This document shows, one piece after another, positions 1 to 64,000 of a stretch of 64,000 bases of DNA. The notes under the pieces were generated by a model, which saw only the letters and a list, made by a program, of their open reading frames with translations, did not search any database and was not told the origin of the DNA. Source of the stretch: Candidatus Nomurabacteria bacterium (GTDB lineage: Bacteria > Patescibacteriota > Minisyncoccia > Phycocordibacterales > UBA9973); contig CP060230.1 in assembly GCA_023898605.1 (NCBI GenBank), forward strand, positions 387,697-451,696, given 5' to 3'. Each line of letters opens with the position of its first letter. Positions within the stretch are counted from its first letter, which is position 1. A program made the translations under genes and the position numbers.

Positions 1-42
1 CCTCTGGTTTCCCTAGAGGTGTTTTTCGAGAGACTGGTGAGA

Positions 43-726
43 TTATCTCATCATGTCGTTTTTGACGCTTTCGATTGCTCTTGCAGCTGCATCTCTTCCA
101 CCAAGACCAAACGCTAGACCTCCTGCGATAGCAAGCATAGCGATGATACCTGTGAATAGAATTTGCATGAATTGTACTGCAACACCTAGTTCAGAAAGAA
201 CTATGATGAAAGCAAATACCCAGATAGCGTATTTTGTAACACTACCTAGCATATGAGCAGATCTTACTCTTGCTGCCTTTGCACCTCCAACAACAACTCT
301 TTCCATAAAGTCAGAGATAACAGTAGCTGCTAGAAGAACTAGAGCTGCTATTATTACGTTTGGAAGGTAACCTAGGACAACATCTCTTAGGAATCCGTTT
401 ACTTCTGTAAGGCCGATTATCTCAAGTGATGTCATCAAGAATACGATAACAACAAACCACTTTACTAGTCCTCCTAGAAGTCCGCTTGCTGTTATGTTTA
501 GACCTGATCTTTGTGAGATCTCATTTAGACCAGTAGAAGAAAGTGCCTTGTCTATTTTTAGAGCACTTATAAGCTGAGAAACAGCGTTTCCTACTAGTTT
601 TCCAACAATCCATCCAACGATGAAGATAAGGATGGCTACGATAAGGCTAGGGATGAAAGATACAACTCCGATCCACAAGCTCTGAAGTGATGCTACGAAT
701 ACATCTCCCCAATTTGTTAACAACAT
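43..726 (-). CDS. integral membrane protein with repeated conserved TM-helix segments (MscS-associated TM-helix type)
   Basis: 227-aa ORF with four or more hydrophobic helices and a G/A-rich repeated pattern; no catalytic motif. Confidence 0.4.
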   Translation of the reverse strand: MLLTNWGDVFVASLQSLWIGVVSFIPSLIVAILIFIVGWIVGKLVGNAVSQLISALKIDKALSSTGLNEISQRSGLNITASGLLGGLVKWFVVIVFLMTSLEIIGLTEVNGFLRDVVLGYLPNVIIAALVLLAATVISDFMERVVVGGAKAARVRSAHMLGSVTKYAIWVFAFIIVLSELGVAVQFMQILFTGIIAMLAIAGGLAFGLGGRDAAARAIESVKNDMMR

Positions 727-821
727 ATTTATAAATATTACTAATTAAAGAGTTTTTAAATTCGACCTACAATAAATTAGGTACTCTATAATTATAGCAT
801 TTTAGGGGGTTAAAATAAGCT

Positions 822-1466
822 TTATGTGGATAACTTGAGGCCGTCTATTATGAACTCGTGCGGAAAGTCGAAAACATCGGCAATTAGTTTATCTCTCATA
901 CTTGCTCTATAGAGAAATTCTTCTGTATCGAAAACGGCATAGGAAATCTCTGTTCCCATGTCTGCTTCTATATCACTTATGATTCTATCTACTATGTTTT
1001 TCTTTAGATTGTCACCAACAACTAACATATCTATATCGTTATCATTGTCTTTCAAGAAAACACCGGAAACAACGAGAGTCTTGACCCTACCTGCCCTTTT
1101 GAACTTACCAGCCATATCTTTTCTAGAAACAGAGTCTTTTTCTATGAGTATTTCTTCTAGTGCATTTTTGTAAACAAAATTTTCATTGAAAAAGTATTGA
1201 TACTTCTTGGAAGTAGCTGGTGCTTTCTTGGATTTTTTCTTTTTTGATTTTACTTTTTTAGTTTTTGTTTTTGAAGGAATAGCTTTTTTCTTGAGAAATC
1301 CGATTGAATACAAAAAGTTTAGCTCTTTTGTGGCTTGTGATGCAGTGATTTTACTTCTATCTCTAACATCTTTCGTTGTGAAAGTTGATTCTTTATTTAG
1401 AAGAAAGAGCCTCATAACTTTCACCCTAGAAGTTCCACCAAATAGTTTTCCTGCGGTATCCATCAC
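822..1466 (-). CDS. hypothetical protein with a lysine-rich low-complexity linker
   Basis: 214-aa ORF with a KTKTKKVKSKKKKSKK linker between two globular parts; no recognisable motif. Confidence 0.3.
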   Translation of the reverse strand: MMDTAGKLFGGTSRVKVMRLFLLNKESTFTTKDVRDRSKITASQATKELNFLYSIGFLKKKAIPSKTKTKKVKSKKKKSKKAPATSKKYQYFFNENFVYKNALEEILIEKDSVSRKDMAGKFKRAGRVKTLVVSGVFLKDNDNDIDMLVVGDNLKKNIVDRIISDIEADMGTEISYAVFDTEEFLYRASMRDKLIADVFDFPHEFIIDGLKLST

Positions 1467-1747
1467 GTACGAAATAGGAAACGTTTTAAACGAGATTTTA
1501 TATATCTCCGCCCCCTACCTGATTTAAGGTATAATTCTCTCGACCTAGCATCATCTTCTGTAAGACATGCTTCATAATAAATAATTTCAAACGGACCACG
1601 ATTTTTTGTATAAGTAGAAACTCCATCATTGTGCTGTTTCAAACGTTTCCGTAAATCAGAAGTATATCCTATGTAAAGCTTGCCACTTTTTTCACTACGA
1701 AGCACATAAGTATAATAGAACTTACGATTATTTCGTACGTGATCCAT
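1463..1747 (-). CDS. GIY-YIG nuclease family protein (short UPF0213-like)
   Basis: YYTYVLRSEKSGKLYIGYTSDLRKRLKQHN matches the GIY-YIG core; 94 aa. Confidence 0.8.
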   Translation of the reverse strand: MDHVRNNRKFYYTYVLRSEKSGKLYIGYTSDLRKRLKQHNDGVSTYTKNRGPFEIIYYEACLTEDDARSRELYLKSGRGRRYIKSRLKRFLFRT

Positions 1748-1789
1748 ATATGCCCCAAGTATACTCCTTTTTAGGTGGATTTCAACACA

Positions 1790-1834
1790 CCAAAAAACAC
1801 CCTAAAATGGGCGTTTTTTGAGTAGTGTTTAGAG
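1790..1834. repeat. 45-bp direct repeat copy 1 (hairpin aaaaacaccc-taaaat-gggcgttttt plus 15 bp)
   Basis: identical to 2516-2560; contains a terminator-like hairpin with a T-run; overlaps the stop codon of the 1829-2488 gene. Confidence 0.85.
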
Positions 1835-2488
1835 ATTTTCTTCTAGAAAAGAATTTATTTTTGAAGGATCAAGACCTTTTTCATAAACTCTAAATGCTTG
1901 TTTCAATGTCTCTCCCCATATTCTGTCTGTATTTTCTGGCACTTTACTTTTTATGCTGGTTTTCTTATCTGAAATAACCTTTTTATATAATTCAAAAATT
2001 TCTGGATGTTTCTTTTCCAAGAAACCAAGATATGCACTAACTGAACTTCTTTTGTCATACCTAGAAGGATATACTGCCGTTTTTGTATTTTCATCCATTA
2101 AACTTTCAAATTCTTCAAATTTATCTTCTTGCAAACCTTCACTTGATAATTCACCAGAATAACTATATTCATTTGCAAGATAAACTTCAAATTCTTGTCC
2201 GATCTTTTCAGAAATAACTTTTGGATCTATTGTTCCAAACTCTTCCATGCAACGTTTTTCAAAATTATCCATATCTTCTTCTAAGTCTTCTCCGTAAGAC
2301 TCCCAAGAGTTATCTATTGGTTCTGTGATTTCTGTAGAAGTATTATTGTGATTCATTTCGTAATCTTCTTTTACATCATCTGGAACCATATCCAACTCTT
2401 CTACTCCATTTCTACCAGGACGACCCATTTCTGGGTTTTGCGATATTGAGATGTCCTCCATATTCTCTTTTTTTCTAAAATTAAACAT
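1829..2488 (-). CDS. highly acidic hypothetical protein, bracketed by 45-bp direct repeats
   Basis: 219-aa ORF, strongly D/E-rich, no motif; sits between rplL and the GIY-YIG gene. Confidence 0.5.
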   Translation of the reverse strand: MFNFRKKENMEDISISQNPEMGRPGRNGVEELDMVPDDVKEDYEMNHNNTSTEITEPIDNSWESYGEDLEEDMDNFEKRCMEEFGTIDPKVISEKIGQEFEVYLANEYSYSGELSSEGLQEDKFEEFESLMDENTKTAVYPSRYDKRSSVSAYLGFLEKKHPEIFELYKKVISDKKTSIKSKVPENTDRIWGETLKQAFRVYEKGLDPSKINSFLEENL

Positions 2489-2515
2489 GGATTTATTATA
2501 TCTAAAATTTGAAAA

Positions 2516-2560
2516 ACAAAAAACACCCTAAAATGGGCGTTTTTTGAGTAGTGTTTAGAG
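2516..2560. repeat. 45-bp direct repeat copy 2
   Basis: identical to 1790-1834. Confidence 0.85.
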
Positions 2561-2596
2561 TTAAGTTTACTTTAGTTCAACCTTACCTCCCTAAAT

Positions 2597-2622
2597 CAAA
2601 AGCTCCCACATGGGGAGCTTTT
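2597..2622 (-). terminator. rho-independent terminator downstream of rplL
   Basis: aaaa-gctccc-acatg-gggagc-tttt hairpin with flanking A and T runs, so bidirectional. Confidence 0.6.
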
Positions 2623-2687
2623 GATCGGGCGAACATTTATTTTTACACAAAGTGTTCAAATAAATGTTTTAGCCGGTAAAGTTGAGA

Positions 2688-3221
2688 TTATTTCAATTCA
2701 ACTTTACCTCCTGCTTCTTCTATAGCTTTCTTCATAGCTTCAGCGTCTTCTTTTTTGACACCAGTTTTAAGATCAGAAGGTGCACCATCAACTAGGTCCT
2801 TAGCTTCTTTTAGTCCAAGTCCTAGAGATTCTTTTACAACCTTCATAACTGCGATCTTGTTGTCTCCTGCTGATGCAAGAACAACTGTAAAGTCGCTTTT
2901 CTCTTCTCCTGCGTCGCCTGAAGCAGCTGGTCCAGCTACTGCAACTGCTGCAGCTGATACACCAAATCTGTCTTCGATAGCTTTTACAAGATTGTTTAGT
3001 TCCAAAACAGACATTTTTTCGATCTTTTCGATCAAATCTTTGAATTCTGCTGGTACTTCTTTTTTCTCCCCGCCTTGACCAGCGTCAGTCTGGGCAGGTT
3101 CTGCAGCTGGAGCTGGAGCGGCTTCTTCAGCCTTTGTCTCAGTAGCTTCTGGTGCAGTAGTTTCTGTAGTTTCTTCTGCAGTAGTTTCTTCTACAACATC
3201 ATTTTTTGTTTCTTCTGACAT
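2688..3221 (-). CDS. rplL: 50S ribosomal protein L7/L12 with a roughly 55-aa acidic, Thr/Ala-rich N-terminal extension
   Basis: [34 protein letters not shown] and [10 protein letters not shown] are canonical L12; ATG at 3221 lies 10 nt after the rplJ stop. Confidence 0.9.
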
Positions 3222-3231
3222 ACTTTTTAGA

Positions 3232-3735
3232 TTACTTAGTTTTTGCTACCTCGTTTAGAGAAATAGCGAGTCTTGTAATAGGTGATGCAAACAAGTTTGC
3301 AATCTGTGCGTATAGAGTGTCTCTTCCAGGAATTTGGGCAACAGCCATCATTTCATCCTTTGGTTTGTAAACACCATCGTACACTCCTCCTAGGATAGAC
3401 ATATTGTCTTTCCACTTTTTGACGAATTCAAATACTTCTTTTGAAGGATCTAGGAGTCCGCCTTCTCCATTGTCACCAAGTTTATAAACGATCGCCATCT
3501 CTCCACCCATTTCTGGCATAGTACCAGAGAATGAACCTTTTTCGAGAGCTTTCTTTAGGATCCTTTTCTTAGCAACTTTGTAAGATATACCCTTTGATCT
3601 TAGTGTGCTTCTTAGTTCACTAGTTCTTCCAGCATCAAGGTTATTGAAGCCAACAAAAACTATAGACTTAGAATCGCTCACTACGTCTCCGAGACTATCA
3701 AACAATTTTGTTTTTCTTTCTTTTGTTAAAGCCAT
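3232..3735 (-). CDS. rplJ: 50S ribosomal protein L10
   Basis: [15 protein letters not shown] and [14 protein letters not shown] are L10-like; I prefer the internal ATG at 3733-3735 over the track start at 3792. Confidence 0.85.
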
Positions 3736-4014
3736 TTTTTCTTTTTTTATATAAAAAAAATAATCGACCAATTGTGGCCGCAAGCGTGTCAAACTCTAAA
3801 GTTATATAGATAGAATTCAACCTAGGTCGGTCCTATTCCCTCGAATATCTCGGGATGCCAACTGTCTACGGCTAACGAGTATTAGATTATCACAAAAATT
3901 ATTTTTAGCAAGAGCCTAAAACTAGCTAGGATTTACCAGTATTATAAACACGACAGTAACCAAGATTATCAGGCAAAAAAATATGATTCTTTTTATTAGG
4001 TGGTTCATGTTTTA
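3736..4014 (-). promoter_or_regulatory. long 5' leader of rplJ, candidate L10(L12)4 autoregulatory leader plus promoter
   Basis: roughly 280 nt non-coding upstream of rplJ with a TTGACA hexamer and GC-rich segments in AT-rich context; no rplK/rplA upstream. Confidence 0.25.
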
Positions 4015-5526
4015 CTAATCTTTAATCCTATAAACTTTTTCTCCTATCGATAGACCCTCTATTACTTCTACATATGTTTCATCTCCCAAAGAGCCGAGTT
4101 TTATGTCCCTTGTTTTCTTACCATTGTCTACATAAACATATGAAGTAGTACCATCATAGTAAACAGAGTCTCTTGGTATAGAAAGTACGCCATCTTCTGT
4201 GTCGATGTTGATCGATAGCGTTGCTGTCATACCAGGTTTTATATTTATATCTTCAGAGTCAACAAAAATCTTTACAACATAGTTCACCACATTGTTTTCT
4301 GGTGTAGGAGAAGAGTCGACAGACACCACATGTCCTTCGAAAGAATCTCCTGGAAGTGCATCGAGAGAAATAACCACACCCTGCCCTTCTCTTATATGAG
4401 AAACACTAGATTCGTTTATCTTTGCTTCTATATATAGATTCTCTTCGTCTAGAAGTGAAACTACAGATTCAAAAGACTGCACCAACTCACCTGGCTTGAT
4501 AGAAACTCTAGTAACTTTTCCTGGAACTGGAGCTCTTATGACTCCTTTTTCATAACTAGCGAGTGCTGACTGATAATCTCCTTGTGCAGAAACTAGGTTT
4601 GCATAAGCTATTTTTGTATCGCCATTTGAAGTTTCTTGTTTCTTTATTTCTAGATCAGCCTCAAGTTCTGAGATTGTTTGCTCTCTTGTATTTTGTGCGA
4701 GTATGTATGCATTGTAGTTTGTTGTATAAGAAGAGCTTTTTTTGTTTGGAATAGATATCACCCAGTCTGTATCACTTTCTCCATAAGAAAAGTCATCTGG
4801 AAATTCTATATATAGTCCATATGTTCCAAGAGGTAGCGCCTTACCAGCAACTATACTAACTTCTTCTAAATCTTTCTCTAACCCTGTGTAGTGAAAAGAT
4901 CCATTTGTTGGAGAAGATGTTTTCAAACTTATATATACTTTGTAGTCACCTTCTATCCCACCAGTAAATACTCCTGTTATTGTTGGCGGTGTGTTGGTAG
5001 AAAGTGAAGAAGTTGGAACCGCTTCAAGATCAGAAGAAAGCAGGGTTCTATATGCGTTATCTACTAGTATGTCTTGTCTTGCCTTCTCGTTTTCAAGTTC
5101 TAGTTCTAGCTTTGCGATGTCTTCTCCGCTTGTTATGCTTAGCGCTTGTTCGTATTCTGCTTCTGCTTTGAGTAGTGCACCTCTAGCTTTTGTAAGAGTT
5201 GCGTTCTCTTCTAGAAGTTCTAGTGTTGCGATTATGTCGCCTTCTTTTACAACTGATCCAAGTGGTTTTCTGATCTCATCTACATAACCGCCGACTTGAA
5301 ACGCAAGATCTAGATCAACCTCACTCGTAACTTCTCCTGTCGCTTGTATAAAGTCAGATATAACTCTCTGTGATACAGAGACCTCTTCGAAGCTTTGTTT
5401 CTTGCCAATAACAGAAAAAACAATTACGAGTAATATCGCTGCGCCAAAATAAAAAATCTTCCTATTTCTCGGGGAAAGCGAGGACCAAAAATTCTTCAAA
5501 AAGTTGATATTTAGCTTCTGAATCAT
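4015..5526 (-). CDS. efflux transporter periplasmic adaptor (HlyD/membrane-fusion family)
   Basis: N-terminal TM segment, coiled-coil region (LKAEAEYEQAL, LELENEKARQ), beta-barrel and biotinyl-like segments. Confidence 0.55.
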   Translation of the reverse strand: MIQKLNINFLKNFWSSLSPRNRKIFYFGAAILLVIVFSVIGKKQSFEEVSVSQRVISDFIQATGEVTSEVDLDLAFQVGGYVDEIRKPLGSVVKEGDIIATLELLEENATLTKARGALLKAEAEYEQALSITSGEDIAKLELELENEKARQDILVDNAYRTLLSSDLEAVPTSSLSTNTPPTITGVFTGGIEGDYKVYISLKTSSPTNGSFHYTGLEKDLEEVSIVAGKALPLGTYGLYIEFPDDFSYGESDTDWVISIPNKKSSSYTTNYNAYILAQNTREQTISELEADLEIKKQETSNGDTKIAYANLVSAQGDYQSALASYEKGVIRAPVPGKVTRVSIKPGELVQSFESVVSLLDEENLYIEAKINESSVSHIREGQGVVISLDALPGDSFEGHVVSVDSSPTPENNVVNYVVKIFVDSEDINIKPGMTATLSINIDTEDGVLSIPRDSVYYDGTTSYVYVDNGKKTRDIKLGSLGDETYVEVIEGLSIGEKVYRIKD

Positions 5527-5607
5527 ATTTTATAAAGTGATTATATCACAAAGATTATACTTGAATATCGTTTTGACTAAATCAAGTATAAGTTCTATAG
5601 TTTTGTT

Positions 5608-6891
5608 ATGAATTATTCGAGAAAGTCTTATATATTGCTGGGAGACGCAATTTCTCTAGTTGTGTCGTTTTTTGTGATGATAGCCCTAGGTTTCCCAGGA
5701 TTAGACAAAGAAGAAGTTATAAATCTTCACCAAGGTCCGTTTATCATAATAAGCATACTTTGGCTTATCGTATTTTTCGTATTTAATCTATATGATCAAA
5801 AAAACCTACGTCCGACACCAGCATCTATAGGGTATCTTGGGTTTGCAACATTCCTCGGGACAATGCTCGGAGCGGGGTTATTCTATCTCTTCCCTTCTTT
5901 TGGAATATCTCCAAAGGTTAACCTTCTTATCTTTAGTGCTTCTTCTTTCTTTTTGATAATAATCTGGAGAAGAATATTTTTTAGAATATTTGAAAAAAGT
6001 TTGGTACAAAAAATAGCAATACTTGGAAAAAACCAGCGATCACAAGAAATGATTTCTGAACTAAAAAATTACTCATACCTAGGAAAGATTGTCGGTGAAT
6101 TTGAGACCACAGAAGCTCTCGCAAACTTCTGTCAAAAAAACAAGGTTGATTTTATAGTTATCGTTGAAGATATAAAAGAAGATATAGTAAAAACATTAAA
6201 CGATATAAACCTCCCAGTACTAAGGCTAAAAGATGCTTATGAAGAAATTTTTTCAAAAACTTCTATTGACCTTATGACAAACGAAGACGCTATATCTATT
6301 CTAGAAAAGAAAGATTTAGGAAGAAACTTTTTGTATAGAATTCTAGAGGTTTTGTTTTCAGTACTAATACTAACGGTCACACTACCTATAACAGTTTTGT
6401 TTGGAATATTTATTTTTCTAGAAGATGGTGCTCCTGTTTTCTACAAACAAGACCGTGTAGGTAAAGGTGGCAAAAACTTCAAGGTTATAAAGTTTCGATC
6501 TATGACAAAAAACGCTGAAAGCGCTGGTGCCATGTGGGCAGAGAAAAAAGATCCTAGAGTAACAAAAGTCGGCAAAGTTATAAGAAAACTCCACGTAGAC
6601 GAAATCCCACAAATGATAAATATCATAAAGGGAGATATTGCTCTAGTAGGACCAAGACCAGAAAGGCCAGAATTTGTAGAAAAGCTAAAAGAAGAAATAC
6701 CTTACTACTACATAAGACACGCTATAAAGCCTGGGTTTACAGGGTGGGCGCAGATCAAGTATCGCTACGCTAGAAGCGTCCTAGACTCAAAGGAGAAATT
6801 TGAATACGACCTATATTACCTCAAAAACAAAAGCTTCTTGTTAGATCTTGGAATTATATTAAAAACGATCCAAATAATATTTACTCACTAA
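5608..6891 (+). CDS. polyprenyl-phosphate sugar phosphotransferase (WbaP/bacterial sugar transferase family)
   Basis: N-terminal TM helices plus the C-terminal motif FKFRSM...DEIPQ...GDIALVGPRP. Confidence 0.85.
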   Translation: MNYSRKSYILLGDAISLVVSFFVMIALGFPGLDKEEVINLHQGPFIIISILWLIVFFVFNLYDQKNLRPTPASIGYLGFATFLGTMLGAGLFYLFPSFGISPKVNLLIFSASSFFLIIIWRRIFFRIFEKSLVQKIAILGKNQRSQEMISELKNYSYLGKIVGEFETTEALANFCQKNKVDFIVIVEDIKEDIVKTLNDINLPVLRLKDAYEEIFSKTSIDLMTNEDAISILEKKDLGRNFLYRILEVLFSVLILTVTLPITVLFGIFIFLEDGAPVFYKQDRVGKGGKNFKVIKFRSMTKNAESAGAMWAEKKDPRVTKVGKVIRKLHVDEIPQMINIIKGDIALVGPRPERPEFVEKLKEEIPYYYIRHAIKPGFTGWAQIKYRYARSVLDSKEKFEYDLYYLKNKSFLLDLGIILKTIQIIFTH

Positions 6892-6893
6892 AA

Positions 6894-7814
6894 ATGAAAA
6901 ATAATAATAAAAAAATTGTAATAACGGGCGGTGCTGGATTTATTGGTTCTAATCTTGCAGAAAAATTAGTAGATCTGGGATACAATGTGACTATAGTTGA
7001 TAATCTAAGCCAGGGTAAAAAAGAAAGGTGTCCACATCATTCAAATTTAATAGTTGAAGATATAAAAAACTACAATAAATTACTAGAAATATTTAAAGAC
7101 ACAGACACAGTCTTTCACGTTGCCGCAATCCCACGAGTTCCATATTCTATAGAATATCCGCTTGAAACAAACGAAGCAAATATAACAGGAACTTTAAATG
7201 TTTTAATGGCTGCAAAAGAATCTGGTGTAAGGAGGGTTGTCTATTCAGCATCAAGTTCAGCATATGGTGAGCAAAAAATTATGCCACTAACAGAAGAAAT
7301 GACGCCAAAACCCGTACATCCTTATGGTATACAAAAATACGTGGGAGAGTTATATTGTCGGGTATTTTCTGATATTTACAATTTAGAAACTGTTTGTTTG
7401 AGGTATTTCAACGTATACGGACGACACCAAAACCCCGATGGCCCTTATGCCGGCGTAGTTGTTAAATTTTTAAAAAATAGAAAACTAAACCTTCCATTAA
7501 CTATAGTTGGGGATGGATTACAAAGCAGGGACTTTACACATGTATCAGATGTGGTTAATGCTAATATTCTAGCAATGGAAAGTGCCAACGTTGGAAAAGG
7601 TGAAGTTTTAAATGTGGGATATGGAAAAAATATAACTGTATTAGAATTAGCAAATATGATAGGTGGTGAATTAAAATATGAACCAGAAAGAAAAGAGGCG
7701 AAGCATAGTCTGGCTGATATATCAAAAATAAAAAAACTAATTGGATGGGAGCCAAAAGTAAAAATAGAAGACGGATTAGAAGATTTAAAAAAATCTTTTG
7801 GTATAAAAAATTAA
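6894..7814 (+). CDS. NAD-dependent epimerase/dehydratase (UDP-sugar 4-epimerase-like SDR)
   Basis: VITGGAGFIGSNL Rossmann motif and the PYGIQKYVGE YxxxK catalytic motif. Confidence 0.85.
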   Translation: MKNNNKKIVITGGAGFIGSNLAEKLVDLGYNVTIVDNLSQGKKERCPHHSNLIVEDIKNYNKLLEIFKDTDTVFHVAAIPRVPYSIEYPLETNEANITGTLNVLMAAKESGVRRVVYSASSSAYGEQKIMPLTEEMTPKPVHPYGIQKYVGELYCRVFSDIYNLETVCLRYFNVYGRHQNPDGPYAGVVVKFLKNRKLNLPLTIVGDGLQSRDFTHVSDVVNANILAMESANVGKGEVLNVGYGKNITVLELANMIGGELKYEPERKEAKHSLADISKIKKLIGWEPKVKIEDGLEDLKKSFGIKN

Positions 7815-7817
7815 TTT

Positions 7818-8477
7818 TTATTTTTTGAAATAGGGCTTTCCAAAAGCTGGAAAGTCTCTAATATCTGGAACTTCTTCCCTTTTACTAAAAAAGTCGTATA
7901 TGGCTTTTCTGCAACCATTGAAATCGTGCCAATCATCGATAACTACATATCCACCAGGAGAAACTTGATCGTATAAGTTTTCTAATATATCGGTTGTAGA
8001 AGAATAAAAATCTCCATCCATTCGAAGTATCGCGATCGGGCCAATTTTTTCTTTCCAAACTGGCAAAGTATTTTCAAAGTATCCTTTTACAACTTGTATA
8101 TTTTTTAGATTATATTTTTCTTTCAAAGTCAAAACTATATTTTCGTCTACCGCAAGATCTCCCCCTTTTAGTCCCTTTTTACCGCCACTTTTATGATCAA
8201 CCGTATCTGGCTCTGGCATGCCTTCAAAAGAATCAAACAAAAATACTTTTCTATTTTTATCAATCATTGCCATATACGCACCAGTACCACCCTTCCAACA
8301 ACCTGCTTCAACTATAGCGCCAGGGATAGATTTCTTGTTTATATCTTCTATAAACTTTTCCATTTGAAACAAGCCAGACGGAGTGAGCATGGTATTCTCG
8401 GCAACTTTTCGCATTTTACAGATTTTAAAAATTAGGGACGGGAATCTCAAAATCTCTCTTTTTGTAAGTTTTCTCAT
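7818..8477 (-). CDS. TylF/MycF-family class I SAM-dependent O-methyltransferase
   Basis: GAIVEAGCWKGGTG and LFDSFEGMP match macrocin-O-methyltransferase-like proteins. Confidence 0.6.
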   Translation of the reverse strand: MRKLTKREILRFPSLIFKICKMRKVAENTMLTPSGLFQMEKFIEDINKKSIPGAIVEAGCWKGGTGAYMAMIDKNRKVFLFDSFEGMPEPDTVDHKSGGKKGLKGGDLAVDENIVLTLKEKYNLKNIQVVKGYFENTLPVWKEKIGPIAILRMDGDFYSSTTDILENLYDQVSPGGYVVIDDWHDFNGCRKAIYDFFSKREEVPDIRDFPAFGKPYFKK

Positions 8478-8621
8478 GATATTGAATATACCAATAATAT
8501 CTATTTTGTGGTAGTGTCTGAAACTTTTATATAATTGTATTACCTGAAAATGAAAAACATATTAGCTTCATGACCATACTTGGAAACATCTCTTCTAACT
8601 TCGACAAGATATTTTAAATTA

Positions 8622-9590
8622 TCAACCAAAAGAACTAAATATTTTAAGCCACTCTTGATACATAGACATTGTTGTATAGGGGGTGGTTTTTTGTTTTGTT
8701 AAACTATTTTTTAATAAAATACTTTCCAAATTATCTTTTTTATAAATTAAAACATTATCCTTAATCAAAGGATAATCTTGCAGCCAAGACTTTTCAGAAA
8801 CAAAAACAGGGGTTCCGCAAGCCAGCGCGTCCATGACCACAGTTTGCCCAGAACTATCCGACCCTTTATTTTCTTCATCTGTATACGTGTGGACAATCAC
8901 AGCTCTTGCTTTTTGATACAAAACAATCAAATCCTCAAAAGGGATATTATCTAAAATAACAATATTTGAAGCGTCAGAATTTATTTCAACAACCCTAGAA
9001 TCAACAACAAAAACAAATTGTTTATCAGGGTTTTTTTGAGCAAGGTGCAAGACGCTTTGATTGTCCCTCCCTTCATCACGACCAACAACGAGATAGAAAT
9101 CTTCTCTTGTCGTATGTGTACTTAATCTTTTTTCTATAAAAAGATTATCTATACCGAAATGAATAAACTCTAATTTAGATTTTTTAACCCCGTATCTTTC
9201 AAGAGAAACTTTTTGACTTGTTGAAAAATTTACAATTTTATTAAAAGACATTATTTTTAAAAAAAACCAAAATCTTTTTAACAAACTTTTTTTATTTTTA
9301 ATTGAACGATTTAAATCTATATTTATTAAAATAAATTTCTTCCAAAAAAATACAATTCTTAAAAAAGGCATTTTATTGATCATTTTAGAGAAAACAACAA
9401 TATCTGACTTTAAAATAGCCCAAAATAAATTTCTTTGATTTACAGGTAGTGTACCGACAAACAAATTATGTTCTCCAAGTAGAAAGGGGCTCAAGCCATA
9501 AAAAGTAGTGGCCGAGCCTTTTTTCTGCGCCGCCATATCCAAAGCAATTTGACGTTTTTTACCAAAAACACAAAGAATTCTTTTAGTCAT
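8622..9590 (-). CDS. glycosyltransferase family 1 (GT-B)
   Basis: C-terminal QTVVMDALACGTPVFVS motif; the track start at 9734 overlaps the flippase gene, so the internal ATG (MTKRIL) at 9590 is preferred. Confidence 0.65.
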   Translation of the reverse strand: MTKRILCVFGKKRQIALDMAAQKKGSATTFYGLSPFLLGEHNLFVGTLPVNQRNLFWAILKSDIVVFSKMINKMPFLRIVFFWKKFILINIDLNRSIKNKKSLLKRFWFFLKIMSFNKIVNFSTSQKVSLERYGVKKSKLEFIHFGIDNLFIEKRLSTHTTREDFYLVVGRDEGRDNQSVLHLAQKNPDKQFVFVVDSRVVEINSDASNIVILDNIPFEDLIVLYQKARAVIVHTYTDEENKGSDSSGQTVVMDALACGTPVFVSEKSWLQDYPLIKDNVLIYKKDNLESILLKNSLTKQKTTPYTTMSMYQEWLKIFSSFG

Positions 9591-9683
9591 ACTTATGCAA
9601 ACCATTAAAATAACACTATTAATGTACCATATTGAGTCCTTTTCTTTTAATTTAGACTCGTGTATCTTATAATTTACATATCT

Positions 9684-10928
9684 ATGAAAGAAAAAATTAA
9701 AAACATGCTCCAGAAAACAGAAAAATACACCCAAACAGACATGGTTTATCTAACAAAAAATATAAGTTGGATTGGAATCGGTAAAGTTATTTCATCAGCG
9801 GCGTCGTTGGTTCTTGTGTATGTTTTTGGTAACTTTGTATCTGCAAATGACTACGGTACCTACCAATACATAATCTCAATTGCAGGACTTTTGGCAACTC
9901 CAACATTAAGTGGAATGAACACGGCAATAACCAAAGCGGTTGCCCAAGGTTTTGATGGAACAATTAAGGAAGGATTGCGGATAAAAATAAAATGGGGGCT
10001 TTTAAGCGCAATTGGAAGTATTGGTGCTGGAGCATATTATTTAATTCAAGGAAATCAAGTTCTGGGGCTATCTTTTATAGGGATAGCAATACTATTACCA
10101 TTCATGGACTCTTTTTCAATTTTTGCTAGTTATGTTGAAGGTAAGAAAGATTTCAAAAAAGCAACCTGGTACGGGTCAATAATTTCCATTGTTCGAGTCG
10201 CGACCTTAATAAGTATTATATTAATAACAAAAAATATTATTCTTATAACGGTTAGTTATTTTGCAATTACGACTCTTGTGCGAGGACTTATTCTATTTTT
10301 TATCCTCAAAAAAGAAAATTTAAATGATGCCATAGACCAAAAAGCAATCAGTTATGGCAAACATTTAAGTTTTATGAAGATTCTATCAAACGGGATTGTA
10401 TCGCTTGACAACATATTACTTTTTCAATTTCTTGGAGCAACACAACTAGCAGTCTACTCTTTTGCAAAAGCTCCTATAACAAAAATATCAAGTATGCTTA
10501 CTCCGATATCTACATTGGCCTATCCTAAATTTGCAGAAACCTCTGTAGAAAATTTAAAACAAACACTTCCTAAGAAACTTTTTCTTTTTTTATTTTTAAT
10601 GATCGCAATTACTATTGTCTACATTATCGCGGCTCCATTTCTATTTTCTATCGTACTACCTGAATATATGGACTCGGTAATTTATTCACAAATTTTTGCA
10701 ATCTCCCTAATTTTTCTTCCTCAAAAAATTGCAGTTTCTGCTCTAACAGCACACCACCAAAAACGAGCCTTGTATATAATAAATATTATAAATCCTATCA
10801 TAAGAATAGTTGCACTAATTTTTCTTCTCCCACTTTTTGGAATTATGGGAGTTATCATATCTTTTTTATTAGGCCTTCTTTTTAACGGAATTGCTTCTTT
10901 TTATTATTTCTTTAAAATGAAAGTTTAA
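9684..10928 (+). CDS. polysaccharide biosynthesis protein / oligosaccharide flippase (Wzx-like, MOP superfamily)
   Basis: roughly 12 predicted TM helices; typical position in a glycan locus. Confidence 0.6.
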   Translation: MKEKIKNMLQKTEKYTQTDMVYLTKNISWIGIGKVISSAASLVLVYVFGNFVSANDYGTYQYIISIAGLLATPTLSGMNTAITKAVAQGFDGTIKEGLRIKIKWGLLSAIGSIGAGAYYLIQGNQVLGLSFIGIAILLPFMDSFSIFASYVEGKKDFKKATWYGSIISIVRVATLISIILITKNIILITVSYFAITTLVRGLILFFILKKENLNDAIDQKAISYGKHLSFMKILSNGIVSLDNILLFQFLGATQLAVYSFAKAPITKISSMLTPISTLAYPKFAETSVENLKQTLPKKLFLFLFLMIAITIVYIIAAPFLFSIVLPEYMDSVIYSQIFAISLIFLPQKIAVSALTAHHQKRALYIINIINPIIRIVALIFLLPLFGIMGVIISFLLGLLFNGIASFYYFFKMKV

Positions 10929-11665
10929 TTCTGTCGAAAATTTGACTTTATTTTATGTCGATTTTTTTTAAAAAATTTATTGTACCGAGGATCACCTTTT
11001 ACATATTTAAGAGGAAAACTATTTTTCCAAACAACATAATTTAAGGAAAGCTGATCTCTTCGACTCCCTACTGACAATTCTTGCCACCAAGATTCCATCA
11101 AATTTATCACTTGTTCATTATTATGCCTTCTTAATAAAATCATAGTGACAGCAAGTCCGTTATTTTTAGGATATCCTTCATTTCTATATCTACTCACTTG
11201 ATTAATAACCACATCAGGATCATCCATATAAAACCCTTCTGCGTTCTTTTTTAGAATGTCTTCCGCCTCTTTATAGATACAATTACGCGCAAATTTTTTA
11301 TCTGTAATCCAAAAAAGACCTAGCCAACGCTTTTTTTGTTTTGAATGATCAAAGGTAACAAAAAAATATTTTTTCAAATACTTTTCAATCCAAATATTTA
11401 CATCTCCGGTAACAACCATGTTTCCATCTACCCAAACACTGATTTCATATTCTGGCAAAACCTTGTGTGCCATAATTTTGTAATATCGAGCGTTTCGAAC
11501 AGGATCTTTAAATAAAGGTTCCACAACACGAATATCCCAAACTTTTGACTCAAGATCTTTATTGTCAGTAAAACAGACAAAGTCAAAACCTTCCGGAAGA
11601 AACTCCGGCTCATGCAAGACATCTTTGTCTCCAAATATTGCTGTATATATAACTTTTTTTAACAT
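10925..11665 (-). CDS. putative glycosyltransferase-like protein (DUF616/TOD1-like, uncertain)
   Basis: IYTAIFGDKD-type N-terminal motif and VWVDGN; located inside the GT cluster. Confidence 0.35.
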   Translation of the reverse strand: MLKKVIYTAIFGDKDVLHEPEFLPEGFDFVCFTDNKDLESKVWDIRVVEPLFKDPVRNARYYKIMAHKVLPEYEISVWVDGNMVVTGDVNIWIEKYLKKYFFVTFDHSKQKKRWLGLFWITDKKFARNCIYKEAEDILKKNAEGFYMDDPDVVINQVSRYRNEGYPKNNGLAVTMILLRRHNNEQVINLMESWWQELSVGSRRDQLSLNYVVWKNSFPLKYVKGDPRYNKFFKKNRHKIKSNFRQN

Positions 11666-12765
11666 GTAAAAACTTCAATGTATCTTTTCATTATAACCTC
11701 GTGGTCAAATACTTTCACTCTTTCTTTTGCCTTTTTACCAAACATCTCTAGTTTATTTTTGTCTCCCAGCATGCCTACCATCTCTCCTGCGAGAGTATCT
11801 ACATTGTCCAGAGGATAATTTATACCGAACTCTCCGTTTCTGGTTATTTCAACTGCTGGCGGTATATCAGAAGCGATAACTGGAACTCCGCAAATCATAG
11901 CTTCTATCATGGCATTTGGCATGCCCTCATATCTAGAAGGCAGTACGTAAATATCCGATTTCGCCATAAATGCATAAGGGTTTTTTTGGAAACCTATTAT
12001 TTTGAACTTATCGGAAACCCCGGAAGAGATTGCCATTTTCTCTAGAACCTCTTGATCTTCCCCGTTTCCCAATATTATGAGTCTAGAGTCTATTTTCTCT
12101 TGAGACTTTATAAACGCTTCTAGTAGAGTAGTAAAACCTTTTTGCTCAGTAAGCCTTCCAACAGAAATAATCACTGGTTTATCTTTGTTATCCAGCCAAT
12201 CTTCTCCTGTTTTTTCTAAACTTTTGGACAAGATTTCTTCTGTTGGTTTTGGACTGTATATTGTTGTTATTTTAGAATCTTTGACTTTTACAACACTTCT
12301 AAAGTCATTTGTTATAAATTCTGAGTTACCTACTATAAGATCTGCAAACGGATAAAACATCTTTATTAAAATAGGCAAAATCCTTTCTCTCCAGTTGGCC
12401 TTGCTGCCACCTCTTGAGAAAGGTATGCCGAGTCTTAGTATTATCTTAGTATCGACTCTAGATATCATCTTTGCCCATATAGAAATAAGGTGTGGGTGCT
12501 TCGATATAGAAAGAAGTGCTTTTGGTTTGTTTTGTTTCAAGTATCTAATCAATTTAGGCAAAGAAAATATAATTCTATCTACATCTAAATCAACGATTTC
12601 AACATTTTTATCAACTAAATCTAAATACGGTCCTCTTTTTTTAACCAAAACTAAATCAACATCAAATCCTCTTTGTACGAGATCATTGGAAAGATCTACT
12701 ACTACTTTTTCACCGCCACCTCTATAAAGGTCAATTATAAAAAATGCTATTTTTTCTTTATTCAT
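11659..12765 (-). CDS. glycosyltransferase family 4 (GT1 group)
   Basis: EGMPNAMIEAMICGVPVIASDIPP. Confidence 0.8.
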   Translation of the reverse strand: MNKEKIAFFIIDLYRGGGEKVVVDLSNDLVQRGFDVDLVLVKKRGPYLDLVDKNVEIVDLDVDRIIFSLPKLIRYLKQNKPKALLSISKHPHLISIWAKMISRVDTKIILRLGIPFSRGGSKANWRERILPILIKMFYPFADLIVGNSEFITNDFRSVVKVKDSKITTIYSPKPTEEILSKSLEKTGEDWLDNKDKPVIISVGRLTEQKGFTTLLEAFIKSQEKIDSRLIILGNGEDQEVLEKMAISSGVSDKFKIIGFQKNPYAFMAKSDIYVLPSRYEGMPNAMIEAMICGVPVIASDIPPAVEITRNGEFGINYPLDNVDTLAGEMVGMLGDKNKLEMFGKKAKERVKVFDHEVIMKRYIEVFTC

Positions 12766-13759
12766 AATTATTTATACTTTTAGATAATTCTTTAATTTGT
12801 TCTTCTATATCATTCAATGGTATTTTTTCTAAAAACCTAATTCTTCCGTTTCTTTTTTCTTCTAAAACCTCTCTACTTGTACCGACAATATCATCTTTTA
12901 TTTTATACAAGATGGTTGCTTTTTTATTATAAAAAGGAAGCCAATGGGGTGTACCGTTTTCGGCAAGAACAAGTGTTCTTTTGTCTAATATATTTGCAAG
13001 ATGTGTTATGCCAGTGTCGACACCAATAAAAAAATTGGATTCTTTTATAAGTTGGGTTACAGCGTCTATGTCTTTTCCTGTAAAATCAAAAAAATCACAT
13101 CCCTCAATAACTTCGAGCTTTTTTGTGTCTTCAGAAGATCCTGTTATATATATATCGTAATTTGGAAAATTATTTTTTATGAAAAAAAATACACTTTTTA
13201 GCTTTTCATCAATCAGGCTTCTTCCTGCACTAGCTCCAAATGGATGGAAAACAATATATGGTTTTTTTTCAAAGTAAGAAATATTTTTTGTTTTTAAAAA
13301 CATATTATTTCTTGAAAAGGATATGCCTGTTTTTTCTGCAAGGTAAAAAAGTGATTCTATGTATAGAATATCAGTCCTGAAACTAACAACCTTGTTGTAA
13401 ATAAAAGAGTTTATTTTTGAACTGTCATCAAAACCAAAAAGTTTACTTTGAAAATTTCTAGAAATTATCCATGAACTAAATTTTTGATGCCATGGCAGCC
13501 TTGTAAAAGTTGGGGGTGTTATTACTATATTTTTTTTAAATAAAAAATTAAACAAATCATGAGGATACGATAGTAATTTTATATGAGGATATTCTGATAA
13601 AAACTTTTTCATAATGCCATTATTTCTACTGGTAGAAATAAAAAAATTAAAATCTTTATTTTTTTGATATACGCAATCAAGAAAAAGGAGTGTCATCAAA
13701 AAATCACCAATGGACCCATTTATAAAAAAAATAATATTTTTTTCTTTGTTTTTTTTCAT
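12758..13759 (-). CDS. glycosyltransferase family 9 (heptosyltransferase-like)
   Basis: IGVDTGITHLANILDKRTLVL resembles the GT9 signature. Confidence 0.55.
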   Translation of the reverse strand: MKKNKEKNIIFFINGSIGDFLMTLLFLDCVYQKNKDFNFFISTSRNNGIMKKFLSEYPHIKLLSYPHDLFNFLFKKNIVITPPTFTRLPWHQKFSSWIISRNFQSKLFGFDDSSKINSFIYNKVVSFRTDILYIESLFYLAEKTGISFSRNNMFLKTKNISYFEKKPYIVFHPFGASAGRSLIDEKLKSVFFFIKNNFPNYDIYITGSSEDTKKLEVIEGCDFFDFTGKDIDAVTQLIKESNFFIGVDTGITHLANILDKRTLVLAENGTPHWLPFYNKKATILYKIKDDIVGTSREVLEEKRNGRIRFLEKIPLNDIEEQIKELSKSINNYE

Positions 13760-14377
13760 CTATTTATGCTTTGCAATCAAAATAATAGTATCGAACAAAA
13801 TTGGATTTATAAAAAAACCAATAAAACGCTTTATAAAAACAAATGGATTATTTGACTTGAGTAAAGTTCTAAAAGAACCTGAGAAACCAGAAGAAGATTT
13901 TGTAAAAATCTTTATTGCCTCAAGTCCGGACTCAGAACACAAATTTTTATAAGATGATTTTGTAAATGGTCTTATGTGACTTGGATCGTTCCAAAAAAAC
14001 ACATTATGAAAAGGCACAAAAAGCCTAGTCCAGTTTGGAGATTCAATAAATATTCTCCCCTCTTTTTTTAAAACCGTTTTAAAACCCCTTACTATATCTA
14101 CTGGATACAAAATATGCTCCAAAACATGTTGGGATATAATTACATCAAATTTTTCTTCTAAAAAAATATTTGGTATATCCTTTACATCTCCTTCTTTAAA
14201 TACGATATCTTTAGGCAAGTTATGATTTTCAAAATCTACTGCATAAAAATTGATATGAGGACACTCCTTTTTTATAAATTTTAAATCTCTCCCCTTTCCA
14301 CAACCCGCATCAAGAACTTTTGAATGCTCTGGGAGTTCTTTCAAATATTTGATAATTGTGGGGGTACTTGTTCTCAT
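13760..14377 (-). CDS. class I SAM-dependent methyltransferase
   Basis: VLDAGCGKGRDL motif I. Confidence 0.7.
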   Translation of the reverse strand: MRTSTPTIIKYLKELPEHSKVLDAGCGKGRDLKFIKKECPHINFYAVDFENHNLPKDIVFKEGDVKDIPNIFLEEKFDVIISQHVLEHILYPVDIVRGFKTVLKKEGRIFIESPNWTRLFVPFHNVFFWNDPSHIRPFTKSSYKNLCSESGLEAIKIFTKSSSGFSGSFRTLLKSNNPFVFIKRFIGFFINPILFDTIILIAKHK

Positions 14378-14379
14378 TT

Positions 14380-15168
14380 TTATTTTATTTTATTTTTTAC
14401 CTTATTTAGAACTCTTTCAAAAAAACTTTTTTGTTCGTTTTTTAATTCCTCACCAGGTCTTTCTTTGAAGATAGTAGAGTGGGCCTCTGCCCTAGCTTCT
14501 ATGTCTTTTGCCGGAGACGTATAGTAATAAAGTGCAAGAGACTTTCTAGTCATGTCTTCCGGACAATTTATTGGATCTGGGTGACCATGAAAACTATCTT
14601 CAGATGTGGAAAAAATAGCAAGCCTATTAAAAATAGGCAGTACCTTTACCTCAGCCTTTGTCATATCTTTGTTCCACAGTTCAAAGTGTCCGCCATATTC
14701 TTCTTTCCAGTTATCATTTAAATACAAAAGAACATTTATTCTTCTTTCTATATGAAGTCTTGGGTACCAATTGAAGTCAACATGGACCTTTAGAAATCCA
14801 CCCTTTTTTATCTGGTGCATACCACCACCTCTGTAGTGAGGATCTGGAATTATACCTTCTATACCTGTAAGTTTTTCTAGAAAATTGATGAACTCACTAG
14901 AATTAAATTCTTTCAATGTCTCTCTTATTTCCGCGGGAAACTTAGTAGCATCTTCACATGCCATTTTGTATTGGTATTGATCTTTATAGTCTTTATTCCA
15001 TACATCAGAATCAACTTTTGGAAAATTATTTAGAAGTTCTCTTGCCAAATCTTCTGATAAAAAGTTATCAAAATATATATGCTGGCAAGGTTTTGCGTTC
15101 TGATACTTGGAACTATTTTGCTCCGCCAAGGTATTTAGCTTGTTATAGTCAAATTTTGTTTGATTCAT
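14380..15168 (-). CDS. 2OG-Fe(II) oxygenase (prolyl-4-hydroxylase-like)
   Basis: HVD...GGHFELW provides the H-x-D...H facial triad, with a downstream Arg. Confidence 0.6.
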   Translation of the reverse strand: MNQTKFDYNKLNTLAEQNSSKYQNAKPCQHIYFDNFLSEDLARELLNNFPKVDSDVWNKDYKDQYQYKMACEDATKFPAEIRETLKEFNSSEFINFLEKLTGIEGIIPDPHYRGGGMHQIKKGGFLKVHVDFNWYPRLHIERRINVLLYLNDNWKEEYGGHFELWNKDMTKAEVKVLPIFNRLAIFSTSEDSFHGHPDPINCPEDMTRKSLALYYYTSPAKDIEARAEAHSTIFKERPGEELKNEQKSFFERVLNKVKNKIK

Positions 15169-16184
15169 ATTTTTTCCAAAAGATTTTTTATAATAATTTT
15201 TGGAGTTAGTTTTTCTAAAAAAGTTTTATAGCCTGAAACAGCTACTTTTTCACAAATAGCAGGATTATTTTTTGCAAAAAGAATCCTCTCCTCTATACTT
15301 TTATCATTTACACTAGAGCAGAATATCACATTTTCAAGATCATGTAAAAGCTCTTTTGTTGCACTTGTTTCAAGTGTAACAACCGGCTTTTTAGAAGCAA
15401 GTCCTTCATATACCTTGTTTGGAATTACAATATTTGCTTTTTTTGTATCGCCAAAAATACCGAGCACCAAGTCAGCTTTTGACAAAACCAGAGAAATATC
15501 TTTATATTCAAACCTTGGAAAAAATTTTATATTATCAGAAACTTCTTTGGTGCTGCTTCCGTATATATGGAACTCTATATCTTTATGCTGCGATAAATTT
15601 TTAGCTGCACGTATTATTTTATCTAAACCGTGAAGCGGTGTTCCTATACCGTGAAAATGAACTATAAACTTATCACTTTTTTCCGAGACCATAGGGTAAA
15701 CTATTTTTTCATTTGCGCCAACATAAACAACCAAAAATTTTTTCTTTTTTACAAAAAACTTTTTAGAGATGAAATCTTTGTGAGAATTTGTATCTATAAG
15801 TATAACCGGTGAAAAAACAAGAGATAACCAGTCAAGAAACCAAAAATAAAACGCTTTTAAAGAAGTTTTAGAAAACTTTTTTCTGTCCTCAATATTAGAA
15901 TTATAAAGTGATACAAAAAAATCTAAAACTACCTTTTTACCAAAAAGGATTCTGGCAAACCACAAAACACTGTGTCCGGGAAAAAGAACGAAAACCTTGT
16001 CGAAATTAGAGTTTTTATTTTTTTTATACTCGCGAAATAATGAAAAATATTTTTTTAGACCTTTATTTTTTTCCGGGTCAACAACACACTCGTACACCTC
16101 TACCCCGTTTGAAACAAGACCGTCTATAATTACAGAATTTCTTGAATAATTTTTATCATATATACCAAATAATAAAATTCTCAT
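15165..16184 (-). CDS. glycosyltransferase (GT-B fold, family uncertain)
   Basis: N-terminal MRILLFGIY GT-B start and C-terminal IPNKVYEGLASKKPVV. Confidence 0.45.
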   Translation of the reverse strand: MRILLFGIYDKNYSRNSVIIDGLVSNGVEVYECVVDPEKNKGLKKYFSLFREYKKNKNSNFDKVFVLFPGHSVLWFARILFGKKVVLDFFVSLYNSNIEDRKKFSKTSLKAFYFWFLDWLSLVFSPVILIDTNSHKDFISKKFFVKKKKFLVVYVGANEKIVYPMVSEKSDKFIVHFHGIGTPLHGLDKIIRAAKNLSQHKDIEFHIYGSSTKEVSDNIKFFPRFEYKDISLVLSKADLVLGIFGDTKKANIVIPNKVYEGLASKKPVVTLETSATKELLHDLENVIFCSSVNDKSIEERILFAKNNPAICEKVAVSGYKTFLEKLTPKIIIKNLLEKI

Positions 16185-17206
16185 AAAATATGATCTTTAA
16201 TTTTTTTTATTAAATCAACAAGCTCATGATTTTTTGTTACAAAATCCCTTGCCTGACTATCGATACCTAGATCTGATAAATATTTTATTTTTTGTGCTAT
16301 TTCTTGTGGATTTTCTGAACACTTATTTTTTTCTGGCATATATGACATAGCTTCATTCGAAGTTAGGACATTTAATCCGCAAGACATGGCTTCTAGGATA
16401 GCCTTGTCTAGACTTCCGGTCTTACTAAGGTTAACAAATATATTTGCATCATTATAAATAGTTGGGATCTTATCTTGAGAAATAGGACCTAAAAACTCTA
16501 CCCTGTCATAAATATTTAAACTATCTATGAGATTTAAAAGTTTTTTCTTATAATTTTTATCTTCTGGTCCAACTATACTTAATTTTGTTTCGAATCCTTC
16601 TTTTTTCAAAATAGATATAGCTTCTAATAGTGGTTCGTAATTTTTATAAATAGATACTCTTCCTATAGACACGATCTTTCTATGATCCCTGTCTCTATTT
16701 ATTACAGAAAACTTAGAGGTATCTATACCATGACCCATAATGTGTAGCTTTTTACTTGGCAATCTAAAACTTTCTTTTGAAGCAGAAAAAACACTATCAC
16801 AAAGCTTCTCAGCAAGGCGAAGTTTCATGTCGACGTTTTTGTGTGTATACCACAGAGCAATTCTCTTCCCCATCATTTTCCAGAACACTCCGCCCAAAAT
16901 AACATATATCGGATTCATGTGAACAAAAACACTGTCATAATTATTCTTTTTTGAAAAAATATATTTATAGAATCGAAAAAGATACTTTATTCTAGATACA
17001 CCCTCCTCTTTTCCAAGTGACAGAACTTCTACATTGCTAGGCAGATTATATTCTCCTTTTTTGAGACACACTACAATTACAGACTCAAAGTTTTTGGCAA
17101 ATTCCAAAATCCACGAGTGAAAAAATCCCAAAATTGGATCATTTTTGTCTACAATTTGTGTAATTATAAGAATCTTCTTTTTCATAATTAGATCGCCTTT
17201 TTCCAA
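16181..17206 (-). CDS. glycosyltransferase family 4
   Basis: DKAILEAMSCGLNVLTS. Confidence 0.7.
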   Translation of the reverse strand: MEKGDLIMKKKILIITQIVDKNDPILGFFHSWILEFAKNFESVIVVCLKKGEYNLPSNVEVLSLGKEEGVSRIKYLFRFYKYIFSKKNNYDSVFVHMNPIYVILGGVFWKMMGKRIALWYTHKNVDMKLRLAEKLCDSVFSASKESFRLPSKKLHIMGHGIDTSKFSVINRDRDHRKIVSIGRVSIYKNYEPLLEAISILKKEGFETKLSIVGPEDKNYKKKLLNLIDSLNIYDRVEFLGPISQDKIPTIYNDANIFVNLSKTGSLDKAILEAMSCGLNVLTSNEAMSYMPEKNKCSENPQEIAQKIKYLSDLGIDSQARDFVTKNHELVDLIKKIKDHIL

Positions 17207-18267
17207 TTTGAAACTATTCTGTCGTAATACTCTCCTTGGTTTTCATAAAAATTATAACTTCTGTTTTTCACACCAACTTTTAATGTGTGAAGTATGTCGC
17301 TCTTGTCTATTTCTTTCAAGATATTTCTTATAGCAGCATGATCTCCCGCATCATAAAGAAGTCCGTTTACCCTGTCGTCTATAACCTTGTCTGCTATCCC
17401 CACCCTGCTTGTTATAACAGGAGTTCCATTCTGAAGAGACTCTACTATCGCCATACCAAAACCTTCAAAAAAAGAATTATTCCAAAATACATCTACATTT
17501 CTCATATAAAACCCCAGATCAAAAGCCCACGGCCTAACTAAAACCCTGTTTTTTGAATCACTTTTTATTATGTTCAAAATTGCACCTTTCATGGAACCAT
17601 CTCCGACAACAACAAGTCCAGAGTTTTCCAAATTATCTTTTACAAAAATTTTAACACCTTCGTATATCCCCTTCTCTTTCTCAAATCTTCCAGAAAGAAG
17701 TATGGTTTTTTGGAACTTTTTTGTAAATTCTAAAAATTCCTCATCTTTGAATTGAGACACGAGGCCGGGGTTTTCGGTTATTATCGGAATTATATCTGAT
17801 GGAATACTTTTTACATCAAAAACTTTTTCTATGTTTTCTTTTGTTTTTTCTGAAACGTATCTTATGACATTTGATTTTTCCAAGACTTTTCTAGCCAAGA
17901 AAAAACGAATTTTTCCGAAAAAACTTTTTCTAAAGAATGGACTTGCAACATCTGTGTGGACTTGTGTATGAAGTTTTGCACCGAGAAACCTAGAGACAAT
18001 AAGCGAAACTACTCCTATAAAAAACGGGTCTTGGCTTGTAACCAGATCAATCTTGGAAGAAACCAGACTCTTTATCTTAAATGGAGAAAAAAGATTCTTG
18101 GAAACGGGGGTTATTCTGAATCCGTCACCTTCTATGATCTTTTTTTCACTACAGAGGCAAACAACTTCTAGGTAGTCCACCCTCTTCGCGTATTCTTTTA
18201 CACGCAAAAAAGTCGAGCTATCTTCTCGAAAAACTTTACTATCTCCACTTATCATCAAAACTTTCAT
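17188..18267 (-). CDS. glycosyltransferase family 4
   Basis: FEGFGMAIVESLQNGTPVITSRVG. Confidence 0.75.
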   Translation of the reverse strand: MKVLMISGDSKVFREDSSTFLRVKEYAKRVDYLEVVCLCSEKKIIEGDGFRITPVSKNLFSPFKIKSLVSSKIDLVTSQDPFFIGVVSLIVSRFLGAKLHTQVHTDVASPFFRKSFFGKIRFFLARKVLEKSNVIRYVSEKTKENIEKVFDVKSIPSDIIPIITENPGLVSQFKDEEFLEFTKKFQKTILLSGRFEKEKGIYEGVKIFVKDNLENSGLVVVGDGSMKGAILNIIKSDSKNRVLVRPWAFDLGFYMRNVDVFWNNSFFEGFGMAIVESLQNGTPVITSRVGIADKVIDDRVNGLLYDAGDHAAIRNILKEIDKSDILHTLKVGVKNRSYNFYENQGEYYDRIVSNWKKAI

Positions 18268-19361
18268 ATCTTTTCAAATATATTTATTATCTTCTCACCT
18301 GTTTTTTCAAAAGAGAAAAATTCTGAATCTTTCTTGGCACTAGAAGATATATCTTCTCTCTTCTGACTATTTTCTTCTAGAGAAAAAATCGCGCTTTTTA
18401 TAGATTCTGGGTCATCTGGGTTTATAAACACTCCGTTTTGTCCGTCTCGGATTATCTCTTCTAGATTTGAAACCCTGCTTGCCAAAACAGGAGTACCGAG
18501 CATCATAGCCTCAACAATCTGAAAAGAAAAGCTCTCGAACTTGGTTGGCAAAACAAAGTACATAGACTCTTTTATATACCTATATAGATCAGTTTGTGGT
18601 AGTGTGCCGGTAAATACAACTCTTTCACTTACATCCATTTCTCTAGCCAGCTTTTCTAGTGACTCTCTTTCTGGTCCATCACCAACAAGATGAAGTGTCC
18701 AGTCTGGCATCTTGGAAATAACTTGGATCAAAACACCGAAGTTCTTCCATGGTACAAATCTTCCAGAAGAAATTATAGTCTTTGGTTTTTTGGGAATATT
18801 ATCATACAGACTTTCATCTATCTTTGGCACGCCATTGTACACGACTTCCATTTTGTCTTCTATAATTCCCCACTTGGAAATAACACCGGCAAAGTACTTA
18901 CTAGGAACTATCACTCTAGTCGCCCTCTTTGCGACAAGCCTTTCTAGTTTTTTGAGTAGTTCTATTTTCTTGCCATATTTTTTTGTTTGGAAAACTTCTA
19001 TGTCGTCTGACACTCCCCACCTCTGTCTTGCTTGCTCCCATACATAGTCTCCAGGGATTCTCAAAACATATTTTCTACGCAGAACAAAACAAGCAATCAT
19101 TGTCGGAAGACCTACACTTAGTGTGTCTTGTACAAAAATATATTTTGAAGAAAGAATCTTCCGAAGAACTAGAAAAGTAAAATGTATATGTCTTATGCCT
19201 TTTGGGTATTTTCTAGAAACACGAAACATTGCGACGTCTACCTCCTCCCCCCTCTCTTCTAGGAAGTTTTTCAAAAGTCTTGCATAAGTAGCTGGACCAC
19301 CTATCTCGGGTGGATATATACCAGTTACTATTAGAAATTTTTTGCCTTTATTATTCATCAA
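18264..19361 (-). CDS. glycosyltransferase family 4
   Basis: ESFSFQIVEAMMLGTPVLASRV. Confidence 0.8.
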   Translation of the reverse strand: MMNNKGKKFLIVTGIYPPEIGGPATYARLLKNFLEERGEEVDVAMFRVSRKYPKGIRHIHFTFLVLRKILSSKYIFVQDTLSVGLPTMIACFVLRRKYVLRIPGDYVWEQARQRWGVSDDIEVFQTKKYGKKIELLKKLERLVAKRATRVIVPSKYFAGVISKWGIIEDKMEVVYNGVPKIDESLYDNIPKKPKTIISSGRFVPWKNFGVLIQVISKMPDWTLHLVGDGPERESLEKLAREMDVSERVVFTGTLPQTDLYRYIKESMYFVLPTKFESFSFQIVEAMMLGTPVLASRVSNLEEIIRDGQNGVFINPDDPESIKSAIFSLEENSQKREDISSSAKKDSEFFSFEKTGEKIINIFEKI

Positions 19362-20514
19362 ATATAACTCGCATCTTTGAGACGACCATCTCCCAAGTAT
19401 ACTTCTCTTCTACCATATTTCTAGCTCGGAAGATAATCTTGTTTCTGAGTGTGTCGTCTCGGAATCTAAGCACTGCGTCTCGTATAGAGTCTGGTTTTTC
19501 TACTTCGCAGAACACCCCTGTTTCGCCATCTACCAGAAAGTCCGGTATCCCGCCAACCGGAGTAGCCACAACCGGAAGTCCTGTCGCCATAGCCTCCAGA
19601 AAGGCGTTTCCTAGGCCCTCAGAGAGCGATGGGCGAATAAATACATCACTTATATACAAATACCCCGGCATCTCTCTATGAGGCACATAACCCTTCCAAA
19701 TCACCCTCTTTTCTACCCCCAAATTCAGGGCCAATTTGCGGAGTTTTTTCTCTAGTGGGCCAGAGCCGAGGATCAAGAATTTGTACTCTTTTGGCAAGAT
19801 AGCTAGCGCGCTTATTACATCCCCCACCCCGTTTTTCTTGACCAGCCTAGAAGAAGTAACTAGTAGTATATCACTCGGTTCTTTGCCGACTTCTTCTCTA
19901 ACTCTTTCCAAACTTATCGGATCGGGTTTCTCAGAAAATATACTTGTATCTACAGCGTTTGGTACAACAAAACTCTCTCCCTTGAAACCCATACTTTTTC
20001 CAAAGTCTTCTAGATATTTTGAAATCGCTTGTATTTTGTCTGCTTTCAGAAAAATCATTTTGAAAAGTGGATACACCAAAGCGACTCTTCTCTTGATATA
20101 CGGGATCGGATCACCTTCTTGCAGTGTTAGAAGAAACTTCACTTTTGGAAACTTGAGCTTGAAAAATAGCGCACCAAACCCTGCGTAGTTCGCCATCATC
20201 GCCCAAGTCATATCGTAATTTTCTTCTTTGTGGAGTTTCTTGGCATACCCGTACGAAGCAAACGGAAACATGTATTTCGACAAATGAAACAGTATCTTTC
20301 CGATAAAAGGTACGCCTAATAAATATGGTCCGACTCTATGCACAGTTACATTTCCTATCTTTTCTGTCTTCTCTCTATTTGTCCTCATGGTAACCATGTG
20401 GAAGTCAAATCTGTCGCCCAGTCTGTCTGTTATTTCCTTGATCGCAACCTCTGCTCCACCAACAAAATCTGGGTAATAGACCAAAGAAAACAGGAGTATT
20501 TTCTTTTTGTTCAT
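19351..20514 (-). CDS. glycosyltransferase family 4
   Basis: EGLGNAFLEAMATGLPVVATPVGG; its first 20 codons and 14 bp of upstream sequence are duplicated at 21998-22071. Confidence 0.8.
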   Translation of the reverse strand: MNKKKILLFSLVYYPDFVGGAEVAIKEITDRLGDRFDFHMVTMRTNREKTEKIGNVTVHRVGPYLLGVPFIGKILFHLSKYMFPFASYGYAKKLHKEENYDMTWAMMANYAGFGALFFKLKFPKVKFLLTLQEGDPIPYIKRRVALVYPLFKMIFLKADKIQAISKYLEDFGKSMGFKGESFVVPNAVDTSIFSEKPDPISLERVREEVGKEPSDILLVTSSRLVKKNGVGDVISALAILPKEYKFLILGSGPLEKKLRKLALNLGVEKRVIWKGYVPHREMPGYLYISDVFIRPSLSEGLGNAFLEAMATGLPVVATPVGGIPDFLVDGETGVFCEVEKPDSIRDAVLRFRDDTLRNKIIFRARNMVEEKYTWEMVVSKMRVIFDE

Positions 20515-20529
20515 AGGCTAATTATAGCA
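20456..20529. repeat. 74-bp perfect direct repeat copy A (5' end of the GT gene plus upstream 14 bp)
   Basis: read directly; identical to 21998-22071. Confidence 0.9.
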
Positions 20530-20628
20530 TTTTCAGATTTTTAGAGAAAAAAATACCTAATCTCCTTTACTCAATAACACCACATTCTTTTATAGCTTTA
20601 GCGTAGATCATAAACTTTCCACGCTTAA

Positions 20629-20665
20629 TATTAGCATAGAAAATGTAAATAGAAATTACTTATAT
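20629..20665. repeat. 37-bp promoter-like repeat copy 1
   Basis: near-identical (2 mismatches) to 21178-21214; on the minus strand it carries TTTACA and an AT-rich -10-like stretch. Confidence 0.7.
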
Positions 20666-20670
20666 ATAAA

Positions 20671-20700
20671 ACAAACACCCCCTAGAAGAGGTGTTTTGTC
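20671..20700 (-). terminator. terminator-like hairpin downstream of the barstar-like gene
   Basis: acacc/ggtgt stem with U-rich flanks; a weak terminator. Confidence 0.35.
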
Positions 20701-20756
20701 TTAAAACTTATTCAGATGATTTATACTGACCCAAAAGTAGGCCCTAGATAATCTTA

Positions 20757-21149
20757 TTATATTTTATCTAACAAGATTTTAATTCTTTCTTTATACTTTT
20801 CTGGAAACATCACTATTAAACTCCCATCTGAATTTTCAAAAATATTATTTATCAAAACACTCAATAAAATAACTTTTTCTTTTTCATCAATATCGGGAAT
20901 ATCCACATGATATATAAGAATATTTTTTTTATCTTTAATCCAGTGAAAATCTGACAAACATTCATCTAAAGCATCCCAATTAAAACCAAAATATCCTGGA
21001 AACCTAAGTGCCTCAGCATATGATCTAAATAAATCTTTTTTACTATTTATCCCACCAGGAATAATACCTATATATGTATCTGCGTAATTTTCAATGTCTT
21101 CTAGTTTTCCAAATTGAATTTTCATATTATTTATCTTAACTGAAGTCAT
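20757..21149 (-). CDS. barstar-family protein (barnase/RNase inhibitor-like immunity protein)
   Basis: LRFPGYFGFNWDALDECLSD aligns with barstar [20 protein letters not shown], including the Asp and Cys; 130 aa. Confidence 0.65.
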   Translation of the reverse strand: MTSVKINNMKIQFGKLEDIENYADTYIGIIPGGINSKKDLFRSYAEALRFPGYFGFNWDALDECLSDFHWIKDKKNILIYHVDIPDIDEKEKVILLSVLINNIFENSDGSLIVMFPEKYKERIKILLDKI

Positions 21150-21177
21150 TATTGAAAACTTAATACTATATTAATGA

Positions 21178-21214
21178 TATTAGCATATAAAATGTAAATA
21201 AAAATTACTTATAT
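21178..21214. repeat. 37-bp promoter-like repeat copy 2
   Basis: lies 30-70 nt upstream of the 130-aa barstar-like start at 21149. Confidence 0.7.
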
Positions 21215-21255
21215 GACAAAAATAAACACCTACTTTTTATCCAAAAAAACATAAA

Positions 21256-21549
21256 CTAACTCCAGAGTTGAATATTTTTCTGCTTAAATTCCTTCAACCA
21301 CTCAATAAATTCATTTACTGAGATGAAGTTATATTTTTTTAAATCTTCCAATTCTTTTTCATCTTTTGTGGTAAAGTCCTCTTTGTCGTGAATTTCGTCA
21401 ATAAAATCAGTTTCTATATCAGACAAAGTTTCATAGAGTCCCCCTTTATCTAATGATCCAATATACAATTTTTGCCAATTTTTATCAAATTCTTCGAAGT
21501 CAATTTTCCCTTCAATAAACGAATCTATGAGTTCAATAAAATTCTTCAT
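21256..21549 (-). CDS. small acidic hypothetical protein inside the immunity cassette (possible immunity protein)
   Basis: 98-aa helical acidic ORF taking the internal ATG (MKNFIEL); the track start at 21594 overlaps the upstream gene. Confidence 0.3.
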   Translation of the reverse strand: MKNFIELIDSFIEGKIDFEEFDKNWQKLYIGSLDKGGLYETLSDIETDFIDEIHDKEDFTTKDEKELEDLKKYNFISVNEFIEWLKEFKQKNIQLWS

Positions 21550-21565
21550 ATTTGTTAATTTTATA

Positions 21566-21904
21566 TTATTTTTTAAATTCATACTCAAAGACAAAATCTT
21601 TAGAATTATTAACCTCCCCTTGACTTGTTCTTTTTAAAATATCTTCAAAAAAATCAAAATGTGAACCAAATATTTGTCTTAACTTTTGTTCACCATTTAT
21701 TATAAGTTTTATTTTTTTTATATTTTGATTTTTGACAATAAAAGAATCATCCCATAAACCCCACATCCAATCATCAAAAGCGTCTAGATTTGGCATTACT
21801 GTTACTTCTGACCCTGGAGTATAGCGAAAATCAAAGGCCTCCTGAAGGATGGAAAAGACATCTTCTTTAGTTTTTGAGTTTTCAAAATTAACTTGTATTA
21901 TCAT
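21566..21904 (-). CDS. barstar-like protein (second copy, divergent)
   Basis: EDVFSILQEAF...YTPGSEVTVMPNLDAFDDWMWG parallels barstar DLHQTLKKEL...[16 protein letters not shown]. Confidence 0.45.
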   Translation of the reverse strand: MIIQVNFENSKTKEDVFSILQEAFDFRYTPGSEVTVMPNLDAFDDWMWGLWDDSFIVKNQNIKKIKLIINGEQKLRQIFGSHFDFFEDILKRTSQGEVNNSKDFVFEYEFKK

Positions 21905-21909
21905 GATTA

Positions 21910-22056
21910 ATTATTATTACTAGAATATTTAGTTTTAATTTTAATTTTTTTAAATGACTTATAATGACTATTTGTGAAATATATCTCTCCTTCTTTACCA
22001 CCAACAAAATCTGGGTAATAGACCAAAGAAAACAGGAGTATTTTCTTTTTGTTCAT
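21910..22056 (-). pseudogene. remnant duplicate of the GT N-terminus (first 20 codons of the 19351-20514 GT, then out-of-context sequence)
   Basis: ATG at 22054-22056 inside repeat copy B; 49-codon ORF ending 2 nt before the ATG of the 21566-21904 gene. Confidence 0.55.
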
Positions 22057-22071
22057 AGGCTAATTATAGCA
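21998..22071. repeat. 74-bp perfect direct repeat copy B
   Basis: identical to 20456-20529; contains the stop codon (TAA at 22064-22066) of the upstream GT. Confidence 0.9.
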
Positions 22072-23155
22072 CTCCCGAGTACACCTCAAAAACCTTGTTT
22101 ATCATGATTTCTTTTGAGAACTTACTATTTACAACCTCTCTTGCCTTGTTACCCATCTCTCTCAAATCCTTATCCAATATCTCATTTATAGCTTCTGCCC
22201 ACACATCAGCGTCAGCATTTCTAGGTATAAGTATGCCGACTTCACTAGAAACGGCTTCTTTTATACCGCCGACATCACTTGCAATGACTGGAGTTCCGGA
22301 AGCCATCGCCTCGAGAATAGTCATAGGAAATCCTTCCCATAGTGTCGGCAAAACAAAAACGCTCGATTGTGTGAGTTTCTGCAATACTGATCTTCTATCT
22401 AAAGCACCGAGTAGAAAAACACGATCAGAAAGTGACATACCTTCTACTAGATCTTTGATATCTTCCATGTCAGGACCATCGCCTATTATTTCTACTTCTA
22501 CTCTCCTTTCATACTTCTTCTCTAGTATTCTTACTGCTTCTATCACCTTTTCTGGAGTTTTTGGTAGAGCGAGTCTTCCCACAAACGTAAGTTTTGGGAT
22601 TTCATTTTGTGTTTTTTCTACAAAACTTGGGACCTCTACCCCGTTGTAGATTAGCTCTACCTTGCCAGGATTTATGAGCGGAAGTTTCTGAAGTAGTTTT
22701 TGGTCGTTTCTAGAGACGGCTATTATTTTTTTGCAGAAAAACGATGCTTTCCATTCCATTATGAACGCTATCGGCTTTCTCCAAAGTGGTGCCCCGCCAG
22801 TAAATGCGATTCCATGTGCGGTAAAAACAGTAGAATATTTTAATCCCAGAGAAAATCTACCGATTATCCCTGCAAACGAACTATGGCAAGAAACTATTTC
22901 TGGAGAAAATTTCTTTGCGACTTTTCTCAAACTTCTCATCACAGAAAGTATGACAATTGGGTTAAATGTTCTTCTTATGCCGCCAAGTATCTCTACCTCG
23001 AAACCGAACTCTCTCGCTCTGTCACAAAGCCATCCGTCTTGTCCCGAAACGAGAAGCACGTTGTCACCCTTCTCCTTGTGCGCCGAAAGTAGCTCGAACA
23101 CGACACTCTGTGCCCCTCCAAGTTCTGATTTTGTTATAAGGTATAGAACCTTCAT
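22064..23155 (-). CDS. glycosyltransferase family 4
   Basis: EGFPMTILEAMASGTPVIASDVGG. Confidence 0.8.
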   Translation of the reverse strand: MKVLYLITKSELGGAQSVVFELLSAHKEKGDNVLLVSGQDGWLCDRAREFGFEVEILGGIRRTFNPIVILSVMRSLRKVAKKFSPEIVSCHSSFAGIIGRFSLGLKYSTVFTAHGIAFTGGAPLWRKPIAFIMEWKASFFCKKIIAVSRNDQKLLQKLPLINPGKVELIYNGVEVPSFVEKTQNEIPKLTFVGRLALPKTPEKVIEAVRILEKKYERRVEVEIIGDGPDMEDIKDLVEGMSLSDRVFLLGALDRRSVLQKLTQSSVFVLPTLWEGFPMTILEAMASGTPVIASDVGGIKEAVSSEVGILIPRNADADVWAEAINEILDKDLREMGNKAREVVNSKFSKEIMINKVFEVYSGVL

Positions 23156-23156
23156 T

Positions 23157-25154
23157 TTATATGTTTTCTAGTTTCAAGAATGAGACCTCAGGGAATGTTT
23201 CCTCTTGCTTCAATATGTGACTGTAAATTCTTTGTGATACTTCTATGTTTGGGTTGAGTTCGAGTGCCATTGTAGAATATTCTTTTGCAGAAGGAATATC
23301 TCCACCATATAGCTTTGTAAGAGCCAAGACAGAGTAAGCTAGCGGATTATTAGGAGAGAGTTCAAATGTACCGTTCAATAAAATATTCTCTGAATCTTCC
23401 AACCTATCTTCTCCCAATATTGTTGAGAATTGATACAAGTAAGCAAGCGCTACTCTTCCTCTATAATCATCTGGTCTTTCTTCTACATGTTTTTCATATT
23501 CTTCTATATATAGGTTTAATTCTTTCTTTGCTATAACCTGCTGATCTTCAGACAAACCAGTTTTGTACATAATATTGTGTATGCCACTAACAAATCCTGC
23601 GTACAAGAATCTTCTTATCTCGAAACTACCAGGTCTCTTGAATGCATTTTCTATATTTATTGATCTTTCTTCGTAATTTTTACTATTGAAAACCTTTACC
23701 AAACTTCTTTGCCAGCTCATATCTGTAAAGAAAAGTACCAAAATAGAAACAAAAAGTGGTATAGCTATTATTTTGTGATAGTTTTTGTTGTCTTTTAATA
23801 CATATTCTTTGTTATCCTCTTCTGTAAAAGATCCAACAGAAAAGATAAAGGCTAGAAGAGACCACCACAAGAACAAGCTACTAACCATATCAAAAGATGT
23901 TTGTAGTTGTATTATATGTCCAACAAAAACGAGTCCCAAAACATGAGCAAGTCTGTCATCTATGTTTCCTTCTTTTTTGTTTTTGTTAAGTGTGTATATT
24001 GCAAAAAATATAACAGAAAGATACAAAAGAAGTCCTAAAAATCCGTTTGCCACCAAAGTATCGACGATTATATTGTGAGCCCTGTCAAACCAAACTTCAC
24101 CTATGTTTTCTTTATAGTAAAGTCTGTTGTCAAAATACTTTGTAAAGGGAACCTCGAAATTGTCTCCGCCCCACCCCAAAACTGGCTTTTCTAAAACAGC
24201 ATCAAAAGAAAAGTCCCATATTATAATTCTGGCTGCGGTAGAAATCTCTATATACTTTTTCTGAACAAAAGAGTTTGAAGTAAACAAAAGAGAAAGAAGA
24301 ATACATACAGACAACAAAGAAACCGTACTAAAAGACTTCAAAGTTATAGACTTTATATTATCTTTTTTAACAAATCTTTTTATAACTTCTCTTATAAATA
24401 AATAAACGAGTCCAGCATATGCAACTACAGCCGATGCTTGTGCAGAACCAACTATAGAAGATATTCCAGTAAACTCGTTTTTACCAAGTAGAGTGTTGTA
24501 GTTTATAAAAATAGGACTTATTGCTTGAATAAAAAGCAAAGATCCATAAATCAGTTTTTCTTTTTTAATTTTACTGTTTAGAAAAAACGCTATGGTTATA
24601 AAAAATGTCAAAGCAAGGTATGCTCCAGCAAAAGTAGAGTTACCAAAAGTCATACCATCTGTGGCAAAATTAAGAAAACCGACTCTCTTGTTTATAATCC
24701 ACAATCCATTTTGACCAAATATATATAAGAAAGAAAAAATAGAAGAAGAAACTATAAGTGACTTCAAAAAACTAAACCAATCATTTTTTGTCAAAATTTG
24801 TGAGTTTACAAACGAAAGAATAAGCAAAACTAAAACTGTCAAAAGTCCGGTTTCTCTTTGTATGTCAGACCAAAAAGATCTAGAAAAATCTACTCCTAAA
24901 ATTGCTGAAACAAATAAAGATGAAATAAAAAGTACTATCGAAATAGAAAGGTACTTTGAAATCTTGGGGATTCTTATTTGTTTATCCTCTCTAAATGCAA
25001 AAAAAAGTAATGCGATTGAAGTAAGTAGAAGTAATGCAAAATATTTTGCATTTACGGAACCGTAGGCTATTTTGGTTGTTATAAAAAATGGAAAAATCAG
25101 AGTAAAAATAGAAAAAATCTTCCCATATACAGTCGTATTTTTGAACAAATTCAT
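23157..25154 (-). CDS. O-antigen ligase/polymerase-like (Wzy_C) membrane protein with C-terminal TPR-like repeats
   Basis: multi-TM region with AHNIIVDTLVANGFLGLLLYL (Wzy_C-like) and a helical-repeat C-terminus. Confidence 0.55.
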   Translation of the reverse strand: MNLFKNTTVYGKIFSIFTLIFPFFITTKIAYGSVNAKYFALLLLTSIALLFFAFREDKQIRIPKISKYLSISIVLFISSLFVSAILGVDFSRSFWSDIQRETGLLTVLVLLILSFVNSQILTKNDWFSFLKSLIVSSSIFSFLYIFGQNGLWIINKRVGFLNFATDGMTFGNSTFAGAYLALTFFITIAFFLNSKIKKEKLIYGSLLFIQAISPIFINYNTLLGKNEFTGISSIVGSAQASAVVAYAGLVYLFIREVIKRFVKKDNIKSITLKSFSTVSLLSVCILLSLLFTSNSFVQKKYIEISTAARIIIWDFSFDAVLEKPVLGWGGDNFEVPFTKYFDNRLYYKENIGEVWFDRAHNIIVDTLVANGFLGLLLYLSVIFFAIYTLNKNKKEGNIDDRLAHVLGLVFVGHIIQLQTSFDMVSSLFLWWSLLAFIFSVGSFTEEDNKEYVLKDNKNYHKIIAIPLFVSILVLFFTDMSWQRSLVKVFNSKNYEERSINIENAFKRPGSFEIRRFLYAGFVSGIHNIMYKTGLSEDQQVIAKKELNLYIEEYEKHVEERPDDYRGRVALAYLYQFSTILGEDRLEDSENILLNGTFELSPNNPLAYSVLALTKLYGGDIPSAKEYSTMALELNPNIEVSQRIYSHILKQEETFPEVSFLKLENI

Positions 25155-25192
25155 AAATCCATACTATCACATATGGGTCTTTAGATAAATAA

Positions 25193-25220
25193 CAAAAACA
25201 CCCCTTTCGGGGTGTTTTTG
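25193..25220 (-). terminator. rho-independent terminator
   Basis: aaaa-acacccc-tttc-ggggtgt-tttt hairpin. Confidence 0.6.
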
Positions 25221-25259
25221 CAAAAGACTTTTAACGTCTCCTTTATCGCTAGACTAAGA

Positions 25260-27251
25260 TTAGTTTAGAGATATTGGGCTTGTCTTGTAGTCTTCTAGAT
25301 CAAAGTCGTACACATTGAACACTGTTGCAGAGTCAGTTGTGTTCCAACCAATTGATTTTAGAAGCATTTGGTAGATACCGTCATCTTCTACAGAATCGTT
25401 TGTTTGTGTAACAAACAATGTGAATGTAGATGATTGACCATCTTCAAGCTTCCAGTTGCTGTTTGCACTAGCTACAGCGTCTCCTGATTCTGTTAGGATA
25501 TCAGCAAGATCGTCTGTTGTAGCTGTACCTGAATCTTCTACGTAGTATAGGATTCCGTCAGCGTTTGTTAGAGATGTTTCAGCGATTGAAGTTGAGATTG
25601 TAGCAGCTGCTGTGTCAGACACATAAACTGTACCGTCAAATGCTTCAACCTTGAATACTACTGTAAACTCTCCTGTATCGTCATCAGCACCATCATCTAC
25701 AAGTGTGTTTGTAGAAGCTGATACAAATGTAACGATGATACCTGTGTCGTAGAATGACATAGCGTCTCCTAGAGCAGTACCTGTAGCATCTGCGTCAGAG
25801 ATAGTATTTCCTTCTTCGTCATCAGCATCGATAGCGTCAACTTCGAATGATCTAAGTTCAGCTTTCAATGTATCACCTTCGTCAAAGTTAGAGTCAAGGT
25901 CATTGATGTCCGCTAGAACTACGAATGACATTGTGTTTCCGTCATCGATAGTTATATCGATGTTGTCAAATGTGACTGTTGCTGCTGTTAGAGGAGTAGA
26001 TGTAGAAACAGTTTCTGAGAATTCTTTTCCGTCAACTTCAAGGTGAAGTGAGTTAGCTACAAAGTCAACGTCTGTTGCACCTGTAACTGTAAGAAGAACT
26101 GGAAGATCCTTGATTTCTATATCAGAACCGTCAGCTTCGATTGAGAATCTCAAAAGCTCTACACCGTCTGTATCGCTTGAAGAGTCAACGTTTACAACTG
26201 TTGAGTCTGGACTGTCTGAGTCAAGAGTAACTTTCATCTCGACATCAGCTGCTGTAGCGAAGTCAGCAAAGTTGAATTCTGTTGCTGCGATTGTAGGATC
26301 TTCTGATATTGTTGTTCCTTCTGCATCTTTGAATCTAGCATTTGTTACGTCAACTGCCCATGAGTCTGAGTCATAGTCAGCTGAGTCAATGTTAGAGATA
26401 GCAGATATTGCAACGTAGAACTTACCTTTTGTATCAGCGTCTACTATTGCGCCATCAAGAGATATAGTCTTTGTCCACTCATCGTATCCGTCTCCATCAG
26501 AATCTTCTGCTGAGAAATCGTCTACGTTAGCTTCACCAACTTTATCTCCACCTAGCCAGATAGAAACTTCATCTGCGTAATCATCTAGGTCTTCTGAAGA
26601 ACCTGAGTCATCGTTCTCGAACCATACTTTCATTGAAGTAAATTCAAGATCTGAACCTGGGTCAACGTCAACTTCGAATCCCGCGATCTTAACATCGTTC
26701 TCACCTTCTCCTACTTCTTCAGAAGAGTATTCTCCTAGAAGTGTGTATGAGTCAACTGCACCTGCTCCACCTGAAAGTGATGAAGTTGTACCTGTTGATC
26801 CTGTAGAACCTGTTGATCCTGTAGATGAAGACATTTGTGATTGAGCAGAAGCTCTAGAAGCTGGTCCGAATACTCCGTCAGCCACAAGTCCTCTTGATGC
26901 TTGCCATGACATAACAGCAGCCTTTGTTGCAGGACCAAATGATCCGTCAACTACTAGCCCTGCGCCAGCGTAAGCATTAAGGAATGATTGAAGGTTTGAA
27001 ACATACATTCCAGATGAACCCTGTGAAAGAGTTGATGTACCGAAATCGTATGTCATCATGCTTGATGATCCACCACAAGATGCTGACAATATAGCGTCAA
27101 CAGTTGCGCTTGGGATACCAAGAGCTACAAGTGCTGCAGAAGCACCTGCACATTCAGCGTCACTCAAAGCAGAAGCTTGTCTTGCTGCACCAAAAGATAC
27201 AACTAGACCAAGTACTGCTACGATTGAAGCAAACTTTTTAATATTAGTCAT
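25260..27251 (-). CDS. secreted cell-surface protein with an N-terminal peptidoglycan-binding domain and a long acidic Thr/Ser/Asp-rich region
   Basis: signal peptide MTNIKKFASIVAVLGLVVSFGAARQASA; PG_binding-like repeats LVVDGSFGPATKAAV and LVADGVFGP; about 500 aa of D/T/S-rich sequence. Confidence 0.5.
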   Translation of the reverse strand: MTNIKKFASIVAVLGLVVSFGAARQASALSDAECAGASAALVALGIPSATVDAILSASCGGSSSMMTYDFGTSTLSQGSSGMYVSNLQSFLNAYAGAGLVVDGSFGPATKAAVMSWQASRGLVADGVFGPASRASAQSQMSSSTGSTGSTGSTGTTSSLSGGAGAVDSYTLLGEYSSEEVGEGENDVKIAGFEVDVDPGSDLEFTSMKVWFENDDSGSSEDLDDYADEVSIWLGGDKVGEANVDDFSAEDSDGDGYDEWTKTISLDGAIVDADTKGKFYVAISAISNIDSADYDSDSWAVDVTNARFKDAEGTTISEDPTIAATEFNFADFATAADVEMKVTLDSDSPDSTVVNVDSSSDTDGVELLRFSIEADGSDIEIKDLPVLLTVTGATDVDFVANSLHLEVDGKEFSETVSTSTPLTAATVTFDNIDITIDDGNTMSFVVLADINDLDSNFDEGDTLKAELRSFEVDAIDADDEEGNTISDADATGTALGDAMSFYDTGIIVTFVSASTNTLVDDGADDDTGEFTVVFKVEAFDGTVYVSDTAAATISTSIAETSLTNADGILYYVEDSGTATTDDLADILTESGDAVASANSNWKLEDGQSSTFTLFVTQTNDSVEDDGIYQMLLKSIGWNTTDSATVFNVYDFDLEDYKTSPISLN

Positions 27252-27787
27252 AATTAATTTATCGTTTTTAATACGTGCGTTAATGATTAGTTCGACAAAA
27301 CTAAAACTGCACGCTGTTATAGACACTATGTTCCTTTACCGAACACAGCATCATAACAATTTGTGTTTAACAAAAACTCTCTTCGAGTTTTTGTGATCTG
27401 CCTTGTCGACACGGCGGATATATTTATCGGCTAGATCAAGAGCACAAATTGATAATAATTGTTATCTTCTCTATCAAGCAAAAAGCAAGACAAAAAAGAT
27501 AATTGATTGATTACCTATATTTGTATTTCAATGATCCTCCCGATACCGACATATCCCTGCAAATCTCGGATCCTATCACCCAAGATATCTTGCAGAAATT
27601 TTGCGCAATATGGATTCAAAAAGAATACATAAAATCTGCGCAAATTAATTATAGTTTGATTTTAGGCAAAATCAAAACTACAAAAAGTCTTTGTGTGTGG
27701 AAAAACTGCGAAAATCGCGCTCTCCAAACACAGCCGCTATTATTGCATATTTGGGCTTATTTTTCAACTATTTTTGACTTATCTATT

Positions 27788-28645
27788 TTAGGAGTTTTTG
27801 TCGTCTTTGATAGTGTAGGTTGCCCACCTTTTTTCACCCTTTTTCAAAAGTAGTCCCTTAAGGACAAGTGACTGGAGGTCTCTCTGAACTGTCTTCTCGC
27901 TACAGTCTGGTATATGAGGAAGAATGTCCTTTATACCGGCTTCTCCCTTCTTTTTTATTATAGAAATAATAGCGTTTTTTCTGTCTGTTTTGTCGTTTAT
28001 AGAAATGTCCTTTAGATTGTCCTTTATAGGTTTTGAAATGTCCTTTAAAGAACTCACTTCTTTTCCTGTGTTTTTTTGTCCGATAGGACCATCTTTTTTC
28101 TCATCAAATAGGTTTCCAAAGTCGAACGCTCCCCTCTCTTCTACCTCGTCATCCTTGTATTGAGCGAGTGCTCCTTGCCACCTTTCTTGTCTAGATCTTT
28201 TTAATACAACTTTCAAAAAAAGAGTTTCTTTCTCTAATATTGCGTGATTTTCCTCTGATATCTCTCCAGAGTAAACTGCTATTTGTAGTAGTGATAGAGT
28301 TTCTGCCAATCGCCCCTCTACATACTCTATGTGGAAAAATTTCTCAAAAGAAGAAAGTGTTGGAAGTATGTATATATCTTTTATAAGGTCTATAGCAACC
28401 GCTCGTAGGCTGTCCTTTAGAGGATTCTTATCGGACATTATATCGGACACTAAATACACTGCTGTACTTATCTGATTTGTCTTTTTCTCTATAAAGGACA
28501 TAAAATCCCTTTTTATTTCAAGGATTTTTTCCTCGTTGACCTTTATTTCTTCAGAGCCTTGTCCTTTATAAAGGTAGTTTTTTATTTTTGATAATCCCCT
28601 GTTTTCCATAGTGTCTTTTATATAAGTAATGTCCATTATACACAT
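27788..28645 (-). CDS. hypothetical protein with a C-terminal winged-helix DNA-binding-like domain
   Basis: C-terminal EKTVQRDLQSLVLKGLL helix-turn-helix-like segment; the start at the internal MCIMD is uncertain. Confidence 0.3.
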   Translation of the reverse strand: MCIMDITYIKDTMENRGLSKIKNYLYKGQGSEEIKVNEEKILEIKRDFMSFIEKKTNQISTAVYLVSDIMSDKNPLKDSLRAVAIDLIKDIYILPTLSSFEKFFHIEYVEGRLAETLSLLQIAVYSGEISEENHAILEKETLFLKVVLKRSRQERWQGALAQYKDDEVEERGAFDFGNLFDEKKDGPIGQKNTGKEVSSLKDISKPIKDNLKDISINDKTDRKNAIISIIKKKGEAGIKDILPHIPDCSEKTVQRDLQSLVLKGLLLKKGEKRWATYTIKDDKNS

Positions 28646-28771
28646 CTTTTTCCTTTTTACAATTATTTTTAATCGCACCAAAATAGTAAGATTTTTATAT
28701 ATGAACAAAATAGCCAAATATAGAAATCCACAAGATATTTTTTCTATATTTTTTGGTACAATTAGGTACAC

Positions 28772-30892
28772 ATGGCAAGAAAAAAAAGAAAGAAAAGAGG
28801 ATCTATTTTTAGCGGCAACGCTTCCCCAAAGACCAAGAAAGCTGTACTAGGGACAGCTTGTATAATTTTAGGAATATTTGTTTTACTATCGTTTTTTGAT
28901 GGTGCAGGAGTGAGTGGAGAATTTGTCCAAAAGTTCTTCCTGGGAGTATTTGGAAAAGGATACTATATATTACCTTTTATATTGTTTTTATTCTCCTTTT
29001 CTTTGTTCAAAGAAACAGGTGAAGAAAAAAGAGTTGGCTTAACTCACGGCATATATTCTCTCATCATATTTCTGGCAATACTGGGAATAATATATGCTAC
29101 AAACCAAAGTACTCTAAACAGTGGTTATGCAGGACTAGTACTAGGATACCCATTTGTAAAACTTCTCGGCGTATATGCTGGAATAATATTTATGGGCGGA
29201 CTTATAATAATGTCTATGTTTTTACTCTTTGATAAGGTTCCAGATTTCAGCACTATACACAAAAAACTATTTTCTTCTTTTTCTATGAATATAAAGAAGG
29301 GTGATGATTTCGAAGAAGAGGAAGAAGATGATAGTAACGCCCTAATTGTAGAAGAAGATGAAGAAGAAGTAGAAGAAGAAGACGTAGAAGATGAAGAAGA
29401 CGTAGAAGAAAAAGAAGAAGAATTCAAAGCAAAACCAGTCAGGGTTTCCAGAAACTATACACCGCCACCACTGTCACTGCTTGGAGATGACGAAGGAAAA
29501 CCTAGAGTTGGTGACATAAAAGCTAATGCAAATATCATACAAAGAACCTTGGCAAACTTTGGTATACAGGTAGAAATGGACGAAATAACAGTTGGTCCTA
29601 CAGTTACTCAATACGCCCTAAAACCAGCCGAAGGAGTAAAATTGTCTAAAATAGCAGCTCTTCAGAACGACCTTGCTCTAGCACTAGCTGCCCACCCTAT
29701 CAGAATGGAGTTACCTATTCCAGGTAAATCTCTCGTTGGTATAGAAATCCCAAACAAGAGTAAAACCATAGTTGGCCTAGGATCACTTCTAAAGGGTAAA
29801 GAATTCTTGGAAAACCCAAACCCACTTACAGTAGGTCTTGGTAGAAGTGTTTCTGGAAAAGGTGCGTATATGAACCTAGCCAAGGCTCCTCACGCCCTGA
29901 TTGCTGGTACAACTGGTTCTGGTAAGAGCGTTATGATACACAACCTTATAACCTCTCTTCTCTATAAAAACGGCCCAGAAGACCTAAAAATGATACTTGT
30001 TGACCCAAAAAGAGTTGAACTTACCCTATATAAGAATATCCCCCACCTTCTATCTCCTGTAATAACTGACGCAAAAAAGTGTGTTCTTGCTCTCAAGTGG
30101 GCAGCCCAAGAAATGGAAAAAAGATACGATGTACTCCAACAATACTCTGTAAGAGATATATCTTCCTATAGAAAAAATATCCAAGAGAAAAACAAGGGAA
30201 ATGATGCGATATATCAAATGCCTTATATAGTCATAATTATAGATGAGCTGGCTGATATAATGCAGGCATATCCTAGAGAACTAGAGTCAGCCATTGTAAG
30301 ACTTGCACAGATGTCCAGAGCTGTCGGTATACACCTTGTTCTCTCAACACAAAGACCTGAAGTAAATGTCATAACGGGACTAATCAAGGCAAACGTACCT
30401 ACAAGACTAGCGTTTAGAGTTCCTACCCAAGTCGACTCTAGAACTATTCTAGACTCAGCTGGAGCAGAAAAACTACTCGGTTCTGGAGACATGCTTTATT
30501 TCTCTGGTGAAGGAAGTCCTGTTAGGCTCCAATCCCCTTTCGTGCCAGAAGATCAAGTAAAGAGTGTTGTTTCTTATATAAGAGATGCATTCAAAGACGA
30601 ACTTCCTGACGAGATAGAGTTTTCTGGAAGCGTATCTAGTGAAAAAACTATATTTGACTCAGCCGGAAGCGATGATGACGATGATCTATATGAAGAAGCT
30701 AGAGAAATAGTTATAGATTCACAGAAAGCATCGACTTCATTCCTACAAAGAAAACTAAAAATAGGCTACTCTAGAGCTGCGAGGCTAATGGACATCCTAG
30801 AAGAAAGAGGTGTTGTCGGACCAGCAGATGGTTCAAAACCTAGAGAAGTTCTAGAAAAGAGCCTGTCCGAAGAAAGAGGAGAATACGAATAA
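28772..30892 (+). CDS. ftsK: DNA translocase FtsK/SpoIIIE
   Basis: N-terminal TM helices, an acidic linker, the Walker A GTTGSGKSV and a gamma domain FLQRKLKIGYSRAARLMDILE. Confidence 0.9.
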   Translation: MARKKRKKRGSIFSGNASPKTKKAVLGTACIILGIFVLLSFFDGAGVSGEFVQKFFLGVFGKGYYILPFILFLFSFSLFKETGEEKRVGLTHGIYSLIIFLAILGIIYATNQSTLNSGYAGLVLGYPFVKLLGVYAGIIFMGGLIIMSMFLLFDKVPDFSTIHKKLFSSFSMNIKKGDDFEEEEEDDSNALIVEEDEEEVEEEDVEDEEDVEEKEEEFKAKPVRVSRNYTPPPLSLLGDDEGKPRVGDIKANANIIQRTLANFGIQVEMDEITVGPTVTQYALKPAEGVKLSKIAALQNDLALALAAHPIRMELPIPGKSLVGIEIPNKSKTIVGLGSLLKGKEFLENPNPLTVGLGRSVSGKGAYMNLAKAPHALIAGTTGSGKSVMIHNLITSLLYKNGPEDLKMILVDPKRVELTLYKNIPHLLSPVITDAKKCVLALKWAAQEMEKRYDVLQQYSVRDISSYRKNIQEKNKGNDAIYQMPYIVIIIDELADIMQAYPRELESAIVRLAQMSRAVGIHLVLSTQRPEVNVITGLIKANVPTRLAFRVPTQVDSRTILDSAGAEKLLGSGDMLYFSGEGSPVRLQSPFVPEDQVKSVVSYIRDAFKDELPDEIEFSGSVSSEKTIFDSAGSDDDDDLYEEAREIVIDSQKASTSFLQRKLKIGYSRAARLMDILEERGVVGPADGSKPREVLEKSLSEERGEYE

Positions 30893-30893
30893 A

Positions 30894-31244
30894 ATGCCTA
30901 AAAAAATTAAAGAAAAATATACCCCAATAATCATAACCTTGTTTTTCACTACCCTTTTTGGAGTCTTTATACTTCATAACACAAAAGCCTTTAGAAAAGG
31001 TGTCGTAATAGAGGTAAACGATATAGAAAACGGCCAGAGCTTCTATGAAGACTATATAAACGTGTCAGGACAAGCAAAACACAGCTCGGAATTCTACATA
31101 AATGGCCGTGTAGTTAACACGACACTAGAAGGAGAATTTGGATCTTTTCAAGTGTTAAACGACGGAGTCAATATGTTAGTATTAGAATCAGAAGACAAGT
31201 TTGGAAACAGGTCCAAAAAAGAATTTATTATCTATAAGTACTAA
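30894..31244 (+). CDS. small membrane-anchored hypothetical protein
   Basis: 116 aa with one N-terminal TM helix. Confidence 0.35.
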
Positions 31245-31249
31245 AAAAT

Positions 31250-32311
31250 ATGCCAGCAAAAAAGAAAACAGCTACAAAAAAGGTCGTTGAAGACAAAAAA
31301 ACAGACGGAGTAAACCAAATAGAAGAAACAATAAAAAGCCTTCAGACAAAGTTTGGTGAGGGCGTAATCATGAAGCTAGGAGATGCTCCCAAAGTTGATG
31401 TAGCATCTATATCAACTGGTTCAATAGGATTAGATATGGCACTTGGAATCGGTGGTGTGCCAAGAGGAAGAATAATTGAAATATTTGGTCCTGAATCTTC
31501 TGGAAAAACAACTCTTGCCCTACACATAGTGGCAGAAGCTCAAAAGAAAGGTGGTGTATGTGCTTATATCGACGCAGAACATGCAATGGATCCTGTCTAT
31601 GCAAAAAACCTGGGTGTAAAAACTGACGAACTTCTAATCTCACAACCTGATACAGGAGAACAAGGACTAGAAATAACAGAATCTCTTGTAAGGAGTGGAA
31701 AAATAGATGTTGTTGTTATCGACTCTGTTGCCGCCCTTACTCCAAAAGATGAAATAGAGGGAGATATGGGACAAGTACATGTCGGTAAACAAGCAAGACT
31801 TATGTCTCAAGCCCTAAGAAAACTAACTGCTATCGTAGCAAGAAGTAAAACTGTTGTTATCTTTATAAACCAAATCAGAATGCAGATTGGTGTTATGTTT
31901 GGAAACCCAGAAACAACACCAGGAGGAAAAGCTCTCAAATTCTACACTTCTGTAAGACTAGACATAAGAAGAATAGCCCAAATCAAAAAAGGCGAAGAGG
32001 TTGTAGGAGGAAGAACCAGAGTCAAAGTTGTAAAAAACAAGGTTGCTGCACCGTTTAAACAAACAGAGTTCGACATAATATACGGAGAAGGTATATCTAG
32101 AGAAGGAGAAATATTAGCACTCGGAGAAAAAACTGGTGTTATCAAGAAAAGTGGTGCTTCATACTCATACATAGACAAAGACGGAGCGGAGCAAAAGCTA
32201 GACAGAGGATATGATGCAACAAGACAATTCCTAAAATCAAACAAAAAACTCGGTGACGAGATAATGAAAGAAGTTCTCAAGAAGTGGAACGAAATGCAAA
32301 AGGATAAATAG
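31250..32311 (+). CDS. recA: recombinase RecA
   Basis: GPESSGKTT Walker A, IDAEHA and VVIDSVAAL. Confidence 0.95.
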
Positions 32312-32385
32312 TCCCCCACTCTTGCAAATACTATCTTTTTTGTTAGGATAAAAAACGTTTAATATAGATTTTTGAATTTACTATT

Positions 32386-32970
32386 ATGGCAAAATTAGCT
32401 TACAACGAAATAAAAGAAAGAAAAATAATACTATGGAACGGTGAGCCGTTTCTAGTACTAGAATCGCACGTAGCAAGAACACAACAAAGAAAACCACAAA
32501 ACCAAGTGAAAATGAGGTCTCTAGTAAACGGAAGAGCTGTAAACGAAACATTTAGATCTTCTGACGTTGTGGATGAGGCTGACATCGAAAAGAAAGAGAC
32601 AAAGTTTATATACGAAAACAGGGGTGAATACTGGTTCTGTGATCCAGATGATCCAAAAAACAGATTCCAAATCTCGAAAGATGTTATCGGGGATCAAAAT
32701 GCAAAGTTTCTAAAAGAGAATGAAACTGTAAAATCTATGATTTTTAGAGACGGAGATAATGAACAAATAATCGGAGTTGATCTACCTATCAAAATGACAT
32801 TTGTGGTAAAAGATGCGCCTCCAAACATAAAAGGAGATACAGCAACTGGAGGAAACAAACAAGTAACACTAGAAAACGGAACAACAATACTGGTTCCCCT
32901 ATTTATAGAAGCTGGAGAAAAAGTTGTAGTAAACACTCAAACTGGAGAATACGTGGAAAGAGAAAAATAA
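32386..32970 (+). CDS. efp: elongation factor P
   Basis: 194 aa with the EF-P three-domain pattern and the KPQNQVKMRSLVNG region with a conserved Lys. Confidence 0.85.
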   Translation: MAKLAYNEIKERKIILWNGEPFLVLESHVARTQQRKPQNQVKMRSLVNGRAVNETFRSSDVVDEADIEKKETKFIYENRGEYWFCDPDDPKNRFQISKDVIGDQNAKFLKENETVKSMIFRDGDNEQIIGVDLPIKMTFVVKDAPPNIKGDTATGGNKQVTLENGTTILVPLFIEAGEKVVVNTQTGEYVEREK

Positions 32971-32971
32971 G

Positions 32972-33910
32972 ATGCTTTCTAAAACAAAATCTATATATAC
33001 AATTCTTATAACACTTATAATTTTGTTTGGAGTTTTGGTTATATTACAAAAAAAAGACACTGACACTAAAACACCTGAAAACCAATCGGAAACAGTCGCA
33101 GAAACACAAGAAAACACAACCTCTTCAGATATAGAAATAATTTACGAAGATGGACTAGATGTAAAAAGTGAAAAAAATATATATTACAACTCTGAAAAAG
33201 AATTAGATATTTATTATCCAGCAAAATCAGGATCTTACCCTCTTGTTATGTGGTTTTCTGGAGGAAATGGTAATTCAAAATCAAACAGTGAAGACATAGC
33301 AAAAGAAATAGCGAGTTACGGATTTGTTGTTGTGGCAACAAACTATGGAGAATCAGATTTGTCTATTTCTGGAGAAGGAAGAATACGAAACGCTCTTTCT
33401 GCTGCAGACTACGTATGGAAAAATGCCTCAAAATACAAAATTGATACCTCAAAAAATGTATTGGCTGGAGGAACATCGTTTGGAGGAATAATATCTTCTC
33501 TCTTTGGAACCATAACAAACGAACCGGGATTTAACACTTACAATATAAGCTCTAGAATTGGTGGCGTGGTAGACATGTTTGGATCAGTAGAACTAAACCC
33601 GGATGCCTCAAAAGCAAATGTCGCCTTTTCATCTCTATTTGGTTGTGAAAACCCGTATTCTTGTCCGCAAGCAGATATACTCAGAGTCTCCCAATATATA
33701 AATAGTTCTGACGTACCATTTTTAATAATACATGGACTTCTAGACAATACCTCTGACCCACAACAGTCAATAAACCTAAAAAATACTCTTGACTCTAAAA
33801 ACATAGAAGCGACTCTCATACTAGACGAAGACAATAAACACGATTCAGAAATGGCATTTGAATATATAGACCAAATAATAAATTTCTTTAGAGAAAAATC
33901 TATTTATTAG
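32972..33910 (+). CDS. alpha/beta hydrolase (esterase/dienelactone-hydrolase-like), N-terminally membrane anchored
   Basis: GGTSFGG nucleophile elbow and a C-terminal HD pair. Confidence 0.55.
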   Translation: MLSKTKSIYTILITLIILFGVLVILQKKDTDTKTPENQSETVAETQENTTSSDIEIIYEDGLDVKSEKNIYYNSEKELDIYYPAKSGSYPLVMWFSGGNGNSKSNSEDIAKEIASYGFVVVATNYGESDLSISGEGRIRNALSAADYVWKNASKYKIDTSKNVLAGGTSFGGIISSLFGTITNEPGFNTYNISSRIGGVVDMFGSVELNPDASKANVAFSSLFGCENPYSCPQADILRVSQYINSSDVPFLIIHGLLDNTSDPQQSINLKNTLDSKNIEATLILDEDNKHDSEMAFEYIDQIINFFREKSIY

Positions 33911-33920
33911 ACAAAACAAA

Positions 33921-33945
33921 AACCCGAGATGTCTCGGGTTTTTGT
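33921..33945. terminator. bidirectional rho-independent terminator between convergent genes
   Basis: aaaa-cccgaga-tg-tctcggg-ttttt. Confidence 0.65.
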
Positions 33946-33955
33946 TTTATAAAGA

Positions 33956-34162
33956 TTAGTTTGATCTATCGATAAACGGTAGTAATCCCATGAATCTAGC
34001 TCTTTTTACAGCAAGAGCTATTTTTCTCTGATTTTTAGAAGAAAGGCCATTTCTTCCTCTCTTTTGGATTCTTCCGTTAGGATTTAGAAACTTTTTTAGT
34101 ATTTCAACATCCTTGTAGTCAACATGCTTTATGTTATTTGATGAGAAAAAATCTTGTTTCAT
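33956..34162 (-). CDS. rpsR: 30S ribosomal protein S18
   Basis: KRGRNGLSSKNQRKIALAVKRARFMGLLPF. Confidence 0.9.
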   Translation of the reverse strand: MKQDFFSSNNIKHVDYKDVEILKKFLNPNGRIQKRGRNGLSSKNQRKIALAVKRARFMGLLPFIDRSN

Positions 34163-34209
34163 TTCTGATAATTAATTTAATTAAGGGTGATAATATGCTG
34201 TTTCAGGAA

Positions 34210-34674
34210 CTAAAAAGGAATATCTTCTAGATTATTATCTTCTTCTGGATACTCTATAGCATCGATTCCTTCCATTGCGTCATTTCCCATATCTTGGTTA
34301 TCTTCTGCTGGTGCAGATGGTGCTGATTGCCCCATTCCTACACCTCCGGCTCTTGGGCCGAACTGGAAGTTTTCTACAACTATTTCAGTTCTATATCTTT
34401 TTGATCCGTCTTGGGCATCCCAACTTCTTGTTTGTATTCTTCCCTCTATATAGAGAGATGAACCTTTCTTGGCATATTGACCGATAACTTCAGCCAATCT
34501 TCCGAAAGCAACAGCGTTGTGATACTCAACTGATTCTTTTTTGTTGCCGTCTTGATCCTTATAAGATCTGTTTGTCGCCAAAGCTAGACTTGCAACTTTC
34601 AGTCCTGAAGGAAGTGATTTTATTTCGGGATCCCTTGTTAGGTTTCCCATGATGATTGCTTTGTTTATATTCAT
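34210..34674 (-). CDS. ssb: single-stranded DNA-binding protein
   Basis: OB-fold N-terminus NKAIIMGNLTRDPE, a Gly-rich tail and the C-terminal DIPF. Confidence 0.9.
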   Translation of the reverse strand: MNINKAIIMGNLTRDPEIKSLPSGLKVASLALATNRSYKDQDGNKKESVEYHNAVAFGRLAEVIGQYAKKGSSLYIEGRIQTRSWDAQDGSKRYRTEIVVENFQFGPRAGGVGMGQSAPSAPAEDNQDMGNDAMEGIDAIEYPEEDNNLEDIPF

Positions 34675-34726
34675 AAATACAGGTTTTTTGATTAAGAGTA
34701 ATTTGAGCGACTTTTAATCAATTGTA

Positions 34727-35215
34727 CTATATTTCTGATTTAGATTCATCAGAATCACCTTCGTCTAGAAGTTCGTCTATTTTTGCATCAACTTCTTCTT
34801 CGTTGATAGGCGCTGACTCCTCTTTTGGAGCTCTTCTCTTTCTTGTAGACTCTTTTGTTTCTGTAAATTTCTTTGGAGCTAGAGTGTTTTCTTTGACAGT
34901 CTTAACGATAAGATATCTCAAAACATCTATATTTTTCTCCATAAGCTCTTTGACTTCATCCATTTTATCGGCTGAAATCTCAAACTTTATCCAAGCAAAA
35001 TAAGCCTTATTGAAATAAAAGTTCTTGTTGTCTCGAACTTTTTTCATTTCATACGCAAGGTTTATTTCTTTTGGCATTTCTTCAGATATAAAAGAAGCAC
35101 CTTTTGACTCAAGAGAAGCCTTGATATCACCAAAACTTTTGGCAACGTTTTCTTCTCCAATGTCTGGAACAAGGTTAAAAGCAACCTCGTAAACCTTCAT
35201 TTCTTTTTCTTCCAT
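34727..35215 (-). CDS. rpsF: 30S ribosomal protein S6 with an acidic C-terminal tail
   Basis: MKVYEVAFNLVPD start; classic rpsF-ssb-rpsR order. Confidence 0.85.
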   Translation of the reverse strand: MEEKEMKVYEVAFNLVPDIGEENVAKSFGDIKASLESKGASFISEEMPKEINLAYEMKKVRDNKNFYFNKAYFAWIKFEISADKMDEVKELMEKNIDVLRYLIVKTVKENTLAPKKFTETKESTRKRRAPKEESAPINEEEVDAKIDELLDEGDSDESKSEI

Positions 35216-35326
35216 TTTGAAAAATTTTTAAAACTTGTAAGTTCCAACTCGGACCATAGTCAGAAAAACTGACTCGCGATCTCTGGTCAGTCAGAGATCG
35301 GATGGAACAGAAACAATCTAACAGAA
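35216..35326 (-). promoter_or_regulatory. structured rpsF 5' leader / tatD terminator region (candidate S6:S18 autoregulatory leader)
   Basis: 9-bp hairpin cgatctctg/cagagatcg (35277-35300) and gtcag/ctgac hairpin (35259-35272) just upstream of rpsF. Confidence 0.3.
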
Positions 35327-36130
35327 TTAGGCCTTTATGTCAAAAAACCTCTTTGCGTTCTCGTTTAGAGTATTTCGGACGAATTCCTCGTCTAGGCCCT
35401 TTATACGGGCGATTGACTTGTAGACCTCTTCTACCATCCAAGGCATACAAGTCTTGCCTCTATAAGGCGCTGGGGCCGCATATGGGGCATCTGTTTCGGT
35501 CATTATAGACTCTATAGGTAGAAACTCTATAACCTCGTCGTAATCACCAGAAAACGTAATAGGGCCATCAAAACTCATAGTAAAACCCGATTTTTGTGCC
35601 CTTTCTGCAATGTCTTTATTTCCTACAAAAAAGTGAAAATTTGCCCTTATTTTATTATCAAGAGAAAGGTTAGTTTCTTCCAATATATCTAGTACGTCTT
35701 CATAAGCGTCCATGCTTCCCTTGCTTGGTCTTGCGTGAATCATGAGAGGTTTGTTTACTGTCTTTGCAATATCTATATGTTTTTTGAAAATCTCTTTCTG
35801 AATTTTCTTCATTTCTTCGTCCTGGTTTCTAAAATAATCCAAACCACACTCACCTATTGCTAGAGTCTTTGGATTTTGTGCGAGTTCTAGAAATTTTTCA
35901 TAATCAAATGGTTCTTTTGTGTCGGTAGGATGCATTCCTATAGATGCACCAATACAAACGTCGCTATGCCTTTCTGAAATATCTAAAGCGAGTTTTGAAG
36001 AAACTAATCCAGTACCTATAGTTATAGTCACTACAGATTTTTCTCTCATATCCGAAACAACGCTCTTTTCTTCTTCTAAGAGCGGTGAAAGGTTTAAGTG
36101 TGAGTGTATATCAATATATTTGAAATTCAT
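35327..36130 (-). CDS. tatD: TatD-family metal-dependent hydrolase (DNase)
   Basis: IDIHSHL N-terminus, 267 aa, TIM-barrel pattern. Confidence 0.85.
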   Translation of the reverse strand: MNFKYIDIHSHLNLSPLLEEEKSVVSDMREKSVVTITIGTGLVSSKLALDISERHSDVCIGASIGMHPTDTKEPFDYEKFLELAQNPKTLAIGECGLDYFRNQDEEMKKIQKEIFKKHIDIAKTVNKPLMIHARPSKGSMDAYEDVLDILEETNLSLDNKIRANFHFFVGNKDIAERAQKSGFTMSFDGPITFSGDYDEVIEFLPIESIMTETDAPYAAPAPYRGKTCMPWMVEEVYKSIARIKGLDEEFVRNTLNENAKRFFDIKA

Positions 36131-36132
36131 CT

Positions 36133-37149
36133 TTAGATTATGATCGGTAAATCAAATATATATTTGTCGCAAATCTGGAACAAGAAAGCTATAACAACTA
36201 GCGTTACGAGACCGAGAAGCATATGCTTGTAGTGCTTTTTCTTGAACTCAACAACAAGCATGAGGAGCATAGGAACTAGAACAAGTAGGAATAATATGCC
36301 GTACATTATTCTAAGTATTGTAGACGGACTAGCAAGATATCGATCAACCTTTGTTGAATAATATCCATCTTCTGGTAGATCGTTTTGAACTACAACTTCT
36401 TCATCCTGGATCGATACTACTGGCTCTTCTGTGCTTATATTTTCTACTGCCAAAAATGTTGGGGTATCATATATAACTTCTAGATTTTGGTCTACAGATA
36501 TTTCTTCACCTTTAACGTTCTCGGAAATTTCTTCTACTAAAATATCTTCTGTTTTTGTAGAATTAGCCAGCGCAATAGATGTACCTCTCGGTGTACCAAA
36601 CATCTGAACTACAAAAGTTGTTTTTCTACCTTTGTAATATCCAGAAGCTGTTGCAATACCTATTTCTGTAAATTTTTCGTTTAGGATATTTTGTCTGTGA
36701 AGAGTTGAATTCATCCATGCCTCATTTACGTCTTTGGATTCTGAAAAATCTACCGCCAAGTTTTCTCCAGCATAAGAAAAATCATATCCAGTTTGTTCTA
36801 TCCAATACCAAGGAGTGATACCGTCTGGAGATGTGTGGGCAAAATACTCTTTTGTCGCCATATCAGTAGCCTTGAGCTCTGCTGCCAAAACAAGTGATTC
36901 ATTTATTGTAAGTGGAGATATATTTTGATCTACTCTATCTTCGTTTGCAAGATCAACAAGTACAGATGATTGAACCAGTGCAGAAAGTGCTCCTTTTTCT
37001 ATTGCGACTTTACCAAGCATCCCAGAAATAGAGAAAATTACAGCCACAACAATAACTGCAAAAAGACCCTTTTCACCCAGAATAAGAGGCTTATGATCAT
37101 TGCCCTTGTGAGGTAAAAATGTGTCTTTTATTTTTCTCCAGAATTTCAT
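36133..37149 (-). CDS. CAP (SCP/PR-1-like) domain protein, membrane anchored
   Basis: HRQNILN and FTEIGIA motifs of the CAP/YkwD family; N- and C-terminal hydrophobic segments. Confidence 0.5.
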   Translation of the reverse strand: MKFWRKIKDTFLPHKGNDHKPLILGEKGLFAVIVVAVIFSISGMLGKVAIEKGALSALVQSSVLVDLANEDRVDQNISPLTINESLVLAAELKATDMATKEYFAHTSPDGITPWYWIEQTGYDFSYAGENLAVDFSESKDVNEAWMNSTLHRQNILNEKFTEIGIATASGYYKGRKTTFVVQMFGTPRGTSIALANSTKTEDILVEEISENVKGEEISVDQNLEVIYDTPTFLAVENISTEEPVVSIQDEEVVVQNDLPEDGYYSTKVDRYLASPSTILRIMYGILFLLVLVPMLLMLVVEFKKKHYKHMLLGLVTLVVIAFLFQICDKYIFDLPIII

Positions 37150-37187
37150 ATTATCTTTTAATTATACCACAGAATTCTACAAAAGCA

Positions 37188-37215
37188 AAAAACCCCTTAG
37201 GGGTTATTTGCTTTT
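37188..37215 (-). terminator. rho-independent terminator
   Basis: aaaaaa-cccc-ttag-gggtt-atttgctttt. Confidence 0.5.
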
Positions 37216-37237
37216 ATATTTTTATACTTAACTAACT

Positions 37238-38635
37238 TTAGTTAACATTTGGCCTAGCTAGACCTGGGCAATATTTGTTATTGATGAACCACTTTGTTGT
37301 TATGTAAACATAACCAGTAGACTGATCTATTCCCCAAGGAGAAAGGATGTCTTCTCCATACTTTTGTTGCAGATTTCTTACTGCAGCATCTGTGTTTGGT
37401 CCAAAAACACCGTCAAGTTTTAGACCAGCGCCTTCAAATATATTTAGAAAAGCTTGTAGTTTTAGAACTTCTTCTTTGCTGTTTACTCTGCCAAATCTCA
37501 TATAAGATTTTAGGTATTCAACACAAGAAGAAGAGGCGCCTAGAACTTCTCCGCTAGATGCATCTAGAAATGCACCCAGAACTTCTCCGCCATTTGAAGA
37601 AGAACTAGAACCTGATCCAGATGAGCCTGATGAACCGCCTGTTGTTATTGTTCCTTCTTCATTATTGTTGTTATCTCCATTTGGAGTATCGTCACAAGCA
37701 TCACCTATGCCGTCATTGTCAGCATCTGCCTGATCTTCGTTTGGAACACTAGGACAGTTATCACTAGAATCCTCTATTCCATCTTCGTCAGAGTCAGTTG
37801 GTTCTTGATTTTCACAAGCATCTCCAATATCATTTTCGTTTTCATCCAACTGATCTTCGTTTGGAACACTAGGACAGTTGTCTAGATCATCTGGTATACC
37901 ATCTTCATCACTATCAATCTCTTGTGTGTTTTTAACAACGACTAATCTTTTTGCCTTCGCAGTAAGAACTTCGTCTGTTGGATTACCACTATCTCTAACG
38001 CCATATCTTAGTCTATATATACCTCTTTCTGGTGTTTCTGTTATGCCATCGTTATCATATACATACTCCAAGATTCCATCATCTAGAGATCCATCTTCTT
38101 TATCTACCGCCTTGAACCAAGGGTCTATAAATGTTTGTCCAACAAACATTTTTATAATTTTACTACCATTTAGTTTTATTACGGGAGCAGTATTTTCTAG
38201 ATCTTGTTCTTCTTCATCATCAACTCTAACAACTATAACTTTTCTTGTTAGAACTTCTGAAGATTCGCCACACGAGTCCTTGGCACCATATTTTACCAAG
38301 TAATGTCCTGGAGTATTTGGATCCACTTCTTCTCCATGAATTTCTACTTCTATTTGACCGTCTTCTTTATCTTTTGCCTCTGCGCCAGGATCTTCATATG
38401 GAAACCCTTGTGGTATTTCTAATTCAGAACTACCAAACATGTGTATTACAGGTGCATTATTTTCGAAACATGGTCCCTCTGCCGGGTTTGGAGAGTTGTC
38501 TTCTTCCTCTTCTTCTTGAGGAACAACAGCTGGGTTTAGTCCCTCTTCCGCATTTGCACCTTTCAAAGAAAAAGCAAAAACAGAAAAAATCATGAAAATA
38601 AAAGCAAAAACTCCAATTAGTTTAATATTTTTCAT
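37238..38635 (-). CDS. secreted surface protein: two Ig-like (DUF5011-type) domains, two thrombospondin type-3 Ca-binding repeats, a Gly/Ser linker and a C-terminal peptidoglycan-binding domain
   Basis: signal peptide; repeated DKEDG...RYG...VVV units; DSDEDGIPDDLDNCPSVPNEDQLD occurs twice; C-terminal LKLDGVFGPNTDAAVRNLQ. Confidence 0.55.
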   Translation of the reverse strand: MKNIKLIGVFAFIFMIFSVFAFSLKGANAEEGLNPAVVPQEEEEEDNSPNPAEGPCFENNAPVIHMFGSSELEIPQGFPYEDPGAEAKDKEDGQIEVEIHGEEVDPNTPGHYLVKYGAKDSCGESSEVLTRKVIVVRVDDEEEQDLENTAPVIKLNGSKIIKMFVGQTFIDPWFKAVDKEDGSLDDGILEYVYDNDGITETPERGIYRLRYGVRDSGNPTDEVLTAKAKRLVVVKNTQEIDSDEDGIPDDLDNCPSVPNEDQLDENENDIGDACENQEPTDSDEDGIEDSSDNCPSVPNEDQADADNDGIGDACDDTPNGDNNNNEEGTITTGGSSGSSGSGSSSSSNGGEVLGAFLDASSGEVLGASSSCVEYLKSYMRFGRVNSKEEVLKLQAFLNIFEGAGLKLDGVFGPNTDAAVRNLQQKYGEDILSPWGIDQSTGYVYITTKWFINNKYCPGLARPNVN

Positions 38636-38759
38636 ATTTTTATAATAATATTATTAATAAATCTCCTCTCAAGTATAAAATATACCTTCAATACCGGAAG
38701 AATATAACAAAAGTAGCGCAGCGTCAATAAGTTTAGTGCCCTAGGAGTTTATATCTTTA

Positions 38760-40196
38760 TTAAACCCTCAAAAATAGGGGTTTTTCTGGCTTTTGGTTTA
38801 ACTTTATCTGTTCTTTTAAATATTTGCTTGTTTCTGGTAGAAGTGGCTCCAACATTTCTGAAACCACATATAGATCAACAACGATTTCAGATATAATTTG
38901 TTTCCCTTTATCAAGATCAACCTTTACGACTTTGAACGGTTCATCTTTTTGTATCCTTTCATCTAGTTCTTGTATTTTTTTCCAAACAAAATCACTTGCT
39001 TTTTGTATCTCATATTTCTCTAAATGATCGAAAAATTCTTGTGGTAAGTTGTTTTCGGTTATTTCGGGGCAAGTTTCTAGATATTTCTCAGAAAGTGTAA
39101 GTATCCTAGAAGCAAGATTTCCTAATCCATTTGCAAGACCAGCATTGTAAGCGTCTTTGAATCTCTCTATGGTAAATGGAGAATCTTCGAAACTAGATAC
39201 TTCTTTTATCAAGAAATATCGAAGTGCGTCAGTGCTATATTCTTCTGCTATCTTTTTAGGGTCGACAGTGTTTCCTAGTGATTTACTCATTTTTACTCCA
39301 CCATCTCCCGTTATGTGTCCGTTTACTACTATCCTTTTAGAGTTTGGTAAATCTGCCGCCATAAGCATCGCTTGCCACATAGCACCCTGAAAACGAGTAT
39401 TGTCCTTACCGCAGTATTGAGTTGGGGTTCCGTTTACCCAATACTTTTCAAACTTTTCTGTGTCGTCCGGAAAACCAACGTTGGCAATATAGTTTGTGAG
39501 TGCATCGAACCACACATACATCACATGATTTTCGTCACCTGGGACTTCTATACCCCAAGGCATCTTTTCTTTTAGTCTAGAAATAGAAAAATCTTGTAGT
39601 CCCCTTTCGACAAATGCTTTTACTTCGTTGAATCTAAATTCTGGAATTATAAAATCTGGATTTTGCTTGTAAAAATCTAGAAGTTTAGAAGAAAACTCGC
39701 TATATTTGAAAAAATAATTTTCTTCGTCAATAAACTCTATTTCTAGATTTGGGTGTTCTGTACACTTACCATCAGAAAGCTCCGAATCTGTTTTCTCGCT
39801 TTCACAACCACTGCAGTATTTTGTTTGATAATTTTTTTTGTATATAAAACCGTTACTATTTACTCTTTTCCAGAACTCTTGAGCAGCTTTTGTGTGATGT
39901 GGATCTGATGTTCTTATGAAATTTATATCGTCAGAAACTCCAAAGAGTTTTACAGATTCATAAAACTTTTCTACGTTTTCATTTACAAAATCTTGAACAT
40001 CCTTGCCTTCTTCTTTTGCTTTTTTCCAAATCTTGCTCCCGTGTTCGTCTGTTCCAGAATTGAAAAATACATCAAAACCAGTAAGTTTCTTGTATCTTGC
40101 TATAACATCGGCTCTTACAAATTCTAGAGCATGCCCCATATGAAGCTCTGCATTAACATAAGGTAATGTGGTTGTAATATAAAAAGGTTTTTTCAT
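38760..40196 (-). CDS. metG: methionine--tRNA ligase (short form, no C-terminal tRNA-binding domain)
   Basis: PYVNAELHMGH (HIGH), FNSGTDEHG, a CxxC...C zinc knuckle and KMSKS. Confidence 0.85.
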   Translation of the reverse strand: MKKPFYITTTLPYVNAELHMGHALEFVRADVIARYKKLTGFDVFFNSGTDEHGSKIWKKAKEEGKDVQDFVNENVEKFYESVKLFGVSDDINFIRTSDPHHTKAAQEFWKRVNSNGFIYKKNYQTKYCSGCESEKTDSELSDGKCTEHPNLEIEFIDEENYFFKYSEFSSKLLDFYKQNPDFIIPEFRFNEVKAFVERGLQDFSISRLKEKMPWGIEVPGDENHVMYVWFDALTNYIANVGFPDDTEKFEKYWVNGTPTQYCGKDNTRFQGAMWQAMLMAADLPNSKRIVVNGHITGDGGVKMSKSLGNTVDPKKIAEEYSTDALRYFLIKEVSSFEDSPFTIERFKDAYNAGLANGLGNLASRILTLSEKYLETCPEITENNLPQEFFDHLEKYEIQKASDFVWKKIQELDERIQKDEPFKVVKVDLDKGKQIISEIVVDLYVVSEMLEPLLPETSKYLKEQIKLNQKPEKPLFLRV

Positions 40197-40296
40197 AAAA
40201 ATAAACTAATAAATATCGGGTGTATTTATACTTGTCCCGTAAAAATACGAGTCAAAAAGACGAGTATTTGGTTCGGGATAAAAAGGTTTTTTTCTG

Positions 40297-41364
40297 TCAT
40301 ACTGTAGACTTCTTTCTTTCGCTTTTTTCTTTCTCTATATCAGAAAGATACTCAAAGACGAACACCGCAGCTGGTATGGCTAGGATTATACCCCAGAAAC
40401 CAGCCAATTTCGCCCCAATGATAAGTGATAGTATCACAACAAGAGGAGAAATTCCTATAACCCTTTTTACGATTAGCGGCTGGAGAAGATAGTTCTCGAA
40501 CTGCTGGATTATAAAGTAGAAAAGTAAAACTATAGCAGAAAGAGATATTCCGCCGTCAACATAAGCAAAGAATATAGCAGGCGCTGCAGCGAGTATCATT
40601 CCAAAAGGAATGAGTTCAGAAAGTGCTGTTATGATAGCGATCAAAAGCGCGTACTCTACTCCGATAATAGTAAGACCCAGATAAACAAGCATACCCACAA
40701 TAACACCGAGAAGCATTTGTCCTTGAACCCATAGGCCTATCTTTCTTTCTGTTCTTTTCCAAAGAGAAACTATGTATGCTTCGTGCTTGTCTGGTGCGAT
40801 AACTCTCAAGAAACTTTCGATACCGTTCTCATGCATAGAAAGGTAGAAAGATATAATAACAATAAGAACAAAGTTGAATATTCCTCCAAATACAGCACTT
40901 GTTGTCTGGAACAGACCACTTGAGAAGTTCCCTGCGAAGTTTTGGGCAGAACCTATAACATCTCCAAGAGAAGCGTTGTTTGAGATAGACGAAACGATAT
41001 CTTTTGCGCCACTTATAGTTCCTGTATTGAAATTACCCAAGAAACTAGATGACGGCAAATACTCTCTTATAAAAGAGCTAAATGAAGTAAGTTCCCCTAT
41101 AAGAACTGGTACAAAAACATAAAATACTCCCAATATAAAGAGGAATGAAACAAGATAAATAAAGACGACTGAAAAAGTTCTCTTTATTCCGACTTTGGCA
41201 AAGCTTTTGGATGCTGATTCTATGAAAGATGCGATAACTATAGATGTGAGGAGTACTAAAATTACGTCTCGTATCATATAAAGTCCAACAAAAAGTGCTG
41301 CAACTAGAAAAAATCTGACTATTGTACTCGAGCTTAAGTTTATAGGGCCACTAGAGCTTTTCAT
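40297..41364 (-). CDS. AI-2E family transporter (PerM/UPF0118)
   Basis: 355 aa, 8 TM helices, typical AI-2E topology. Confidence 0.55.
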   Translation of the reverse strand: MKSSSGPINLSSSTIVRFFLVAALFVGLYMIRDVILVLLTSIVIASFIESASKSFAKVGIKRTFSVVFIYLVSFLFILGVFYVFVPVLIGELTSFSSFIREYLPSSSFLGNFNTGTISGAKDIVSSISNNASLGDVIGSAQNFAGNFSSGLFQTTSAVFGGIFNFVLIVIISFYLSMHENGIESFLRVIAPDKHEAYIVSLWKRTERKIGLWVQGQMLLGVIVGMLVYLGLTIIGVEYALLIAIITALSELIPFGMILAAAPAIFFAYVDGGISLSAIVLLFYFIIQQFENYLLQPLIVKRVIGISPLVVILSLIIGAKLAGFWGIILAIPAAVFVFEYLSDIEKEKSERKKSTV

Positions 41365-41402
41365 ACTATAAACTTTATCATGATCGCCTTCTAAAAGCGA
41401 GA

Positions 41403-42689
41403 TTATTTTTCGTGTCTAAAGAAAAGTTCTTTTGAAAAGTCTTTCTTGTCTTTCCAAGGACCAACAACAGAAAGGTTTAGATTTTTCTTTTTGAATATTT
41501 GTTTTGCCAAAGTAACAACGTCTTTGATTTCTACTTTTTCTATTTCTTTCTTTATTTCTGCGGGGGTCTTAAAACCACTTTTCGAAAGTATTTGTTGTTC
41601 TCCTATAAACATAGCGACGTCGTCTGAAGACTCAAGTCCCATAGAAAGATTCCCTGCCACATAAGCTTTTGCTTTTTTCAATTCTTTCTCATCTATATCA
41701 CCTTCTGCCAATCTAGAACACTCATCCAAACAAACCCTGACAACATTTTTTACCCTTTTGTTATCAGATCCAGAAGAAATAGCTAGAAACCCTCTATCTG
41801 TCATTATGTCAGTACCGGCTTTGACGTAATAGCAAACACCCATTTCTTCTCTCAATTTTTGGAAAAGTCTAGAAGACATGCCACCACCGAGTACAGCTCT
41901 CAAAACTTCGAGTGTTGGGTTTTTCTTGTTTTCGTATTCAAATGTTCTGACACCTAAAACAAAATGTGTTTGATCTGTCTTTTTTTCTTTTATAGACAAA
42001 GTTGGGGAAGTTTGAGTATCTTTTATAATAGGTTTATTTCTTTTTGTTTTTTTAGTTGGGATTTTTTCAAAAAGATTTTTTATATCAGAGAAAACTTGAT
42101 CCTTGTCGAAATTACCAGCGACAATAATAGAAGTATTTTCTGGTAAATAATTTGCTTCTTTATATTTCAAGAAATCTTCTCTTTTGAACTTTTTGATATT
42201 TTCTTTTGGACCAAGTATAGACCAGCCGAGAGAAGTATCGCCATAAAGAACTTCGTAGAACATCCTTATCGCAACTTGTTGTGGCATATCTTCGTACATA
42301 TTTATCTCTTCCAGGATCACACCTTTTTCTTTTTCTATTTCTTTTTCTGGAAGAGTTGGGTTTAGATAAATATCAGAAACAACGTCTAAGATCTTCTTGC
42401 TGTATTTTTTGTCAGACTTTGCATAGTAACCAGTGTATTCGTGTGAGGTAAAAGCATTTGATTGCGCTCCTATTCCGTCCAGTTCAGAAGATATATCGTG
42501 TGCAGAGAGTCTCTTCTCTGTCCCCTTGAAACACATATGTTCCAAAAAGTGAGAAATACCACTATTTTGTTTTGTTTCGTTCCTTGAACCTGTTTTGACC
42601 AAAACAACAAAAGTGACAGTAGGATTATCTAACATGGGAGAAAGTACCACCTCTACACCATTTTTTAGCTTCTTTTTGATTATTTTCAT
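41403..42689 (-). CDS. M16-family zinc metallopeptidase (pitrilysin/insulinase-like)
   Basis: HFLEHMCFKGT inverted zinc-binding motif HxxEH. Confidence 0.8.
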   Translation of the reverse strand: MKIIKKKLKNGVEVVLSPMLDNPTVTFVVLVKTGSRNETKQNSGISHFLEHMCFKGTEKRLSAHDISSELDGIGAQSNAFTSHEYTGYYAKSDKKYSKKILDVVSDIYLNPTLPEKEIEKEKGVILEEINMYEDMPQQVAIRMFYEVLYGDTSLGWSILGPKENIKKFKREDFLKYKEANYLPENTSIIVAGNFDKDQVFSDIKNLFEKIPTKKTKRNKPIIKDTQTSPTLSIKEKKTDQTHFVLGVRTFEYENKKNPTLEVLRAVLGGGMSSRLFQKLREEMGVCYYVKAGTDIMTDRGFLAISSGSDNKRVKNVVRVCLDECSRLAEGDIDEKELKKAKAYVAGNLSMGLESSDDVAMFIGEQQILSKSGFKTPAEIKKEIEKVEIKDVVTLAKQIFKKKNLNLSVVGPWKDKKDFSKELFFRHEK

Positions 42690-42790
42690 GATGATAACTA
42701 TACACACTAAACTATAGTTAATCAACTTAAATAATGTTTGACAAAAATATAAATTAGGTAGATAAATAGATATAATAAAACCCTAGCACA

Positions 42791-43423
42791 TTGAAAAACA
42801 TAATATTATCTGTGTTTTTGCTGACAGGTTTGGCACAAGCACAAAACTCTTCCACTTTCGTTATTTGGGGAGACGCAGGTATAACCGAATATGCTTCCAA
42901 CAGACTTGGTATAAAAACCTATGTCGGAAATGGCGTCTTCTCTCCCGAAATATCCGTTTCTGTTTCAGAAAGAGGATATATAGGAAGTGGTGGCGGAAGC
43001 TTGAAATGGAAAAATGCAGGAGTCAGGATTGATCTACTCTGCGGCGCTGCCAAATACTGGAATAAACCTTTTTTTGAAACAGGTCAAGACAACCGTACAT
43101 ATTTGTACATAAACGGCTTGCTTGATTTTTCAAGCGATGAATATCGAGTAAAATTTGAAGGTTGGAACGAGGGAGACGTCATCTCTTATGACCTATATGC
43201 CTACATGTCACTTGATAAAGATTTATTTGTGGGGTGGCATGCAAATTCATACATGGGAATGGGTCCTGGATTTTTCTTGATAATAAGATCGAGAAAAAAC
43301 CAAAACCTTGTAACCTTTCTGAGAGTTACATTTATGGTGAATTATCTTTTTCCAGAACTTGCACGACCTGGGGGTGGAGCAATGTTTGGATCAGATTTTA
43401 TTTGGGGGCCGAGACTACTATAG
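42791..43423 (+). CDS. secreted hypothetical protein
   Basis: signal peptide MKNIILSVFLLTGLAQAQ; beta-rich; no motif. Confidence 0.4.
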   Translation: MKNIILSVFLLTGLAQAQNSSTFVIWGDAGITEYASNRLGIKTYVGNGVFSPEISVSVSERGYIGSGGGSLKWKNAGVRIDLLCGAAKYWNKPFFETGQDNRTYLYINGLLDFSSDEYRVKFEGWNEGDVISYDLYAYMSLDKDLFVGWHANSYMGMGPGFFLIIRSRKNQNLVTFLRVTFMVNYLFPELARPGGGAMFGSDFIWGPRLL

Positions 43424-43433
43424 TCTCGGTTTT

Positions 43434-44837
43434 TTATTTTATTTTTGAGTTTATAGTTTCTTCTAGATCTTCTATCTTTACTCTTTCTTGCTCACCAGTA
43501 TCTCTATCGCGAAGAGTAACTGAACCATCTTCTAGAGATTCAAAGTCTATTGTTATACAAAACGGTGTTCCGATTTCATCTTGTCTTCTGTATCTTTTTC
43601 CTATGTTTCCATTATCGTCCCAAACAACCCTACCAAACGCGTCTTTCATATTTCTGAAAACTTCTCTTGCCTTCATAACCAACTCTTCTTTGTTCTTCAA
43701 AAGAGGCGAAACCGCGCAAACATAAGGTGAAACTTTTGGAGAAAGAGCTAAATACACTCTTTTCTCATCATTCATCTCATCTTCTCTGTATGCAGAAAGA
43801 AGTATCGCAAGGACAGTTCTATCCAAACCAAAGCTTGGCTCTATAACATGAGGAGTAAATACATCTGAAGACTCACCACTTTGATCTACATACTGCAATT
43901 TTTGTCCGCTAGATTCAGCATGTTTAGATAAATCATAGCCTCCCCTATATGCGAGACCATAAAGCTCTTTTTTACCAAATGGATATTCAAATTCGAAGTC
44001 TATTGTTCTAGATGAGTAGTGCGCTCTATCTTGTTCTCCTATTTCTTCGTCATGAATTTTTTTCATATCGAGACCTATGTCTTCCATCCATTCTGTCATC
44101 TCGTCTTTCCAATACTCAAAGTATCTTTCCCAATCTCCCGGTTTTACAAAATACTCTATCTCCATTTGTTCTAACTCTCTTAGTCTAAATATAAAATCTC
44201 TAGGAGTTATCTCGTTTCTAAACGCCTTACCTATCTGAGCTATACCAAAAGGCATTTTTGGATTCATGGAGTCCACAACGTTTTTGAAGTTTACAAATAT
44301 TCCCTGAGCAGTTTCTGGTCTCAAGTATGTTGTCGCTGCACTATCATCTACGGCACCAACTTTTGTAGAAAACATCATATTAAATAATGATGGCTCATCC
44401 ATATTACCTACAATTAAAGCTCCACACTTAGGGCAAGTTGCATCTGGATCTATTTTAAAATTAATTCCAGAAACAGAAACTCCATCTAATGTATCAAATC
44501 TAAATCTAGATTTACATTTTTTACACTCAACAAGTGGGTCAGAAAAATGATCTACGTGCCCTGTCGCCTGCCAAACTTTTTGATTCATTAAAATTGCTGC
44601 ATCTAGTAGATACATGTCGTCTCTCCCGTGTACAAACTTATCAAGCCAAGAATTCTTGATGTTGTTTTTTAGAAGTGTTCCAAGTGGACCATAATCATAA
44701 GTACCGGAAAGTCCCCCGTAAATTTCTGAACCTTGAAATACAAATCCACGCCTTTTGCAAAGTGAGACGATTTCTTCCATCCCGAAAGAAATATTAATAT
44801 TTTTATTTTTTTCTTCTTTATTATTCATTTTAATCAA
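43434..44837 (-). CDS. glyQS: glycine--tRNA ligase (alpha2 dimeric class II type)
   Basis: FQGSEIYGGLSGTYDYGPLG, class II motifs and a CKKCKSRFR zinc knuckle; the track start is TTG at 44837 and an ATG sits at 44828. Confidence 0.85.
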   Translation of the reverse strand: MIKMNNKEEKNKNINISFGMEEIVSLCKRRGFVFQGSEIYGGLSGTYDYGPLGTLLKNNIKNSWLDKFVHGRDDMYLLDAAILMNQKVWQATGHVDHFSDPLVECKKCKSRFRFDTLDGVSVSGINFKIDPDATCPKCGALIVGNMDEPSLFNMMFSTKVGAVDDSAATTYLRPETAQGIFVNFKNVVDSMNPKMPFGIAQIGKAFRNEITPRDFIFRLRELEQMEIEYFVKPGDWERYFEYWKDEMTEWMEDIGLDMKKIHDEEIGEQDRAHYSSRTIDFEFEYPFGKKELYGLAYRGGYDLSKHAESSGQKLQYVDQSGESSDVFTPHVIEPSFGLDRTVLAILLSAYREDEMNDEKRVYLALSPKVSPYVCAVSPLLKNKEELVMKAREVFRNMKDAFGRVVWDDNGNIGKRYRRQDEIGTPFCITIDFESLEDGSVTLRDRDTGEQERVKIEDLEETINSKIK

Positions 44838-44916
44838 TTCAATCTAATTTAAGATATTTTACAGAAACTATATTTCGTACGTGATAAATTTTTTTGTTAT
44901 CTTTTTCTTTTTTCAT

Positions 44917-45054
44917 CCCGAACGAAATCGGACGCGGACACATCATGTCATTTGCCCAATTTTTAAATTTAACTTTTCTTGTAATACAATTTTATCAATT
45001 TATAAGCCCCTTGTCGTCCGCTCCCGCCCGTGGTCGGGCAGGATTTCGTACGGG
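44917..45054 (-). promoter_or_regulatory. GC-rich structured RNA element in the glyQS upstream region (function unknown)
   Basis: 12/13-bp long-range helix cccgaacgaaatc (44917-29) with gatttcgtacggg (45042-54); internal GC hairpin gcccg-tggt-cgggc (45026-39); a third copy of the helix arm at 44872-81. Confidence 0.35.
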
Positions 45055-45062
45055 ACCAATAA

Positions 45063-46970
45063 TTATTCTGTAACGTTGCCGGAGCCACTTCCATAGAGAC
45101 TATCAGAGACGAGCTTTGTTGTCACCTCTGGCCATGTCTTAGAAATACTTGCTCCAGAATATGTATCGTATCCGCTATAAGACGTTTTGTCTGTAAGATA
45201 TATAAACGAACCAACCTGAGAAGAAGATGGGATTACGCTGACTTTGAAATATCCGTCTTTTGAAGTTCCTCCAAATCCTGTGTTTGGCTGTACGTCGCCT
45301 ATGTTCCAAACAACTTCTCTGTTTGCTTCGTTATATGTTATGTCTTCCCCGTTTGGATAAACCACTCCTTCCCAAGTTACGTTTGATGGTAAGAATGTTC
45401 TTGCCACAGCACTCTCGAGAGGATTAGATGAGTTTGAAACTGACCACCTAACTGTATATGTAGTCTGTTCTCCAACAACAGGTGGAACAGGACCCTGATT
45501 TGATATAGGACTATCTGTATATAGCGATGTTCCAGAAACTTGAAATTCTGAAGTTAGCTTGAAAACAACAGACGAAACTGAATCTATAGTTTGGCCAGAT
45601 TCTCCGATAGAAAGTTGGTTTCCTTTGACCGAAGTGTTTAGGGTTATTTGTGGATCTTCTAGAGCAGTCTGAGAAAGAGGAATACTCTTGAGTGAGAAAG
45701 TTGTACTTCCAGATTCCCCTGGTTCCAAAAATCCAAGTTCAGAAAGTGTGTCTTTGGACCAAGTTATAGAGTTTGTGTTTGAGTTATAAAAACCACTATT
45801 TGCTTTGATAGATGTTTTGTCTAGAGCATTTCCACCAAGAGACACAGTTATAGATGCATCTGTCACGGCAACTGGAGAATTGTTTGTCCATTTTAGTTGC
45901 AAGAACAGAGTTTCGTTTGGAGAAACGGTGTATGTGTCTTTTTCTTGACCCCCATAGATTATAGAAGCATCGACAAAAGGATTTACAAGGTCAACTGCAT
46001 ACAAGAAAGAACTATAAGAAACTGCTATTTCTGTATCGTTTCGAGGGTCTTGTTCTCCTGCGTATATCCTGAAACCCCTACTTTCACTTTCTGATCCTTC
46101 TATCTTTCCAGTTATCGATATCTTCTTTTCAGTTCCGGGTGGTATGTCTCCTAGAAGAAAAACATTGTTTCTGAAATTGGCTTCTGGAGTAGATTCTTCT
46201 AGAGAAAATCCAAACGGATACTCAACTACAACCATAGCGTTTTTCAAAACTTCTTCTGATTCTGATTTTAGTATGACGTCAAAAATAAACTTTTCTCCAG
46301 AAACAACATTTTCTGGGCCAGTTGCGACAAGATCTATTGGCGCCGAGTTTATGATAACTGGAAAAACTGCTTCTTTTACAAAAACAGCGTTTGAATCGGC
46401 CAATCTATATTCTAGTGTTGCGGTTATATTTCTAGCTGAACCTATTTCTCCAAACAAGACAACTTCTTTGTCTATAGAAACACTTTGACCGCTCTTTATG
46501 TCACCAAGTGTCTCTCTTTCTCTTACAAGATCTCCAGAGTCTACAGAGCCTTTTGGATAAGAAAGGATTAGATCAACGAGTTCTAGTGGTGTTGGGTTTC
46601 GATTTATAACTTCTATTGTTATTGGTAGAGTCTCTCCCCCGTTTGTATAAGTAGAACCTGTTATGTTTATCTCTACTTTTTCATTTGAAACAGCTGCATT
46701 GCCAAAGAAAAATGTATATATAAATATAAGTATTGCTACAACCAGAAAGCCAGCTGCAACAAAAAATATCTTTTTGAAGATGTTGGAAGTTTTTCCTACA
46801 GGGTGAGCTTCGTCGGCTTCTTTCTTCACTTCTTCCCATACACGTGGAGCGTGCTTTTTTATAGGAGCTAGAGTTGATCTAGAGACCCTTTTAGCAGAAT
46901 CCTTGAGGCTATAAAGCCTCTCAGAAAGAGCATCGATCTTACTGTTGTTTCGATTGTCTTGTGGTTCCAT
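45063..46970 (-). CDS. membrane-anchored, predominantly extracellular beta-rich hypothetical protein
   Basis: 635 aa with one N-terminal TM helix and a long Ser/Thr/Asn-rich beta-type region. Confidence 0.4.
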   Translation of the reverse strand: MEPQDNRNNSKIDALSERLYSLKDSAKRVSRSTLAPIKKHAPRVWEEVKKEADEAHPVGKTSNIFKKIFFVAAGFLVVAILIFIYTFFFGNAAVSNEKVEINITGSTYTNGGETLPITIEVINRNPTPLELVDLILSYPKGSVDSGDLVRERETLGDIKSGQSVSIDKEVVLFGEIGSARNITATLEYRLADSNAVFVKEAVFPVIINSAPIDLVATGPENVVSGEKFIFDVILKSESEEVLKNAMVVVEYPFGFSLEESTPEANFRNNVFLLGDIPPGTEKKISITGKIEGSESESRGFRIYAGEQDPRNDTEIAVSYSSFLYAVDLVNPFVDASIIYGGQEKDTYTVSPNETLFLQLKWTNNSPVAVTDASITVSLGGNALDKTSIKANSGFYNSNTNSITWSKDTLSELGFLEPGESGSTTFSLKSIPLSQTALEDPQITLNTSVKGNQLSIGESGQTIDSVSSVVFKLTSEFQVSGTSLYTDSPISNQGPVPPVVGEQTTYTVRWSVSNSSNPLESAVARTFLPSNVTWEGVVYPNGEDITYNEANREVVWNIGDVQPNTGFGGTSKDGYFKVSVIPSSSQVGSFIYLTDKTSYSGYDTYSGASISKTWPEVTTKLVSDSLYGSGSGNVTE

Positions 46971-46993
46971 TGTGAGAATTATTATACCACAGT

Positions 46994-47569
46994 TTATAGC
47001 TGTGTTTCTTTGAGGATTTGGTTTATTTTACCGACAAGTTCTGGTCTATTTTTTGTGACATAGTCTAGAGATTCTGATACGTATGGCTTTATAACAAAAC
47101 CAGAAGAAAGATCCCAGTAACCAAGTTGGCTAAGGAGATTAACAACAAAACAAATTTCAAAAGATTTTATTTTTTCTGAATCCATTTCTGTATCTCTAAA
47201 AAAAGTAAAAGAATCCAAAACATCTTCGAAAAGTGCTGTATTCTCTTCTTCTCCACGATATAGTCTATACAAAATGCCGAGAAGATTTGCGTAAACTATT
47301 CTCTTCTCTTTGTTTTTGAAAATCAGTCCAGTGTCAAAAAGTGTTGTTGCAGAAGTAAGTTGAAACATACTTTTTCCGTGAACCAGATTTATGTTTAGAA
47401 TAGAACCTATATCTAGGATATATCTTAGTTTAGAGGAAAGCTTTCTTATACCTATTGCTCGAGCAATCATAAAACCGTAGTCTTTGGTAAACAAATAAAC
47501 AAGCTTGTCAGACTCTTTGGTGTTTCTAGTCTTGAGAACAATCGCTTCAGTTTTATGAATGTGGTGCAT
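46994..47569 (-). CDS. recO: DNA repair protein RecO (short form)
   Basis: N-terminal OB-fold-like AIVLKTRNTKESDKLVYLFTKDYGFMIARAIG. Confidence 0.5.
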   Translation of the reverse strand: MHHIHKTEAIVLKTRNTKESDKLVYLFTKDYGFMIARAIGIRKLSSKLRYILDIGSILNINLVHGKSMFQLTSATTLFDTGLIFKNKEKRIVYANLLGILYRLYRGEEENTALFEDVLDSFTFFRDTEMDSEKIKSFEICFVVNLLSQLGYWDLSSGFVIKPYVSESLDYVTKNRPELVGKINQILKETQL

Positions 47570-47578
47570 TTTAGTGTT

Positions 47579-48037
47579 CTACCATTTGCCAATAATATTT
47601 CTTCTGCCCTCGACACACTCTTTTATTCTTCTCATTCCAGCAGGAGAAATATTTTCAGGTAAATTACTAATATCAAACCATTTAGCGTCTTCTAGCTCGT
47701 AGGTTTTTTTGAAACTTTTGTCTAAAACTTTGACTACAAAAATATATACTGTATCCTTTTTTCCCTCTTGTCTAGATAAAAACTCTCCTAATTTATACTC
47801 TACTTTTACAGATATACTTAATTCTTCTTTTATCTCTCTTGCAATACAATCTTCTGGTGTTTCATTTTTTTTTATGTGACCACCGGGCAATGACCAGTGT
47901 TTTGATGCTACATTTTTAACCAAAAGAATTTCTTTATCTTCAAATATAATTATTGCTCTAGACCCATATGTTTTTGGCTTGAAAATTTTCCAGTATATTC
48001 TAGCTATTTTAACCAAAAACCAGTAAACTTTTTTCAT
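47579..48037 (-). CDS. NUDIX hydrolase
   Basis: Nudix box GGHIKKNETPEDCIAREIKEELS. Confidence 0.75.
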   Translation of the reverse strand: MKKVYWFLVKIARIYWKIFKPKTYGSRAIIIFEDKEILLVKNVASKHWSLPGGHIKKNETPEDCIAREIKEELSISVKVEYKLGEFLSRQEGKKDTVYIFVVKVLDKSFKKTYELEDAKWFDISNLPENISPAGMRRIKECVEGRRNIIGKW

Positions 48038-48038
48038 A

Positions 48039-48581
48039 TTATTTCATCATTTTTAATAGTTCATCTAAAACTTCTGGAAATTTATTGAAACCTGCTTTTC
48101 CGCTTAGGTGTCCCCCATTTTCTATAACTATAAATTTGCAATTTAATTCTTCGGAAATTTTCTTACCATCTTCAAAAGGTATGTTTGGATCGTTACTACC
48201 ATGAAAAACGACAAACTTCTCTGAATTGTTTTTTATTTTTGAGAAATCTAGTGGTTCATTATAGAAAGTTCCTAAAGTCCCAGATTTTGGCTTACCAAAC
48301 CTTCCTGAAACCAATATTACTCCTCTTGCTCTCCCTCCTGCTTCTAAATATCTCAATACAGCTCTTGCACCCAAACTATGTCCAATAATATAATTTTCAT
48401 CCTTTGGATCGATGATTTTATTTAGTAAATCTACCCACTCTTTGCAAATAGGGTTATCATCTCCTGGCATCTGAGGATTTTCTACGGCTATATTTTTATT
48501 TTTTAATTCATCAACTAACCAGCCACGCCATGCATGATCTGGTGCTGACCCCAATCCATGTACAACAAAAACTTTTTTCAT
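48039..48581 (-). CDS. alpha/beta serine hydrolase (RBBP9/YdeN family)
   Basis: VVHGLGS followed by the GHSLGA nucleophile elbow; 180 aa. Confidence 0.6.
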   Translation of the reverse strand: MKKVFVVHGLGSAPDHAWRGWLVDELKNKNIAVENPQMPGDDNPICKEWVDLLNKIIDPKDENYIIGHSLGARAVLRYLEAGGRARGVILVSGRFGKPKSGTLGTFYNEPLDFSKIKNNSEKFVVFHGSNDPNIPFEDGKKISEELNCKFIVIENGGHLSGKAGFNKFPEVLDELLKMMK

Positions 48582-48910
48582 ATTAATTTGAATTCTATCA
48601 TTTTTACTTCAGTATTCTCATCGACTTTATCGCCATAGTGACCTTTTTGAATTCTATACATTTCATCAAAATCTTTATACTTTCCAGCTATTTCTTCTTT
48701 TGTCACTTCACCTAACTTTTTAAATTTTAATGAAGTTATTTTTGCTCTAGCAAAAACTTCATCTGTACTTTTGTTTATAAGCTCAAGCTCATCTCCTAGT
48801 TCCAAGTTTTTATCATCAAAAAGCCGCCAAGTACCTGTCTTTTTCCCAGCGAGAATTTTTTCTGATAGTTCACTTGTAAATTTAAGCGATTTCATTTTTA
48901 AATTCTTCAA
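48578..48910 (-). CDS. ASCH domain protein
   Basis: LKFTSELSEKILAGKKTGTWR resembles the ASCH N-terminal signature. Confidence 0.45.
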   Translation of the reverse strand: MKNLKMKSLKFTSELSEKILAGKKTGTWRLFDDKNLELGDELELINKSTDEVFARAKITSLKFKKLGEVTKEEIAGKYKDFDEMYRIQKGHYGDKVDENTEVKMIEFKLI

Positions 48911-49487
48911 AAAGCATGGGGTCAGCCCAGTTTTTTACTGGAACATTTTTTAATAGATATTCTTTTTCTTCTTGATTACCAGAATACACATCAACCGCTT
49001 CACTTAAAACATAAACATCATAACCACGAAAAGTTAGGTCTTGTGCAGTAGACAACACACAACAGTCGAGAGTTAAACCTATCAAGACTATTTTATTTTT
49101 TTCCACTGGTGTTCCAACTGTCTCAATTAACCATTTAGTAAAAGATTCCGGATCTGGATAAGGCAATTCCGGAACTGCATCTTTGTCTCCCCTGCCTTTT
49201 CTTATCCACTCAGGAGAATTCATACTTTTTACCCATATATTTGCGTCCTTTACATCATCAGGTATTTCAGACTCATATCCAAAAGTTCCGGGGTAGCAAA
49301 GATCTCCCGTATCACCCTGCCTTGGTTGTCTGTAATCTGAGATTATTTCATAGATTTTTATATCCTTTTCACGAAGAAATGGAACAAGTTCATTCTTTAT
49401 AAAAGAAACGCTTGGTCGATCTCGAAAAGCTCGACCTTGTGGATCTGTAAAATCTTTTTGTAAATCGATTGATATTATTTTAATCAT
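48882..49487 (-). CDS. isochorismatase-family cysteine hydrolase
   Basis: VLIGLTLDCCVLSTAQDL with the catalytic Cys. Confidence 0.55.
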   Translation of the reverse strand: MIKIISIDLQKDFTDPQGRAFRDRPSVSFIKNELVPFLREKDIKIYEIISDYRQPRQGDTGDLCYPGTFGYESEIPDDVKDANIWVKSMNSPEWIRKGRGDKDAVPELPYPDPESFTKWLIETVGTPVEKNKIVLIGLTLDCCVLSTAQDLTFRGYDVYVLSEAVDVYSGNQEEKEYLLKNVPVKNWADPMLFEEFKNEIA

Positions 49488-49491
49488 AAAT

Positions 49492-52400
49492 TTATTTTAA
49501 GATTATTTCTTCGCCCATAAATTTTATTTCTTTAACTCCAGCAGTTTTCTTCAAATCATCTTCGAATCCTGAAACTGTCTCTTTGTATTTCTCTGGCAGA
49601 GTTAGATTTATCACATCACTAGGAATAAGACCCTTTTCTTTTCGCATGTCTTGTATAACACGAACAAGTTCTCGATATTCCCCTTCTCTCTTTAGTTCTG
49701 GAGTTATGTTCATGTCGAAAGAAACTTCACTAGAAACTTTTACCTCTTTTACATTTAACTCTTCCTTGATCAGGTCTTTTAAGTCTTGAGACACTTCTTC
49801 TTTTACAAAGAATGTTTGAAGTGGTTGTCTTAGTGGTATGTTTGTCTTTTTTCTTATTGAATTACCCTCTGTACATAAATCTCTAACTTTTTGCATATCA
49901 GATATTATTTGTGTATTTACCTTCCTTGCTTCTGGCCAGCTTGTAAGATGAACGGACTCTACATCATTATCAGTCTTCAACCTTTGCCATATATCCTCTG
50001 CACTAAACGGTGCAAACGGAGCCATAAGTTTAGCGAGTGTTTTCAAAACATAATAAAGAGTTCTCTTTGCATCATTATCACCATCTTTTAGTCTGTCTCT
50101 AGAACGTCTAAGGTACCATGTAGAGAGGTCATCAATAAAACTTCTCATTTCTCTTACCGGCTCAAACAATTTGAAGTTGTCCATGTTTTCTGTAGAAGAT
50201 TTTATCAGCTCGTTTAGTTGTGCAAGTATCCACTTATCTAATATATTTTTTGATTCTGACAAATCTCGACCTGCCCCGTATCGAACTTGTTCTGGTACGG
50301 GGTAAAGCTCATAAAACGCTAGCACGTTATAAAGCAAACCAAAGAACTTCCTGTTTAGATCAAGTACTGTTTTTTCATCGAAGTTTTTCGCGTCACCTGG
50401 CTGGTTGACTGAGTACATCCACAGTCTCAATGTATCAACACCATATTTCTCAACCATTTCTATAGGGTCAACCGTGTTTCCGATTGACTTACTCATCTTT
50501 TTACCGTTGGCATCTAGTATAAGCCCGAGACTTATAACATTTCTATAAGCTTTTCCTGTACCCATGATTCCTCCTATTGCATGAAGTGTGTAGAACCAAC
50601 CACGAGTTTGATCTATTCCCTCACTTATAAAGTCTGCTGGATAACCACGCTGTTTTCTAAATAAACCTTTATATGGTTGAAATGTTTTTTCAGAATTTTC
50701 AAATGGATAGTGGTCCTGTGCAAACGGCATAGAACCAGAGTCGAACCATACATCTAGAACTTCTTTTACTCTAGTATATTCTTTGCCCCCTTTCTCCAAA
50801 ACGACACTATCGATAAATGGCTTGTGAAGATCTATTTCTAGATTTTGATTCATTGGCATTTTTACAAAATCCAACTCTCGCACTTCTGAGTTTTCAAACC
50901 TCTTGAAATCTTCTACAAAAACTTTGTGGTCCTCTTTTTGGTAGTCTTCACCGTGTGGAGAAAAAAGCCCTGCATTTACATAGAAAAGCCAAGCTGGGCC
51001 ACCATGCGTCACAAAAAGTATTTTTTTGCCTTTGTATTTTTCTTCACAATCAAGAAGTACTTTTCTAACCCTTTGTCCGACTTCGAGCAAAGATTCGCCA
51101 CCTTCTACTTTTCTGTTGAACCAATCTTTATCACTACCTTCTATTGCATCGTGAAAATCTGACCAGTTCTTGCCGTCGAAAATACCAGGATTTATTTCTT
51201 GTAGTCTTTCGTCTTTTATAAGGGATTCTTTTGGAAGTCCAAGAGTTTCTATAACAATTTTTCCAGTTTCTAGTGTTCTTCTAAATGGAGAAGTTATGAC
51301 TAGATCGATACCAGCCCCATTTAGACTTTGTGCTTTTTTCTTTGTCTCTTCTTTACCTTCTTCTGTTAGTCCGTCTTGGCCCTCTCTTATATAACTCACT
51401 ACCCCACTCTTGTTGCTCTCGGTACCGCCGTGTCTCATCACAAAATATTTGTTGTTTCCCTTTTTTGAAAGTTTTCTAAGTGTAGTGATAGAATCCACGA
51501 CAATCCTATCTCCATCGCTAGACTCCCATATAGGAAGTGGTGTTCCCCAATATCTTTCGCGTGAAATTGCCCAATCTTTTAGACCGCGTAGCCACTCGCC
51601 AAATCTTCCGTCTTTTATATGCTCTGGTTCCCAGTTTATACTCTCGTTTTCTTTTACAAGCTTGTCTCGCAATTTTTCCATGCGTATATACCAAGAATCT
51701 CTCGCATAATATATAAGCGCGGTTTTACAACGCCAACAGTGTGGGTATGAGTGTTCGTATTTTTCTTTTTTGAAAAGTAGGTTTCTTCCCGCAAGGTCTT
51801 TGATTATATCTATCGCAACTTCTTCATCTTTTACAAATCTACCTGTCAGAAAATCCATACCGTCTATGTAGTGACCATCTTCTTTTACTAAGTGAAACTT
51901 TGGAAGACCCACTTTAGTTCCTAGTGCAAAATCATCTTGTCCATACATAACAGCAGTATGAACAATACCTGTTCCATCTTCTGTGTTTACAAAGTCTGCA
52001 GAATATACTTTATATGCTTTTGACTTATCCAAAGATTCTGGAGCTAGATTATTGAAGTATGCATATAGTGGCTCGTATTCTTTCCCAACAAGATCAGAAC
52101 CTTTTATCTTTTCAGAAATTTCTACGTCACCATCTAGAACAGAAAGTCTGTCCTCGGCGAGTATTAGAAAATCATTTTCTAATTTTACTTTTACATAAAA
52201 AATATCTTTTCCTACTGCAAGAGCAATATTTCCAGGAAGAGTCCATGGTGTAGTTGTCCATGCAAGAAAATATGTGTTTTCTTCTCCTACAACTTTGAAT
52301 TTTGCTGTCACAGAAAGATCCTTGTCGTCTTGATAACCCTGCGCAAGTTCATGAGAAGAAAGTGCTGTACCACATCTAGGACACCAAGGTAGAACTTTGT

Positions 52401-52953
52401 AGTCCTTGTAAAGAAGTCCCTTTTTCTCGACAGTACTCAATATATTCCAGACAGACTCCATGTACTGATTCTCATAAGTAACGTATGGATTCTTGGAGTC
52501 GATCCAGTAACCAACTCTTTCTGTAAACTTCTCCCACAAGTCTCTATACTGCCAAACGCTTTCTTTACACTTCTGATTGAACTTCTCTACGCCGTATTCT
52601 TCTATCTCTTTTTTGGAAGTGAGTCCAAGCTCTTTTTCAACTTGAAGCTCAACAGGAAGTCCGTGAGTATCCCAACCACCCTTTCTCCTTACATAAAAAC
52701 CTCTCATTGTTTTATAGCGAGGAATTGCATCCTTGAATGCCCTAGCTTCTAAGTGGTGTATTCCTGGTTTTCCATTTGCAGTTGGTGGACCTTCATAGAA
52801 AACAAACTCTTTTCTCCCCTTCGACATACTCAGGGTCTTTTCAAAAATATCGTTCTCTTTCCAGAACTCTAAAACTTTTTCTTCCTTGTCCGCCATAGCA
52901 GATTTTGCGACGGTGGAGTTTTTTACGTATTGATTTTTTGTATTTTCTTCCAT
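49492..52953 (-). CDS. ileS: isoleucine--tRNA ligase (type 2) with an inserted histidine-phosphatase (PGAM-like) domain
   Basis: PPTANGKPGIHHLEA (HIGH), the TTTPWTLPGN editing domain, KMSKS and close collinearity with type-2 IleRS; the track start (53115) overlaps the T-box terminator, so the true start is downstream, likely ATG 52953 or 52998. Confidence 0.85.
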   Translation of the reverse strand: MEENTKNQYVKNSTVAKSAMADKEEKVLEFWKENDIFEKTLSMSKGRKEFVFYEGPPTANGKPGIHHLEARAFKDAIPRYKTMRGFYVRRKGGWDTHGLPVELQVEKELGLTSKKEIEEYGVEKFNQKCKESVWQYRDLWEKFTERVGYWIDSKNPYVTYENQYMESVWNILSTVEKKGLLYKDYKVLPWCPRCGTALSSHELAQGYQDDKDLSVTAKFKVVGEENTYFLAWTTTPWTLPGNIALAVGKDIFYVKVKLENDFLILAEDRLSVLDGDVEISEKIKGSDLVGKEYEPLYAYFNNLAPESLDKSKAYKVYSADFVNTEDGTGIVHTAVMYGQDDFALGTKVGLPKFHLVKEDGHYIDGMDFLTGRFVKDEEVAIDIIKDLAGRNLLFKKEKYEHSYPHCWRCKTALIYYARDSWYIRMEKLRDKLVKENESINWEPEHIKDGRFGEWLRGLKDWAISRERYWGTPLPIWESSDGDRIVVDSITTLRKLSKKGNNKYFVMRHGGTESNKSGVVSYIREGQDGLTEEGKEETKKKAQSLNGAGIDLVITSPFRRTLETGKIVIETLGLPKESLIKDERLQEINPGIFDGKNWSDFHDAIEGSDKDWFNRKVEGGESLLEVGQRVRKVLLDCEEKYKGKKILFVTHGGPAWLFYVNAGLFSPHGEDYQKEDHKVFVEDFKRFENSEVRELDFVKMPMNQNLEIDLHKPFIDSVVLEKGGKEYTRVKEVLDVWFDSGSMPFAQDHYPFENSEKTFQPYKGLFRKQRGYPADFISEGIDQTRGWFYTLHAIGGIMGTGKAYRNVISLGLILDANGKKMSKSIGNTVDPIEMVEKYGVDTLRLWMYSVNQPGDAKNFDEKTVLDLNRKFFGLLYNVLAFYELYPVPEQVRYGAGRDLSESKNILDKWILAQLNELIKSSTENMDNFKLFEPVREMRSFIDDLSTWYLRRSRDRLKDGDNDAKRTLYYVLKTLAKLMAPFAPFSAEDIWQRLKTDNDVESVHLTSWPEARKVNTQIISDMQKVRDLCTEGNSIRKKTNIPLRQPLQTFFVKEEVSQDLKDLIKEELNVKEVKVSSEVSFDMNITPELKREGEYRELVRVIQDMRKEKGLIPSDVINLTLPEKYKETVSGFEDDLKKTAGVKEIKFMGEEIILK
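50941..51474 (-). other. histidine phosphatase superfamily (branch 1, phosphoglycerate-mutase-like) domain embedded in IleRS
   Basis: VMRHGGTESN (RHGxxxxN), ITSPFRRTLETG and VTHGG motifs in a roughly 180-aa insert between PLPIW and DLHKPFID. Confidence 0.6.
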
Positions 52954-53080
52954 CCCATTAGAGGCAGAACGCGATACATCCTTATTAGAAATTTCCATAT
53001 TATTTTGTATATTATATTTTTTCATAACTTGTTTTATCCGATATAATCCGCGATCGCGGCCTCTAACGGGATCCATAAAA

Positions 53081-53410
53081 TTAAAAACTCGTCCTTGTAC
53101 AACGATATATATCATTGTGTAAGGACGAGTTTCCTCGTGGTACCACCTTAGTTACTTCTCATTTACAGCTATTTTGGGCTTACCCATCCAGTTCTACTCA
53201 CCCGAACATTTGAAATGTTGTGGCTTTCTTCTGAAAGCATCGGAGAGTGATATTCTCCTCTAGCGCTATAGGTAGAGTATATACAATTATTAATCAAAAG
53301 CAAACGCTGACAAAAAAGAAAAATATCCCGCACATGCGAGATATTTTCCTTTGTGTCGACTTGGCCACAGGTATAAGTCAACACTATGACTTACCTCTCC
53401 CTGTTGGCAT
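53081..53410 (-). promoter_or_regulatory. T-box riboswitch leader of ileS with a sigma70-like promoter
   Basis: minus-strand RNA AACUAAGG-UGGUACC-ACGAG-GAAA-CUCGU-CCUU is a canonical T-box antiterminator (7-nt bulge, GNRA loop); competing terminator CUCGUCCUU...AAGGACGAG-UUUUUAAUUUU (53081-53130); promoter TTGACG-16-TATTAT (53444-53417). Confidence 0.85.
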
Positions 53411-53497
53411 ACAAAAATAATATCAAATAGGTTATGCCCGTCAATACAAAAATAAACAAAAACCAATAAAAATAAAAAAAATCAACAGGTGAAGTTT

Positions 53498-55159
53498 TTA
53501 CATAACTTCTGGAGATTTTATACCTAGAAGATAAAGTCCGTTTTTTAATATAAAAGTAGTTTTCTCAGCAATCAAAAGATCGTTTTCAATATCTTGATTT
53601 GATTCGTCTATTATTTTTTTTGATGCATACCATGAATTAAACTCTCTACAAAGAGACAAAAGATAGGTTGTTATGTAGTGCGGTGCCCATTCTTCTATAG
53701 ATCTATTAACTACATGTTCAAAACTTAACATAATCTTTTCTAGGTTAGATATTTTTGCGCCAGAAAGTTTTTCTGACGGTACATGACCAGCTTCTTTTGC
53801 ATTTCGAAGGAGTGACATACTACGCGCGTATGTGTATTGGATATAAGGACCAGAGTCTCCTTCGAAGGAAAGTGATTTGTCTGGATCAAAGTTTATATTT
53901 TTTCCAGAAACAACTCTCAGTATCGCAAACTTGAGAGCAGATATAGCAATGTCTTCTGAACTAGAAGTGTCTTTGCCCAAACTCGCAATGTCTTGAATCA
54001 ATGTTTCTAGTACATCGGATGCAATAGGTACACCGCCCTCTCGAGAAGACATCTTCTTGCCACGAAGCGTCATCCTGCCATGAGTTCTGTGTATTGTTTT
54101 TTCTTTCCAATCTTTGTCTATTTTTCCAGCCGCTGACAAAACAACGTCGAAGTGAGATGTTTGTTCGTGGTCAGTTATAACAACAGAAATATCTGGGTTG
54201 TATTTTTTGAACTTAAGAGAAAGCAGCCCTATATCTTTGGCCTCATATGTTGGATACCCTTCGCTGTTTATAAAAACTCTTGTGTGTAGTCCATCCTCTT
54301 CCCCTTTGTAGATTACTGCACCTTCACTTTCTACAAAAACCTCTGGGTGCTCTAGAACTATTTTCTTACCCTCTTCCCCTGCCTCACTCTCATATATAAA
54401 GTCATCAAAAGTTGAACCGAGTTTCTTTGTTTCGTTTATAAAGTATTCTAGATTTAGATCTTTTCCTTTCTTGTAAGCTTCGTATTCTTCTCCTTCTTCT
54501 TTTTGAAAAATCTTTCTGGTTATTTCTTTTACTTTCTCTTGAACGTTTTCGTTTTCTTCAAAAGCTTTTACCCCGTCGACATAACACTGACCTAGAAAAT
54601 CCAACTTTTCTTTTGTAGAAGAAAGTCTATCTAGATTTTCTACACCCTTTTCTAGTAGCGACCAAACTGCCTTGCCTATACCAATCGAAACATCTGAAGG
54701 AAAAGAAAGTCTTTTTACATCTGCGCCAGAATATTCAGAAAGTCTGACTATAGATTCCCCTATCGCGTTGTTCATGACGTGTCCTATATGGAATGGCTTG
54801 AAAAGGTTTGGACTAGAGTGTTCAACGATTATGGTTTTACCTTTGTGAATATCTGTTTTACCAACACTAGAATCAATAGTAGATATATATTTTTCTATAA
54901 AATCATCTGTAAGACGAAAGTTTATAAATCCAGGTCCTGCGACCTCAATACTTTTTATCATGTCTCCTTTTTCTATTTTTGAAATTATAGAGCTTGCTAG
55001 TTCTGATGGATTTTTACCTAGTTTTTTAGCAGAAACCATCGCTATATTTGTAGTCATTTCTCCATGAGAAAAATCGTCCGTGTATTCCACAGTAGGCTTT
55101 TCCTCTATTCCTAAATCTCTGAGAGCCGAGACCAGCAAGGCTTCCACATCTTTTTTCAT
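53498..55159 (-). CDS. argS: arginine--tRNA ligase
   Basis: PFHIGHVMNNAIGES (HIGH), GPYIQYTYARSMSLLR and KMSSREGG. Confidence 0.85.
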   Translation of the reverse strand: MKKDVEALLVSALRDLGIEEKPTVEYTDDFSHGEMTTNIAMVSAKKLGKNPSELASSIISKIEKGDMIKSIEVAGPGFINFRLTDDFIEKYISTIDSSVGKTDIHKGKTIIVEHSSPNLFKPFHIGHVMNNAIGESIVRLSEYSGADVKRLSFPSDVSIGIGKAVWSLLEKGVENLDRLSSTKEKLDFLGQCYVDGVKAFEENENVQEKVKEITRKIFQKEEGEEYEAYKKGKDLNLEYFINETKKLGSTFDDFIYESEAGEEGKKIVLEHPEVFVESEGAVIYKGEEDGLHTRVFINSEGYPTYEAKDIGLLSLKFKKYNPDISVVITDHEQTSHFDVVLSAAGKIDKDWKEKTIHRTHGRMTLRGKKMSSREGGVPIASDVLETLIQDIASLGKDTSSSEDIAISALKFAILRVVSGKNINFDPDKSLSFEGDSGPYIQYTYARSMSLLRNAKEAGHVPSEKLSGAKISNLEKIMLSFEHVVNRSIEEWAPHYITTYLLSLCREFNSWYASKKIIDESNQDIENDLLIAEKTTFILKNGLYLLGIKSPEVM

Positions 55160-55236
55160 GTACCCTGATTCTAGCATAAAAACCAAAATTTTGATTTATA
55201 GGAAATTTATGTATAATCAGAAAAAATTGCACATTA

Positions 55237-55791
55237 ATGGAAACATCCTATCGAAAAACCGAAGAGGAAATATCTTTGGTAATTAAAAAGTGTAAGGACT
55301 TATTTCTAAAAAAGAATCAAGATTATGGTTCATCCTGGCGAGTGATGCGACTTCCTAGTCTTACGGATCAAATTTTTATCAAAGCACAAAGATCACGAAC
55401 TGTTGAAGACACCAAAGAAAATCGTGTCGGAGAAAGTATAGAAGCAGAATATATAGGTATGATTAATTACTCAATCATGTCTTTAATTCAACAAAAATTG
55501 GGCGCAAAACCAGAAGCCCATATGGACAAACAACTTCTCTCTGATCTTTATGACGAAGAAATTAAGGAAATCGAAGAATTGAGACAAAACAAAAATCATG
55601 ACTATGGGGAAGCCTGGAGAAGCATGAGACCAAATTCATTTACAGACCTTATACTAATGAAACTTGTCAGAATAAAACAGATAGAAGACAATGACGGCAA
55701 AACGATTGCCTCTGAAGGGGTACGTTCTGGCTATCAAGATATTGTAAACTACTGTTTCTTCTGGCTTATCCTTACTGGATCTGAAAAATAA
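55237..55791 (+). CDS. tandem-repeat all-alpha protein (DUF1599-like; possibly a MazG/dimeric-dUTPase-type NTP pyrophosphatase, uncertain)
   Basis: two repeats, NQDYGSSWRVMRLPSLTDQIFIKAQRSR and NHDYGEAWRSMRPNSFTDLILMKLVRIK. Confidence 0.3.
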   Translation: METSYRKTEEEISLVIKKCKDLFLKKNQDYGSSWRVMRLPSLTDQIFIKAQRSRTVEDTKENRVGESIEAEYIGMINYSIMSLIQQKLGAKPEAHMDKQLLSDLYDEEIKEIEELRQNKNHDYGEAWRSMRPNSFTDLILMKLVRIKQIEDNDGKTIASEGVRSGYQDIVNYCFFWLILTGSEK

Positions 55792-55792
55792 A

Positions 55793-55816
55793 AGCTGGTA
55801 ACCCCAGCTTTTTTCT
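55793..55816 (+). terminator. rho-independent terminator
   Basis: agctgg-taacc-ccagct-tttttcttttt. Confidence 0.55.
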
Positions 55817-55868
55817 TTTTGACAAAACAGTTTCTAAATAGTAGTGTTGGTTTAAATCAAACCCAAAA

Positions 55869-57266
55869 ATGATGCTTAAAAAATTAATAAAGAATTTTGT
55901 TCTCCGAGTTAGACTCGCGAGATTCAAAAAAAAGGTTACCTTTTCTGAAAAAAATGATCAGGTAGTTACAATCTATGACCACCTCGCCCCCGAGGATGAC
56001 GCCATGCTTCAATCTCTAAATTCGAGACAAGCGGGTGGACTCTGGGTCAACCTGAAAAAGGTTTTGAGTGAAGGGAGTTCAAAAAAATTCATGAGCATGT
56101 TCTACATTGGCTATGGACACCGATCAATAGGTGATTGTGGCACAACAACAGTGTCTCTGGACGGAATTAGTATGCTTTCAGCCAAGGCTGTGCAAGACTG
56201 GCCGCTTTACAGTGGACAAGAAACATCTACCCGATACATTGATGTGGAAGGTTTGGGTGTTTATGACCCCATGAAAACTGAAAATTCTTCAGCTATCATG
56301 AAAAAATGGTTCGACTTTTACAGAGATGCTCGTCCGAGACTTATAGAACATCTTCTGGAAAAGTTCCCGATAGAAAAAGGTCAAAAAGAGTCTGTGTACA
56401 AAAAGGCGATCGAGGCTAGGGCCTTTGATATCCTTAGATCATTCTTGCCCGCAGGCGCTAAAACCAATGCCAGTATTCATATGAATCTCAGGCAATTTGG
56501 CGATAAGCTACTGTGGATGAGGCACCACCCAGCAAAAGAAACCTCGTCACTTGCACTTCAAATGGAAGAAATGTTGATCAAAAGGTATCCGTCCAGTTTT
56601 AGTGAAAAAAGATACCCTGAAAGTGAAGAGTTCAGAAAAGATTTCATGCAAAACCATTACCTCTGGACTGGAGGCATCCAAAAAAAGATGGGTTCATTCA
56701 TTCATGGAATAAAAAACATAAGTGAAATGGAATTTATGAGGAGTTTTGGAGACCTTCAGAAAAAAAGGCCGCCAAAAACTGACCCACCAAAGGTTTGGAA
56801 TGAATATGGAACTTTTCAGTTCGACTTTATGATCGACTTTGGATCCTACAGGGACCTCCAGAGGCAACGGAGTGCTGAACAAAGAATGCCACTTTTGACG
56901 ACTGAACTTGGTTTCGAAAAATGGTACCTGGAAGAACTTCCGGAAGACCTGCAAAAAGAAGCTGAGATTCTTATAAAAGATCAGACAAGCGACATAGAAA
57001 GTCTCGCCTGCAGTGATGTAGAAAGACAGTACTACATTGCTATGGGATTCCGTGTTCCGTGCAGGTTTACAATAAAGCTTGCCGACCTGATCTACATAGT
57101 AGAACTAAGAAGTCAAAAGACTGTTCACCCAACCGCAAGAATGGTTGCTCAAAAAATGGGTGGTGTTCTGAAGGATGCATTTCCTGATCTTGTTCTTTAT
57201 TTGGACGAAGAGCCTGCAAACTTTGATGTAAAGCGAGGTACTCAAGACATTGTTAAAAAAGGTTAA
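55869..57266 (+). CDS. tandem-duplicated ThyX-like (flavin-dependent thymidylate synthase fold) protein, divergent
   Basis: two units, each with an HRS/RQRS (RHR-like) segment and the ThyX C-terminal pattern R..LP...T...N.R....LR....A..E.. Confidence 0.4.
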   Translation: MMLKKLIKNFVLRVRLARFKKKVTFSEKNDQVVTIYDHLAPEDDAMLQSLNSRQAGGLWVNLKKVLSEGSSKKFMSMFYIGYGHRSIGDCGTTTVSLDGISMLSAKAVQDWPLYSGQETSTRYIDVEGLGVYDPMKTENSSAIMKKWFDFYRDARPRLIEHLLEKFPIEKGQKESVYKKAIEARAFDILRSFLPAGAKTNASIHMNLRQFGDKLLWMRHHPAKETSSLALQMEEMLIKRYPSSFSEKRYPESEEFRKDFMQNHYLWTGGIQKKMGSFIHGIKNISEMEFMRSFGDLQKKRPPKTDPPKVWNEYGTFQFDFMIDFGSYRDLQRQRSAEQRMPLLTTELGFEKWYLEELPEDLQKEAEILIKDQTSDIESLACSDVERQYYIAMGFRVPCRFTIKLADLIYIVELRSQKTVHPTARMVAQKMGGVLKDAFPDLVLYLDEEPANFDVKRGTQDIVKKG

Positions 57267-57271
57267 CCAAA

Positions 57272-57295
57272 GCCCTGCGAAAGCGGGGCTTTTTC
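57272..57295 (+). terminator. rho-independent terminator
   Basis: gccctgc-gaaa-gcggggc-tttttc. Confidence 0.6.
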
Positions 57296-57350
57296 TTTGC
57301 CCTTGTTATATTCCCTCCTTTTTGTTAATGTTACGAAAAATCAGTAACCA

Positions 57351-57893
57351 ATGATCCTTACAGACAAAAAAATAAAAGAGGAAATAGAGAGCGGATCGAT
57401 TATTATCGAACCATTCATTCCTGAGAATTTAGGTACTAACTCCTACGATGTTCGACTTTCTGAGTATCTGGCTATTTACAAAAGTGCAATACTAGATGCA
57501 AAAGAAAAAAACGAGATCGAACACCTGACAATCCCAGACGATGGATTCATCATACACCCTGGAACGTTGTATCTTGGTACAACTATCGAATACACAGAAA
57601 CTCACGCTCACGTTCCTTTCTTGGAAGGAAAATCTAGCGTTGGTAGGCTTGGTATAGATATCCATGCTACAGCTGGAAAAGGAGATGTTGGGTTCGAAGG
57701 ATTCTGGACACTGGAAATATCTTGTACACAACCAGTCAAGATATATGCCGGTATGCCGATAGGGCAACTCATCTATTTTGAAATCTCAGGAGAAGTTGAG
57801 AACTCGTACAACAAGAAGAAAAGTGCGAAATATATCAATGAAGATCCTAGACCAATGGGTTCGATGATGTACAAAAATTTTCCTCTGAAATAA
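57351..57893 (+). CDS. dcd: dCTP deaminase
   Basis: MILTDKKIKEEIESGSIIIEPF and GKSSVGRLG (dUTPase-superfamily Dcd). Confidence 0.8.
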   Translation: MILTDKKIKEEIESGSIIIEPFIPENLGTNSYDVRLSEYLAIYKSAILDAKEKNEIEHLTIPDDGFIIHPGTLYLGTTIEYTETHAHVPFLEGKSSVGRLGIDIHATAGKGDVGFEGFWTLEISCTQPVKIYAGMPIGQLIYFEISGEVENSYNKKKSAKYINEDPRPMGSMMYKNFPLK

Positions 57894-57894
57894 A

Positions 57895-57926
57895 GCAAAA
57901 CCGCCCTAACTAAGGGCGGGTTTTTA
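57895..57926. terminator. bidirectional terminator between dcd and rplK
   Basis: aaaa-ccgccc-taactaa-gggcgg-gttttt. Confidence 0.6.
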
Positions 57927-57941
57927 TTTGCTTTTTGTTGA

Positions 57942-58364
57942 CTATTCTACGTGAATACCAGCTTGTCTTGCAGTACCAGCAACTATTTTCATAGCAGCTT
58001 CGATATCGTCAGTGTTTAGATCTTTCATCTTTATCTCTGCAACTTTTTTCAGCTGATCTTTTGTTATGACCCCAGCTCTAGATGAGTTTGGTCTACCAGC
58101 TCCCTTTTGGATACCTGCTTCTTTTTTTAGAAGTTCGATAGTTAGAGGAGTTTTGATTATGAAGTCATAAGATCTGTCTTCATAAACTGAGAGAACTACA
58201 GAAACAACGAATCCTCCCATTTCCTTGCTGGACTCATTGAACTTCTGAACGAAGTCTCCGATGTTTACTCCAGCTTGTCCAAGTGCAGGACCAAGTGGTG
58301 GCGCAGCACTAGCTCCCCCTGCAGGGACTTGAAGCTTTACTTTTTTTATTACTTTTTTTGCCAT
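57942..58364 (-). CDS. rplK: 50S ribosomal protein L11
   Basis: VPAGGASAAPPLGPALGQAGVNI; 140 aa. Confidence 0.9.
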   Translation of the reverse strand: MAKKVIKKVKLQVPAGGASAAPPLGPALGQAGVNIGDFVQKFNESSKEMGGFVVSVVLSVYEDRSYDFIIKTPLTIELLKKEAGIQKGAGRPNSSRAGVITKDQLKKVAEIKMKDLNTDDIEAAMKIVAGTARQAGIHVE

Positions 58365-58398
58365 GTTTAAAATGTAAGTGTTAAGCGAATATTTGAAG

Positions 58399-64000: not shown

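Follow-up and report, generated by a model that had tools for sequence, protein, structure and literature searches.

A toxin-free block of predicted RNase-immunity genes inserted with a 74-bp duplication in a glycosyltransferase operon of Candidatus Nomurabacteria

The 64-kb stretch of Candidatus Nomurabacteria DNA analyzed here (hereafter the window) contains a cell-envelope polysaccharide operon in which two family-4 glycosyltransferase genes are separated by a block of small genes. The upstream gene, GT2 (22064–23155), encodes a protein of 363 residues (Glycos_transf_1, 125 bits; Glyco_transf_4, 72 bits), and the downstream gene, GT1 (19351–20514), which is intact and encodes 387 residues, is the first glycosyltransferase gene after GT2. 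These genes, both repeat copies, and the features of the insert described below are on the minus strand. Between the two genes, a perfect 74-bp direct repeat, copy A (20456–20529) and copy B (21998–22071), encloses a unique insert of 1,468 bp (20530–21997) without a single mismatch between the copies, in agreement with the original prediction of identical 74-bp sequences around an insert of about 1.47 kb. The window holds these two copies of the 74-nt sequence (CCACCAAC...ATTATAGCA) and no other, and 100 dinucleotide-preserving shuffles gave no match. Extension of the repeat to 89 nt (92% identity) is not significant, as the added 15 nt agree at only 8 of 15 positions. The GC content of the insert is 25.6%, versus 35.7% for the window and 41–42% for the flanking glycosyltransferase genes.

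In each copy of the repeat, 15 nt precede the ATG and 59 nt are coding, equal to 19 codons and 2 nt; the composition had been predicted correctly as upstream sequence plus the 5' end of the GT1 coding sequence, but with figures of 14 bp and 20 codons. The intact GT1 uses copy A as its 5' end, with an extended −10 box at 20521–20529 and the ATG at 20512–20514. Copy B is the copy of the GT2/GT1 junction: its extended −10 box (TGCTATAAT, 22063–22071) encloses the GT2 stop codon TAA (22064–22066) and is separated by a spacer of 6 nt from the ATG, where the 19 codons and 2 nt of GT1 begin. Both the presence of the GT2 stop codon in copy B and the duplication of the junction around the insert had been foreseen. 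The ancestral junction comprised the TAA, 7 nt (not 10 nt, as first proposed), and the ATG of GT1. The duplication begins exactly at the extended −10 box and restores to GT1 the promoter, the start codon, 19 codons, and 2 nt of codon 20. Since the insertion point lies 59 nt into the GT1 reading frame, just past codon 19/20, the site is at the GT2/GT1 junction as proposed, but is not strictly intergenic. At the two ends of the insert are segment X (21947–21997, 51 nt, promoter-proximal) and segment Y (20530–20571, 42 nt, adjoining copy A), and no source was identified for either. The inner boundary of X is marked by contig L010, whose region upstream of the first insert gene, ORF3, departs from the window exactly at 21946/21947. 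Elsewhere in the same window, we observed a second insertion, a single promoter-bearing gene flanked by a perfect 44-bp duplication of a junction (terminator).

A search of relatives for an uninterrupted junction had been suggested, and it was found in L015, L016, and L017, which represent a related species. They display the same FtsK...Wzy–GT2–GT1 synteny without the insert, and GT2 and GT1 directly adjoin with an 11-nt overlap (junction sequence ATGAAAAATAA). Because the two genes abut there, we regard the block as an insertion in the present genome. The nearest insert-free genome is distant, its GT1 orthologue being 63% identical, and no GT1 homolog with an identity between 63% and 98% was found among 5.8 billion proteins. 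Recombination between the two direct repeats would precisely recreate a GT2–GT1 junction, and the insert-free state is found in one distant lineage only; the relatives could therefore have deleted an ancestral block. We consider this very unlikely, as the overlapping junction of L015–L017 differs from the product that a deletion between these repeats would leave. In addition, the GC content of the block is 10 points below that of its surroundings, part of a flavoprotein gene that belongs to another locus survives in the block as a relic, and the duplicated 5' gene end must stem from a rearrangement.

The possibility that the duplication is an artefact had been raised with the prediction itself. 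The source is metagenomic, the Logan contigs (k = 31) end 30 nt into the repeat, and L001 (GCA_020428735.1), which contains both repeat junctions, is a scaffold with an N-gap elsewhere; an assembly or scaffolding error might in principle have mixed two strains or two loci. However, both junctions are covered by contigs, and at least five independent samples and assemblers contributed these. L007, L008, and L009 each stem from a further sample and assembler; of these, L007 and L009 cover GT2, copy B, and the insert, and L008 begins within copy B (22052) and extends into the insert. L007 was assembled with MEGAHIT at k = 141, a length exceeding the repeat. A strain differing by 68 SNPs (L014, ERZ28660125) also carries the structure, spanning barstar1, copy A, and GT1, and the source contig itself is reported as 619 kb. 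The recurrence of the same structure in independent assemblies from other samples led us to conclude that the duplication is real, and an artefact is hardly credible. All three observed strains carry the insert, which is identical among them, and the SNPs between strains are clustered in patches within the glycosyltransferase genes.

The insert encodes three predicted inhibitors of RNase toxins, two of the Barstar family and one ImmD-like. The barstar1 gene (20757–21149) encodes 130 residues from the first ATG, or 122 residues from a second ATG at 21125, the start annotated by NCBI. Its product matched the Pfam Barstar model (PF01337) with 58.3 bits (E = 7.5e-16), well over the gathering cutoff of 23.4 bits, and its residues 34–70, containing FNWDALDEC, aligned with residues 11–45 of the Bacillus amyloliquefaciens barstar, which include the barnase-binding helix. 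The direct sequence match to a solved barstar was weak (E = 0.08). ORF3 (21566–21904, 112 residues, motif PNLDAFDDWMWG) encodes a divergent member of the family; its score of 24.5 bits is marginal, about 1 bit above the same cutoff, and spans model positions 3–94 of 96. The acidic motif of the barnase-binding helix is retained in both proteins, as YFGFNWDALDECL in barstar1 and as NLDAFDD within PNLDAFDDW in ORF3, when compared with the Asp35/Asp39 region of the barstar helix (...NLDALWD...). These results uphold the originally predicted barstar-like protein of 130 residues and its divergent companion, and we assign both as predicted inhibitors of barnase-type RNases on the basis of the profile matches and the motif. 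They share with barstar (PDB 1A19 and 1BTA) the above-cutoff family match and the acidic helix motif, but no barnase gene adjoins them, and barstar1 has N- and C-terminal extensions (130 versus 90 residues).

ORF2 (21256–21549) encodes 97 residues from ATG, or 112 residues from an upstream TTG. Its product, noted earlier only as a small acidic protein, is indeed acidic and is a third predicted immunity protein, with a fold like that of the colicin D immunity protein ImmD (PF09204; PDB 1TFK_B and 1V74_B). The sequence identity to ImmD is just 17–19%, and the match to PF09204 (12.8 bits, E = 0.18) is below the gathering threshold of 22 bits; six of 16 family members also match this model, all below threshold (best E = 7e-4). 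A further difference from the colicin D system is that no colicin-D-type tRNase lies near ORF2.

The source of the block can be traced by homology to a modular array in another Nomurabacteria genome, L021, which was the sole match in a scan for the D3 pattern, a promoter-like element. The L021 array of small genes (25.5% GC) lies between the 5S rRNA and an HI0933-like flavoprotein gene and has three or four modules of about 130 nt, three of them exactly 131 nt. Every variable gene in the array is preceded by the same module, composed of a terminator arm, the D3 element, a leader, and a start codon. Two such modules are found in the insert. Module 1 (21119–21236) comprises the right arm of a terminator, D3 with the extended −10 box TGCTAATAT, a leader, and the first codons of barstar1 (MTSVKINNMK), and is 92–94% identical to three of the L021 modules. 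Module 2 (20567–20681) comprises a D3 copy, a leader of the flavoprotein type, and a relic consisting of the first 13 codons of the HI0933-like flavoprotein gene (ORF 20567–20611, MIYAKAIKECGVIE and a stop codon); positions 20572–20671 are 93% identical to L021 positions 2439–2538, the start of the L021 flavoprotein gene. In L002, 135 nt that are 100% identical to an L021 module are followed by barstar1 in place of the 151-residue gene, and thus barstar1 can occupy a slot of the array. As judged by this homology, the insert derives from a modular array of small genes like that in L021, of which it keeps two D3 modules and the relic. It is a piece of an array, not an anonymous cassette, which goes beyond the original prediction. 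No donor with a contiguous arrangement of X–ORF3...relic–Y was found.

No toxin domain was detected among the 56 window ORFs scanned, including every gene adjoining the insert, and tblastn gave no barnase match. The prediction that no toxin gene is present thus holds, and with no toxin gene within 64 kb, the immunity genes are orphans on present evidence, a status that covers the window, approximately 10% of the ~619-kb genome. Orphan immunity islands are recognized by at least two immunity genes without an adjacent toxin and by horizontal acquisition. Within the window there are three such genes, and acquisition is indicated by the absence of the block at the L015–L017 locus, its low GC content, and its homology to the array of another species. 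The block therefore belongs to the known class of orphan immunity islands, and the earlier view of an acquired orphan island is supported. One might instead suppose that the genes are not orphans but ordinary self-immunity unlinked from its toxins, neutralizing barnase-like or colicin-D-like RNases that the cell itself secretes and encodes elsewhere. Barstar classically protects the producer of barnase, the window is just a tenth of the genome, and a barstar1 relative in L033 adjoins an RHS toxin in an immunity array with DMP19, Barstar, and SUKH_5. However, immunity genes normally lie immediately downstream of the cognate toxin, and none is present here within 64 kb; a toxin-free cluster of three immunity genes from two families is typical of a polyimmunity or orphan locus; and the block was acquired horizontally. 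Moreover, barstar1 and the ORF3–ORF2 pair also occur in other contexts that are toxin-free on the short contigs at hand. We consider self-immunity improbable.

The arrangement of promoters suggests how both the newcomers and the residents may be expressed. Several genes in the window lack a Shine-Dalgarno sequence and have TGnTATAAT 6–10 nt before the ATG, and the location of the extended −10 box TGCTATAAT only 6 nt before the ATG suggests a leaderless mRNA. Copy B would drive a truncated ORF, GT1' (21907–22056, 49 codons), which consists of the first 20 residues of GT1 followed by read-through into the insert and ends with a stop codon 2 nt before the ATG of ORF3; at this composition, an open stretch of 29 codons would arise by chance with a probability of about 0.05. 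Transcription from copy B through this putative decoy would then provide for the expression of ORF3 and ORF2. The barstar1 gene appears to have its own D3 promoter and an intrinsic terminator downstream, a hairpin (AAACACCTCTTCTAGGGGGTGTTT) with a T-run at 20673–20696; terminator-like hairpins are also found elsewhere in the genome. The distal D3 element and copy A would re-start transcription of the intact GT1 and the downstream glycosyltransferase genes, and we therefore propose that the insertion is non-polar. The immunity proteins would shield the cell from barnase-type and colicin-D-type RNase toxins of neighbors or hosts.

Taken together, we regard the locus as an orphan RNase-immunity block from an L021-type array that entered the operon as a non-polar insertion with a 74-bp duplication, through illegitimate insertion of imported DNA (probability roughly 0.6). 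For the mechanism of the duplication, described as unclear at the outset, our favored guess is a one-off illegitimate insertion of transformed DNA from a related Nomurabacteria, the least certain part of this reading. The event may have resembled homology-facilitated illegitimate recombination: template switching or fill-in across sister strands would have left the two joints at a distance of 74 nt, and only products retaining the promoter and 5' end of GT1 would have survived. Later spread among strains could have occurred by ordinary RecA recombination through the flanking glycosyltransferase genes. RecA, RecO, and SSB are encoded in the window. Patescibacteria have conserved com genes, and in Saccharibacteria transforming DNA is integrated through homologous recombination (PMC10633639); transformation can generate duplications via interchromatid integration (PMC3784515). 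No intermediate was found, nor an empty site in a close relative.

An integrative element is classically recognized by perfect direct repeats through which its target gene is restored, which raises the alternative that the block is cis-mobilizable. A circle with one 74-bp copy would integrate and excise at the 5' end of GT1, either by a tyrosine or serine recombinase acting in trans or by RecA-dependent Campbell recombination within the 74 bp, and the repeats would be attL and attR. Repeats of 44–74 bp are within the range usable by RecA, the second insertion in the window is bounded by a perfect 44-bp repeat, and arrays of repeated modules such as that of L021 would naturally shed circles of a module plus a gene. 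On the other hand, no integrase, transposase, or recombinase domain was detected in the insert or among the 56 scanned ORFs of the 64-kb window, no tRNA target was found, and the insert is present in every observed strain, with no empty site or circle junction seen. Within the 74 bp, two inverted 8-bp arms do flank a spacer of 8 nt (AAAGAAAA-N8-TTTTCTTT), but this AT-rich inverted repeat is part of a coding region (KKKILLFSL) and has no conserved counterpart in L015. Furthermore, a circle would carry the GT1-specific 74 bp only after an earlier stay at this site, so that mobilization explains spread and not origin. We thus regard it as rather unlikely, and retain the insertion of imported DNA as the preferred reading. 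A more speculative and distinctly doubtful extension is that the array modules, the 100-nt flavoprotein relic, and the 74-bp and 44-bp duplications are footprints of one undescribed, recurrent process of gene capture in Patescibacteria. In such a process, foreign genes may enter the ends of transcription units with duplication of the target promoter or terminator, leaving both newcomer and resident expressed; it would be a functional counterpart of integrons that needs no integrase, with natural transformation and RecA/RecO as its possible drivers.

If the preferred reading is correct, ultra-small episymbiotic Patescibacteria face barnase- and colicin-D-type RNase toxins and, like gut Bacteroidales, defend themselves with antidotes acquired from others. 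Acquired interbacterial defence would then extend to a phylum whose ecology is largely obscure; our literature search found no paper linking the two. The locus would also illustrate that a streamlined genome can take a foreign block into an envelope operon that looks essential and yet avoid polar damage, with a promoter and a terminator supplied by the insert and the promoter and 5' end of the target duplicated. Transformation tools for Patescibacteria now exist, and such a design could guide knock-ins. For the source array, with identical modules before interchangeable genes beside an rRNA operon and no recombinase close by, a handful of closed genomes would suffice for a proper characterization.

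Several known systems resemble parts of this arrangement. The block does not fit a transposon or IS element with terminal inverted repeats: no transposase was detected among the scanned ORFs, the insert ends X and Y have no significant similarity (P = 0.56), and the duplication is 74 bp versus the usual 2–15 bp. The L021 array resembles integron cassettes in having single promoter-proximal genes separated by a repeated element and one slot with different genes by strain (barstar1 in L002 and the 151-residue gene in L021). In contrast to integrons, there is no IntI integrase, attI, or attC, and the hairpins resemble ordinary intrinsic terminators; the repeated element is a promoter-and-leader unit 5' of each gene, and therefore every cassette has its own promoter. 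In the sequential-displacement immunity arrays and orphan toxin-tip modules of Rhs, CDI, and T6SS loci, immunity genes gather beside duplicated conserved gene ends that provide homology for recombination, as exemplified in L033, where the end of the RHS gene and an orphan ORF downstream of it share a 180-nt repeat (87% identity). Those arrays duplicate the ends of toxin genes, whereas the duplicated sequence here comes from an unrelated glycosyltransferase gene of housekeeping type, of which it is the promoter and 5' end, with no toxin involved. The block also resembles the AID and rAID-1 systems of Bacteroidales (Ross et al. 2019, bioRxiv 10.1101/471110), in which clustered immunity genes of different families without an adjacent toxin are horizontally acquired and have a lower GC content than the host genome. 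As in rAID-1, repetitive intergenic sequences separate the co-directional, low-GC genes of the L021 array, and two D3 copies persist in the insert, although in L021 the repeated unit is a complete module of terminator, promoter, leader, and start codon. The differences are that no XerD-like recombinase lies beside the insert, whose neighbors are glycosyltransferase genes, or beside the L021 array, whose neighbors are rRNA and the flavoprotein gene; that the three genes are predicted to act against RNase toxins, whereas AID and rAID-1 target T6SS effectors; and that the host is a Patescibacterium, in which the block occupies an ectopic site within a glycosyltransferase operon, bounded by a target duplication of 74 bp.

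The 74-nt sequence occurs exactly twice, at 20456–20529 (copy A) and 21998–22071 (copy B), with 0 mismatches and a chance expectation of none. In gene orientation, all on the minus strand, the order is the family-4 glycosyltransferase gene GT2 (22064–23155), copy B, a unique stretch of 1,468 bp (20530–21997), copy A, and a second family-4 glycosyltransferase gene, GT1 (19351–20514). The original prediction had placed perfect 74-bp direct repeats at the same coordinates, as is confirmed here, but had divided each into 14 nt and 20 codons; each copy actually comprises 15 nt 5′ of the GT1 ATG and 59 nt of coding sequence. The spacing between the GT2 stop codon and the GT1 ATG in copy B is 7 nt rather than the 10 nt previously given, and the insertion point, which had been assigned to the space between the two genes, is located within GT1, past codon 19/20, and is not intergenic. 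An 89-nt extended repeat was rejected as not meaningful, since the added 15 nt agree at only 8 of 15 positions.

An assembly or duplication artefact, a concern attached to the original prediction, is ruled out because each junction is spanned by several independent contigs. A 28.6-kb contig (L001, GCA_020428735.1) contains the entire structure, with 100% identity over 19637–26026 and all of its 59 SNPs outside this range. Two contigs from separate samples (L007, from a k = 141 assembly, and L009) cover GT2, copy B, and the insert; another from a further sample (L008) begins within copy B and continues into the insert; and one from yet another sample (L014, a strain with 68 SNPs) covers the first insert gene, barstar1, together with copy A and GT1. 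Logan k = 31 contigs end 30 nt into the repeat, as a true repeat predicts. A 619-kb contig carries the barstar protein at 100% identity, under the name 'barstar family protein [Candidatus Nomurabacteria bacterium]'.

The SNPs against L001 and L014 fall exclusively in three dense patches within glycosyltransferase genes (16958–17023, 18834–19636, and 20002–20455; 3.5–5.6% divergence), and the remainder is identical. These patches look like recombination imports and, together with the identity of the insert between strains, indicate that homologous exchange is ongoing around the block. One of the patches stops at the base adjoining copy A (20455). The L014 SNP at this base was considered as a boundary marker and dismissed as a coincidence: it is synonymous (GGA/GGG), 45 nt separate it from the next SNP, and the local density is about 1 per 28 nt.

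The block was inserted here, not deleted in the relatives. A distant relative (L015, L016, and L017) possesses genes for FtsK, a PG-binding protein, Wzy, GT2, and GT1 in the same order; there, GT2 and GT1 overlap by 11 nt with nothing between them, and the uninterrupted junction that the original prediction proposed to look for thus exists. The GC content is 25.6% in the insert, 35.7% in the window, and 41–42% in the two GT genes. GT1 is a member of a large GT4 family in Patescibacteria, in which the nearest homologue, apart from a 98% strain variant, is that of L015–L017, at 63% identity. The GT1 neighbourhood is variable in this group. In an activated-sludge relative (L018), a 63%-identical GT1 homologue lacks a preceding GT2 and is bracketed by two opposite-strand 151-aa ORFs (2836–3291 and 4575–5030), which have neither flanking repeats nor Pfam matches.

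The surroundings are core chromosome, encoding rplJ/rplL, nusG, recA, ssb, recO, ftsK, and several aminoacyl-tRNA synthetases, and include an envelope-polysaccharide cluster of roughly 20 kb (5608–25154) with a sugar transferase, an epimerase, methyltransferases, a flippase, many GT4 genes, and Wzy. One of the synthetases, a 1,207-aa class-I enzyme (49492–53115, minus strand; tRNA-synt_1 and Anticodon_1), has a histidine-phosphatase domain (His_Phos_1, residues 558–713, 103 bits) inserted midway through its catalytic region. Domain scans of 56 ORFs of the window, those adjoining the insert included, found no toxin, in agreement with the original prediction, and no integrase or transposase domain; no tRNA was found, which excludes a tRNA in the window as the insertion target. 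Rfam, PADLOC, and PHROGs yielded nothing relevant.

The insert encodes three small proteins. Barstar1 (20757–21149) matches the Pfam Barstar family with 58.3 bits, and YFGFNWDALDECL was aligned to the barstar of B. amyloliquefaciens across the barnase-binding helix. ORF3 (21566–21904) matches the same family with 24.5 bits against a cutoff of 23.4, covering the whole model, and contains PNLDAFDDW. The two PF01337 scores (58.3 and 24.5 bits) bear out the predicted 130-aa barstar-like protein and second, divergent one. For ORF2 (21256–21549), the Pfam search gave a weak colicin-immunity hint, the sequence alone was uninformative against Pfam, NCBIfam, and PDB, and a single-sequence AlphaFold model had a pLDDT of 61. 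A search of 1.84 billion representatives retrieved 17 relatives of about 90–95 aa; 6 of 16 family members touched PF09204 below threshold, and ORF2 was resolved only by a model built on the family alignment. The Barstar matches and the ORF2 family results therefore lead us to predict that the products of all three insert genes are inhibitors of RNase toxins. The finding is real, and the interpretation originally offered is supported.

A barstar1 relative with 43% identity is encoded in a polymorphic-toxin locus with RHS toxin, DMP19, Barstar, and SUKH_5 (L033). This locus (1–7151 of JBFHIS010000005.1, GCA_041596355.1) is typical of its kind: behind an RHS/YD-shell toxin come DMP19, small ORFs, Barstar, a 158-aa ORF, SUKH_5, and DUF6896. 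A 180-nt repeat with 87% identity joins the end of the RHS gene (3176–3355) to the 158-aa ORF (5601–5780) and marks an orphan toxin-tip module.

The source of much of the block was traced through a promoter-like element, D3, repeated on either side of barstar1 (20628–20681 and 21177–21230). A scan of one genome per species (185,579 species) found D3 at a single locus, in Ca. Nomurabacteria HK-STAS-PATE-33 (L021). There, four small genes (149, 182, 151, and 187 aa) come after the 23S and 5S rRNA genes and lead up to an HI0933-like flavoprotein gene, the array occupying 2479–5017 of JACKGL010000002.1. The four products have N-terminal membrane or signal segments and no Pfam matches, the GC content of the array is 25.5% versus 36–39% for adjacent genes, and no recombinase is nearby. 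An identical module of about 131 nt precedes each of the last three small genes. In it, the right arm of a terminator hairpin is joined to D3, which contains an extended −10 box (TGCTAATAT), and to a leader and the codons MTSVKINN(M)K. Barstar1 opens with these same ten codons, and window positions 21119–21236 are 92–94% identical to the L021 modules. The first 135 nt of another contig (L002) are 100% identical to the L021 module after the 182-aa gene and continue into barstar1, where L021 has the 151-aa gene; the same slot thus holds different genes in different strains. At the distal end, positions 20572–20671 match the L021 flavoprotein gene at 93% identity over its D3 copy, leader, and first 13 codons; the window lacks this gene except for a relic ORF (MIYAKAIKECGVIE*) at 20567–20611. 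The D3 modules and this relic indicate that the insert is a fragment of such an array, broken within the flavoprotein gene.

The inserted block is a mosaic. Sequence upstream of ORF3 in the contig L010 diverges from the window exactly at 21946/21947, and no source was identified for the end segments X (21947–21997) and Y (20530–20571). Both segments open with TAAAG..GGAGA, but this similarity is not significant (P = 0.56), and transposon-like ends were therefore rejected. The array is lineage-specific, since it is missing upstream of flavoprotein relatives with 83% and 73% identity. When a native array in the window's own genome was sought through the flavoprotein orthologue, the 619-kb contig was absent from the best 120 matches. 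A phage or plasmid origin was rejected, as searches of 50,697 phage and 72,556 plasmid records gave no DNA match; IMG/VR contained no protein relatives and no D3 element. JGI metagenomes provided no exact match to the module leader and only distant flavoprotein relatives (identity ≤62%).

Shine-Dalgarno sequences are almost absent upstream of many window genes. In many, TGnTATAAT ends 6–10 nt 5′ of the ATG without a Shine-Dalgarno sequence, as at 61244 (tggTATAATtaggccATG), which suggests from sequence that leaderless or very short-leader mRNAs are widespread in this Nomurabacteria. Genes with such an extended −10 box (TGnTATAAT) upstream include 1829–2488, 28772–30892, 36133–37149, 45063–46970, and 61244–61762. 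The first bases of the 74-bp repeat are precisely the TG of one of these boxes (tgcTATAATtagcctATG), and both copies carry the box TGCTATAAT. Copy B would therefore begin a transcript at the old GT1 ATG, which is now the start of a 49-codon ORF whose end lies 2 nt ahead of ORF3. Barstar1 would be served by a D3 promoter of its own and by the terminator at 20673–20696, and transcription would resume from the distal D3 copy and copy A into the intact GT1 and the GT genes that follow. With its own promoters and terminator and a restart at copy A, the insertion is probably self-contained and non-polar.

As to the origin of the duplication, a transposase-type target duplication was rejected: neither a transposase nor terminal repeats are present, and such duplications are far shorter than 74 bp. 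The observed product would result from a circle integrating site-specifically or in Campbell fashion, but no recombinase was found, and a circle could carry the GT1-specific 74 bp only after an earlier stay at this site. Our preferred explanation is one illegitimate event while DNA of a related Nomurabacteria was being taken up, in which two joints would have formed 74 nt apart on sister strands through template switching or fill-in, and selection for an intact GT1 with its promoter would have filtered the products. In Patescibacteria, com genes are conserved, and transforming DNA enters the genome of Saccharibacteria by homologous recombination (PMC10633639); in S. pneumoniae, transformation creates duplications through interchromatid integration (PMC3784515). 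RecA, RecO, and SSB are encoded within the window.

The window contains a second perfect direct repeat, of 44 bp (1791–1834 and 2517–2560), with the same junction-duplication signature. It encloses one promoter-bearing gene (1829–2488, minus strand) for a very acidic 219-aa protein without a Pfam, PADLOC, or PHROG match, situated between rplL and a 94-aa GIY-YIG gene. The repeat holds the last codon, the stop codon, and an intrinsic terminator, and the unique part is 682 bp with 30.6% GC. This second case indicates that junction-duplicating insertions recur in this genome, which leaves a more general gene-capture process as a reading of low probability. Just upstream, at about 2567–2590 on the minus strand, a relic of an rplL 3′ end (GGAGGTAAGGTTGAACTAAAGTAA, GGKVELK*) sits some 100 nt 3′ of the stop codon of the genuine rplL, past a separate terminator, and looks like a scar of an earlier replacement or insertion. 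Another Patescibacteria contig (L032) has a perfect intergenic 55-nt direct repeat (5768–5822 and 5923–5977, 155 nt apart), which may be a further small junction duplication. At 61244–62618, the first two gene boundaries in a tandem set of three small genes (172, 136, and 146 aa, the last encoding an AhpC/TSA peroxiredoxin) carry copies of a 66-nt segment with 86% identity.

A literature search for a connection between Patescibacteria and orphan immunity or barstar turned up no paper. The locus lacks the defining features of both integrons and transposons. Among known systems, it most resembles orphan or polyimmunity loci, above all rAID-1 of Bacteroidales, which is characterized by low GC, repetitive intergenic sequences, and arrays of orphan immunity genes; the XerD-like recombinase that defines rAID-1 is absent here. 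The block belongs to the known orphan/polyimmunity class, and it is its insertion scar that is unusual and informative.

What the first reader, a model, noticed from the sequence alone, without database searches (positions are those of the whole stretch)
50941..51474. Isoleucyl-tRNA synthetase carries an embedded histidine-phosphatase (phosphoglycerate-mutase-like) domain
Between the conserved IleRS segments WGTPLPIW and DLHKPFID...VLDVWFDSGS there are about 255 residues instead of the usual 60-80, where the type-2 enzymes have a zinc-binding CxxC module. The extra roughly 180 aa contain VMRHGGTESN (the RHGxxxxN signature), ITSPFRRTLETG and VTHGG. These are the hallmark motifs of histidine phosphatase branch 1. 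I am not aware of an aaRS with such a fused phosphatase. It could act on a nucleotide or phospho-intermediate or have a regulatory role.
Basis: partly seen in the sequence, partly recalled or inferred. Interest (0 to 1): 0.7.

Follow-up and report, generated by a model that had tools for sequence, protein, structure and literature searches.

The report
Phosphatase domain nested inside isoleucyl-tRNA synthetase
The isoleucyl-tRNA synthetase of this ultra-small (Patescibacteria/CPR) bacterium really does carry a complete, apparently active histidine-phosphatase domain spliced into its catalytic core. Hundreds of related species share this arrangement, but no paper we could find describes it and its purpose is unknown.

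Summary
Observation confirmed and interpretation supported. The 1207-aa ORF at 49492-53115 (-) is a type-2 IleRS (TIGR00392, 890 bits). Between WGTPLPIW and DLHKPFID it holds about 200 extra residues that match Pfam His_Phos_1 (aa 558-713, E 1.9e-29).

It is not an assembly chimera. All 120 closest homologues (59-98% identity) have the same architecture. So do 79 of 80 fetched loci, out of 418 matching GTDB species genomes, all Patescibacteria. An independent assembly has the same gene and gene order.

The catalytic residues R561, H562, R613, E640 and H704 are invariant, and dN/dS in the insert is about 0.07.

In other CPR lineages, related IleRS carry the same domain at two further loops, in up to three or four copies. 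Those loops also hold HAD phosphatases, P-loop kinases, GNATs and a serine hydrolase; some enzymes add a C-terminal HD domain. Close relatives of the domain are fused to ArgRS, Sua5/TsaC and ATP sulfurylase.

My reading is a bifunctional enzyme whose phosphatase is probably coupled to the adenylate or tRNA chemistry. The substrate is unknown, and an unrelated "passenger" domain remains a serious rival.

The sequences are in public databases, but I found no paper describing the arrangement. I rate it a new variant of a known kind.

The parts
49492..53115 (-). ileS ORF (1207 aa as listed). The true start is probably M40 (52998), M55 (52953) or M74 (52896).
   Evidence: The 98%-identical P0121 starts at MEISNK (M40), and orthologues align from about M74. 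TIGR00392 ileS scores 890 bits against a cut-off of 621.
52753..52764 (-). Class I signature motif in its non-canonical form, G118-I-H-H121 (GXHH instead of HXGH)
   Evidence: Sequence (HHLEAR begins at aa 120). The orthologue consensus is KPGIHHLEAR. The meaning of GXHH is taken from PMC10485003.
51475..52875 (-). First half of the Rossmann catalytic domain, the CP1 editing domain (WTTTPWTLP, GTGIVHTA) and the connective peptides up to the N-terminal half of the former Zn knuckle (WGTPLPIW...ITTLR)
   Evidence: Pfam tRNA-synt_1 at aa 81-548. Invariant columns. Alignment to 8C8W residues 12-475.
50836..51474 (-). The insertion (aa 548-760): conserved KKxxNKY lead-in, His_Phos_1 domain and return segment
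   Evidence: This stretch has only about 10 counterpart residues in PmIleRS2. pLDDT is about 90-97 in the full-length model. The insert-only model has pLDDT 88 and pTM 0.88.
50977..51444 (-). Pfam His_Phos_1 (PF00300) match, aa 558-713
   Evidence: E 1.9e-29, 103.1 bits, profile positions 2-156 of 194.
51427..51435 (-). RHG motif: R561, nucleophilic H562, G563
   Evidence: R and H are invariant in 121 orthologues. H is invariant and R nearly so (one K in 222) in site-A copies, and both are invariant in 16 site-B and 64 site-C copies.
51277..51279 (-). R613, the second phosphate-binding arginine (SPFRR)
   Evidence: Invariant in the 121 orthologues and nearly so across all copies.
51196..51198 (-). 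E640, the probable general acid
   Evidence: Invariant in the 121 orthologues. E in 221 of 222 site-A copies.
51004..51006 (-). H704 (VTHGG), the second catalytic histidine
   Evidence: Invariant.
50485..50835 (-). C-terminal half of the former Zn knuckle (DLHKPFID...) and second half of the Rossmann fold (VLDVWFDSGS, DQTRGWFY) up to KMSKS (50485-50499)
49813..50238 (-). Anticodon-binding helical domain (Pfam Anticodon_1, aa 960-1101)
49519..49725 (-). Type-2 C-terminal domain (Pfam DUF5915, aa 1131-1199)

Best explanation
Shown:
- This is the housekeeping type-2 isoleucyl-tRNA synthetase of a Paceibacteria-type (Patescibacteria/CPR) bacterium.
- A complete branch-1 histidine phosphatase domain of about 200 aa is inserted in frame at the tip of the small Zn-knuckle hairpin. 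That hairpin lies just before the second half of the Rossmann fold.
- The insertion is old, shared across this lineage, and under strong purifying selection with every catalytic residue intact.

Inferred:
- The protein is a bifunctional enzyme, an IleRS plus a phosphomonoesterase working through a phospho-His562 intermediate.
- Phosphatase activity itself is what is selected in the IleRS context. It probably acts on a phosphate-bearing nucleotide or tRNA-end species that is made or bound by an adenylate-forming enzyme. Candidates are AMP or pAp-type adenosine phosphates, or a 2'/3'-phosphorylated A76 end that blocks aminoacylation.

My sub-probabilities: real and native 0.98; catalytically active phosphatase about 0.8; functionally coupled to IleRS/tRNA/adenylate chemistry about 0.5; any one named substrate 0.2 or less.
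For: Real and native:
- A single ORF with no GC break.
- All 120 best homologues carry PF00300 together with the IleRS domains.
- 418 GTDB species genomes match. The best 80 are all Patescibacteria, and in 79 of 80 the match lies inside a long ORF, nearly all with at least one IleRS signature motif.
- An independent ENA assembly has the same gene and the same neighbours.
- The order argS-ileS-recO is conserved: argS upstream in 66 of 80 loci, recO downstream in 70 of 80.

IleRS intact:
- TIGR00392 scores above its cut-off.
- The editing and KMSKS motifs are invariant.
- The model superposes on PmIleRS2 and TtIleRS with TM 0.79-0.89.

Phosphatase intact:
- R561, H562, R613, E640 and H704 are invariant in 121 orthologues, although the insert is otherwise less conserved than the core (0.61 against 0.80-0.82).
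- The same five residues are essentially invariant in 222 site-A, 16 site-B and 64 site-C copies.
- dN/dS is 0.07-0.09 in the insert.
- The fold matches small histidine phosphatases.

Coupling (circumstantial):
- Relatives carry the domain at three different IleRS loops in 1 to 3-4 copies.
- A HAD phosphatase occupies site B in an IleRS that lacks His_Phos. An HD phosphohydrolase is appended in others. These are unrelated phosphatase folds in the same host protein.
- P-loop kinases, whose best solved match is the RNA-repair kinase Pnkp1 (weak, E 8e-4), sit at site C.
- Among the best 150 relatives of the insert, 94 are IleRS-linked. Of the five longer proteins without an IleRS part, three are fusions to other enzymes (ArgRS, Sua5/YrdC and ATP sulfurylase) and two are tandem His_Phos. 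All three partners are ATP-to-adenylate-plus-PPi enzymes.
Against: - No biochemical data exist, and no paper was found.
- I could not obtain model coordinates. Whether the phosphatase pocket faces the synthetic site or the tRNA is therefore unknown.
- The nearest characterised relatives act on small metabolites: phosphoserine, glucosyl-3-phosphoglycerate, alpha-ribazole phosphate and a riboflavin intermediate. None acts on RNA ends.
- The same IleRS loops also hold obviously unrelated or selfish domains, a DUF559 endonuclease and an IS200 Y1 transposase. That points to permissive 'landing pads' rather than functional coupling.
- Only three non-IleRS fusion partners were seen.
- The neighbour-joining tree of domain copies was unresolved, so the number of independent insertions is not established.
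Confidence: 0.5

Rival explanations
1. Passenger domain. An autonomous housekeeping phosphatase gene became lodged in a permissive surface loop of a large, essential, always-expressed protein, through constructive neutral evolution in small, streamlined CPR genomes. It keeps its own metabolic substrate, has nothing to do with isoleucylation, and is conserved only because the free-standing copy was lost.
For: - The same three loops, and CP1, also hold unrelated domains: GNAT, Ser_hydrolase, a DUF559 endonuclease and an IS200-like Y1 transposase.
- The nearest characterised folds are small-metabolite phosphatases.
- Free-standing relatives of 190-210 aa exist.
- The insert evolves faster than the core.
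- No second His_Phos gene is present in the 64-kb window.
Against: - The host protein is strikingly specific: 94 of the best 150 relatives are IleRS-linked, and the three other fusion partners are all adenylate-forming enzymes.
- Up to three or four copies occur in one IleRS. That is hard to explain as housekeeping in a reduced genome.
- Non-homologous phosphatases (HAD, HD) occur in the same host protein.
Confidence: 0.35
2. Built-in antidote. The phosphatase acts as a protein- or tRNA-directed 'eraser' that reverses hostile phosphorylation. Examples are HipA-type kinase phosphorylation of a synthetase near the KMSKS loop, or toxin-added (pyro)phosphate on the CCA end. Alternatively it helps inactivate synthetase-directed antibiotics, together with the GNAT and kinase modules seen in relatives.
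For: - All three insertion sites lie within about 350 residues in sequence around the KMSKS motif.
- Partner modules in relatives are the classes used in antibiotic or toxin modification: GNAT and zeta-toxin-like/AAA_33 kinases.
- The enzyme already carries the GXHH motif, which in IleRS2 gives mupirocin hyper-resistance. This hints at antibiotic pressure on this target.
- From my own knowledge: some branch-1 members (SixA, PGAM5, Sts-1) are protein phosphatases.
Against: - Entirely circumstantial. No toxin or kinase gene is linked in the window.
- The SixA model scores below its cut-off, 35 against 74.5 bits.
- The nearest folds are small-molecule phosphatases.
Confidence: 0.1
3. Non-catalytic module. 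The domain is a pseudo-enzyme kept as a structural spacer or an extra tRNA-binding surface. It would take over the role of the degenerate Zn knuckle, much as the leucine-specific domain serves LeuRS.
For: - The Zn ligands were lost in most carriers, including the window.
- The domain is predicted to be rigid and well packed, with pTM 0.82.
Against: - All five catalytic residues are essentially invariant in more than 300 copies, while the rest of the domain varies. That is the signature of retained catalysis.
- 13 orthologues keep both the Zn ligands and the insert.
Confidence: 0.04
4. Artefact: a chimeric metagenome assembly, a frameshifted two-gene fusion, or an intein-like element that is spliced out.
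For: The window and its nearest assembly differ in mosaic patches that include the insert. Some strain mixing in these assemblies is therefore possible.
Against: - The same in-frame architecture recurs in hundreds of independent genomes and assemblies at 40-98% identity.
- There is no GC discontinuity and no stop codon or frameshift.
- Pfam finds no Hint or intein domain, and the junctions lack intein nucleophiles.
Confidence: 0.01

Closest known systems
Type-2 bacterial IleRS, e.g. Priestia megaterium IleRS2 (PDB 8C8U/8C8V/8C8W) and Thermus thermophilus IleRS (1ILE)
   Same: - Best sequence and fold matches: E 5e-243, and TM 0.79-0.89 over the target.
- Same domain order: Rossmann fold, CP1 editing domain, Zn-knuckle hairpin, KMSKS, anticodon-binding domain, DUF5915-type C-terminus.
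- The same GXHH variant of the HIGH motif that was engineered into 8C8W.
   Different: About 200 extra residues forming a histidine phosphatase lie between the two halves of the Zn knuckle. No solved IleRS has them. The Zn-ligand cysteines are lost in the window.
Small branch-1 histidine phosphatases: PspA/iPSP1 (4IJ5), PhoE (1H2E/1EBB), CobC (6E4B, 6NRU), GpgP Rv2419c (4PZ9), riboflavin-pathway HFP (9MMH)
   Same: The RHG...R...E...H catalytic set, a length of about 165-200 aa, and the fold (Foldseek E down to 1.6e-14, TM 0.6-0.75).
   Different: - Only 19-28% identity.
- No NCBIfam equivalog cut-off is reached, so substrate cannot be transferred by homology.
- It is nested inside another enzyme instead of free-standing.
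- It has a subfamily-specific N-x-Y-F-x-x-R-H-G lead-in.
NCBIfam NF040702 'ileS_w_GNAT' (isoleucine--tRNA ligase, N-acetyltransferase domain-containing)
   Same: A curated precedent for an IleRS with a nested enzymatic domain. CPR relatives of the window protein carry GNAT in site B, often together with His_Phos.
   Different: The window protein has no GNAT and scores 328 bits against a cut-off of 1999. No analogous curated model for a His_Phos-containing IleRS turned up in the NCBIfam scan.
Bifunctional RNase H/acid phosphatase (NCBIfam NF005567; from my own knowledge, the Mycobacterium tuberculosis Rv2228c type)
   Same: A CobC-like branch-1 histidine phosphatase fused to a nucleic-acid enzyme. 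The insert matches the phosphatase half of this model at E 2.8e-21.
   Different: That is a terminal fusion to RNase H, not an insertion within a catalytic domain. The score is below the cut-off, 76 against 326 bits.
End-healing enzymes of RNA repair (T4/bacterial Pnkp: P-loop kinase plus phosphatase; the HD domain of the bacterial CCA-adding enzyme). This is an analogy from my own knowledge, not homology.
   Same: Across CPR IleRS variants the inserted domains include phosphatases of three folds (His_Phos, HAD, HD). They also include an AAA_33 kinase whose best solved match is Pnkp1. Together these would make the toolkit for cleaning RNA 3' and 5' ends.
   Different: - The window protein has only the His_Phos module.
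- The kinase match is weak (E 8e-4).
- As far as I know, no histidine-phosphatase-superfamily member acts on RNA ends.
- No ligase is present.

Membership tests
Histidine phosphatase superfamily, branch 1 (Pfam PF00300) | Profile match above Pfam's gathering threshold | tested here: met
   103.1 bits against 21.7, E 1.9e-29, aa 558-713.
Histidine phosphatase superfamily, branch 1 (Pfam PF00300) | Catalytic core: the RHG motif with the nucleophilic His, a second Arg, an acidic proton donor and a second His | tested here: met
   R561, H562, R613, E640 and H704 are present. They are invariant in 121 orthologues and essentially invariant in more than 300 domain copies.
Histidine phosphatase superfamily, branch 1 (Pfam PF00300) | The alpha/beta fold of the superfamily | tested here: met
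   The insert-only AF2 model has pLDDT 88 and pTM 0.88. The top 50 Foldseek PDB hits are all branch-1 members, with best E 1.6e-14.
Histidine phosphatase superfamily, branch 1 (Pfam PF00300) | Phosphatase or mutase turnover through a phospho-histidine intermediate | not testable with these tools
   Needs an enzyme assay with wild type and H562A.
   dPGM_arch 55-57 bits against a cut-off of 225. PRK01295 34-38 against 316. pgm_1 22 against 81.7. The domain is of the short phosphatase type, about 165-200 aa.
Characterised phosphatase subfamilies (CobC, PspA, GpmB, SixA) | NCBIfam equivalog score at or above the curated cut-off | tested here: not met
   CobC 81-86 against 162.9. PspA 56-60 against 350. 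GpmB 51-56 against 261. SixA 35 against 74.5.
Isoleucyl-tRNA synthetase (TIGR00392), type 2 | Equivalog profile above its cut-off | tested here: met
   890.3 bits against 621.4.
Isoleucyl-tRNA synthetase (TIGR00392), type 2 | Class I signature motifs (HIGH-type and KMSKS) and CP1 editing-domain motifs | tested here: met
   GIHH at 118-121, the non-canonical GXHH form known in IleRS2. KMSKS at 873-877. WTTTPWTLP and GTGIVHTA are invariant in orthologues.
Isoleucyl-tRNA synthetase (TIGR00392), type 2 | Type-2 C-terminal organisation and closest similarity to IleRS2 rather than IleRS1 | tested here: met
   DUF5915 at 1131-1199. PmIleRS2 scores E 5e-243, against E 6e-101 for PmIleRS1 and 3e-99 for S. 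aureus IleRS1.
Isoleucyl-tRNA synthetase (TIGR00392), type 2 | CxxC...CxxC zinc knuckle between WGxPxP and DVWFDSG | tested here: not met
   The window has WESSDGDR... and ...LEKGGKEY with no Cys. 13 of 121 orthologues retain CxxC...CxC around the insert. PmIleRS2 has CEGC...CPVC.
Isoleucyl-tRNA synthetase (TIGR00392), type 2 | Isoleucylation of tRNA(Ile) | not testable with these tools
   Needs an aminoacylation assay.
NCBIfam NF040702 ileS_w_GNAT | Score at or above the cut-off, and a nested GNAT domain | tested here: not met
   328 bits against 1999. No acetyltransferase family in the Pfam scan.
Intein or other self-splicing insertion | Hint/intein domain and nucleophilic junction residues | tested here: not met
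   No Hint or intein family in the Pfam scan. The whole insert is accounted for by a His_Phos fold. The junction residues are not Cys, Ser or Thr after HN.

The most novel reading that the evidence does not exclude
In CPR bacteria IleRS, and occasionally ArgRS or TsaC, serves as a scaffold for a modular, lineage-variable 'substrate-conditioning' toolkit. The modules are phosphatases of three unrelated folds (His_Phos, HAD, HD), PNK-like kinases, GNATs and an esterase.

On this reading, the His_Phos module in this window removes a blocking 2'/3'-phosphate or pyrophosphate from the tRNA CCA end, or a pAp-like adenosine phosphate. It does so immediately before aminoacylation. That would make it a synthetase-embedded tRNA-end repair or anti-toxin activity with no described precedent.
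Probability: 0.13. Interest if true: 0.9.

Novelty: new variant of a known kind. Interest (0 to 1): 0.62.

Why it matters
Aminoacyl-tRNA synthetases are among the best-catalogued enzymes. The 2024 AARS Online paper, which includes a table of aaRS domain superfamilies, never mentions a phosphatase. Two recent IleRS evolution and structure papers that I term-searched do not mention one either.

Here a catalytically intact phosphatase is nested inside the catalytic domain of an essential synthetase, and it is conserved across a major branch of the Patescibacteria. Sister lineages carry it at other loops of the same enzyme.

If the phosphatase acts on the adenylate, nucleotide or tRNA end, that would be a new kind of quality control or repair step built into tRNA charging. 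If it is a passenger, the case is a clear example of how extremely reduced genomes pack independent enzymes into permissive loops of essential proteins.

Either answer is directly testable with one recombinant protein. The GXHH motif and the nested GNAT and kinase modules also make these enzymes relevant to natural resistance against IleRS-directed antibiotics.

Tried and rejected
- **Chimeric assembly.** Rejected by recurrence in independent genomes and assemblies and by the flat GC profile.
- **Intein or spliced element.** Rejected: no Hint domain, and the whole insert is a His_Phos fold.
- **True phosphoglycerate mutase or CobC/PspA/SixA orthologue.** Rejected: all equivalog scores are below their cut-offs.
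- **Neighbour-joining tree of 168 domain copies,** to count independent insertions. The tree was star-like with long branches and was uninformative.
- **Locus scan with the 24-sequence alignment A2.** It failed because the alignment was too diverse. I repeated it with the 6-sequence alignment A3.
- **Cassette-like exchange of the insert between strains.** dS in the insert is 0.50, against 0.04-0.08 in the core. However, the divergent tract (about 52180-50560) is wider than the insert, and similar patches occur in argS. This is strain mosaicism or recombination, not a cassette with boundaries at the insert.
- **Second His_Phos gene or a family-I pyrophosphatase signature in the window.** None found. 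This is uninformative for the whole genome.
- **Rfam scan of the window,** looking for a T-box or other RNA near ileS. Nothing reached the gathering threshold.
- **Literature.** Eight of the nine full-text searches, plus term searches within four papers, found nothing on a phosphatase or GNAT domain in IleRS or on aaRS insertions in CPR. The ninth search was used to locate the IleRS2/mupirocin papers.
- **Orientation of the phosphatase pocket relative to the synthetic site.** I could not test this because the tools do not return model coordinates.
Full report
**1. What is in the window**

A single uninterrupted ORF on the minus strand, 49492..53115, encodes 1207 aa.
- WGTPLPIW 523-530
- VMRHGGTESN 559-568
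- ITSPFRRTLETG 607-618
- VTHGG 702-706
- DLHKPFID 762-769
- VLDVWFDSGS 786-795
- KMSKS 873-877

The finding's coordinates, 50941-51474, correspond to aa 548-725. Pfam splits the protein as follows:
- tRNA-synt_1, best stretch 81-548; second stretch coordinates not listed (related tRNA-synt_1g hit at 784-930)
- His_Phos_1 at 558-713 (E 1.9e-29; 103 bits against a gathering score of 21.7)
- Anticodon_1 at 960-1101
- DUF5915 at 1131-1199

NCBIfam calls the whole protein ileS: TIGR00392 scores 890 bits against a cut-off of 621. GC content is flat across the insert.

**2. Where exactly the domain sits**

The closest solved structure is the type-2 IleRS of Priestia megaterium (8C8W and relatives; E 5e-243). 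The alignment runs to ORF residue about 547 (PmIleRS2 residue 475) and resumes at ORF residue about 760 (PmIleRS2 residue 485). About 210 residues therefore replace about 10.

In PmIleRS2 this loop is the tip of a small zinc knuckle (WECEGC ... LTCPVC) that immediately precedes the DVWFDSGS strand of the second half of the Rossmann fold. By order in the chain it corresponds to the last connective-peptide element, CP3 in the nomenclature of PMC11685878. That assignment is my inference.

The phosphatase is inserted into the knuckle and does not replace it. 13 of 121 orthologues still have CxxC...CxC on either side of the insert, while the window's protein and most others have lost the cysteines.

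The full-length AlphaFold2 model is confident (mean pLDDT 88.8, pTM 0.82), with the insert at about 90-97. It superposes on PmIleRS2 and T. thermophilus IleRS with target-normalised TM 0.79-0.89. No solved IleRS contains the extra domain.

**3. Not an artefact, and widespread**

- All 120 best homologues of the full-length protein (59-98% identity, 1104-1334 aa) carry PF00300 together with the IleRS families. Where they have names, these are Candidatus Paceibacterota, Nomurabacteria, Zambryskibacteria, Minisyncoccia or Patescibacteria.
- A scan of one genome per GTDB species found 418 genomes encoding a relative of the insert. The best 80 are all Patescibacteria. In 79 of the 80 the match lies inside one long ORF, and nearly all of these carry at least one IleRS signature motif.
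- An independent ENA assembly (ERZ28660125) contains a 98%-identical gene with the same neighbours.
- The gene order argS-ileS-recO is conserved: argS upstream in 66 of 80 loci, recO downstream in 70 of 80. This fits a housekeeping orthologue rather than an accessory paralogue.

**4. Is the phosphatase alive?**

R561, H562, R613, E640 and H704 are invariant in 121 orthologues. The rest of the insert is clearly less conserved than the synthetase core: mean top-residue frequency is 0.61, against 0.80-0.82.

The same five positions are essentially invariant in every copy I could collect: 222 at this site and 80 at two other sites. Between the window and the independent assembly, dN/dS in the insert is 0.07-0.09.

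The insert-only model (pLDDT 88) is closest to the short phosphatase members of the superfamily:
- phosphoserine phosphatase PspA
- mycobacterial hydrolases and GpgP
- a riboflavin-pathway phosphatase
- CobC
- PhoE
- TIGAR

No equivalog-level NCBIfam model is reached for dPGM, CobC, PspA, GpmB or SixA. The domain is a bona fide, probably active, branch-1 histidine phosphatase of an uncharacterised subfamily. 'Phosphoglycerate-mutase-like' is correct only at superfamily level.

**5. The wider pattern, which changes how the finding reads**

I searched 1.8 billion representative proteins with the insert alone and then mapped the domains. IleRS of other CPR lineages (named hits are Gracilibacteria, Peregrinibacteria and Peribacteria) carry the same domain at three recurrent loops:
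- **Site A**, as here. The RYWGxP-to-DVWFDS distance is 63-65 aa without the insert and 238-263 with it.
- **Site B**, between DVWFDS and KMSKS. The distance is 71-85 aa without and about 255-280 with.
- **Site C**, about 74 aa after KMSKS, at the start of the anticodon-binding domain.

Among 116 relatives of P0293 the combinations were: C only 44, A only 38, BC 6, B only 5, ABC 2, AC 2, no insert 13, and 6 not assignable. One truncated protein has at least three complete tandem copies plus a partial fourth. The BC architecture recurs in six assemblies, including a 1.06-Mb contig.

The same loops also hold other domains in some relatives:
- GNAT acetyltransferases
- AAA_33/zeta-toxin-like P-loop kinases
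- a double HAD phosphatase, in an IleRS that has no His_Phos
- a PF06821 serine hydrolase
- a DUF559 endonuclease and an IS200-type Y1 transposase
- in two Paceibacteria-type enzymes, a C-terminal HD phosphohydrolase

NCBI already curates a model 'ileS_w_GNAT'.

Of the best 150 relatives of the insert, 94 are IleRS-linked and 51 are short free-standing proteins or fragments. Five longer proteins lack an IleRS part. Two of them are tandem His_Phos, and the other three are fusions to ArgRS, Sua5/YrdC (TsaC) and ATP sulfurylase. All three partners convert ATP into an adenylate plus pyrophosphate.

**6. How it most likely works**

Shown: an in-frame, ancient, selected, structurally complete phosphatase inside an intact IleRS.

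Inferred: the polypeptide is bifunctional, and its phosphatase runs the usual phospho-histidine cycle. H562 would be the nucleophile, R561, R613 and H704 would bind the phosphate, and E640 would be the acid.

I lean, at about 0.5, towards the phosphatase being functionally tied to the host's chemistry. The reasons are:
- The domain's relatives are overwhelmingly attached to IleRS and otherwise to adenylate-forming enzymes.
- It occurs at several loops and in several copies.
- Phosphatases of three unrelated folds (His_Phos, HAD, HD) have ended up in the same host protein. That looks like selection for the activity rather than for one gene.

Candidate substrates are adenosine phosphomonoesters (AMP or pAp type) or a phosphorylated A76 end of tRNA. 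None of these has been tested.

The main rival, at about 0.35, is a passenger enzyme lodged in permissive loops. It is supported by the selfish-looking endonuclease and transposase inserts and by the metabolite-type nearest neighbours. An antidote role (about 0.1), a pseudo-enzyme (about 0.04) and an artefact (about 0.01) follow.

I could not obtain model coordinates, so the decisive geometric test remains to be done. That test asks whether the phosphatase pocket faces the synthetic site or the tRNA path.

**7. Novelty**

The sequences are public and are auto-annotated with both domains. Eight of the nine full-text searches (the ninth only located the IleRS2/mupirocin papers), plus term searches inside the AARS Online paper and three recent IleRS structure and evolution papers, found no description of a phosphatase in any aaRS, nor of these CPR insertions.

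I rate it a new variant of a known kind: a synthetase with an accessory catalytic domain. It is real and conserved, its function is unknown, and it would be genuinely surprising to a synthetase specialist. Interest 0.62.

Noticed in passing
window 52753-52764 (-), aa 118-121: The class I signature motif is GIHH (GXHH) rather than HXGH, and the orthologue consensus is the same (KPGIHHLEAR). In IleRS2 this swap raises mupirocin resistance up to about 1000-fold (PMC10485003). These CPR enzymes may therefore be naturally hyper-resistant.
   Followed up: partly
P0293, P0370, P0348, P0275, P0253, P0394-P0509 (relatives, not in the window): IleRS of Gracilibacteria, Peregrinibacteria and Peribacteria carry His_Phos at two further loops (before KMSKS and after KMSKS), in 1 to 3-4 copies. 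Those loops also hold GNAT, AAA_33/zeta-like kinase, double HAD, Ser_hydrolase, a DUF559 endonuclease and an IS200 Y1 transposase. NCBIfam already has a model called 'ileS_w_GNAT'.
   Followed up: partly
P0351, P0296, P0377 (relatives): Close relatives of the insert are fused to ArgRS (C-terminal), to Sua5/YrdC (the TsaC enzyme of t6A synthesis) and to ATP sulfurylase (N-terminal). All three partners are adenylate-forming, pyrophosphate-releasing enzymes.
   Followed up: partly
window 47579-49487 (-): Four small genes sit between ileS and recO: isochorismatase-like, ASCH, PF06821 Ser_hydrolase and NUDIX. recO usually follows ileS more directly. A Ser_hydrolase homologue lies downstream of ileS in 12 of 80 related loci, and the same family is inserted inside IleRS (site B) in P0444.
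   Followed up: partly
window 50110-52180 and 53620-55060, compared with L081: The window and an independent assembly (ERZ28660125) are 100% identical over most of 11.5 kb. They differ in discrete patches inside argS and ileS, with up to 20 differences per 90 nt. dS in the insert is 0.50, against 0.04-0.08 in the core. This is recombination mosaicism or strain mixing in assembly. The tract boundaries do not match the insert.
   Followed up: partly
L006:4465-8547 (Candidatus Nomurabacteria) and P0162: These site-A His_Phos IleRS proteins have an additional C-terminal HD phosphohydrolase domain after DUF5915.
   Followed up: partly
window 52896-53497 (-): The listed ORF starts 39-73 codons upstream of where orthologues and P0121 begin. 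About 380 bp of apparently non-coding sequence separates argS from ileS. No T-box or other Rfam family was detected there.
   Followed up: no
window 1-64000: The Rfam scan at gathering thresholds found nothing in the whole 64 kb: no tRNA, rRNA, riboswitch or leader.
   Followed up: no
window 51410-51709 (+): A 99-aa antisense ORF overlaps the start of the insert. Nothing supports it as a gene, and it is probably spurious.
   Followed up: no

Follow-up and report, generated by a model that had tools for sequence, protein, structure and literature searches.

Does the DNA directly upstream of ileS at this locus encode the beginning of the protein, or an RNA that regulates the gene? The window analysed here is a stretch of 64,000 nt in which ileS occupies the minus strand, and all features below are given on that strand. 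The isoleucyl-tRNA synthetase (IleRS) domains detected by Pfam lie in the ORF downstream of the leader, and the best 120 IleRS relatives in the database are 1104-1334 aa long, those with names being assigned to the Patescibacteria group, Pacebacteria/Paceibacterota, Nomurabacteria, Minisyncoccia or Zambryskibacteria. By sequence comparison the host is a low-GC Paceibacteria (Patescibacteria/CPR) bacterium, not an actinobacterium. Among the 120 relatives listed, the 40 closest have N-termini of the form MSEENQK... or MEEKN..., which precede a conserved REExVLxFW motif by 15-25 residues and align with the MEENTKNQ... encoded from the ATG at 52953-52951. This ATG is the most likely start on these comparisons, giving an ileS coding sequence of 49492-52953 through the stop codon. 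Further in-frame ATG codons are present at 52998 and 53025, both 3′ of the terminator described below, and in a 98%-identical protein the start has been called at ATG 52998, 39 codons downstream of the long-ORF start. Every candidate start is thus downstream of the terminator U-tract, the earliest by 50 nt and the likeliest by 123 nt. No Shine-Dalgarno sequence was found before ileS, either in the window or in its relatives. We propose, with a probability of about 85%, that the DNA upstream of these starts specifies a functional T-box riboswitch, specific for Ile, by which ileS transcription is attenuated in this Paceibacteria bacterium.

A first-pass annotation of the region had described a canonical T-box, and the sequence elements that it quoted are all present on the minus strand where it had placed them. 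It had staked the identification on a significant covariance-model score from Rfam. In an E-value-mode search of positions 52900-53600 (701 nt), the T-box model RF00230 aligned end to end at 53272-53118 with an E-value of 6.3e-6, which is significant; its score of 34.5 bits is, however, far below the gathering threshold of 93. At gathering scores Rfam returned no match, tRNA included, in the whole 64 kb. The alignment deleted 72 positions of Stem I and 17 positions of Stem III, and had high posterior probability at the base of Stem I, at the AGUA within Stem II, and over both the IIA hairpin and the T-box/antiterminator. A covariance model (R1) was built from alignment A3, which comprises 16 related leaders with the window left out. 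This model matched the window at 53269-53119 with 99.7 bits (E 2.2e-22), the sole significant match in 64 kb, the second-best match in the window scoring 10.9 bits. The fold z-score of the region against shuffles was -3.83. Together with the covariation of its helices, the score of the relatives-only model upholds the identification of a T-box leader with an antiterminator/terminator switch before ileS. The word canonical has to be given up, as the element falls far under the Rfam gathering score, lacks the tRNA-elbow platform of distal Stem I and has no Stem III hairpin. It does have a 7-nt UGGNACC-type bulge between helices A1 and A2, an alternative and mutually exclusive helix that reuses the 3′ side of the antiterminator, and a specifier plus purine that match the regulated gene. 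On this sequence evidence the element is a T-box of the broad RF00230 family, but not a canonical member.

The sensor half begins with an ultrashort Stem I at 53236-53267, recognised by folding, by an explicit parse and by covariation. According to the explicit parse its base helix, AGC/GCU (53267-65 with 53238-36), encloses only 26 nt. A tandem GA/GA (53260-59 and 53241-40) adjoins these three base pairs, though an extra U and a 4-nt bulge are also there; the K-turn-like geometry of the base is predicted from sequence only. The specifier hairpin consists of five base pairs, GGAGA/UCUCC (53258-54 with 53246-42), and a 7-nt apical loop, AUAUCAC (53253-47), in which the Ile codon AUC (53251-53249) is followed by a conserved purine, A53248. 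The apical loops of the ileS members inspected read NNAUC(A/G)(N), the AUC plus purine being invariant while the stems differ. This invariance, and a layout common to the relatives, bear out the earlier suggestion that GGAGA-AUAUCAC-UCUCC is a short Stem I like that of actinobacterial ileS leaders.

Stem II follows at 53188-53234 and was delimited by its conserved strands and by covariation. It has a base helix UCAG/CUGG (53234-31 with 53191-88), two purine strands of the S-turn type, AAGAAA (53230-25) and GAGUAGAA (53199-92), and a distal hairpin (53224-53200). The GAAGAA and AGUAGA of Stem II are conserved in the alignments and Rfam aligned the AGUA to the S-turn of its model; an S-turn would be expected in the three-dimensional structure of Stem II. 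The Stem IIA/B pseudoknot occupies 53167-53186. Its IIA helix (53186-84 with 53177-75) covaries, being UGG/CCA in the window vs CGG/CCG and CAG/CUG in relatives, and its proposed IIB helix would pair the AGC at 53180-78 with the GCU at 53169-67. Both GGUAAGCC and the AGC are invariant in the alignments, and because the IIB sequence does not vary, this pairing is proposed only from its resemblance to the 21-nt pseudoknot of PMC7583486. In place of Stem III there is a linker, GUAAAUGAGAAGUAACU (53150-53166), that forms no hairpin; the whole 25 nt from IIA to A1 have a fold energy of -0.1 kcal/mol. The flanks of the linker, AAUGAG and AAC, are purine-rich and resemble the brackets of Stem III in other members.

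Leaders with the same architecture in front of other aminoacyl-tRNA synthetase genes provided a positive control for the specifier, in which the loop triplet was compared with the enzyme encoded downstream. The triplet is CGC before an ArgRS (L202), AGC before a SerRS (L147), UGG before an enzyme of the Trp/Tyr family (L193), GCC before an AlaRS (L118), GUC before three enzymes of the Ile/Leu/Met/Val class (L137, L152 and L200) and AAC before an enzyme of the Asp/Lys/Asn class (L189).

The regulatory half of the leader consists of two overlapping structures. The antiterminator (53121-53149), placed by the Rfam alignment and by covariation, comprises the A1 helix AAGG/CCUU (53149-53146 with 53124-53121), the T-box bulge UGGUACC (53145-53139) and the A2 helix ACGAG/CUCGU (53138-53134 with 53129-53125), which is capped by a GAAA loop. 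If the bulge pairs as predicted, the last U of UGGU implies discriminator A73 on tRNA-Ile; no tRNA-Ile(GAU) gene was found by ARAGORN in the window or in the comparison loci. The intrinsic terminator (53077-53133) was identified from the minimum free energy (MFE) fold and from covariation. Its 22-bp hairpin (53133-53084) draws its 5′ arm from the 3′ strands of both A2 and A1, and leads into the U-tract UUUUUAAUUUU (53087-53077). The MFE fold thereby confirms the alternative pairing that had been put forward for CUCGUCCUU with the downstream AAGGACGAG. Folded alone, the terminator hairpin has an energy of -26.7 kcal/mol and it dominates the MFE fold of the region. The antiterminator by itself is not favoured in folding, which fits a switch that is off by default.

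We found the same layout before ileS in related Paceibacteria, in the comparison of related leaders that the first-pass annotation had suggested. One locus (L081) is from the same species as the window and has an identical leader. Leaders of the same layout precede ileS in L082, L083, L084/85, L087, L088, L089 and L003, the IleRS proteins of which are 59-72% identical to that of the window. A wider scan of metagenomes, with a pattern whose sole fixed parts were the IIA/B motif and T-box bulge, gave 120 loci among the matches listed, and these were of three kinds: classic T-boxes with a long Stem I, for which R1 gives no more than about 60 bits; high-GC ileS leaders of actinobacterial type with a short or intermediate Stem I (66-98 bits); and many low-GC leaders with the layout of the window (62-138 bits). 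The taxonomy of low-GC contigs was examined for the clade of the window and for L202. The ArgRS of L202 has named relatives in Patescibacteria and Woesebacteria according to a database search, and its 30% identity (BLASTP) to the ArgRS of the window is uninformative on taxonomy.

The terminator is conserved along with the sensor. In an RNAalifold analysis of 20 leaders, 15 of the 20 pairs in the terminator helix exhibited compensatory changes. Column pair 11/52 illustrates how the two alternative structures change together: a U-A pair of the terminator is replaced by C-G in six sequences, and most of these also carry an A to G change in the 5′ strand of A2, so that the alternative pairing of this column with the first base of A2 passes from A-U to G-C or G-U. 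All members of the window's clade have a terminator, with a hairpin of 47-50 nt (-22 to -29 kcal/mol) and U-runs of T4-7, at least 5 in all except L102. The terminators of L134 and L202 overlap the antiterminator differently and were missed by a strict heuristic, but are evident on inspection; L095 has a hairpin and U-run that do not overlap the antiterminator. No terminator with a U-run was found in the high-GC relatives. The presence of the terminator in the clade and its absence from the high-GC leaders fit transcriptional control in the former and translational control in the latter. Stem III is absent from 27 of the 59 members, all of them low-GC loci, and present in all high-GC members of actinobacterial type, where its fold energy is -7.5 to -13.4 kcal/mol.

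These observations bear directly on whether the element could instead be a translational T-box, in which the alternative helix hides the ribosome-binding site of ileS rather than stopping transcription. The decoding half would suit such a device, since an ultrashort Stem I, an S-turn Stem II and a IIA/B pseudoknot are the parts of the translational Class III type, and the same R1 model that finds the window also gives 66-98 bits to the high-GC leaders of actinobacterial type. The literature likewise ties a short Stem I to translational control: short and ultrashort Stem I structures are described for translational T-boxes, mostly from Actinobacteria, and reviews account for them by the less pressing timing of regulation at the level of translation, transcriptional T-boxes generally needing the platform of a long Stem I to capture tRNA fast enough (PMC7583486). 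Against this, the 22-bp hairpin runs at once into UUUUUAAUUUU, an arrangement that is conserved with covariation in the clade. Because the ileS start codons of the window are 50-123 nt beyond the U-tract, no start region is sequestered by the hairpin, which in L082, L084, L089 and L003 is as much as 200-320 nt upstream of the start codon. A Shine-Dalgarno sequence is lacking before ileS, in the window and in its relatives. We consider translational control at this locus to be very unlikely.

A second explanation is that the leader is the decayed and non-functional remnant of a T-box, its terminator being either constitutive or part of an upstream unit. The elbow platform and Stem III are both missing, although the literature considers them important (Stem III has been described as indispensable for sensing the tRNA 3′ end, for which it is said to form the pocket; PMC7583486), the Rfam score is low, and close relatives manage without a T-box altogether. 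In the closest species representatives, L001 and L002, argS abuts ileS and no T-box is present; near relatives can thus do without the element. A profile search with the IleRS N-terminus, in which most of the matches listed were non-CPR ileS loci, found no T-box at the other Patescibacteria ileS loci among them, except in L003. The distribution of the T-box is patchy in consequence, most other Patescibacteria ileS loci being without one among the matches listed.

The pattern of substitution argues against decay. Covariation was counted on a 59-sequence alignment (A4) that had been fitted to the model structure and is to that extent biased toward it; 94.4% of its cells are standard pairs vs 72.8% in shuffles, compensatory changes are present in 20 of the 23 pairs, and none of 500 shuffles reached any of the observed measures. 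When the 3′ partners were slid as a control, pairing was 54% or less. Compensatory pairs were found in every helix, namely the Stem I base, the Stem I hairpin, the Stem II base, IIA, A1 and A2. Helix 3 (the Stem II base) is 97.8% paired, with compensatory changes in all four of its pairs, and helices 5 and 6 of the antiterminator are 98.7% and 94.8% paired, also with compensatory changes. A parse made independently of the model agrees on Stem I, the base of which encloses 22-27 nt in most members, with a hairpin of 3-6 bp and a loop of 5-7 nt. The hairpin sequences themselves vary widely (GGAGA/UCUCC, GAGG/CCUC, CCUG/CAGG, GUGUAG/CUACAC and others). Decay would not be expected to leave each helix with compensatory changes among leaders of which the IleRS proteins are only 59-72% identical, nor to preserve an AUC plus purine in the loop without variation, nor to keep a match between codon and gene over seven specificities with the same architecture. 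Moreover, ileS is essential and single-copy and has its own predicted promoter just before the leader, so that a 22-bp terminator acting constitutively between the two would be lethal unless it were bypassed. A non-functional remnant is accordingly very unlikely.

That the region is protein-coding, either as an N-terminal extension of IleRS (MIYIVVQGRVF...) or as the 71-aa ORF at 53169-53384, is barely credible: both ORFs exist by the longest-ORF rule, but the 40 closest homologues of the 120 listed begin 15-25 residues before REExVLxFW, the 98%-identical protein is called 39 codons downstream of the long-ORF start, neither peptide matches a Pfam family, and the DNA is kept as RNA helices with compensatory changes and not as codons. 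The 54 codons that open the long ORF, like the 71-aa ORF, had been dismissed as non-coding at the outset, and this judgement stands, no conserved protein N-terminus having been found over the T-box in the homologue N-termini or by Pfam.

A promoter-like site directly upstream of Stem I, TTGCTT-16-TATACT (53276-53303), was recognised from the sequence and from relatives; its -35 element is TTGCTT at 53303-53298 and its -10 element is TATACT at 53281-53276. The site stops 7 nt short of position 53269, where the modelled T-box begins, and 9 nt short of the first base pair of Stem I. In L082, L083, L084, L087 and L089, too, a TTGCNT-16-TATxxT sequence stops at this 7-nt distance from the T-box. 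In 45 low-GC members, the promoter-like sites at this proximal position have a mean of 8.5 matches out of 12 vs 4.7 at random positions, and 51% have at least 9 matches vs 2.7% at random positions. The predicted transcription start would be near A53269.

A different promoter, TTGACG-16-TATTAT, had been assigned to the T-box in the first-pass annotation. A consensus scan confirmed this sequence at 53444-53417, but it is probably not the promoter of the T-box. Transcripts from 53444 would encounter a 17-bp hairpin (53353-53314; -26.2 kcal/mol), the 3′ arm of which is a U-tract, before they reached Stem I. Because of this intervening hairpin, and because the spacing of the proximal site is kept in relatives, we assign the proximal site to the T-box; TTGACG-16-TATTAT most likely serves a separate upstream element that is terminated by the hairpin. 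A 13-codon leader peptide considered within that element (MCGIFFFFVSVCF) was rejected, as L083 has no start codon there.

The mechanism that we propose for the ileS T-box is as follows. Transcription would start at the promoter directly upstream, TTGCTT-16-TATACT, and the first 151 nt of the transcript (53269-53119) would fold into a compact sensor. The 5-bp hairpin, on its K-turn-like base, would present AUC and the following A to the GAU anticodon of tRNA-Ile, and the S-turn Stem II and the IIA/B pseudoknot would clamp the codon-anticodon helix, as they do in the actinobacterial ileS T-boxes of Class III for which structures are known. The free ACCA end of an uncharged tRNA would pair with the UGGU of the bulge. 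Binding would stabilise the A1/A2 antiterminator, and RNA polymerase would read through into ileS. When tRNA-Ile is charged, the far more stable 22-bp terminator, reusing CUCGUCCUU, would form instead and transcription would stop at the U-tract. Such a switch would have to work with neither a contact to the tRNA elbow nor a Stem III.

Comparison with the known classes of T-box shows that the leader combines features that have been described separately. Class III T-boxes, exemplified by the N. farcinica ileS leader, have a short Stem I without an elbow platform and a specifier in the apical loop, and depend on Stem II (PMC10482949); structures of actinobacterial Class III ileS T-boxes (PDB 6UFM and 6UFG) are cited in PMC7583486. 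The window shares with the ileS leaders of Nocardia farcinica and Mycobacterium tuberculosis the ultrashort Stem I without a platform, the Ile specifier AUC plus purine in the apical loop, the GAAGAA/AGUAGA strands of the Stem II S-turn, the GGUAAGCC...AGC of the IIA/B pseudoknot, the UGGUACC bulge, the A1/A2 helices and the regulated gene itself. The base of Stem I in the window is K-turn-like in sequence and may share the K-turn of Class III as well. Stem II and the pseudoknot are recognised here by their motifs and by the covariation of Stem II and IIA. The high-GC leaders of Class III type show the same layout, for example CCGG-CCAUCA-CCGG. The window differs from Class III in having an intrinsic terminator and U-run in place of a helix that sequesters the ribosome-binding site, in the absence of the Stem III hairpin that all high-GC members of Class III type possess, in an apical loop of 7 nt vs the 5-6 nt described, and in its host, a low-GC Paceibacteria (CPR) bacterium where those of Class III are actinobacteria.

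With Class I T-boxes (the Bacillus subtilis tyrS type and the RF00230 consensus) the window has in common the order of promoter and leader, the UGGNACC antiterminator, the competing terminator with its U-run, the S-turn Stem II, the IIA/B pseudoknot and a specifier that matches the regulated aminoacyl-tRNA synthetase. Its Stem I is much smaller (about 32 nt vs about 100 nt in the Rfam consensus), with no specifier internal loop, AG bulge or distal loop platform, and Stem III is lacking. The long Stem I with a distal, interdigitated T-loop platform that stacks on the tRNA elbow, and the purine-flanked Stem III hairpin that contributes to the discriminator, both of which mark Classes I and II, are thus absent from the window. 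Class I-type T-boxes were also observed in the comparison set before the Type 2 ileS genes of Chloroflexi (106 and 94 bits). Class II glyQS leaders resemble the window as reduced transcriptional T-boxes that have dropped one module and kept the terminator. The reductions are opposite, however: glyQS keeps a long Stem I with a platform, and Stem III, and drops Stem II (PMC7583486), whereas the window keeps Stem II and the IIA/B pseudoknot and has dropped the platform.

The ileS leader of the window thus appears to join a Class III decoding module to a terminator expression platform, without Stem III and in a CPR host, a combination that, judged from these comparisons, is probably new. The coupling of a short Stem I to a terminator is not described in the T-box reviews covered, although an earlier mention in a primary paper is possible. 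The literature searched likewise contained no paper in which T-box riboswitches are connected with Patescibacteria or the CPR (candidate phyla radiation), with the same proviso of a possible earlier mention, and the TBDB search for the short Ile type covered only Actinobacteria.

Extending these results beyond ileS is more tentative. We see about an even chance that Patescibacteria (CPR) use a minimal T-box family of about 115-150 nt, with a Class III Stem I, Stem II and IIA/B, often without Stem III and with intrinsic terminators, before many of their aminoacyl-tRNA synthetase genes (Ile, Val, Arg, Ser, Trp, Ala, Asn/Asp). If these leaders are co-transcriptional switches, contact with the tRNA elbow and Stem III would be unneeded for the kinetic control of termination, or else the host would supply a substitute, for instance a protein cofactor or an RNA polymerase that is slow or pauses. 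The rule that a short Stem I goes with translational control would then need revision. If functional, they would be the smallest natural transcriptional T-boxes, a direct test of the kinetic argument and compact scaffolds for engineering. Annotation at the Rfam gathering score overlooks T-boxes of this kind, with the result that gene callers extend ileS over the terminator, as in the long ORF here. Because standard annotation misses them, the regulation of aminoacyl-tRNA synthetases in the CPR may well be under-annotated.

The 545-nt spacer between argS and ileS in the window contains an upstream element as well as the T-box, the minimal isoleucine-type leader at 53269-53119 on the minus strand. 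In L001 and L002, the loci from the closest species representatives in the genome collection, the end of argS lies only 4-35 nt from ileS (at approximately 1100 and 1165, respectively) and the leader is absent; the spacer is therefore a presence/absence difference among near relatives. The upstream element forms a separate small unit between argS and the T-box (53305-53412, minus strand), and it begins with the TTGACG-16-TATTAT promoter (53444-53417, minus strand) that the first-pass annotation had noted upstream of the T-box. The promoter is followed by a 5′ hairpin whose sequence varies between copies, then by the conserved stretch GUCGACACAA(A/C)GGAAA, and the unit ends in a long hairpin in which a U-tract pairs with an A-rich 5′ base (-26 kcal/mol). 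A second copy with the same layout adjoins the T-box on its upstream side in the related ileS locus L083 (1176-1284), and a third is found in L082 (148-277), approximately 760 nt upstream of the T-box and ahead of an unknown ORF. This tentative layout is drawn from three copies. An Rfam search with the unit returned no match, and it could represent either an unknown small RNA or an argS terminator combined with a regulatory element. At gathering scores Rfam gave no match anywhere in the 64 kb (window 1-64000), which likewise contains neither tRNA nor tmRNA genes.

The region from the T-box terminator to the ileS start is AT-rich except for a perfect, GC-rich palindrome, CCGCGATCGCGG (53048-53059, minus strand). 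In several relatives (L082, L084, L089 and L003) this distance is 200-320 nt, and gene calling places a short hydrophobic ORF (49-77 aa) there on the opposite strand to ileS (1220-1453 in L082 and 1306-1455 in L084); transcripts that read through the T-box terminator would run antisense to this ORF. Among the ileS leaders observed, the one reduced furthest was that of L088 (1327-1451), which is 125 nt long and lacks both the IIA/B pseudoknot and Stem III. We also noted that the window IleRS carries a histidine-phosphatase domain (His_Phos_1, PF00300, E 2e-29) inserted between its two catalytic-domain halves (residues 504-659; approximately 50977-51444, minus strand), an insertion present in 120 of the 120 best database relatives (Paceibacteria-type IleRS).

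In the T-box literature covered here, including PMC7583486 and PMC10482949, descriptions of Class III T-boxes, which present the specifier in the apical loop of a short Stem I, are confined to ileS. Ultrashort apical-loop specifiers within the same minimal architecture extend beyond isoleucine in low-GC contigs (L202, L171, L100, L147, L189, L193, L200, L137, L152 and L118/L207), with CGC loops ahead of ArgRS, AGC ahead of SerRS, AAC ahead of an Asp/Lys/Asn-class enzyme, UGG ahead of a Trp/Tyr-class enzyme, GUC ahead of Val-type enzymes and GCC ahead of AlaRS. The synthetase behind the AAC-specifier leader of L189 (9031-10881) is an unusual fusion of an Asp/Lys/Asn-class enzyme with a C-terminal aminoacyl-tRNA editing domain (PF04073, tRNA_edit), and relatives of the L202 ArgRS carry the names Patescibacteria and Woesebacteria.

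What the first reader, a model, noticed from the sequence alone, without database searches (positions are those of the whole stretch)
55237..57893. Three-gene cluster: DUF1599-like tandem all-alpha protein, tandem-duplicated divergent ThyX-like protein, and dCTP deaminase
dcd makes dUTP. A flavin-dependent thymidylate synthase fold protein lies immediately upstream but is duplicated in tandem (465 aa) and replaces the RHR motif by HRS/RQRS. Before it is a protein with two (Q/H)DYG..W..R repeats; a MazG or dimeric-dUTPase-like all-alpha NTP pyrophosphatase would complete a dCTP to dUTP to dUMP to dTMP route. Alternatively a divergent ThyX-like enzyme with altered active-site residues could make a modified pyrimidine such as hydroxymethyl-dU or dC. 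Either way this is a compact, unusual deoxypyrimidine module.
Basis: partly seen in the sequence, partly recalled or inferred. Interest (0 to 1): 0.6.

Follow-up and report, generated by a model that had tools for sequence, protein, structure and literature searches.

The report
Thymidylate gene island with fused ThyX
Three neighbouring genes in a tiny uncultured (CPR) bacterium form a route from dCTP to the DNA building block dTMP. Its flavin-dependent thymidylate synthase is an internally duplicated fusion in which each half keeps only part of the catalytic residues, and beside it sits a conserved protein of unknown function that also turns up next to folate or thymidylate genes in other lineages.

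Summary
Three + strand genes lie at 55237-55791 (two DUF1599 repeats), 55869-57266 (465-aa ThyX-like) and 57351-57893 (dCTP deaminase).

The 465-aa protein is a true tandem of two Thy1 domains. It belongs to a large family in CPR bacteria and jumbo phages, already annotated as FAD-dependent thymidylate synthase. Across 88 related loci its neighbours are thymidylate kinase, dUTPase/Dcd, dCMP deaminase (sometimes fused to it) and SHMT, so it is an ordinary dTMP synthase, not a modified-base enzyme.

The ThyX motif is not lost but divided:
- The C-half keeps R-(H/Q)-R and the ELR arginine.
- The N-half keeps GHxS, the NLR arginine and QETSTRY.

Mapped on published subunit roles in the ThyX tetramer, this predicts a dimer acting as a pseudo-tetramer with two active sites instead of four.

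DUF1599 is not shown to be a dUTPase. No MazG-clan sequence model matches it, the fold similarity is weak, and canonical dUTPase sits beside it in 3 of 5 related clusters. It is linked to ThyX in one CPR clade and in Asgard viruses, and to folP in Bacteroidota. Its function remains open.

Verdict: a known pathway with a probably undescribed enzyme architecture and one real unknown.

The parts
55237..55791 (+). DUF1599 protein (184 aa). It is two tandem DUF1599 / 'nucleotide modification associated domain 1' repeats, each a three-helix unit, and its function is unknown.
   Evidence: Pfam PF07659 E 3e-56 with 2 stretches. AF2 model pLDDT 88 with helices 2-30, 39-59, 68-88 and 98-123, 132-151, 162-181. 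It is 55-61% identical to Bacteroidota homologues.
55790..55812 (+). Terminator-like hairpin (9 pairs) plus T-run directly after the DUF1599 stop codon
   Evidence: Consensus scan; sequence read
55869..57266 (+). Tandem (pseudo-dimeric) flavin-dependent thymidylate synthase, 465 aa
55965..56603 (+). N-half Thy1 domain (about residues 33-245). It keeps GH84xS86, Q117-E118-T-S120-T-R122-Y123 and N206-L-R208. It has D110-W111-P112 in place of RHR.
   Evidence: HMMER alignment to PDB 3gwc/3ge9. Those residues are invariant in 120 family members.
56664..57263 (+). C-half degenerate Thy1 domain (about residues 266-465). It keeps R328, R332-Q333-R334 (the RHR equivalent) and E412-L413-R414. It lacks the GHxS, NxR and SxR elements.
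   Evidence: Pfam Thy1 on isolated C-halves in 12/20 members, best E 1.4e-5. hhalign to the canonical ThyX C-terminal helices. R328, R332, R334 and R414 are invariant in 120/120. RHR follows helix 324-331 and ELR ends helix 404-414, as in T. maritima ThyX.
57269..57292 (+). Terminator-like hairpin (10 pairs, 6 GC) plus T-run directly after the ThyX stop codon
   Evidence: sequence read
57351..57893 (+). dCTP deaminase (180 aa), possibly the dUMP-forming bifunctional type
   Evidence: TIGR02274 130 bits, above the 92.8 cutoff. Best solved relatives are M. tuberculosis Dcd (95.7 bits) and M. jannaschii 'dCTP deaminase, dUMP-forming' (74 bits), ahead of E. coli Dcd (60.8 bits).
57901..57919 (.). 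Bidirectional terminator-like hairpin between the convergent dcd and rplK (L11) genes

Best explanation
The cluster is a thymidylate-synthesis island of a CPR (Nomurabacteria) genome.

- Dcd deaminates dCTP. The product is either dUTP, which a dUTPase encoded elsewhere would hydrolyse, or dUMP directly if the enzyme is of the bifunctional type that it most resembles.
- The 465-aa protein is the cell's flavin-dependent thymidylate synthase. It converts dUMP to dTMP with FAD, NAD(P)H and methylene-tetrahydrofolate.
- It is a fusion of two ThyX domains that have divided the active-site residues between them. The C-half supplies what 'subunit A' supplies in the canonical homotetramer: the RHR motif and the second dUMP-binding arginine. 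The N-half supplies the 'subunit B' residues (GHxS serine and NxR arginine, which bind FAD) and the 'subunit C' residues (the S-x-R-Y loop, which binds and covers dUMP).
- Two chains should therefore form a pseudo-tetramer with two working active sites. Each site would be built from one C-half and both N-halves. The other two sites would be dead.
- DUF1599 is a conserved helical accessory protein of unknown activity. It is genomically tied to folate-dependent thymidylate metabolism and is probably not the pathway's dUTPase.

Shown: domain identities, fold, conservation pattern and genomic context. Inferred: enzyme activity, oligomer and half-of-sites architecture, Dcd bifunctionality, and any role of DUF1599.
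For: -
- Second Thy1 domain.
- Conservation in 120 members. N-half invariant: H84, S86, D89, E118, S120, R122, R208. C-half invariant: R328, R332, R334, R414.
- Residue equivalences come from the HMMER alignment to M. tuberculosis ThyX 3gwc: S86=Ser71, R208=Arg190, E118=Gln103, S120=Ser105, R122=Arg107, Y123=Tyr108.
- The review PMC6514825 section 3.1 assigns RHR and Arg199 to subunit A, Ser71 and Arg190 to subunit B, and Ser105, Arg107 and Tyr108 to subunit C of one active site. The split in the fusion follows these roles exactly.
- The same split is present in jumbo-phage homologues at 31% identity.
- Context of the family in 88 loci: Tmk 70, Dut/Dcd superfamily about 55, dCMP deaminase 43, SHMT 18, FolD 8.
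- dCMP deaminase-ThyX fusion P0111, followed by a Tmk-dUTPase fusion.
- L111 carries FolD, ThyX, DCD, SHMT, Dut and Tmk.
- Phage Tunturi_5 carries dUTPase, dCMP deaminase and tandem ThyX.
- The DUF1599-ThyX pair is conserved in five CPR genomes whose ThyX proteins are only about 47-51% identical.
- A dUTPase-ThyX-DUF1599 block occurs in Asgard viruses (bioRxiv 10.1101/2021.07.29.453957).
Against: - The protein scores far below the TIGR02170 thyX equivalog cutoff (21.7 against 87.9 bits), and no activity has been measured for any family member that I could find.
- The ThyX fold of the C-half rests on weak sequence signals and the predicted secondary-structure order. I could not run a separate structure search on it.
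- The window protein has Q instead of H in RHR, a change of unknown effect.
- Each gene is followed by a terminator-like hairpin, so co-transcription is not shown.
- DUF1599 is adjacent to the tandem ThyX in only 5 of 88 loci. In the bulk of its family it sits next to folP and a MauE/DoxX-like gene instead (67/80 and 60/80 loci), so its link to this pathway may be lineage-specific synteny.
- The closest homologue of the window's Dcd (L043) has a separate Dut beside it, which weakens the bifunctional reading.
- Only 64 kb of a genome of at least 619 kb could be checked for thyA, dut and tmk.
Confidence: 0.7

Rival explanations
1. DUF1599 is an all-alpha (MazG or dimeric-dUTPase-like) pyrophosphatase that hydrolyses the dUTP made by Dcd, completing dCTP -> dUTP -> dUMP -> dTMP within the three genes.
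For: - T. brucei dUTPase has among the highest TM-scores in Foldseek (0.29).
- No dut lies in the 64-kb window.
- The protein has many invariant Lys/Arg and Asp/Glu residues, which would suit a nucleotide-phosphate ligand.
- Canonical MazG occupies 11 of 88 related islands, and those islands lack Dut.
Against: - No MazG-clan Pfam model matches at E<=1, and profile searches against PDB find nothing.
- A canonical trimeric dUTPase sits next to DUF1599 in L062, L088 and L089 and in Asgard viruses.
- Near-identical invariant residues occur in Bacteroidota, where the gene is paired with folP and not with dUTP genes.
- The window's Dcd most resembles the dUMP-forming enzymes.
Confidence: 0.15
2. DUF1599 has a folate/pterin-related role, for example handling a pterin phosphate or a folate intermediate. 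It would then be linked to ThyX only because ThyX consumes methylene-tetrahydrofolate. The window's copy may have been acquired from Bacteroidota.
For: - FolP is adjacent in 67 of 80 metagenomic DUF1599 loci spanning GC 0.26-0.61 and in Anseongella.
- The common denominator of FolP and ThyX is a pterin/folate substrate.
- The window's protein is 55-61% identical to Bacteroidota copies but only 36-48% identical to other CPR copies.
- DHFR lies in the island of L089.
Against: - CPR bacteria and Asgard viruses are not known to synthesise folate (my own knowledge, not tested here).
- folP adjacency within one phylum may be inherited synteny around a divergent promoter.
- No folate-binding fold was detected.
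- The Pfam name and the phage contexts point to nucleotide metabolism.
Confidence: 0.15
3. The tandem ThyX-like enzyme makes a modified pyrimidine (such as 5-hydroxymethyl-dUMP or a methylated/hydroxymethylated dCMP) rather than dTMP.
For: - Divergence from canonical ThyX: below the TIGR02170 cutoff, and not found by a T. maritima ThyX jackhmmer search.
- H-to-Q change in RHR.
- DUF1599 is named 'nucleotide modification associated'.
Against: - The family is the only thymidylate-synthase-like gene seen in the islands, and it sits with thymidylate kinase in 70 of 88 loci.
- It is fused to dCMP deaminase, which makes dUMP.
- It is found in at least 579 GTDB species, which fits a housekeeping role.
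- All dUMP- and FAD-contacting residues are retained when both halves are considered.
Confidence: 0.03

Closest known systems
Canonical homotetrameric ThyX / FDTS (T. maritima TM0449, PDB 1O26/5CHP; M. tuberculosis Rv2754c, PDB 2AF6/3GWC)
   Different: One 430-480-aa chain carries two Thy1 domains instead of one 220-250-aa domain. The contiguous RHRxxSxxxxSxR motif is divided between the halves. The protein scores below the TIGR02170 cutoff. It is predicted to have two active sites per pseudo-tetramer rather than four.
Tandem ThyX-like proteins of jumbo phages (Vibrio phage BONAISHI ORF269, vB_VmeM-Yong, Tunturiibacter phage Tunturi_5 gp50; phrog_36506)
   Same: Full-length match at 31% identity over 68-97% of the protein. 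Same split of motifs. dUTPase and dCMP deaminase are neighbours in Tunturi_5.
   Different: These are viral and longer (461-518 aa). They are annotated only as 'thymidylate synthase(-like)' or hypothetical. No DUF1599 neighbour was seen.
Bifunctional dCTP deaminase:dUTPase (M. jannaschii MJ0430, PDB 1OGH; M. tuberculosis Dcd, PDB 2QXX)
   Same: These are the best solved-structure matches of the window's Dcd (95.7 and 74 bits). They share the HxTAG and IGQL segments.
   Different: Bifunctionality is not established here. The nearest homologue (L043) has a separate Dut beside it.
dUTPase-ThyX-DUF1599 block of Asgard-archaeal wyrdviruses (bioRxiv 10.1101/2021.07.29.453957)
   Same: The same association of DUF1599 with a flavin-dependent thymidylate synthase and a dUMP-supplying enzyme. 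The authors interpret it as a thymidylate operon.
   Different: The context is viral. The preprint says only 'ThyX', so I take it to be the ordinary single-domain form; this is my inference, not something I checked. A dUTPase takes the place of Dcd.
Bacteroidota DUF1599 (folP | DUF1599-MauE/DoxX arrangement)
   Same: 55-61% identical, same two-repeat architecture and the same invariant residues.
   Different: It neighbours dihydropteroate synthase and a membrane MauE/DoxX-like protein, not ThyX, Dcd or Dut.
All-alpha NTP pyrophosphatases (MazG, HisE, dimeric dUTPase)
   Different: No detectable sequence relationship. Foldseek is not significant. It co-occurs with canonical Dut.

Membership tests
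ThyX / flavin-dependent thymidylate synthase | Match to Pfam Thy1 (PF02511) above the gathering score | tested here: met
   56.3 bits against a cutoff of 24.8, on residues 63-241
ThyX / flavin-dependent thymidylate synthase | Match to the NCBIfam equivalog TIGR02170 above its cutoff | tested here: not met
   21.7 bits against a cutoff of 87.9
ThyX / flavin-dependent thymidylate synthase | ThyX fold | tested here: met
ThyX / flavin-dependent thymidylate synthase | Contiguous ThyX motif RHRxxSxxxxSxR within one domain | tested here: not met
   The N-half has DWP...S..E.S.RY. The C-half has R(H/Q)R followed by no SxR. The motif is complete only across the two halves.
ThyX / flavin-dependent thymidylate synthase | Homotetramer with four active sites, each built from three subunits | not testable with these tools
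   Subunit roles were taken from PMC6514825. The conservation pattern predicts a dimer of fusions with two sites. No multimer prediction was available.
ThyX / flavin-dependent thymidylate synthase | FAD- and CH2-THF-dependent conversion of dUMP to dTMP | not testable with these tools
   Only genomic context supports it: Tmk in 70/88 loci, dCMP deaminase in 43/88, a fusion with dCMP deaminase, and SHMT/FolD nearby.
DUF1599 (Pfam PF07659, 'nucleotide modification associated domain 1') | Match to the Pfam model; two repeats | tested here: met
   188 bits against a cutoff of 25, with 2 stretches
All-alpha NTP pyrophosphatase superfamily (MazG / HisE / dimeric dUTPase) | Sequence match to any family model of the superfamily | tested here: not met
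   No MazG, PRA-PH or dUTPase_2 hit at E<=1 in Pfam. Neither the sequence nor the profile found a PDB relative.
All-alpha NTP pyrophosphatase superfamily (MazG / HisE / dimeric dUTPase) | Shared four-helix-bundle fold | tested here: inconclusive
All-alpha NTP pyrophosphatase superfamily (MazG / HisE / dimeric dUTPase) | Metal-binding acidic motifs (EExxE ... ExxD) placed in the bundle | not tested
   Invariant acidic residues exist (D29, D44, E71, D122, E125, D137, E150, D151, E160, D168).
dCTP deaminase (Dcd) | Match to the equivalog TIGR02274 above its cutoff | tested here: met
   130.1 bits against a cutoff of 92.8; Pfam DCD E 2e-39
Bifunctional dCTP deaminase:dUTPase (dUMP-forming) | Closer to the characterised bifunctional enzymes than to the monofunctional one; formation of dUMP | tested here: inconclusive
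   Bit scores are 95.7 (M. tuberculosis), 74.1 (M. jannaschii) and 60.8 (E. coli). The nearest homologue co-occurs with Dut. The product was not tested.

The most novel reading that the evidence does not exclude
Two linked novelties remain possible.

(1) The tandem ThyX of CPR bacteria and jumbo phages is an obligate half-of-sites pseudo-tetramer. The two halves have sub-functionalised into an 'RHR/Arg donor' half and a 'substrate-loop plus FAD-clamp donor' half. I found no description of this architecture for flavin-dependent thymidylate synthases.

(2) DUF1599 is a still-unrecognised component of folate-dependent thymidylate metabolism. It could be a new class of nucleotide or pterin pyrophosphatase, or a ThyX partner. 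Its linkage to ThyX in CPR and Asgard viruses and to folP in Bacteroidota points that way.
Probability: 0.3. Interest if true: 0.65.

Novelty: new variant of a known kind. Interest (0 to 1): 0.4.

Why it matters
ThyX is an essential enzyme and an antibiotic target, and all solved structures are homotetramers. A fused form that has divided the catalytic roles between two halves would be a natural experiment on which subunit contributes what to the active site. It also appears to be the standard thymidylate synthase of a very large bacterial radiation (at least 579 GTDB species) and of some jumbo phages.

DUF1599 is a large family: 1846 clusters at 50% identity, widespread in Bacteroidota-type genomes. 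It has no known function. Its recurrent placement beside folP or ThyX gives a concrete, testable lead.

The pathway itself (dCTP to dTMP) is textbook biochemistry.

Tried and rejected
- Direct sequence searches of the ThyX-like protein and of DUF1599 against PDB found nothing useful.
- The C-half profile against PDB gave only chance hits such as Sm D1.
- hhalign of the C-half against a canonical ThyX profile gave only P 0.03 over 40 columns. Duplication was therefore established through Pfam scans of isolated C-halves.
- The AlphaFold-database fold library was unavailable.
- I suspected from memory that Chlamydia ThyX (about 529 aa) is also tandem, which would make the architecture biochemically characterised. 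I could not verify this.
- The paper that named the DUF1599 domain (Iyer et al. 2013) and the primary ThyX structure papers are not held.
- Viral DUF1599 loci and their neighbours were uninformative. The C-terminal 280 aa fused to DUF1599 in Chryseobacterium phage MA9V-2 has no recognisable domain.
- A metagenome scan seeded with CPR-type DUF1599 returned only Bacteroidota-type loci.
- Sporadic DUF1599 fusions (IspD, ABM, HIT) gave no consistent clue.
- An Rx4H (HEPN-like) reading of 'RQNKNH' was rejected because the Arg is not conserved.
- No riboswitch or other Rfam element, and no tRNA gene, lies in the window.
Full report
**Observation.** They lie between arginyl-tRNA synthetase (53498-55186, - strand) and the L11-NusG-SecE genes (57942-59227, - strand). 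The window is low in GC (about 36%). An identical 465-aa protein is on record from a Candidatus Nomurabacteria assembly, on a 619-kb contig.

Family scans give:
- DUF1599 twice in the first protein (E 3e-56).
- Thy1 on residues 63-241 of the second (E 5e-15). It reaches only 21.7 bits against the thyX equivalog, cutoff 87.9.
- dCTP deaminase above the curated cutoff for the third (130 against 92.8 bits).

Terminator-like hairpins with T-runs follow each gene: 55790-55812, 57269-57292 and 57901-57919. The scan found 9 such sites in the region against 2.7 expected. The genes are therefore clustered but may be transcribed separately.

The predicted secondary structure repeats in the same order in both halves:
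- Residues 93-239: strand, helix, loop, long helix, helix, strand, helix, helix.
- Residues 315-437: the same sequence of elements.

Sequence evidence for the second domain is weak but consistent:
- N-half profile against C-half profile, E 0.007.
- C-half against a canonical ThyX profile, a match on the last two helices only.
- Most useful, 12 of 20 isolated C-halves hit Pfam Thy1 as their top family (best E 1.4e-5). No other family recurs.

**The motif is split, not lost.** Over 120 family members the invariant residues are:
- N-half: H84, S86, D89, Q117, E118, S120, R122, R208.
- C-half: R328, R332, R334, Q387, E412, R414, H420.

The HMMER alignment to M. tuberculosis ThyX (3gwc) gives these equivalences for the N-half:

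| Window residue | M. tuberculosis ThyX |
|---|---|
| H84 / S86 | His69 / Ser71 |
| R208 | Arg190 |
| E118 | Gln103 |
| S120 | Ser105 |
| R122 | Arg107 |
| Y123 | Tyr108 |

The RHR position in the N-half is D110-W111-P112, and the Arg199 position is hydrophobic.

In the C-half, R328-D-L-Q-R332-Q-R334 aligns without gaps to T. maritima R74-Q-W-F-R78-H-R80. I checked my copy of the T. maritima sequence against PDB 1KQ4 and it is identical. E412-L-R414 aligns to N172-L-R174. Both motifs sit at the ends of the equivalent predicted helices.

Its 'RQRS' is RHR with His replaced by Gln, a change found in 16 of 120 members; the family consensus is RHR.

A published description of the M. tuberculosis enzyme (PMC6514825) assigns the residues of one active site to three subunits:
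- Subunit A: RHR and Arg199.
- Subunit B: Ser71 and Arg190, which hold the FAD.
- Subunit C: Gln103, Ser105, Arg107 and Tyr108, which hold dUMP.

In the fusion every A-role residue is in the C-half, and every B- and C-role residue is in the N-half. I infer that two chains form a pseudo-tetramer in which only the two sites whose 'A' subunit is a C-half are functional. This is inference from conservation, not a structural result.

The same split occurs in full-length homologues from jumbo phages: BONAISHI, vB_VmeM-Yong and Tunturi_5 (31% identity). It is therefore old and defines the family.

**What the enzyme does.** The family is large. It gave 3253 hits in the protein collection, nearly all from CPR lineages.

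I tabulated neighbours within about 6 kb in 88 loci with iterated profile searches:

| Neighbour | Loci (of 88) |
|---|---|
| Thymidylate kinase | 70 |
| dUTPase/Dcd superfamily gene | about 55 (classified) |
| dCMP deaminase | 43 |
| SHMT | 18 |
| MazG | 11 |
| FolD | 8 |
| L11 | 50 |

Individual loci are telling:
- P0111 is a dCMP deaminase-ThyX fusion, followed by a kinase and a Tmk-dUTPase fusion.
- L111 has FolD, ThyX, DCD, SHMT, Dut and Tmk.
- L112 has Dut, Tmk, ThyX and dCMP deaminase.
- L113 has dCMP deaminase, kinases, ThyX, Tmk and MazG.
- Phage Tunturi_5 has dUTPase, dCMP deaminase and the tandem gene.

This is the context of an ordinary thymidylate synthase, and it argues strongly against a modified-base product.

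**Dcd.** Membership is clear. Its best solved relatives are the M. tuberculosis enzyme (95.7 bits) and M. jannaschii 'dCTP deaminase, dUMP-forming' (74 bits). The monofunctional E. coli enzyme scores 60.8 bits. From my own knowledge, the M. tuberculosis enzyme is also bifunctional. Direct formation of dUMP is therefore plausible.

However, the nearest homologue in my set (L043, 245 bits) has a separate Dut beside it. I leave this open. Within the 64-kb window there is no Dut, Tmk, SHMT, FolD, DHFR, MazG, dCMP deaminase, ThyA or single-domain ThyX. The rest of the genome could not be examined.

**DUF1599.** The model is confident (pLDDT 88) and shows two three-helix units. The dUTPase idea gets only weak support.
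- Foldseek finds nothing significant.
- No MazG-clan Pfam model matches.
- PDB profile searches are empty.

Context speaks against a simple dUTPase role. The DUF1599-ThyX pair (same strand, about 80-100 bp apart, next to ArgRS) is conserved in five CPR genomes. A canonical trimeric dUTPase is adjacent in three of them (L062, L088, L089). A long DCD is adjacent in the fourth (L087). A preprint on Asgard viruses reports a dUTPase-ThyX-DUF1599 block.

In contrast, canonical MazG and Dut exclude each other in these islands: none of the 11 MazG loci has Dut. That is the pattern a dUTPase substitute should show, and DUF1599 does not show it.

DUF1599 is adjacent to the tandem ThyX in only 5 of 88 loci. 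The family is much larger than this clade, with 1846 clusters at 50% identity. In 80 metagenomic loci of the Bacteroidota type its neighbours are FolP (67 loci) and a MauE/DoxX-like membrane protein (60 loci), never ThyX, ThyA or Dut.

The window's copy is closer to Bacteroidota proteins (55-61% identity) than to the other CPR copies (36-48%).

The common denominator of FolP and ThyX is a pterin/folate substrate. This gives a second hypothesis that I cannot separate from the nucleotide one. Sporadic fusions (IspD, ABM, HIT) do not decide it.

**Comparison with what is known, and novelty.** The pathway and the enzyme class are known, and databases already call the protein an FAD-dependent thymidylate synthase. 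I did not find any description of the tandem architecture, or of the role-by-role division of the active site, in the literature I could search. Key subscription papers were not available, and my recollection that Chlamydia ThyX is also double-length could not be checked.

I therefore rate this a new variant of a known kind, of moderate interest. The DUF1599 link to thymidylate and folate genes is the most open question.

Noticed in passing
window 49492-53115 (- strand): The isoleucyl-tRNA synthetase (1207 aa) carries a histidine-phosphatase (His_Phos_1) domain inserted inside the catalytic domain. The same insertion is present in relatives L089 and L112.
   Followed up: partly
window 57942-59227 and 2688-3792: L11-NusG-SecE lie about 54 kb from L10/L12, and no L1 gene follows L11. 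Across CPR genomes the thymidylate island sits at this ArgRS / L11 junction with highly variable gene content.
   Followed up: partly
loci L008, L016, L023, L024, L029, L039, L046, L052, L064, L066, L113: In the CPR thymidylate islands a small canonical MazG and trimeric dUTPase are mutually exclusive: 0 of 11 MazG loci have Dut. This suggests MazG acts as the dUTPase, or as a dCTPase feeding dCMP deaminase, in those genomes.
   Followed up: partly
window 55237-55791 compared with L062, L087, L088, L089: The window's DUF1599 is 55-61% identical to Bacteroidota proteins but only 36-48% identical to the DUF1599 genes paired with ThyX in other CPR genomes. This may reflect horizontal replacement or rate differences.
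   Followed up: partly
window, L062, L087, L088, L089: None of the five DUF1599-containing islands has a thymidylate kinase within about 6 kb, against 70 of 83 islands without DUF1599. The five belong to one clade, so this may be shared ancestry rather than functional replacement.
   Followed up: no
P0370, P0372, P0447; L085 5965-7374: Occasional DUF1599 fusions occur: IspD-DUF1599, ABM monooxygenase-DUF1599 and DUF1599-HIT. Chryseobacterium phage MA9V-2 has a 469-aa protein with DUF1599 x2 plus an unrecognisable 280-aa C-terminal region.
   Followed up: partly
L082 5545-6687; metagenomic loci L116-L195: In Bacteroidota-type genomes DUF1599 is followed in the same direction by a protein of about 380 aa with a MauE/DoxX membrane domain (60 of 80 loci), and is divergent from folP-cdaA.
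   Followed up: partly
window 5608-20514: A long polysaccharide-type cluster: sugar transferase, epimerase, flippase-like protein, about eight glycosyltransferases, two methyltransferases including a TylF type, and a 2OG-Fe(II) oxygenase at 14380-15168.
   Followed up: no
window 55191-55217: A TTGATT ... TGTATAAT promoter-like sequence with a 15-nt spacer lies in the 50-bp divergent region between argS and the DUF1599 gene. The consensus scan did not list it because of the short spacer.
   Followed up: no
window 1-64000: No tRNA gene and no Rfam family at gathering score in the whole 64-kb window.
   Followed up: yes
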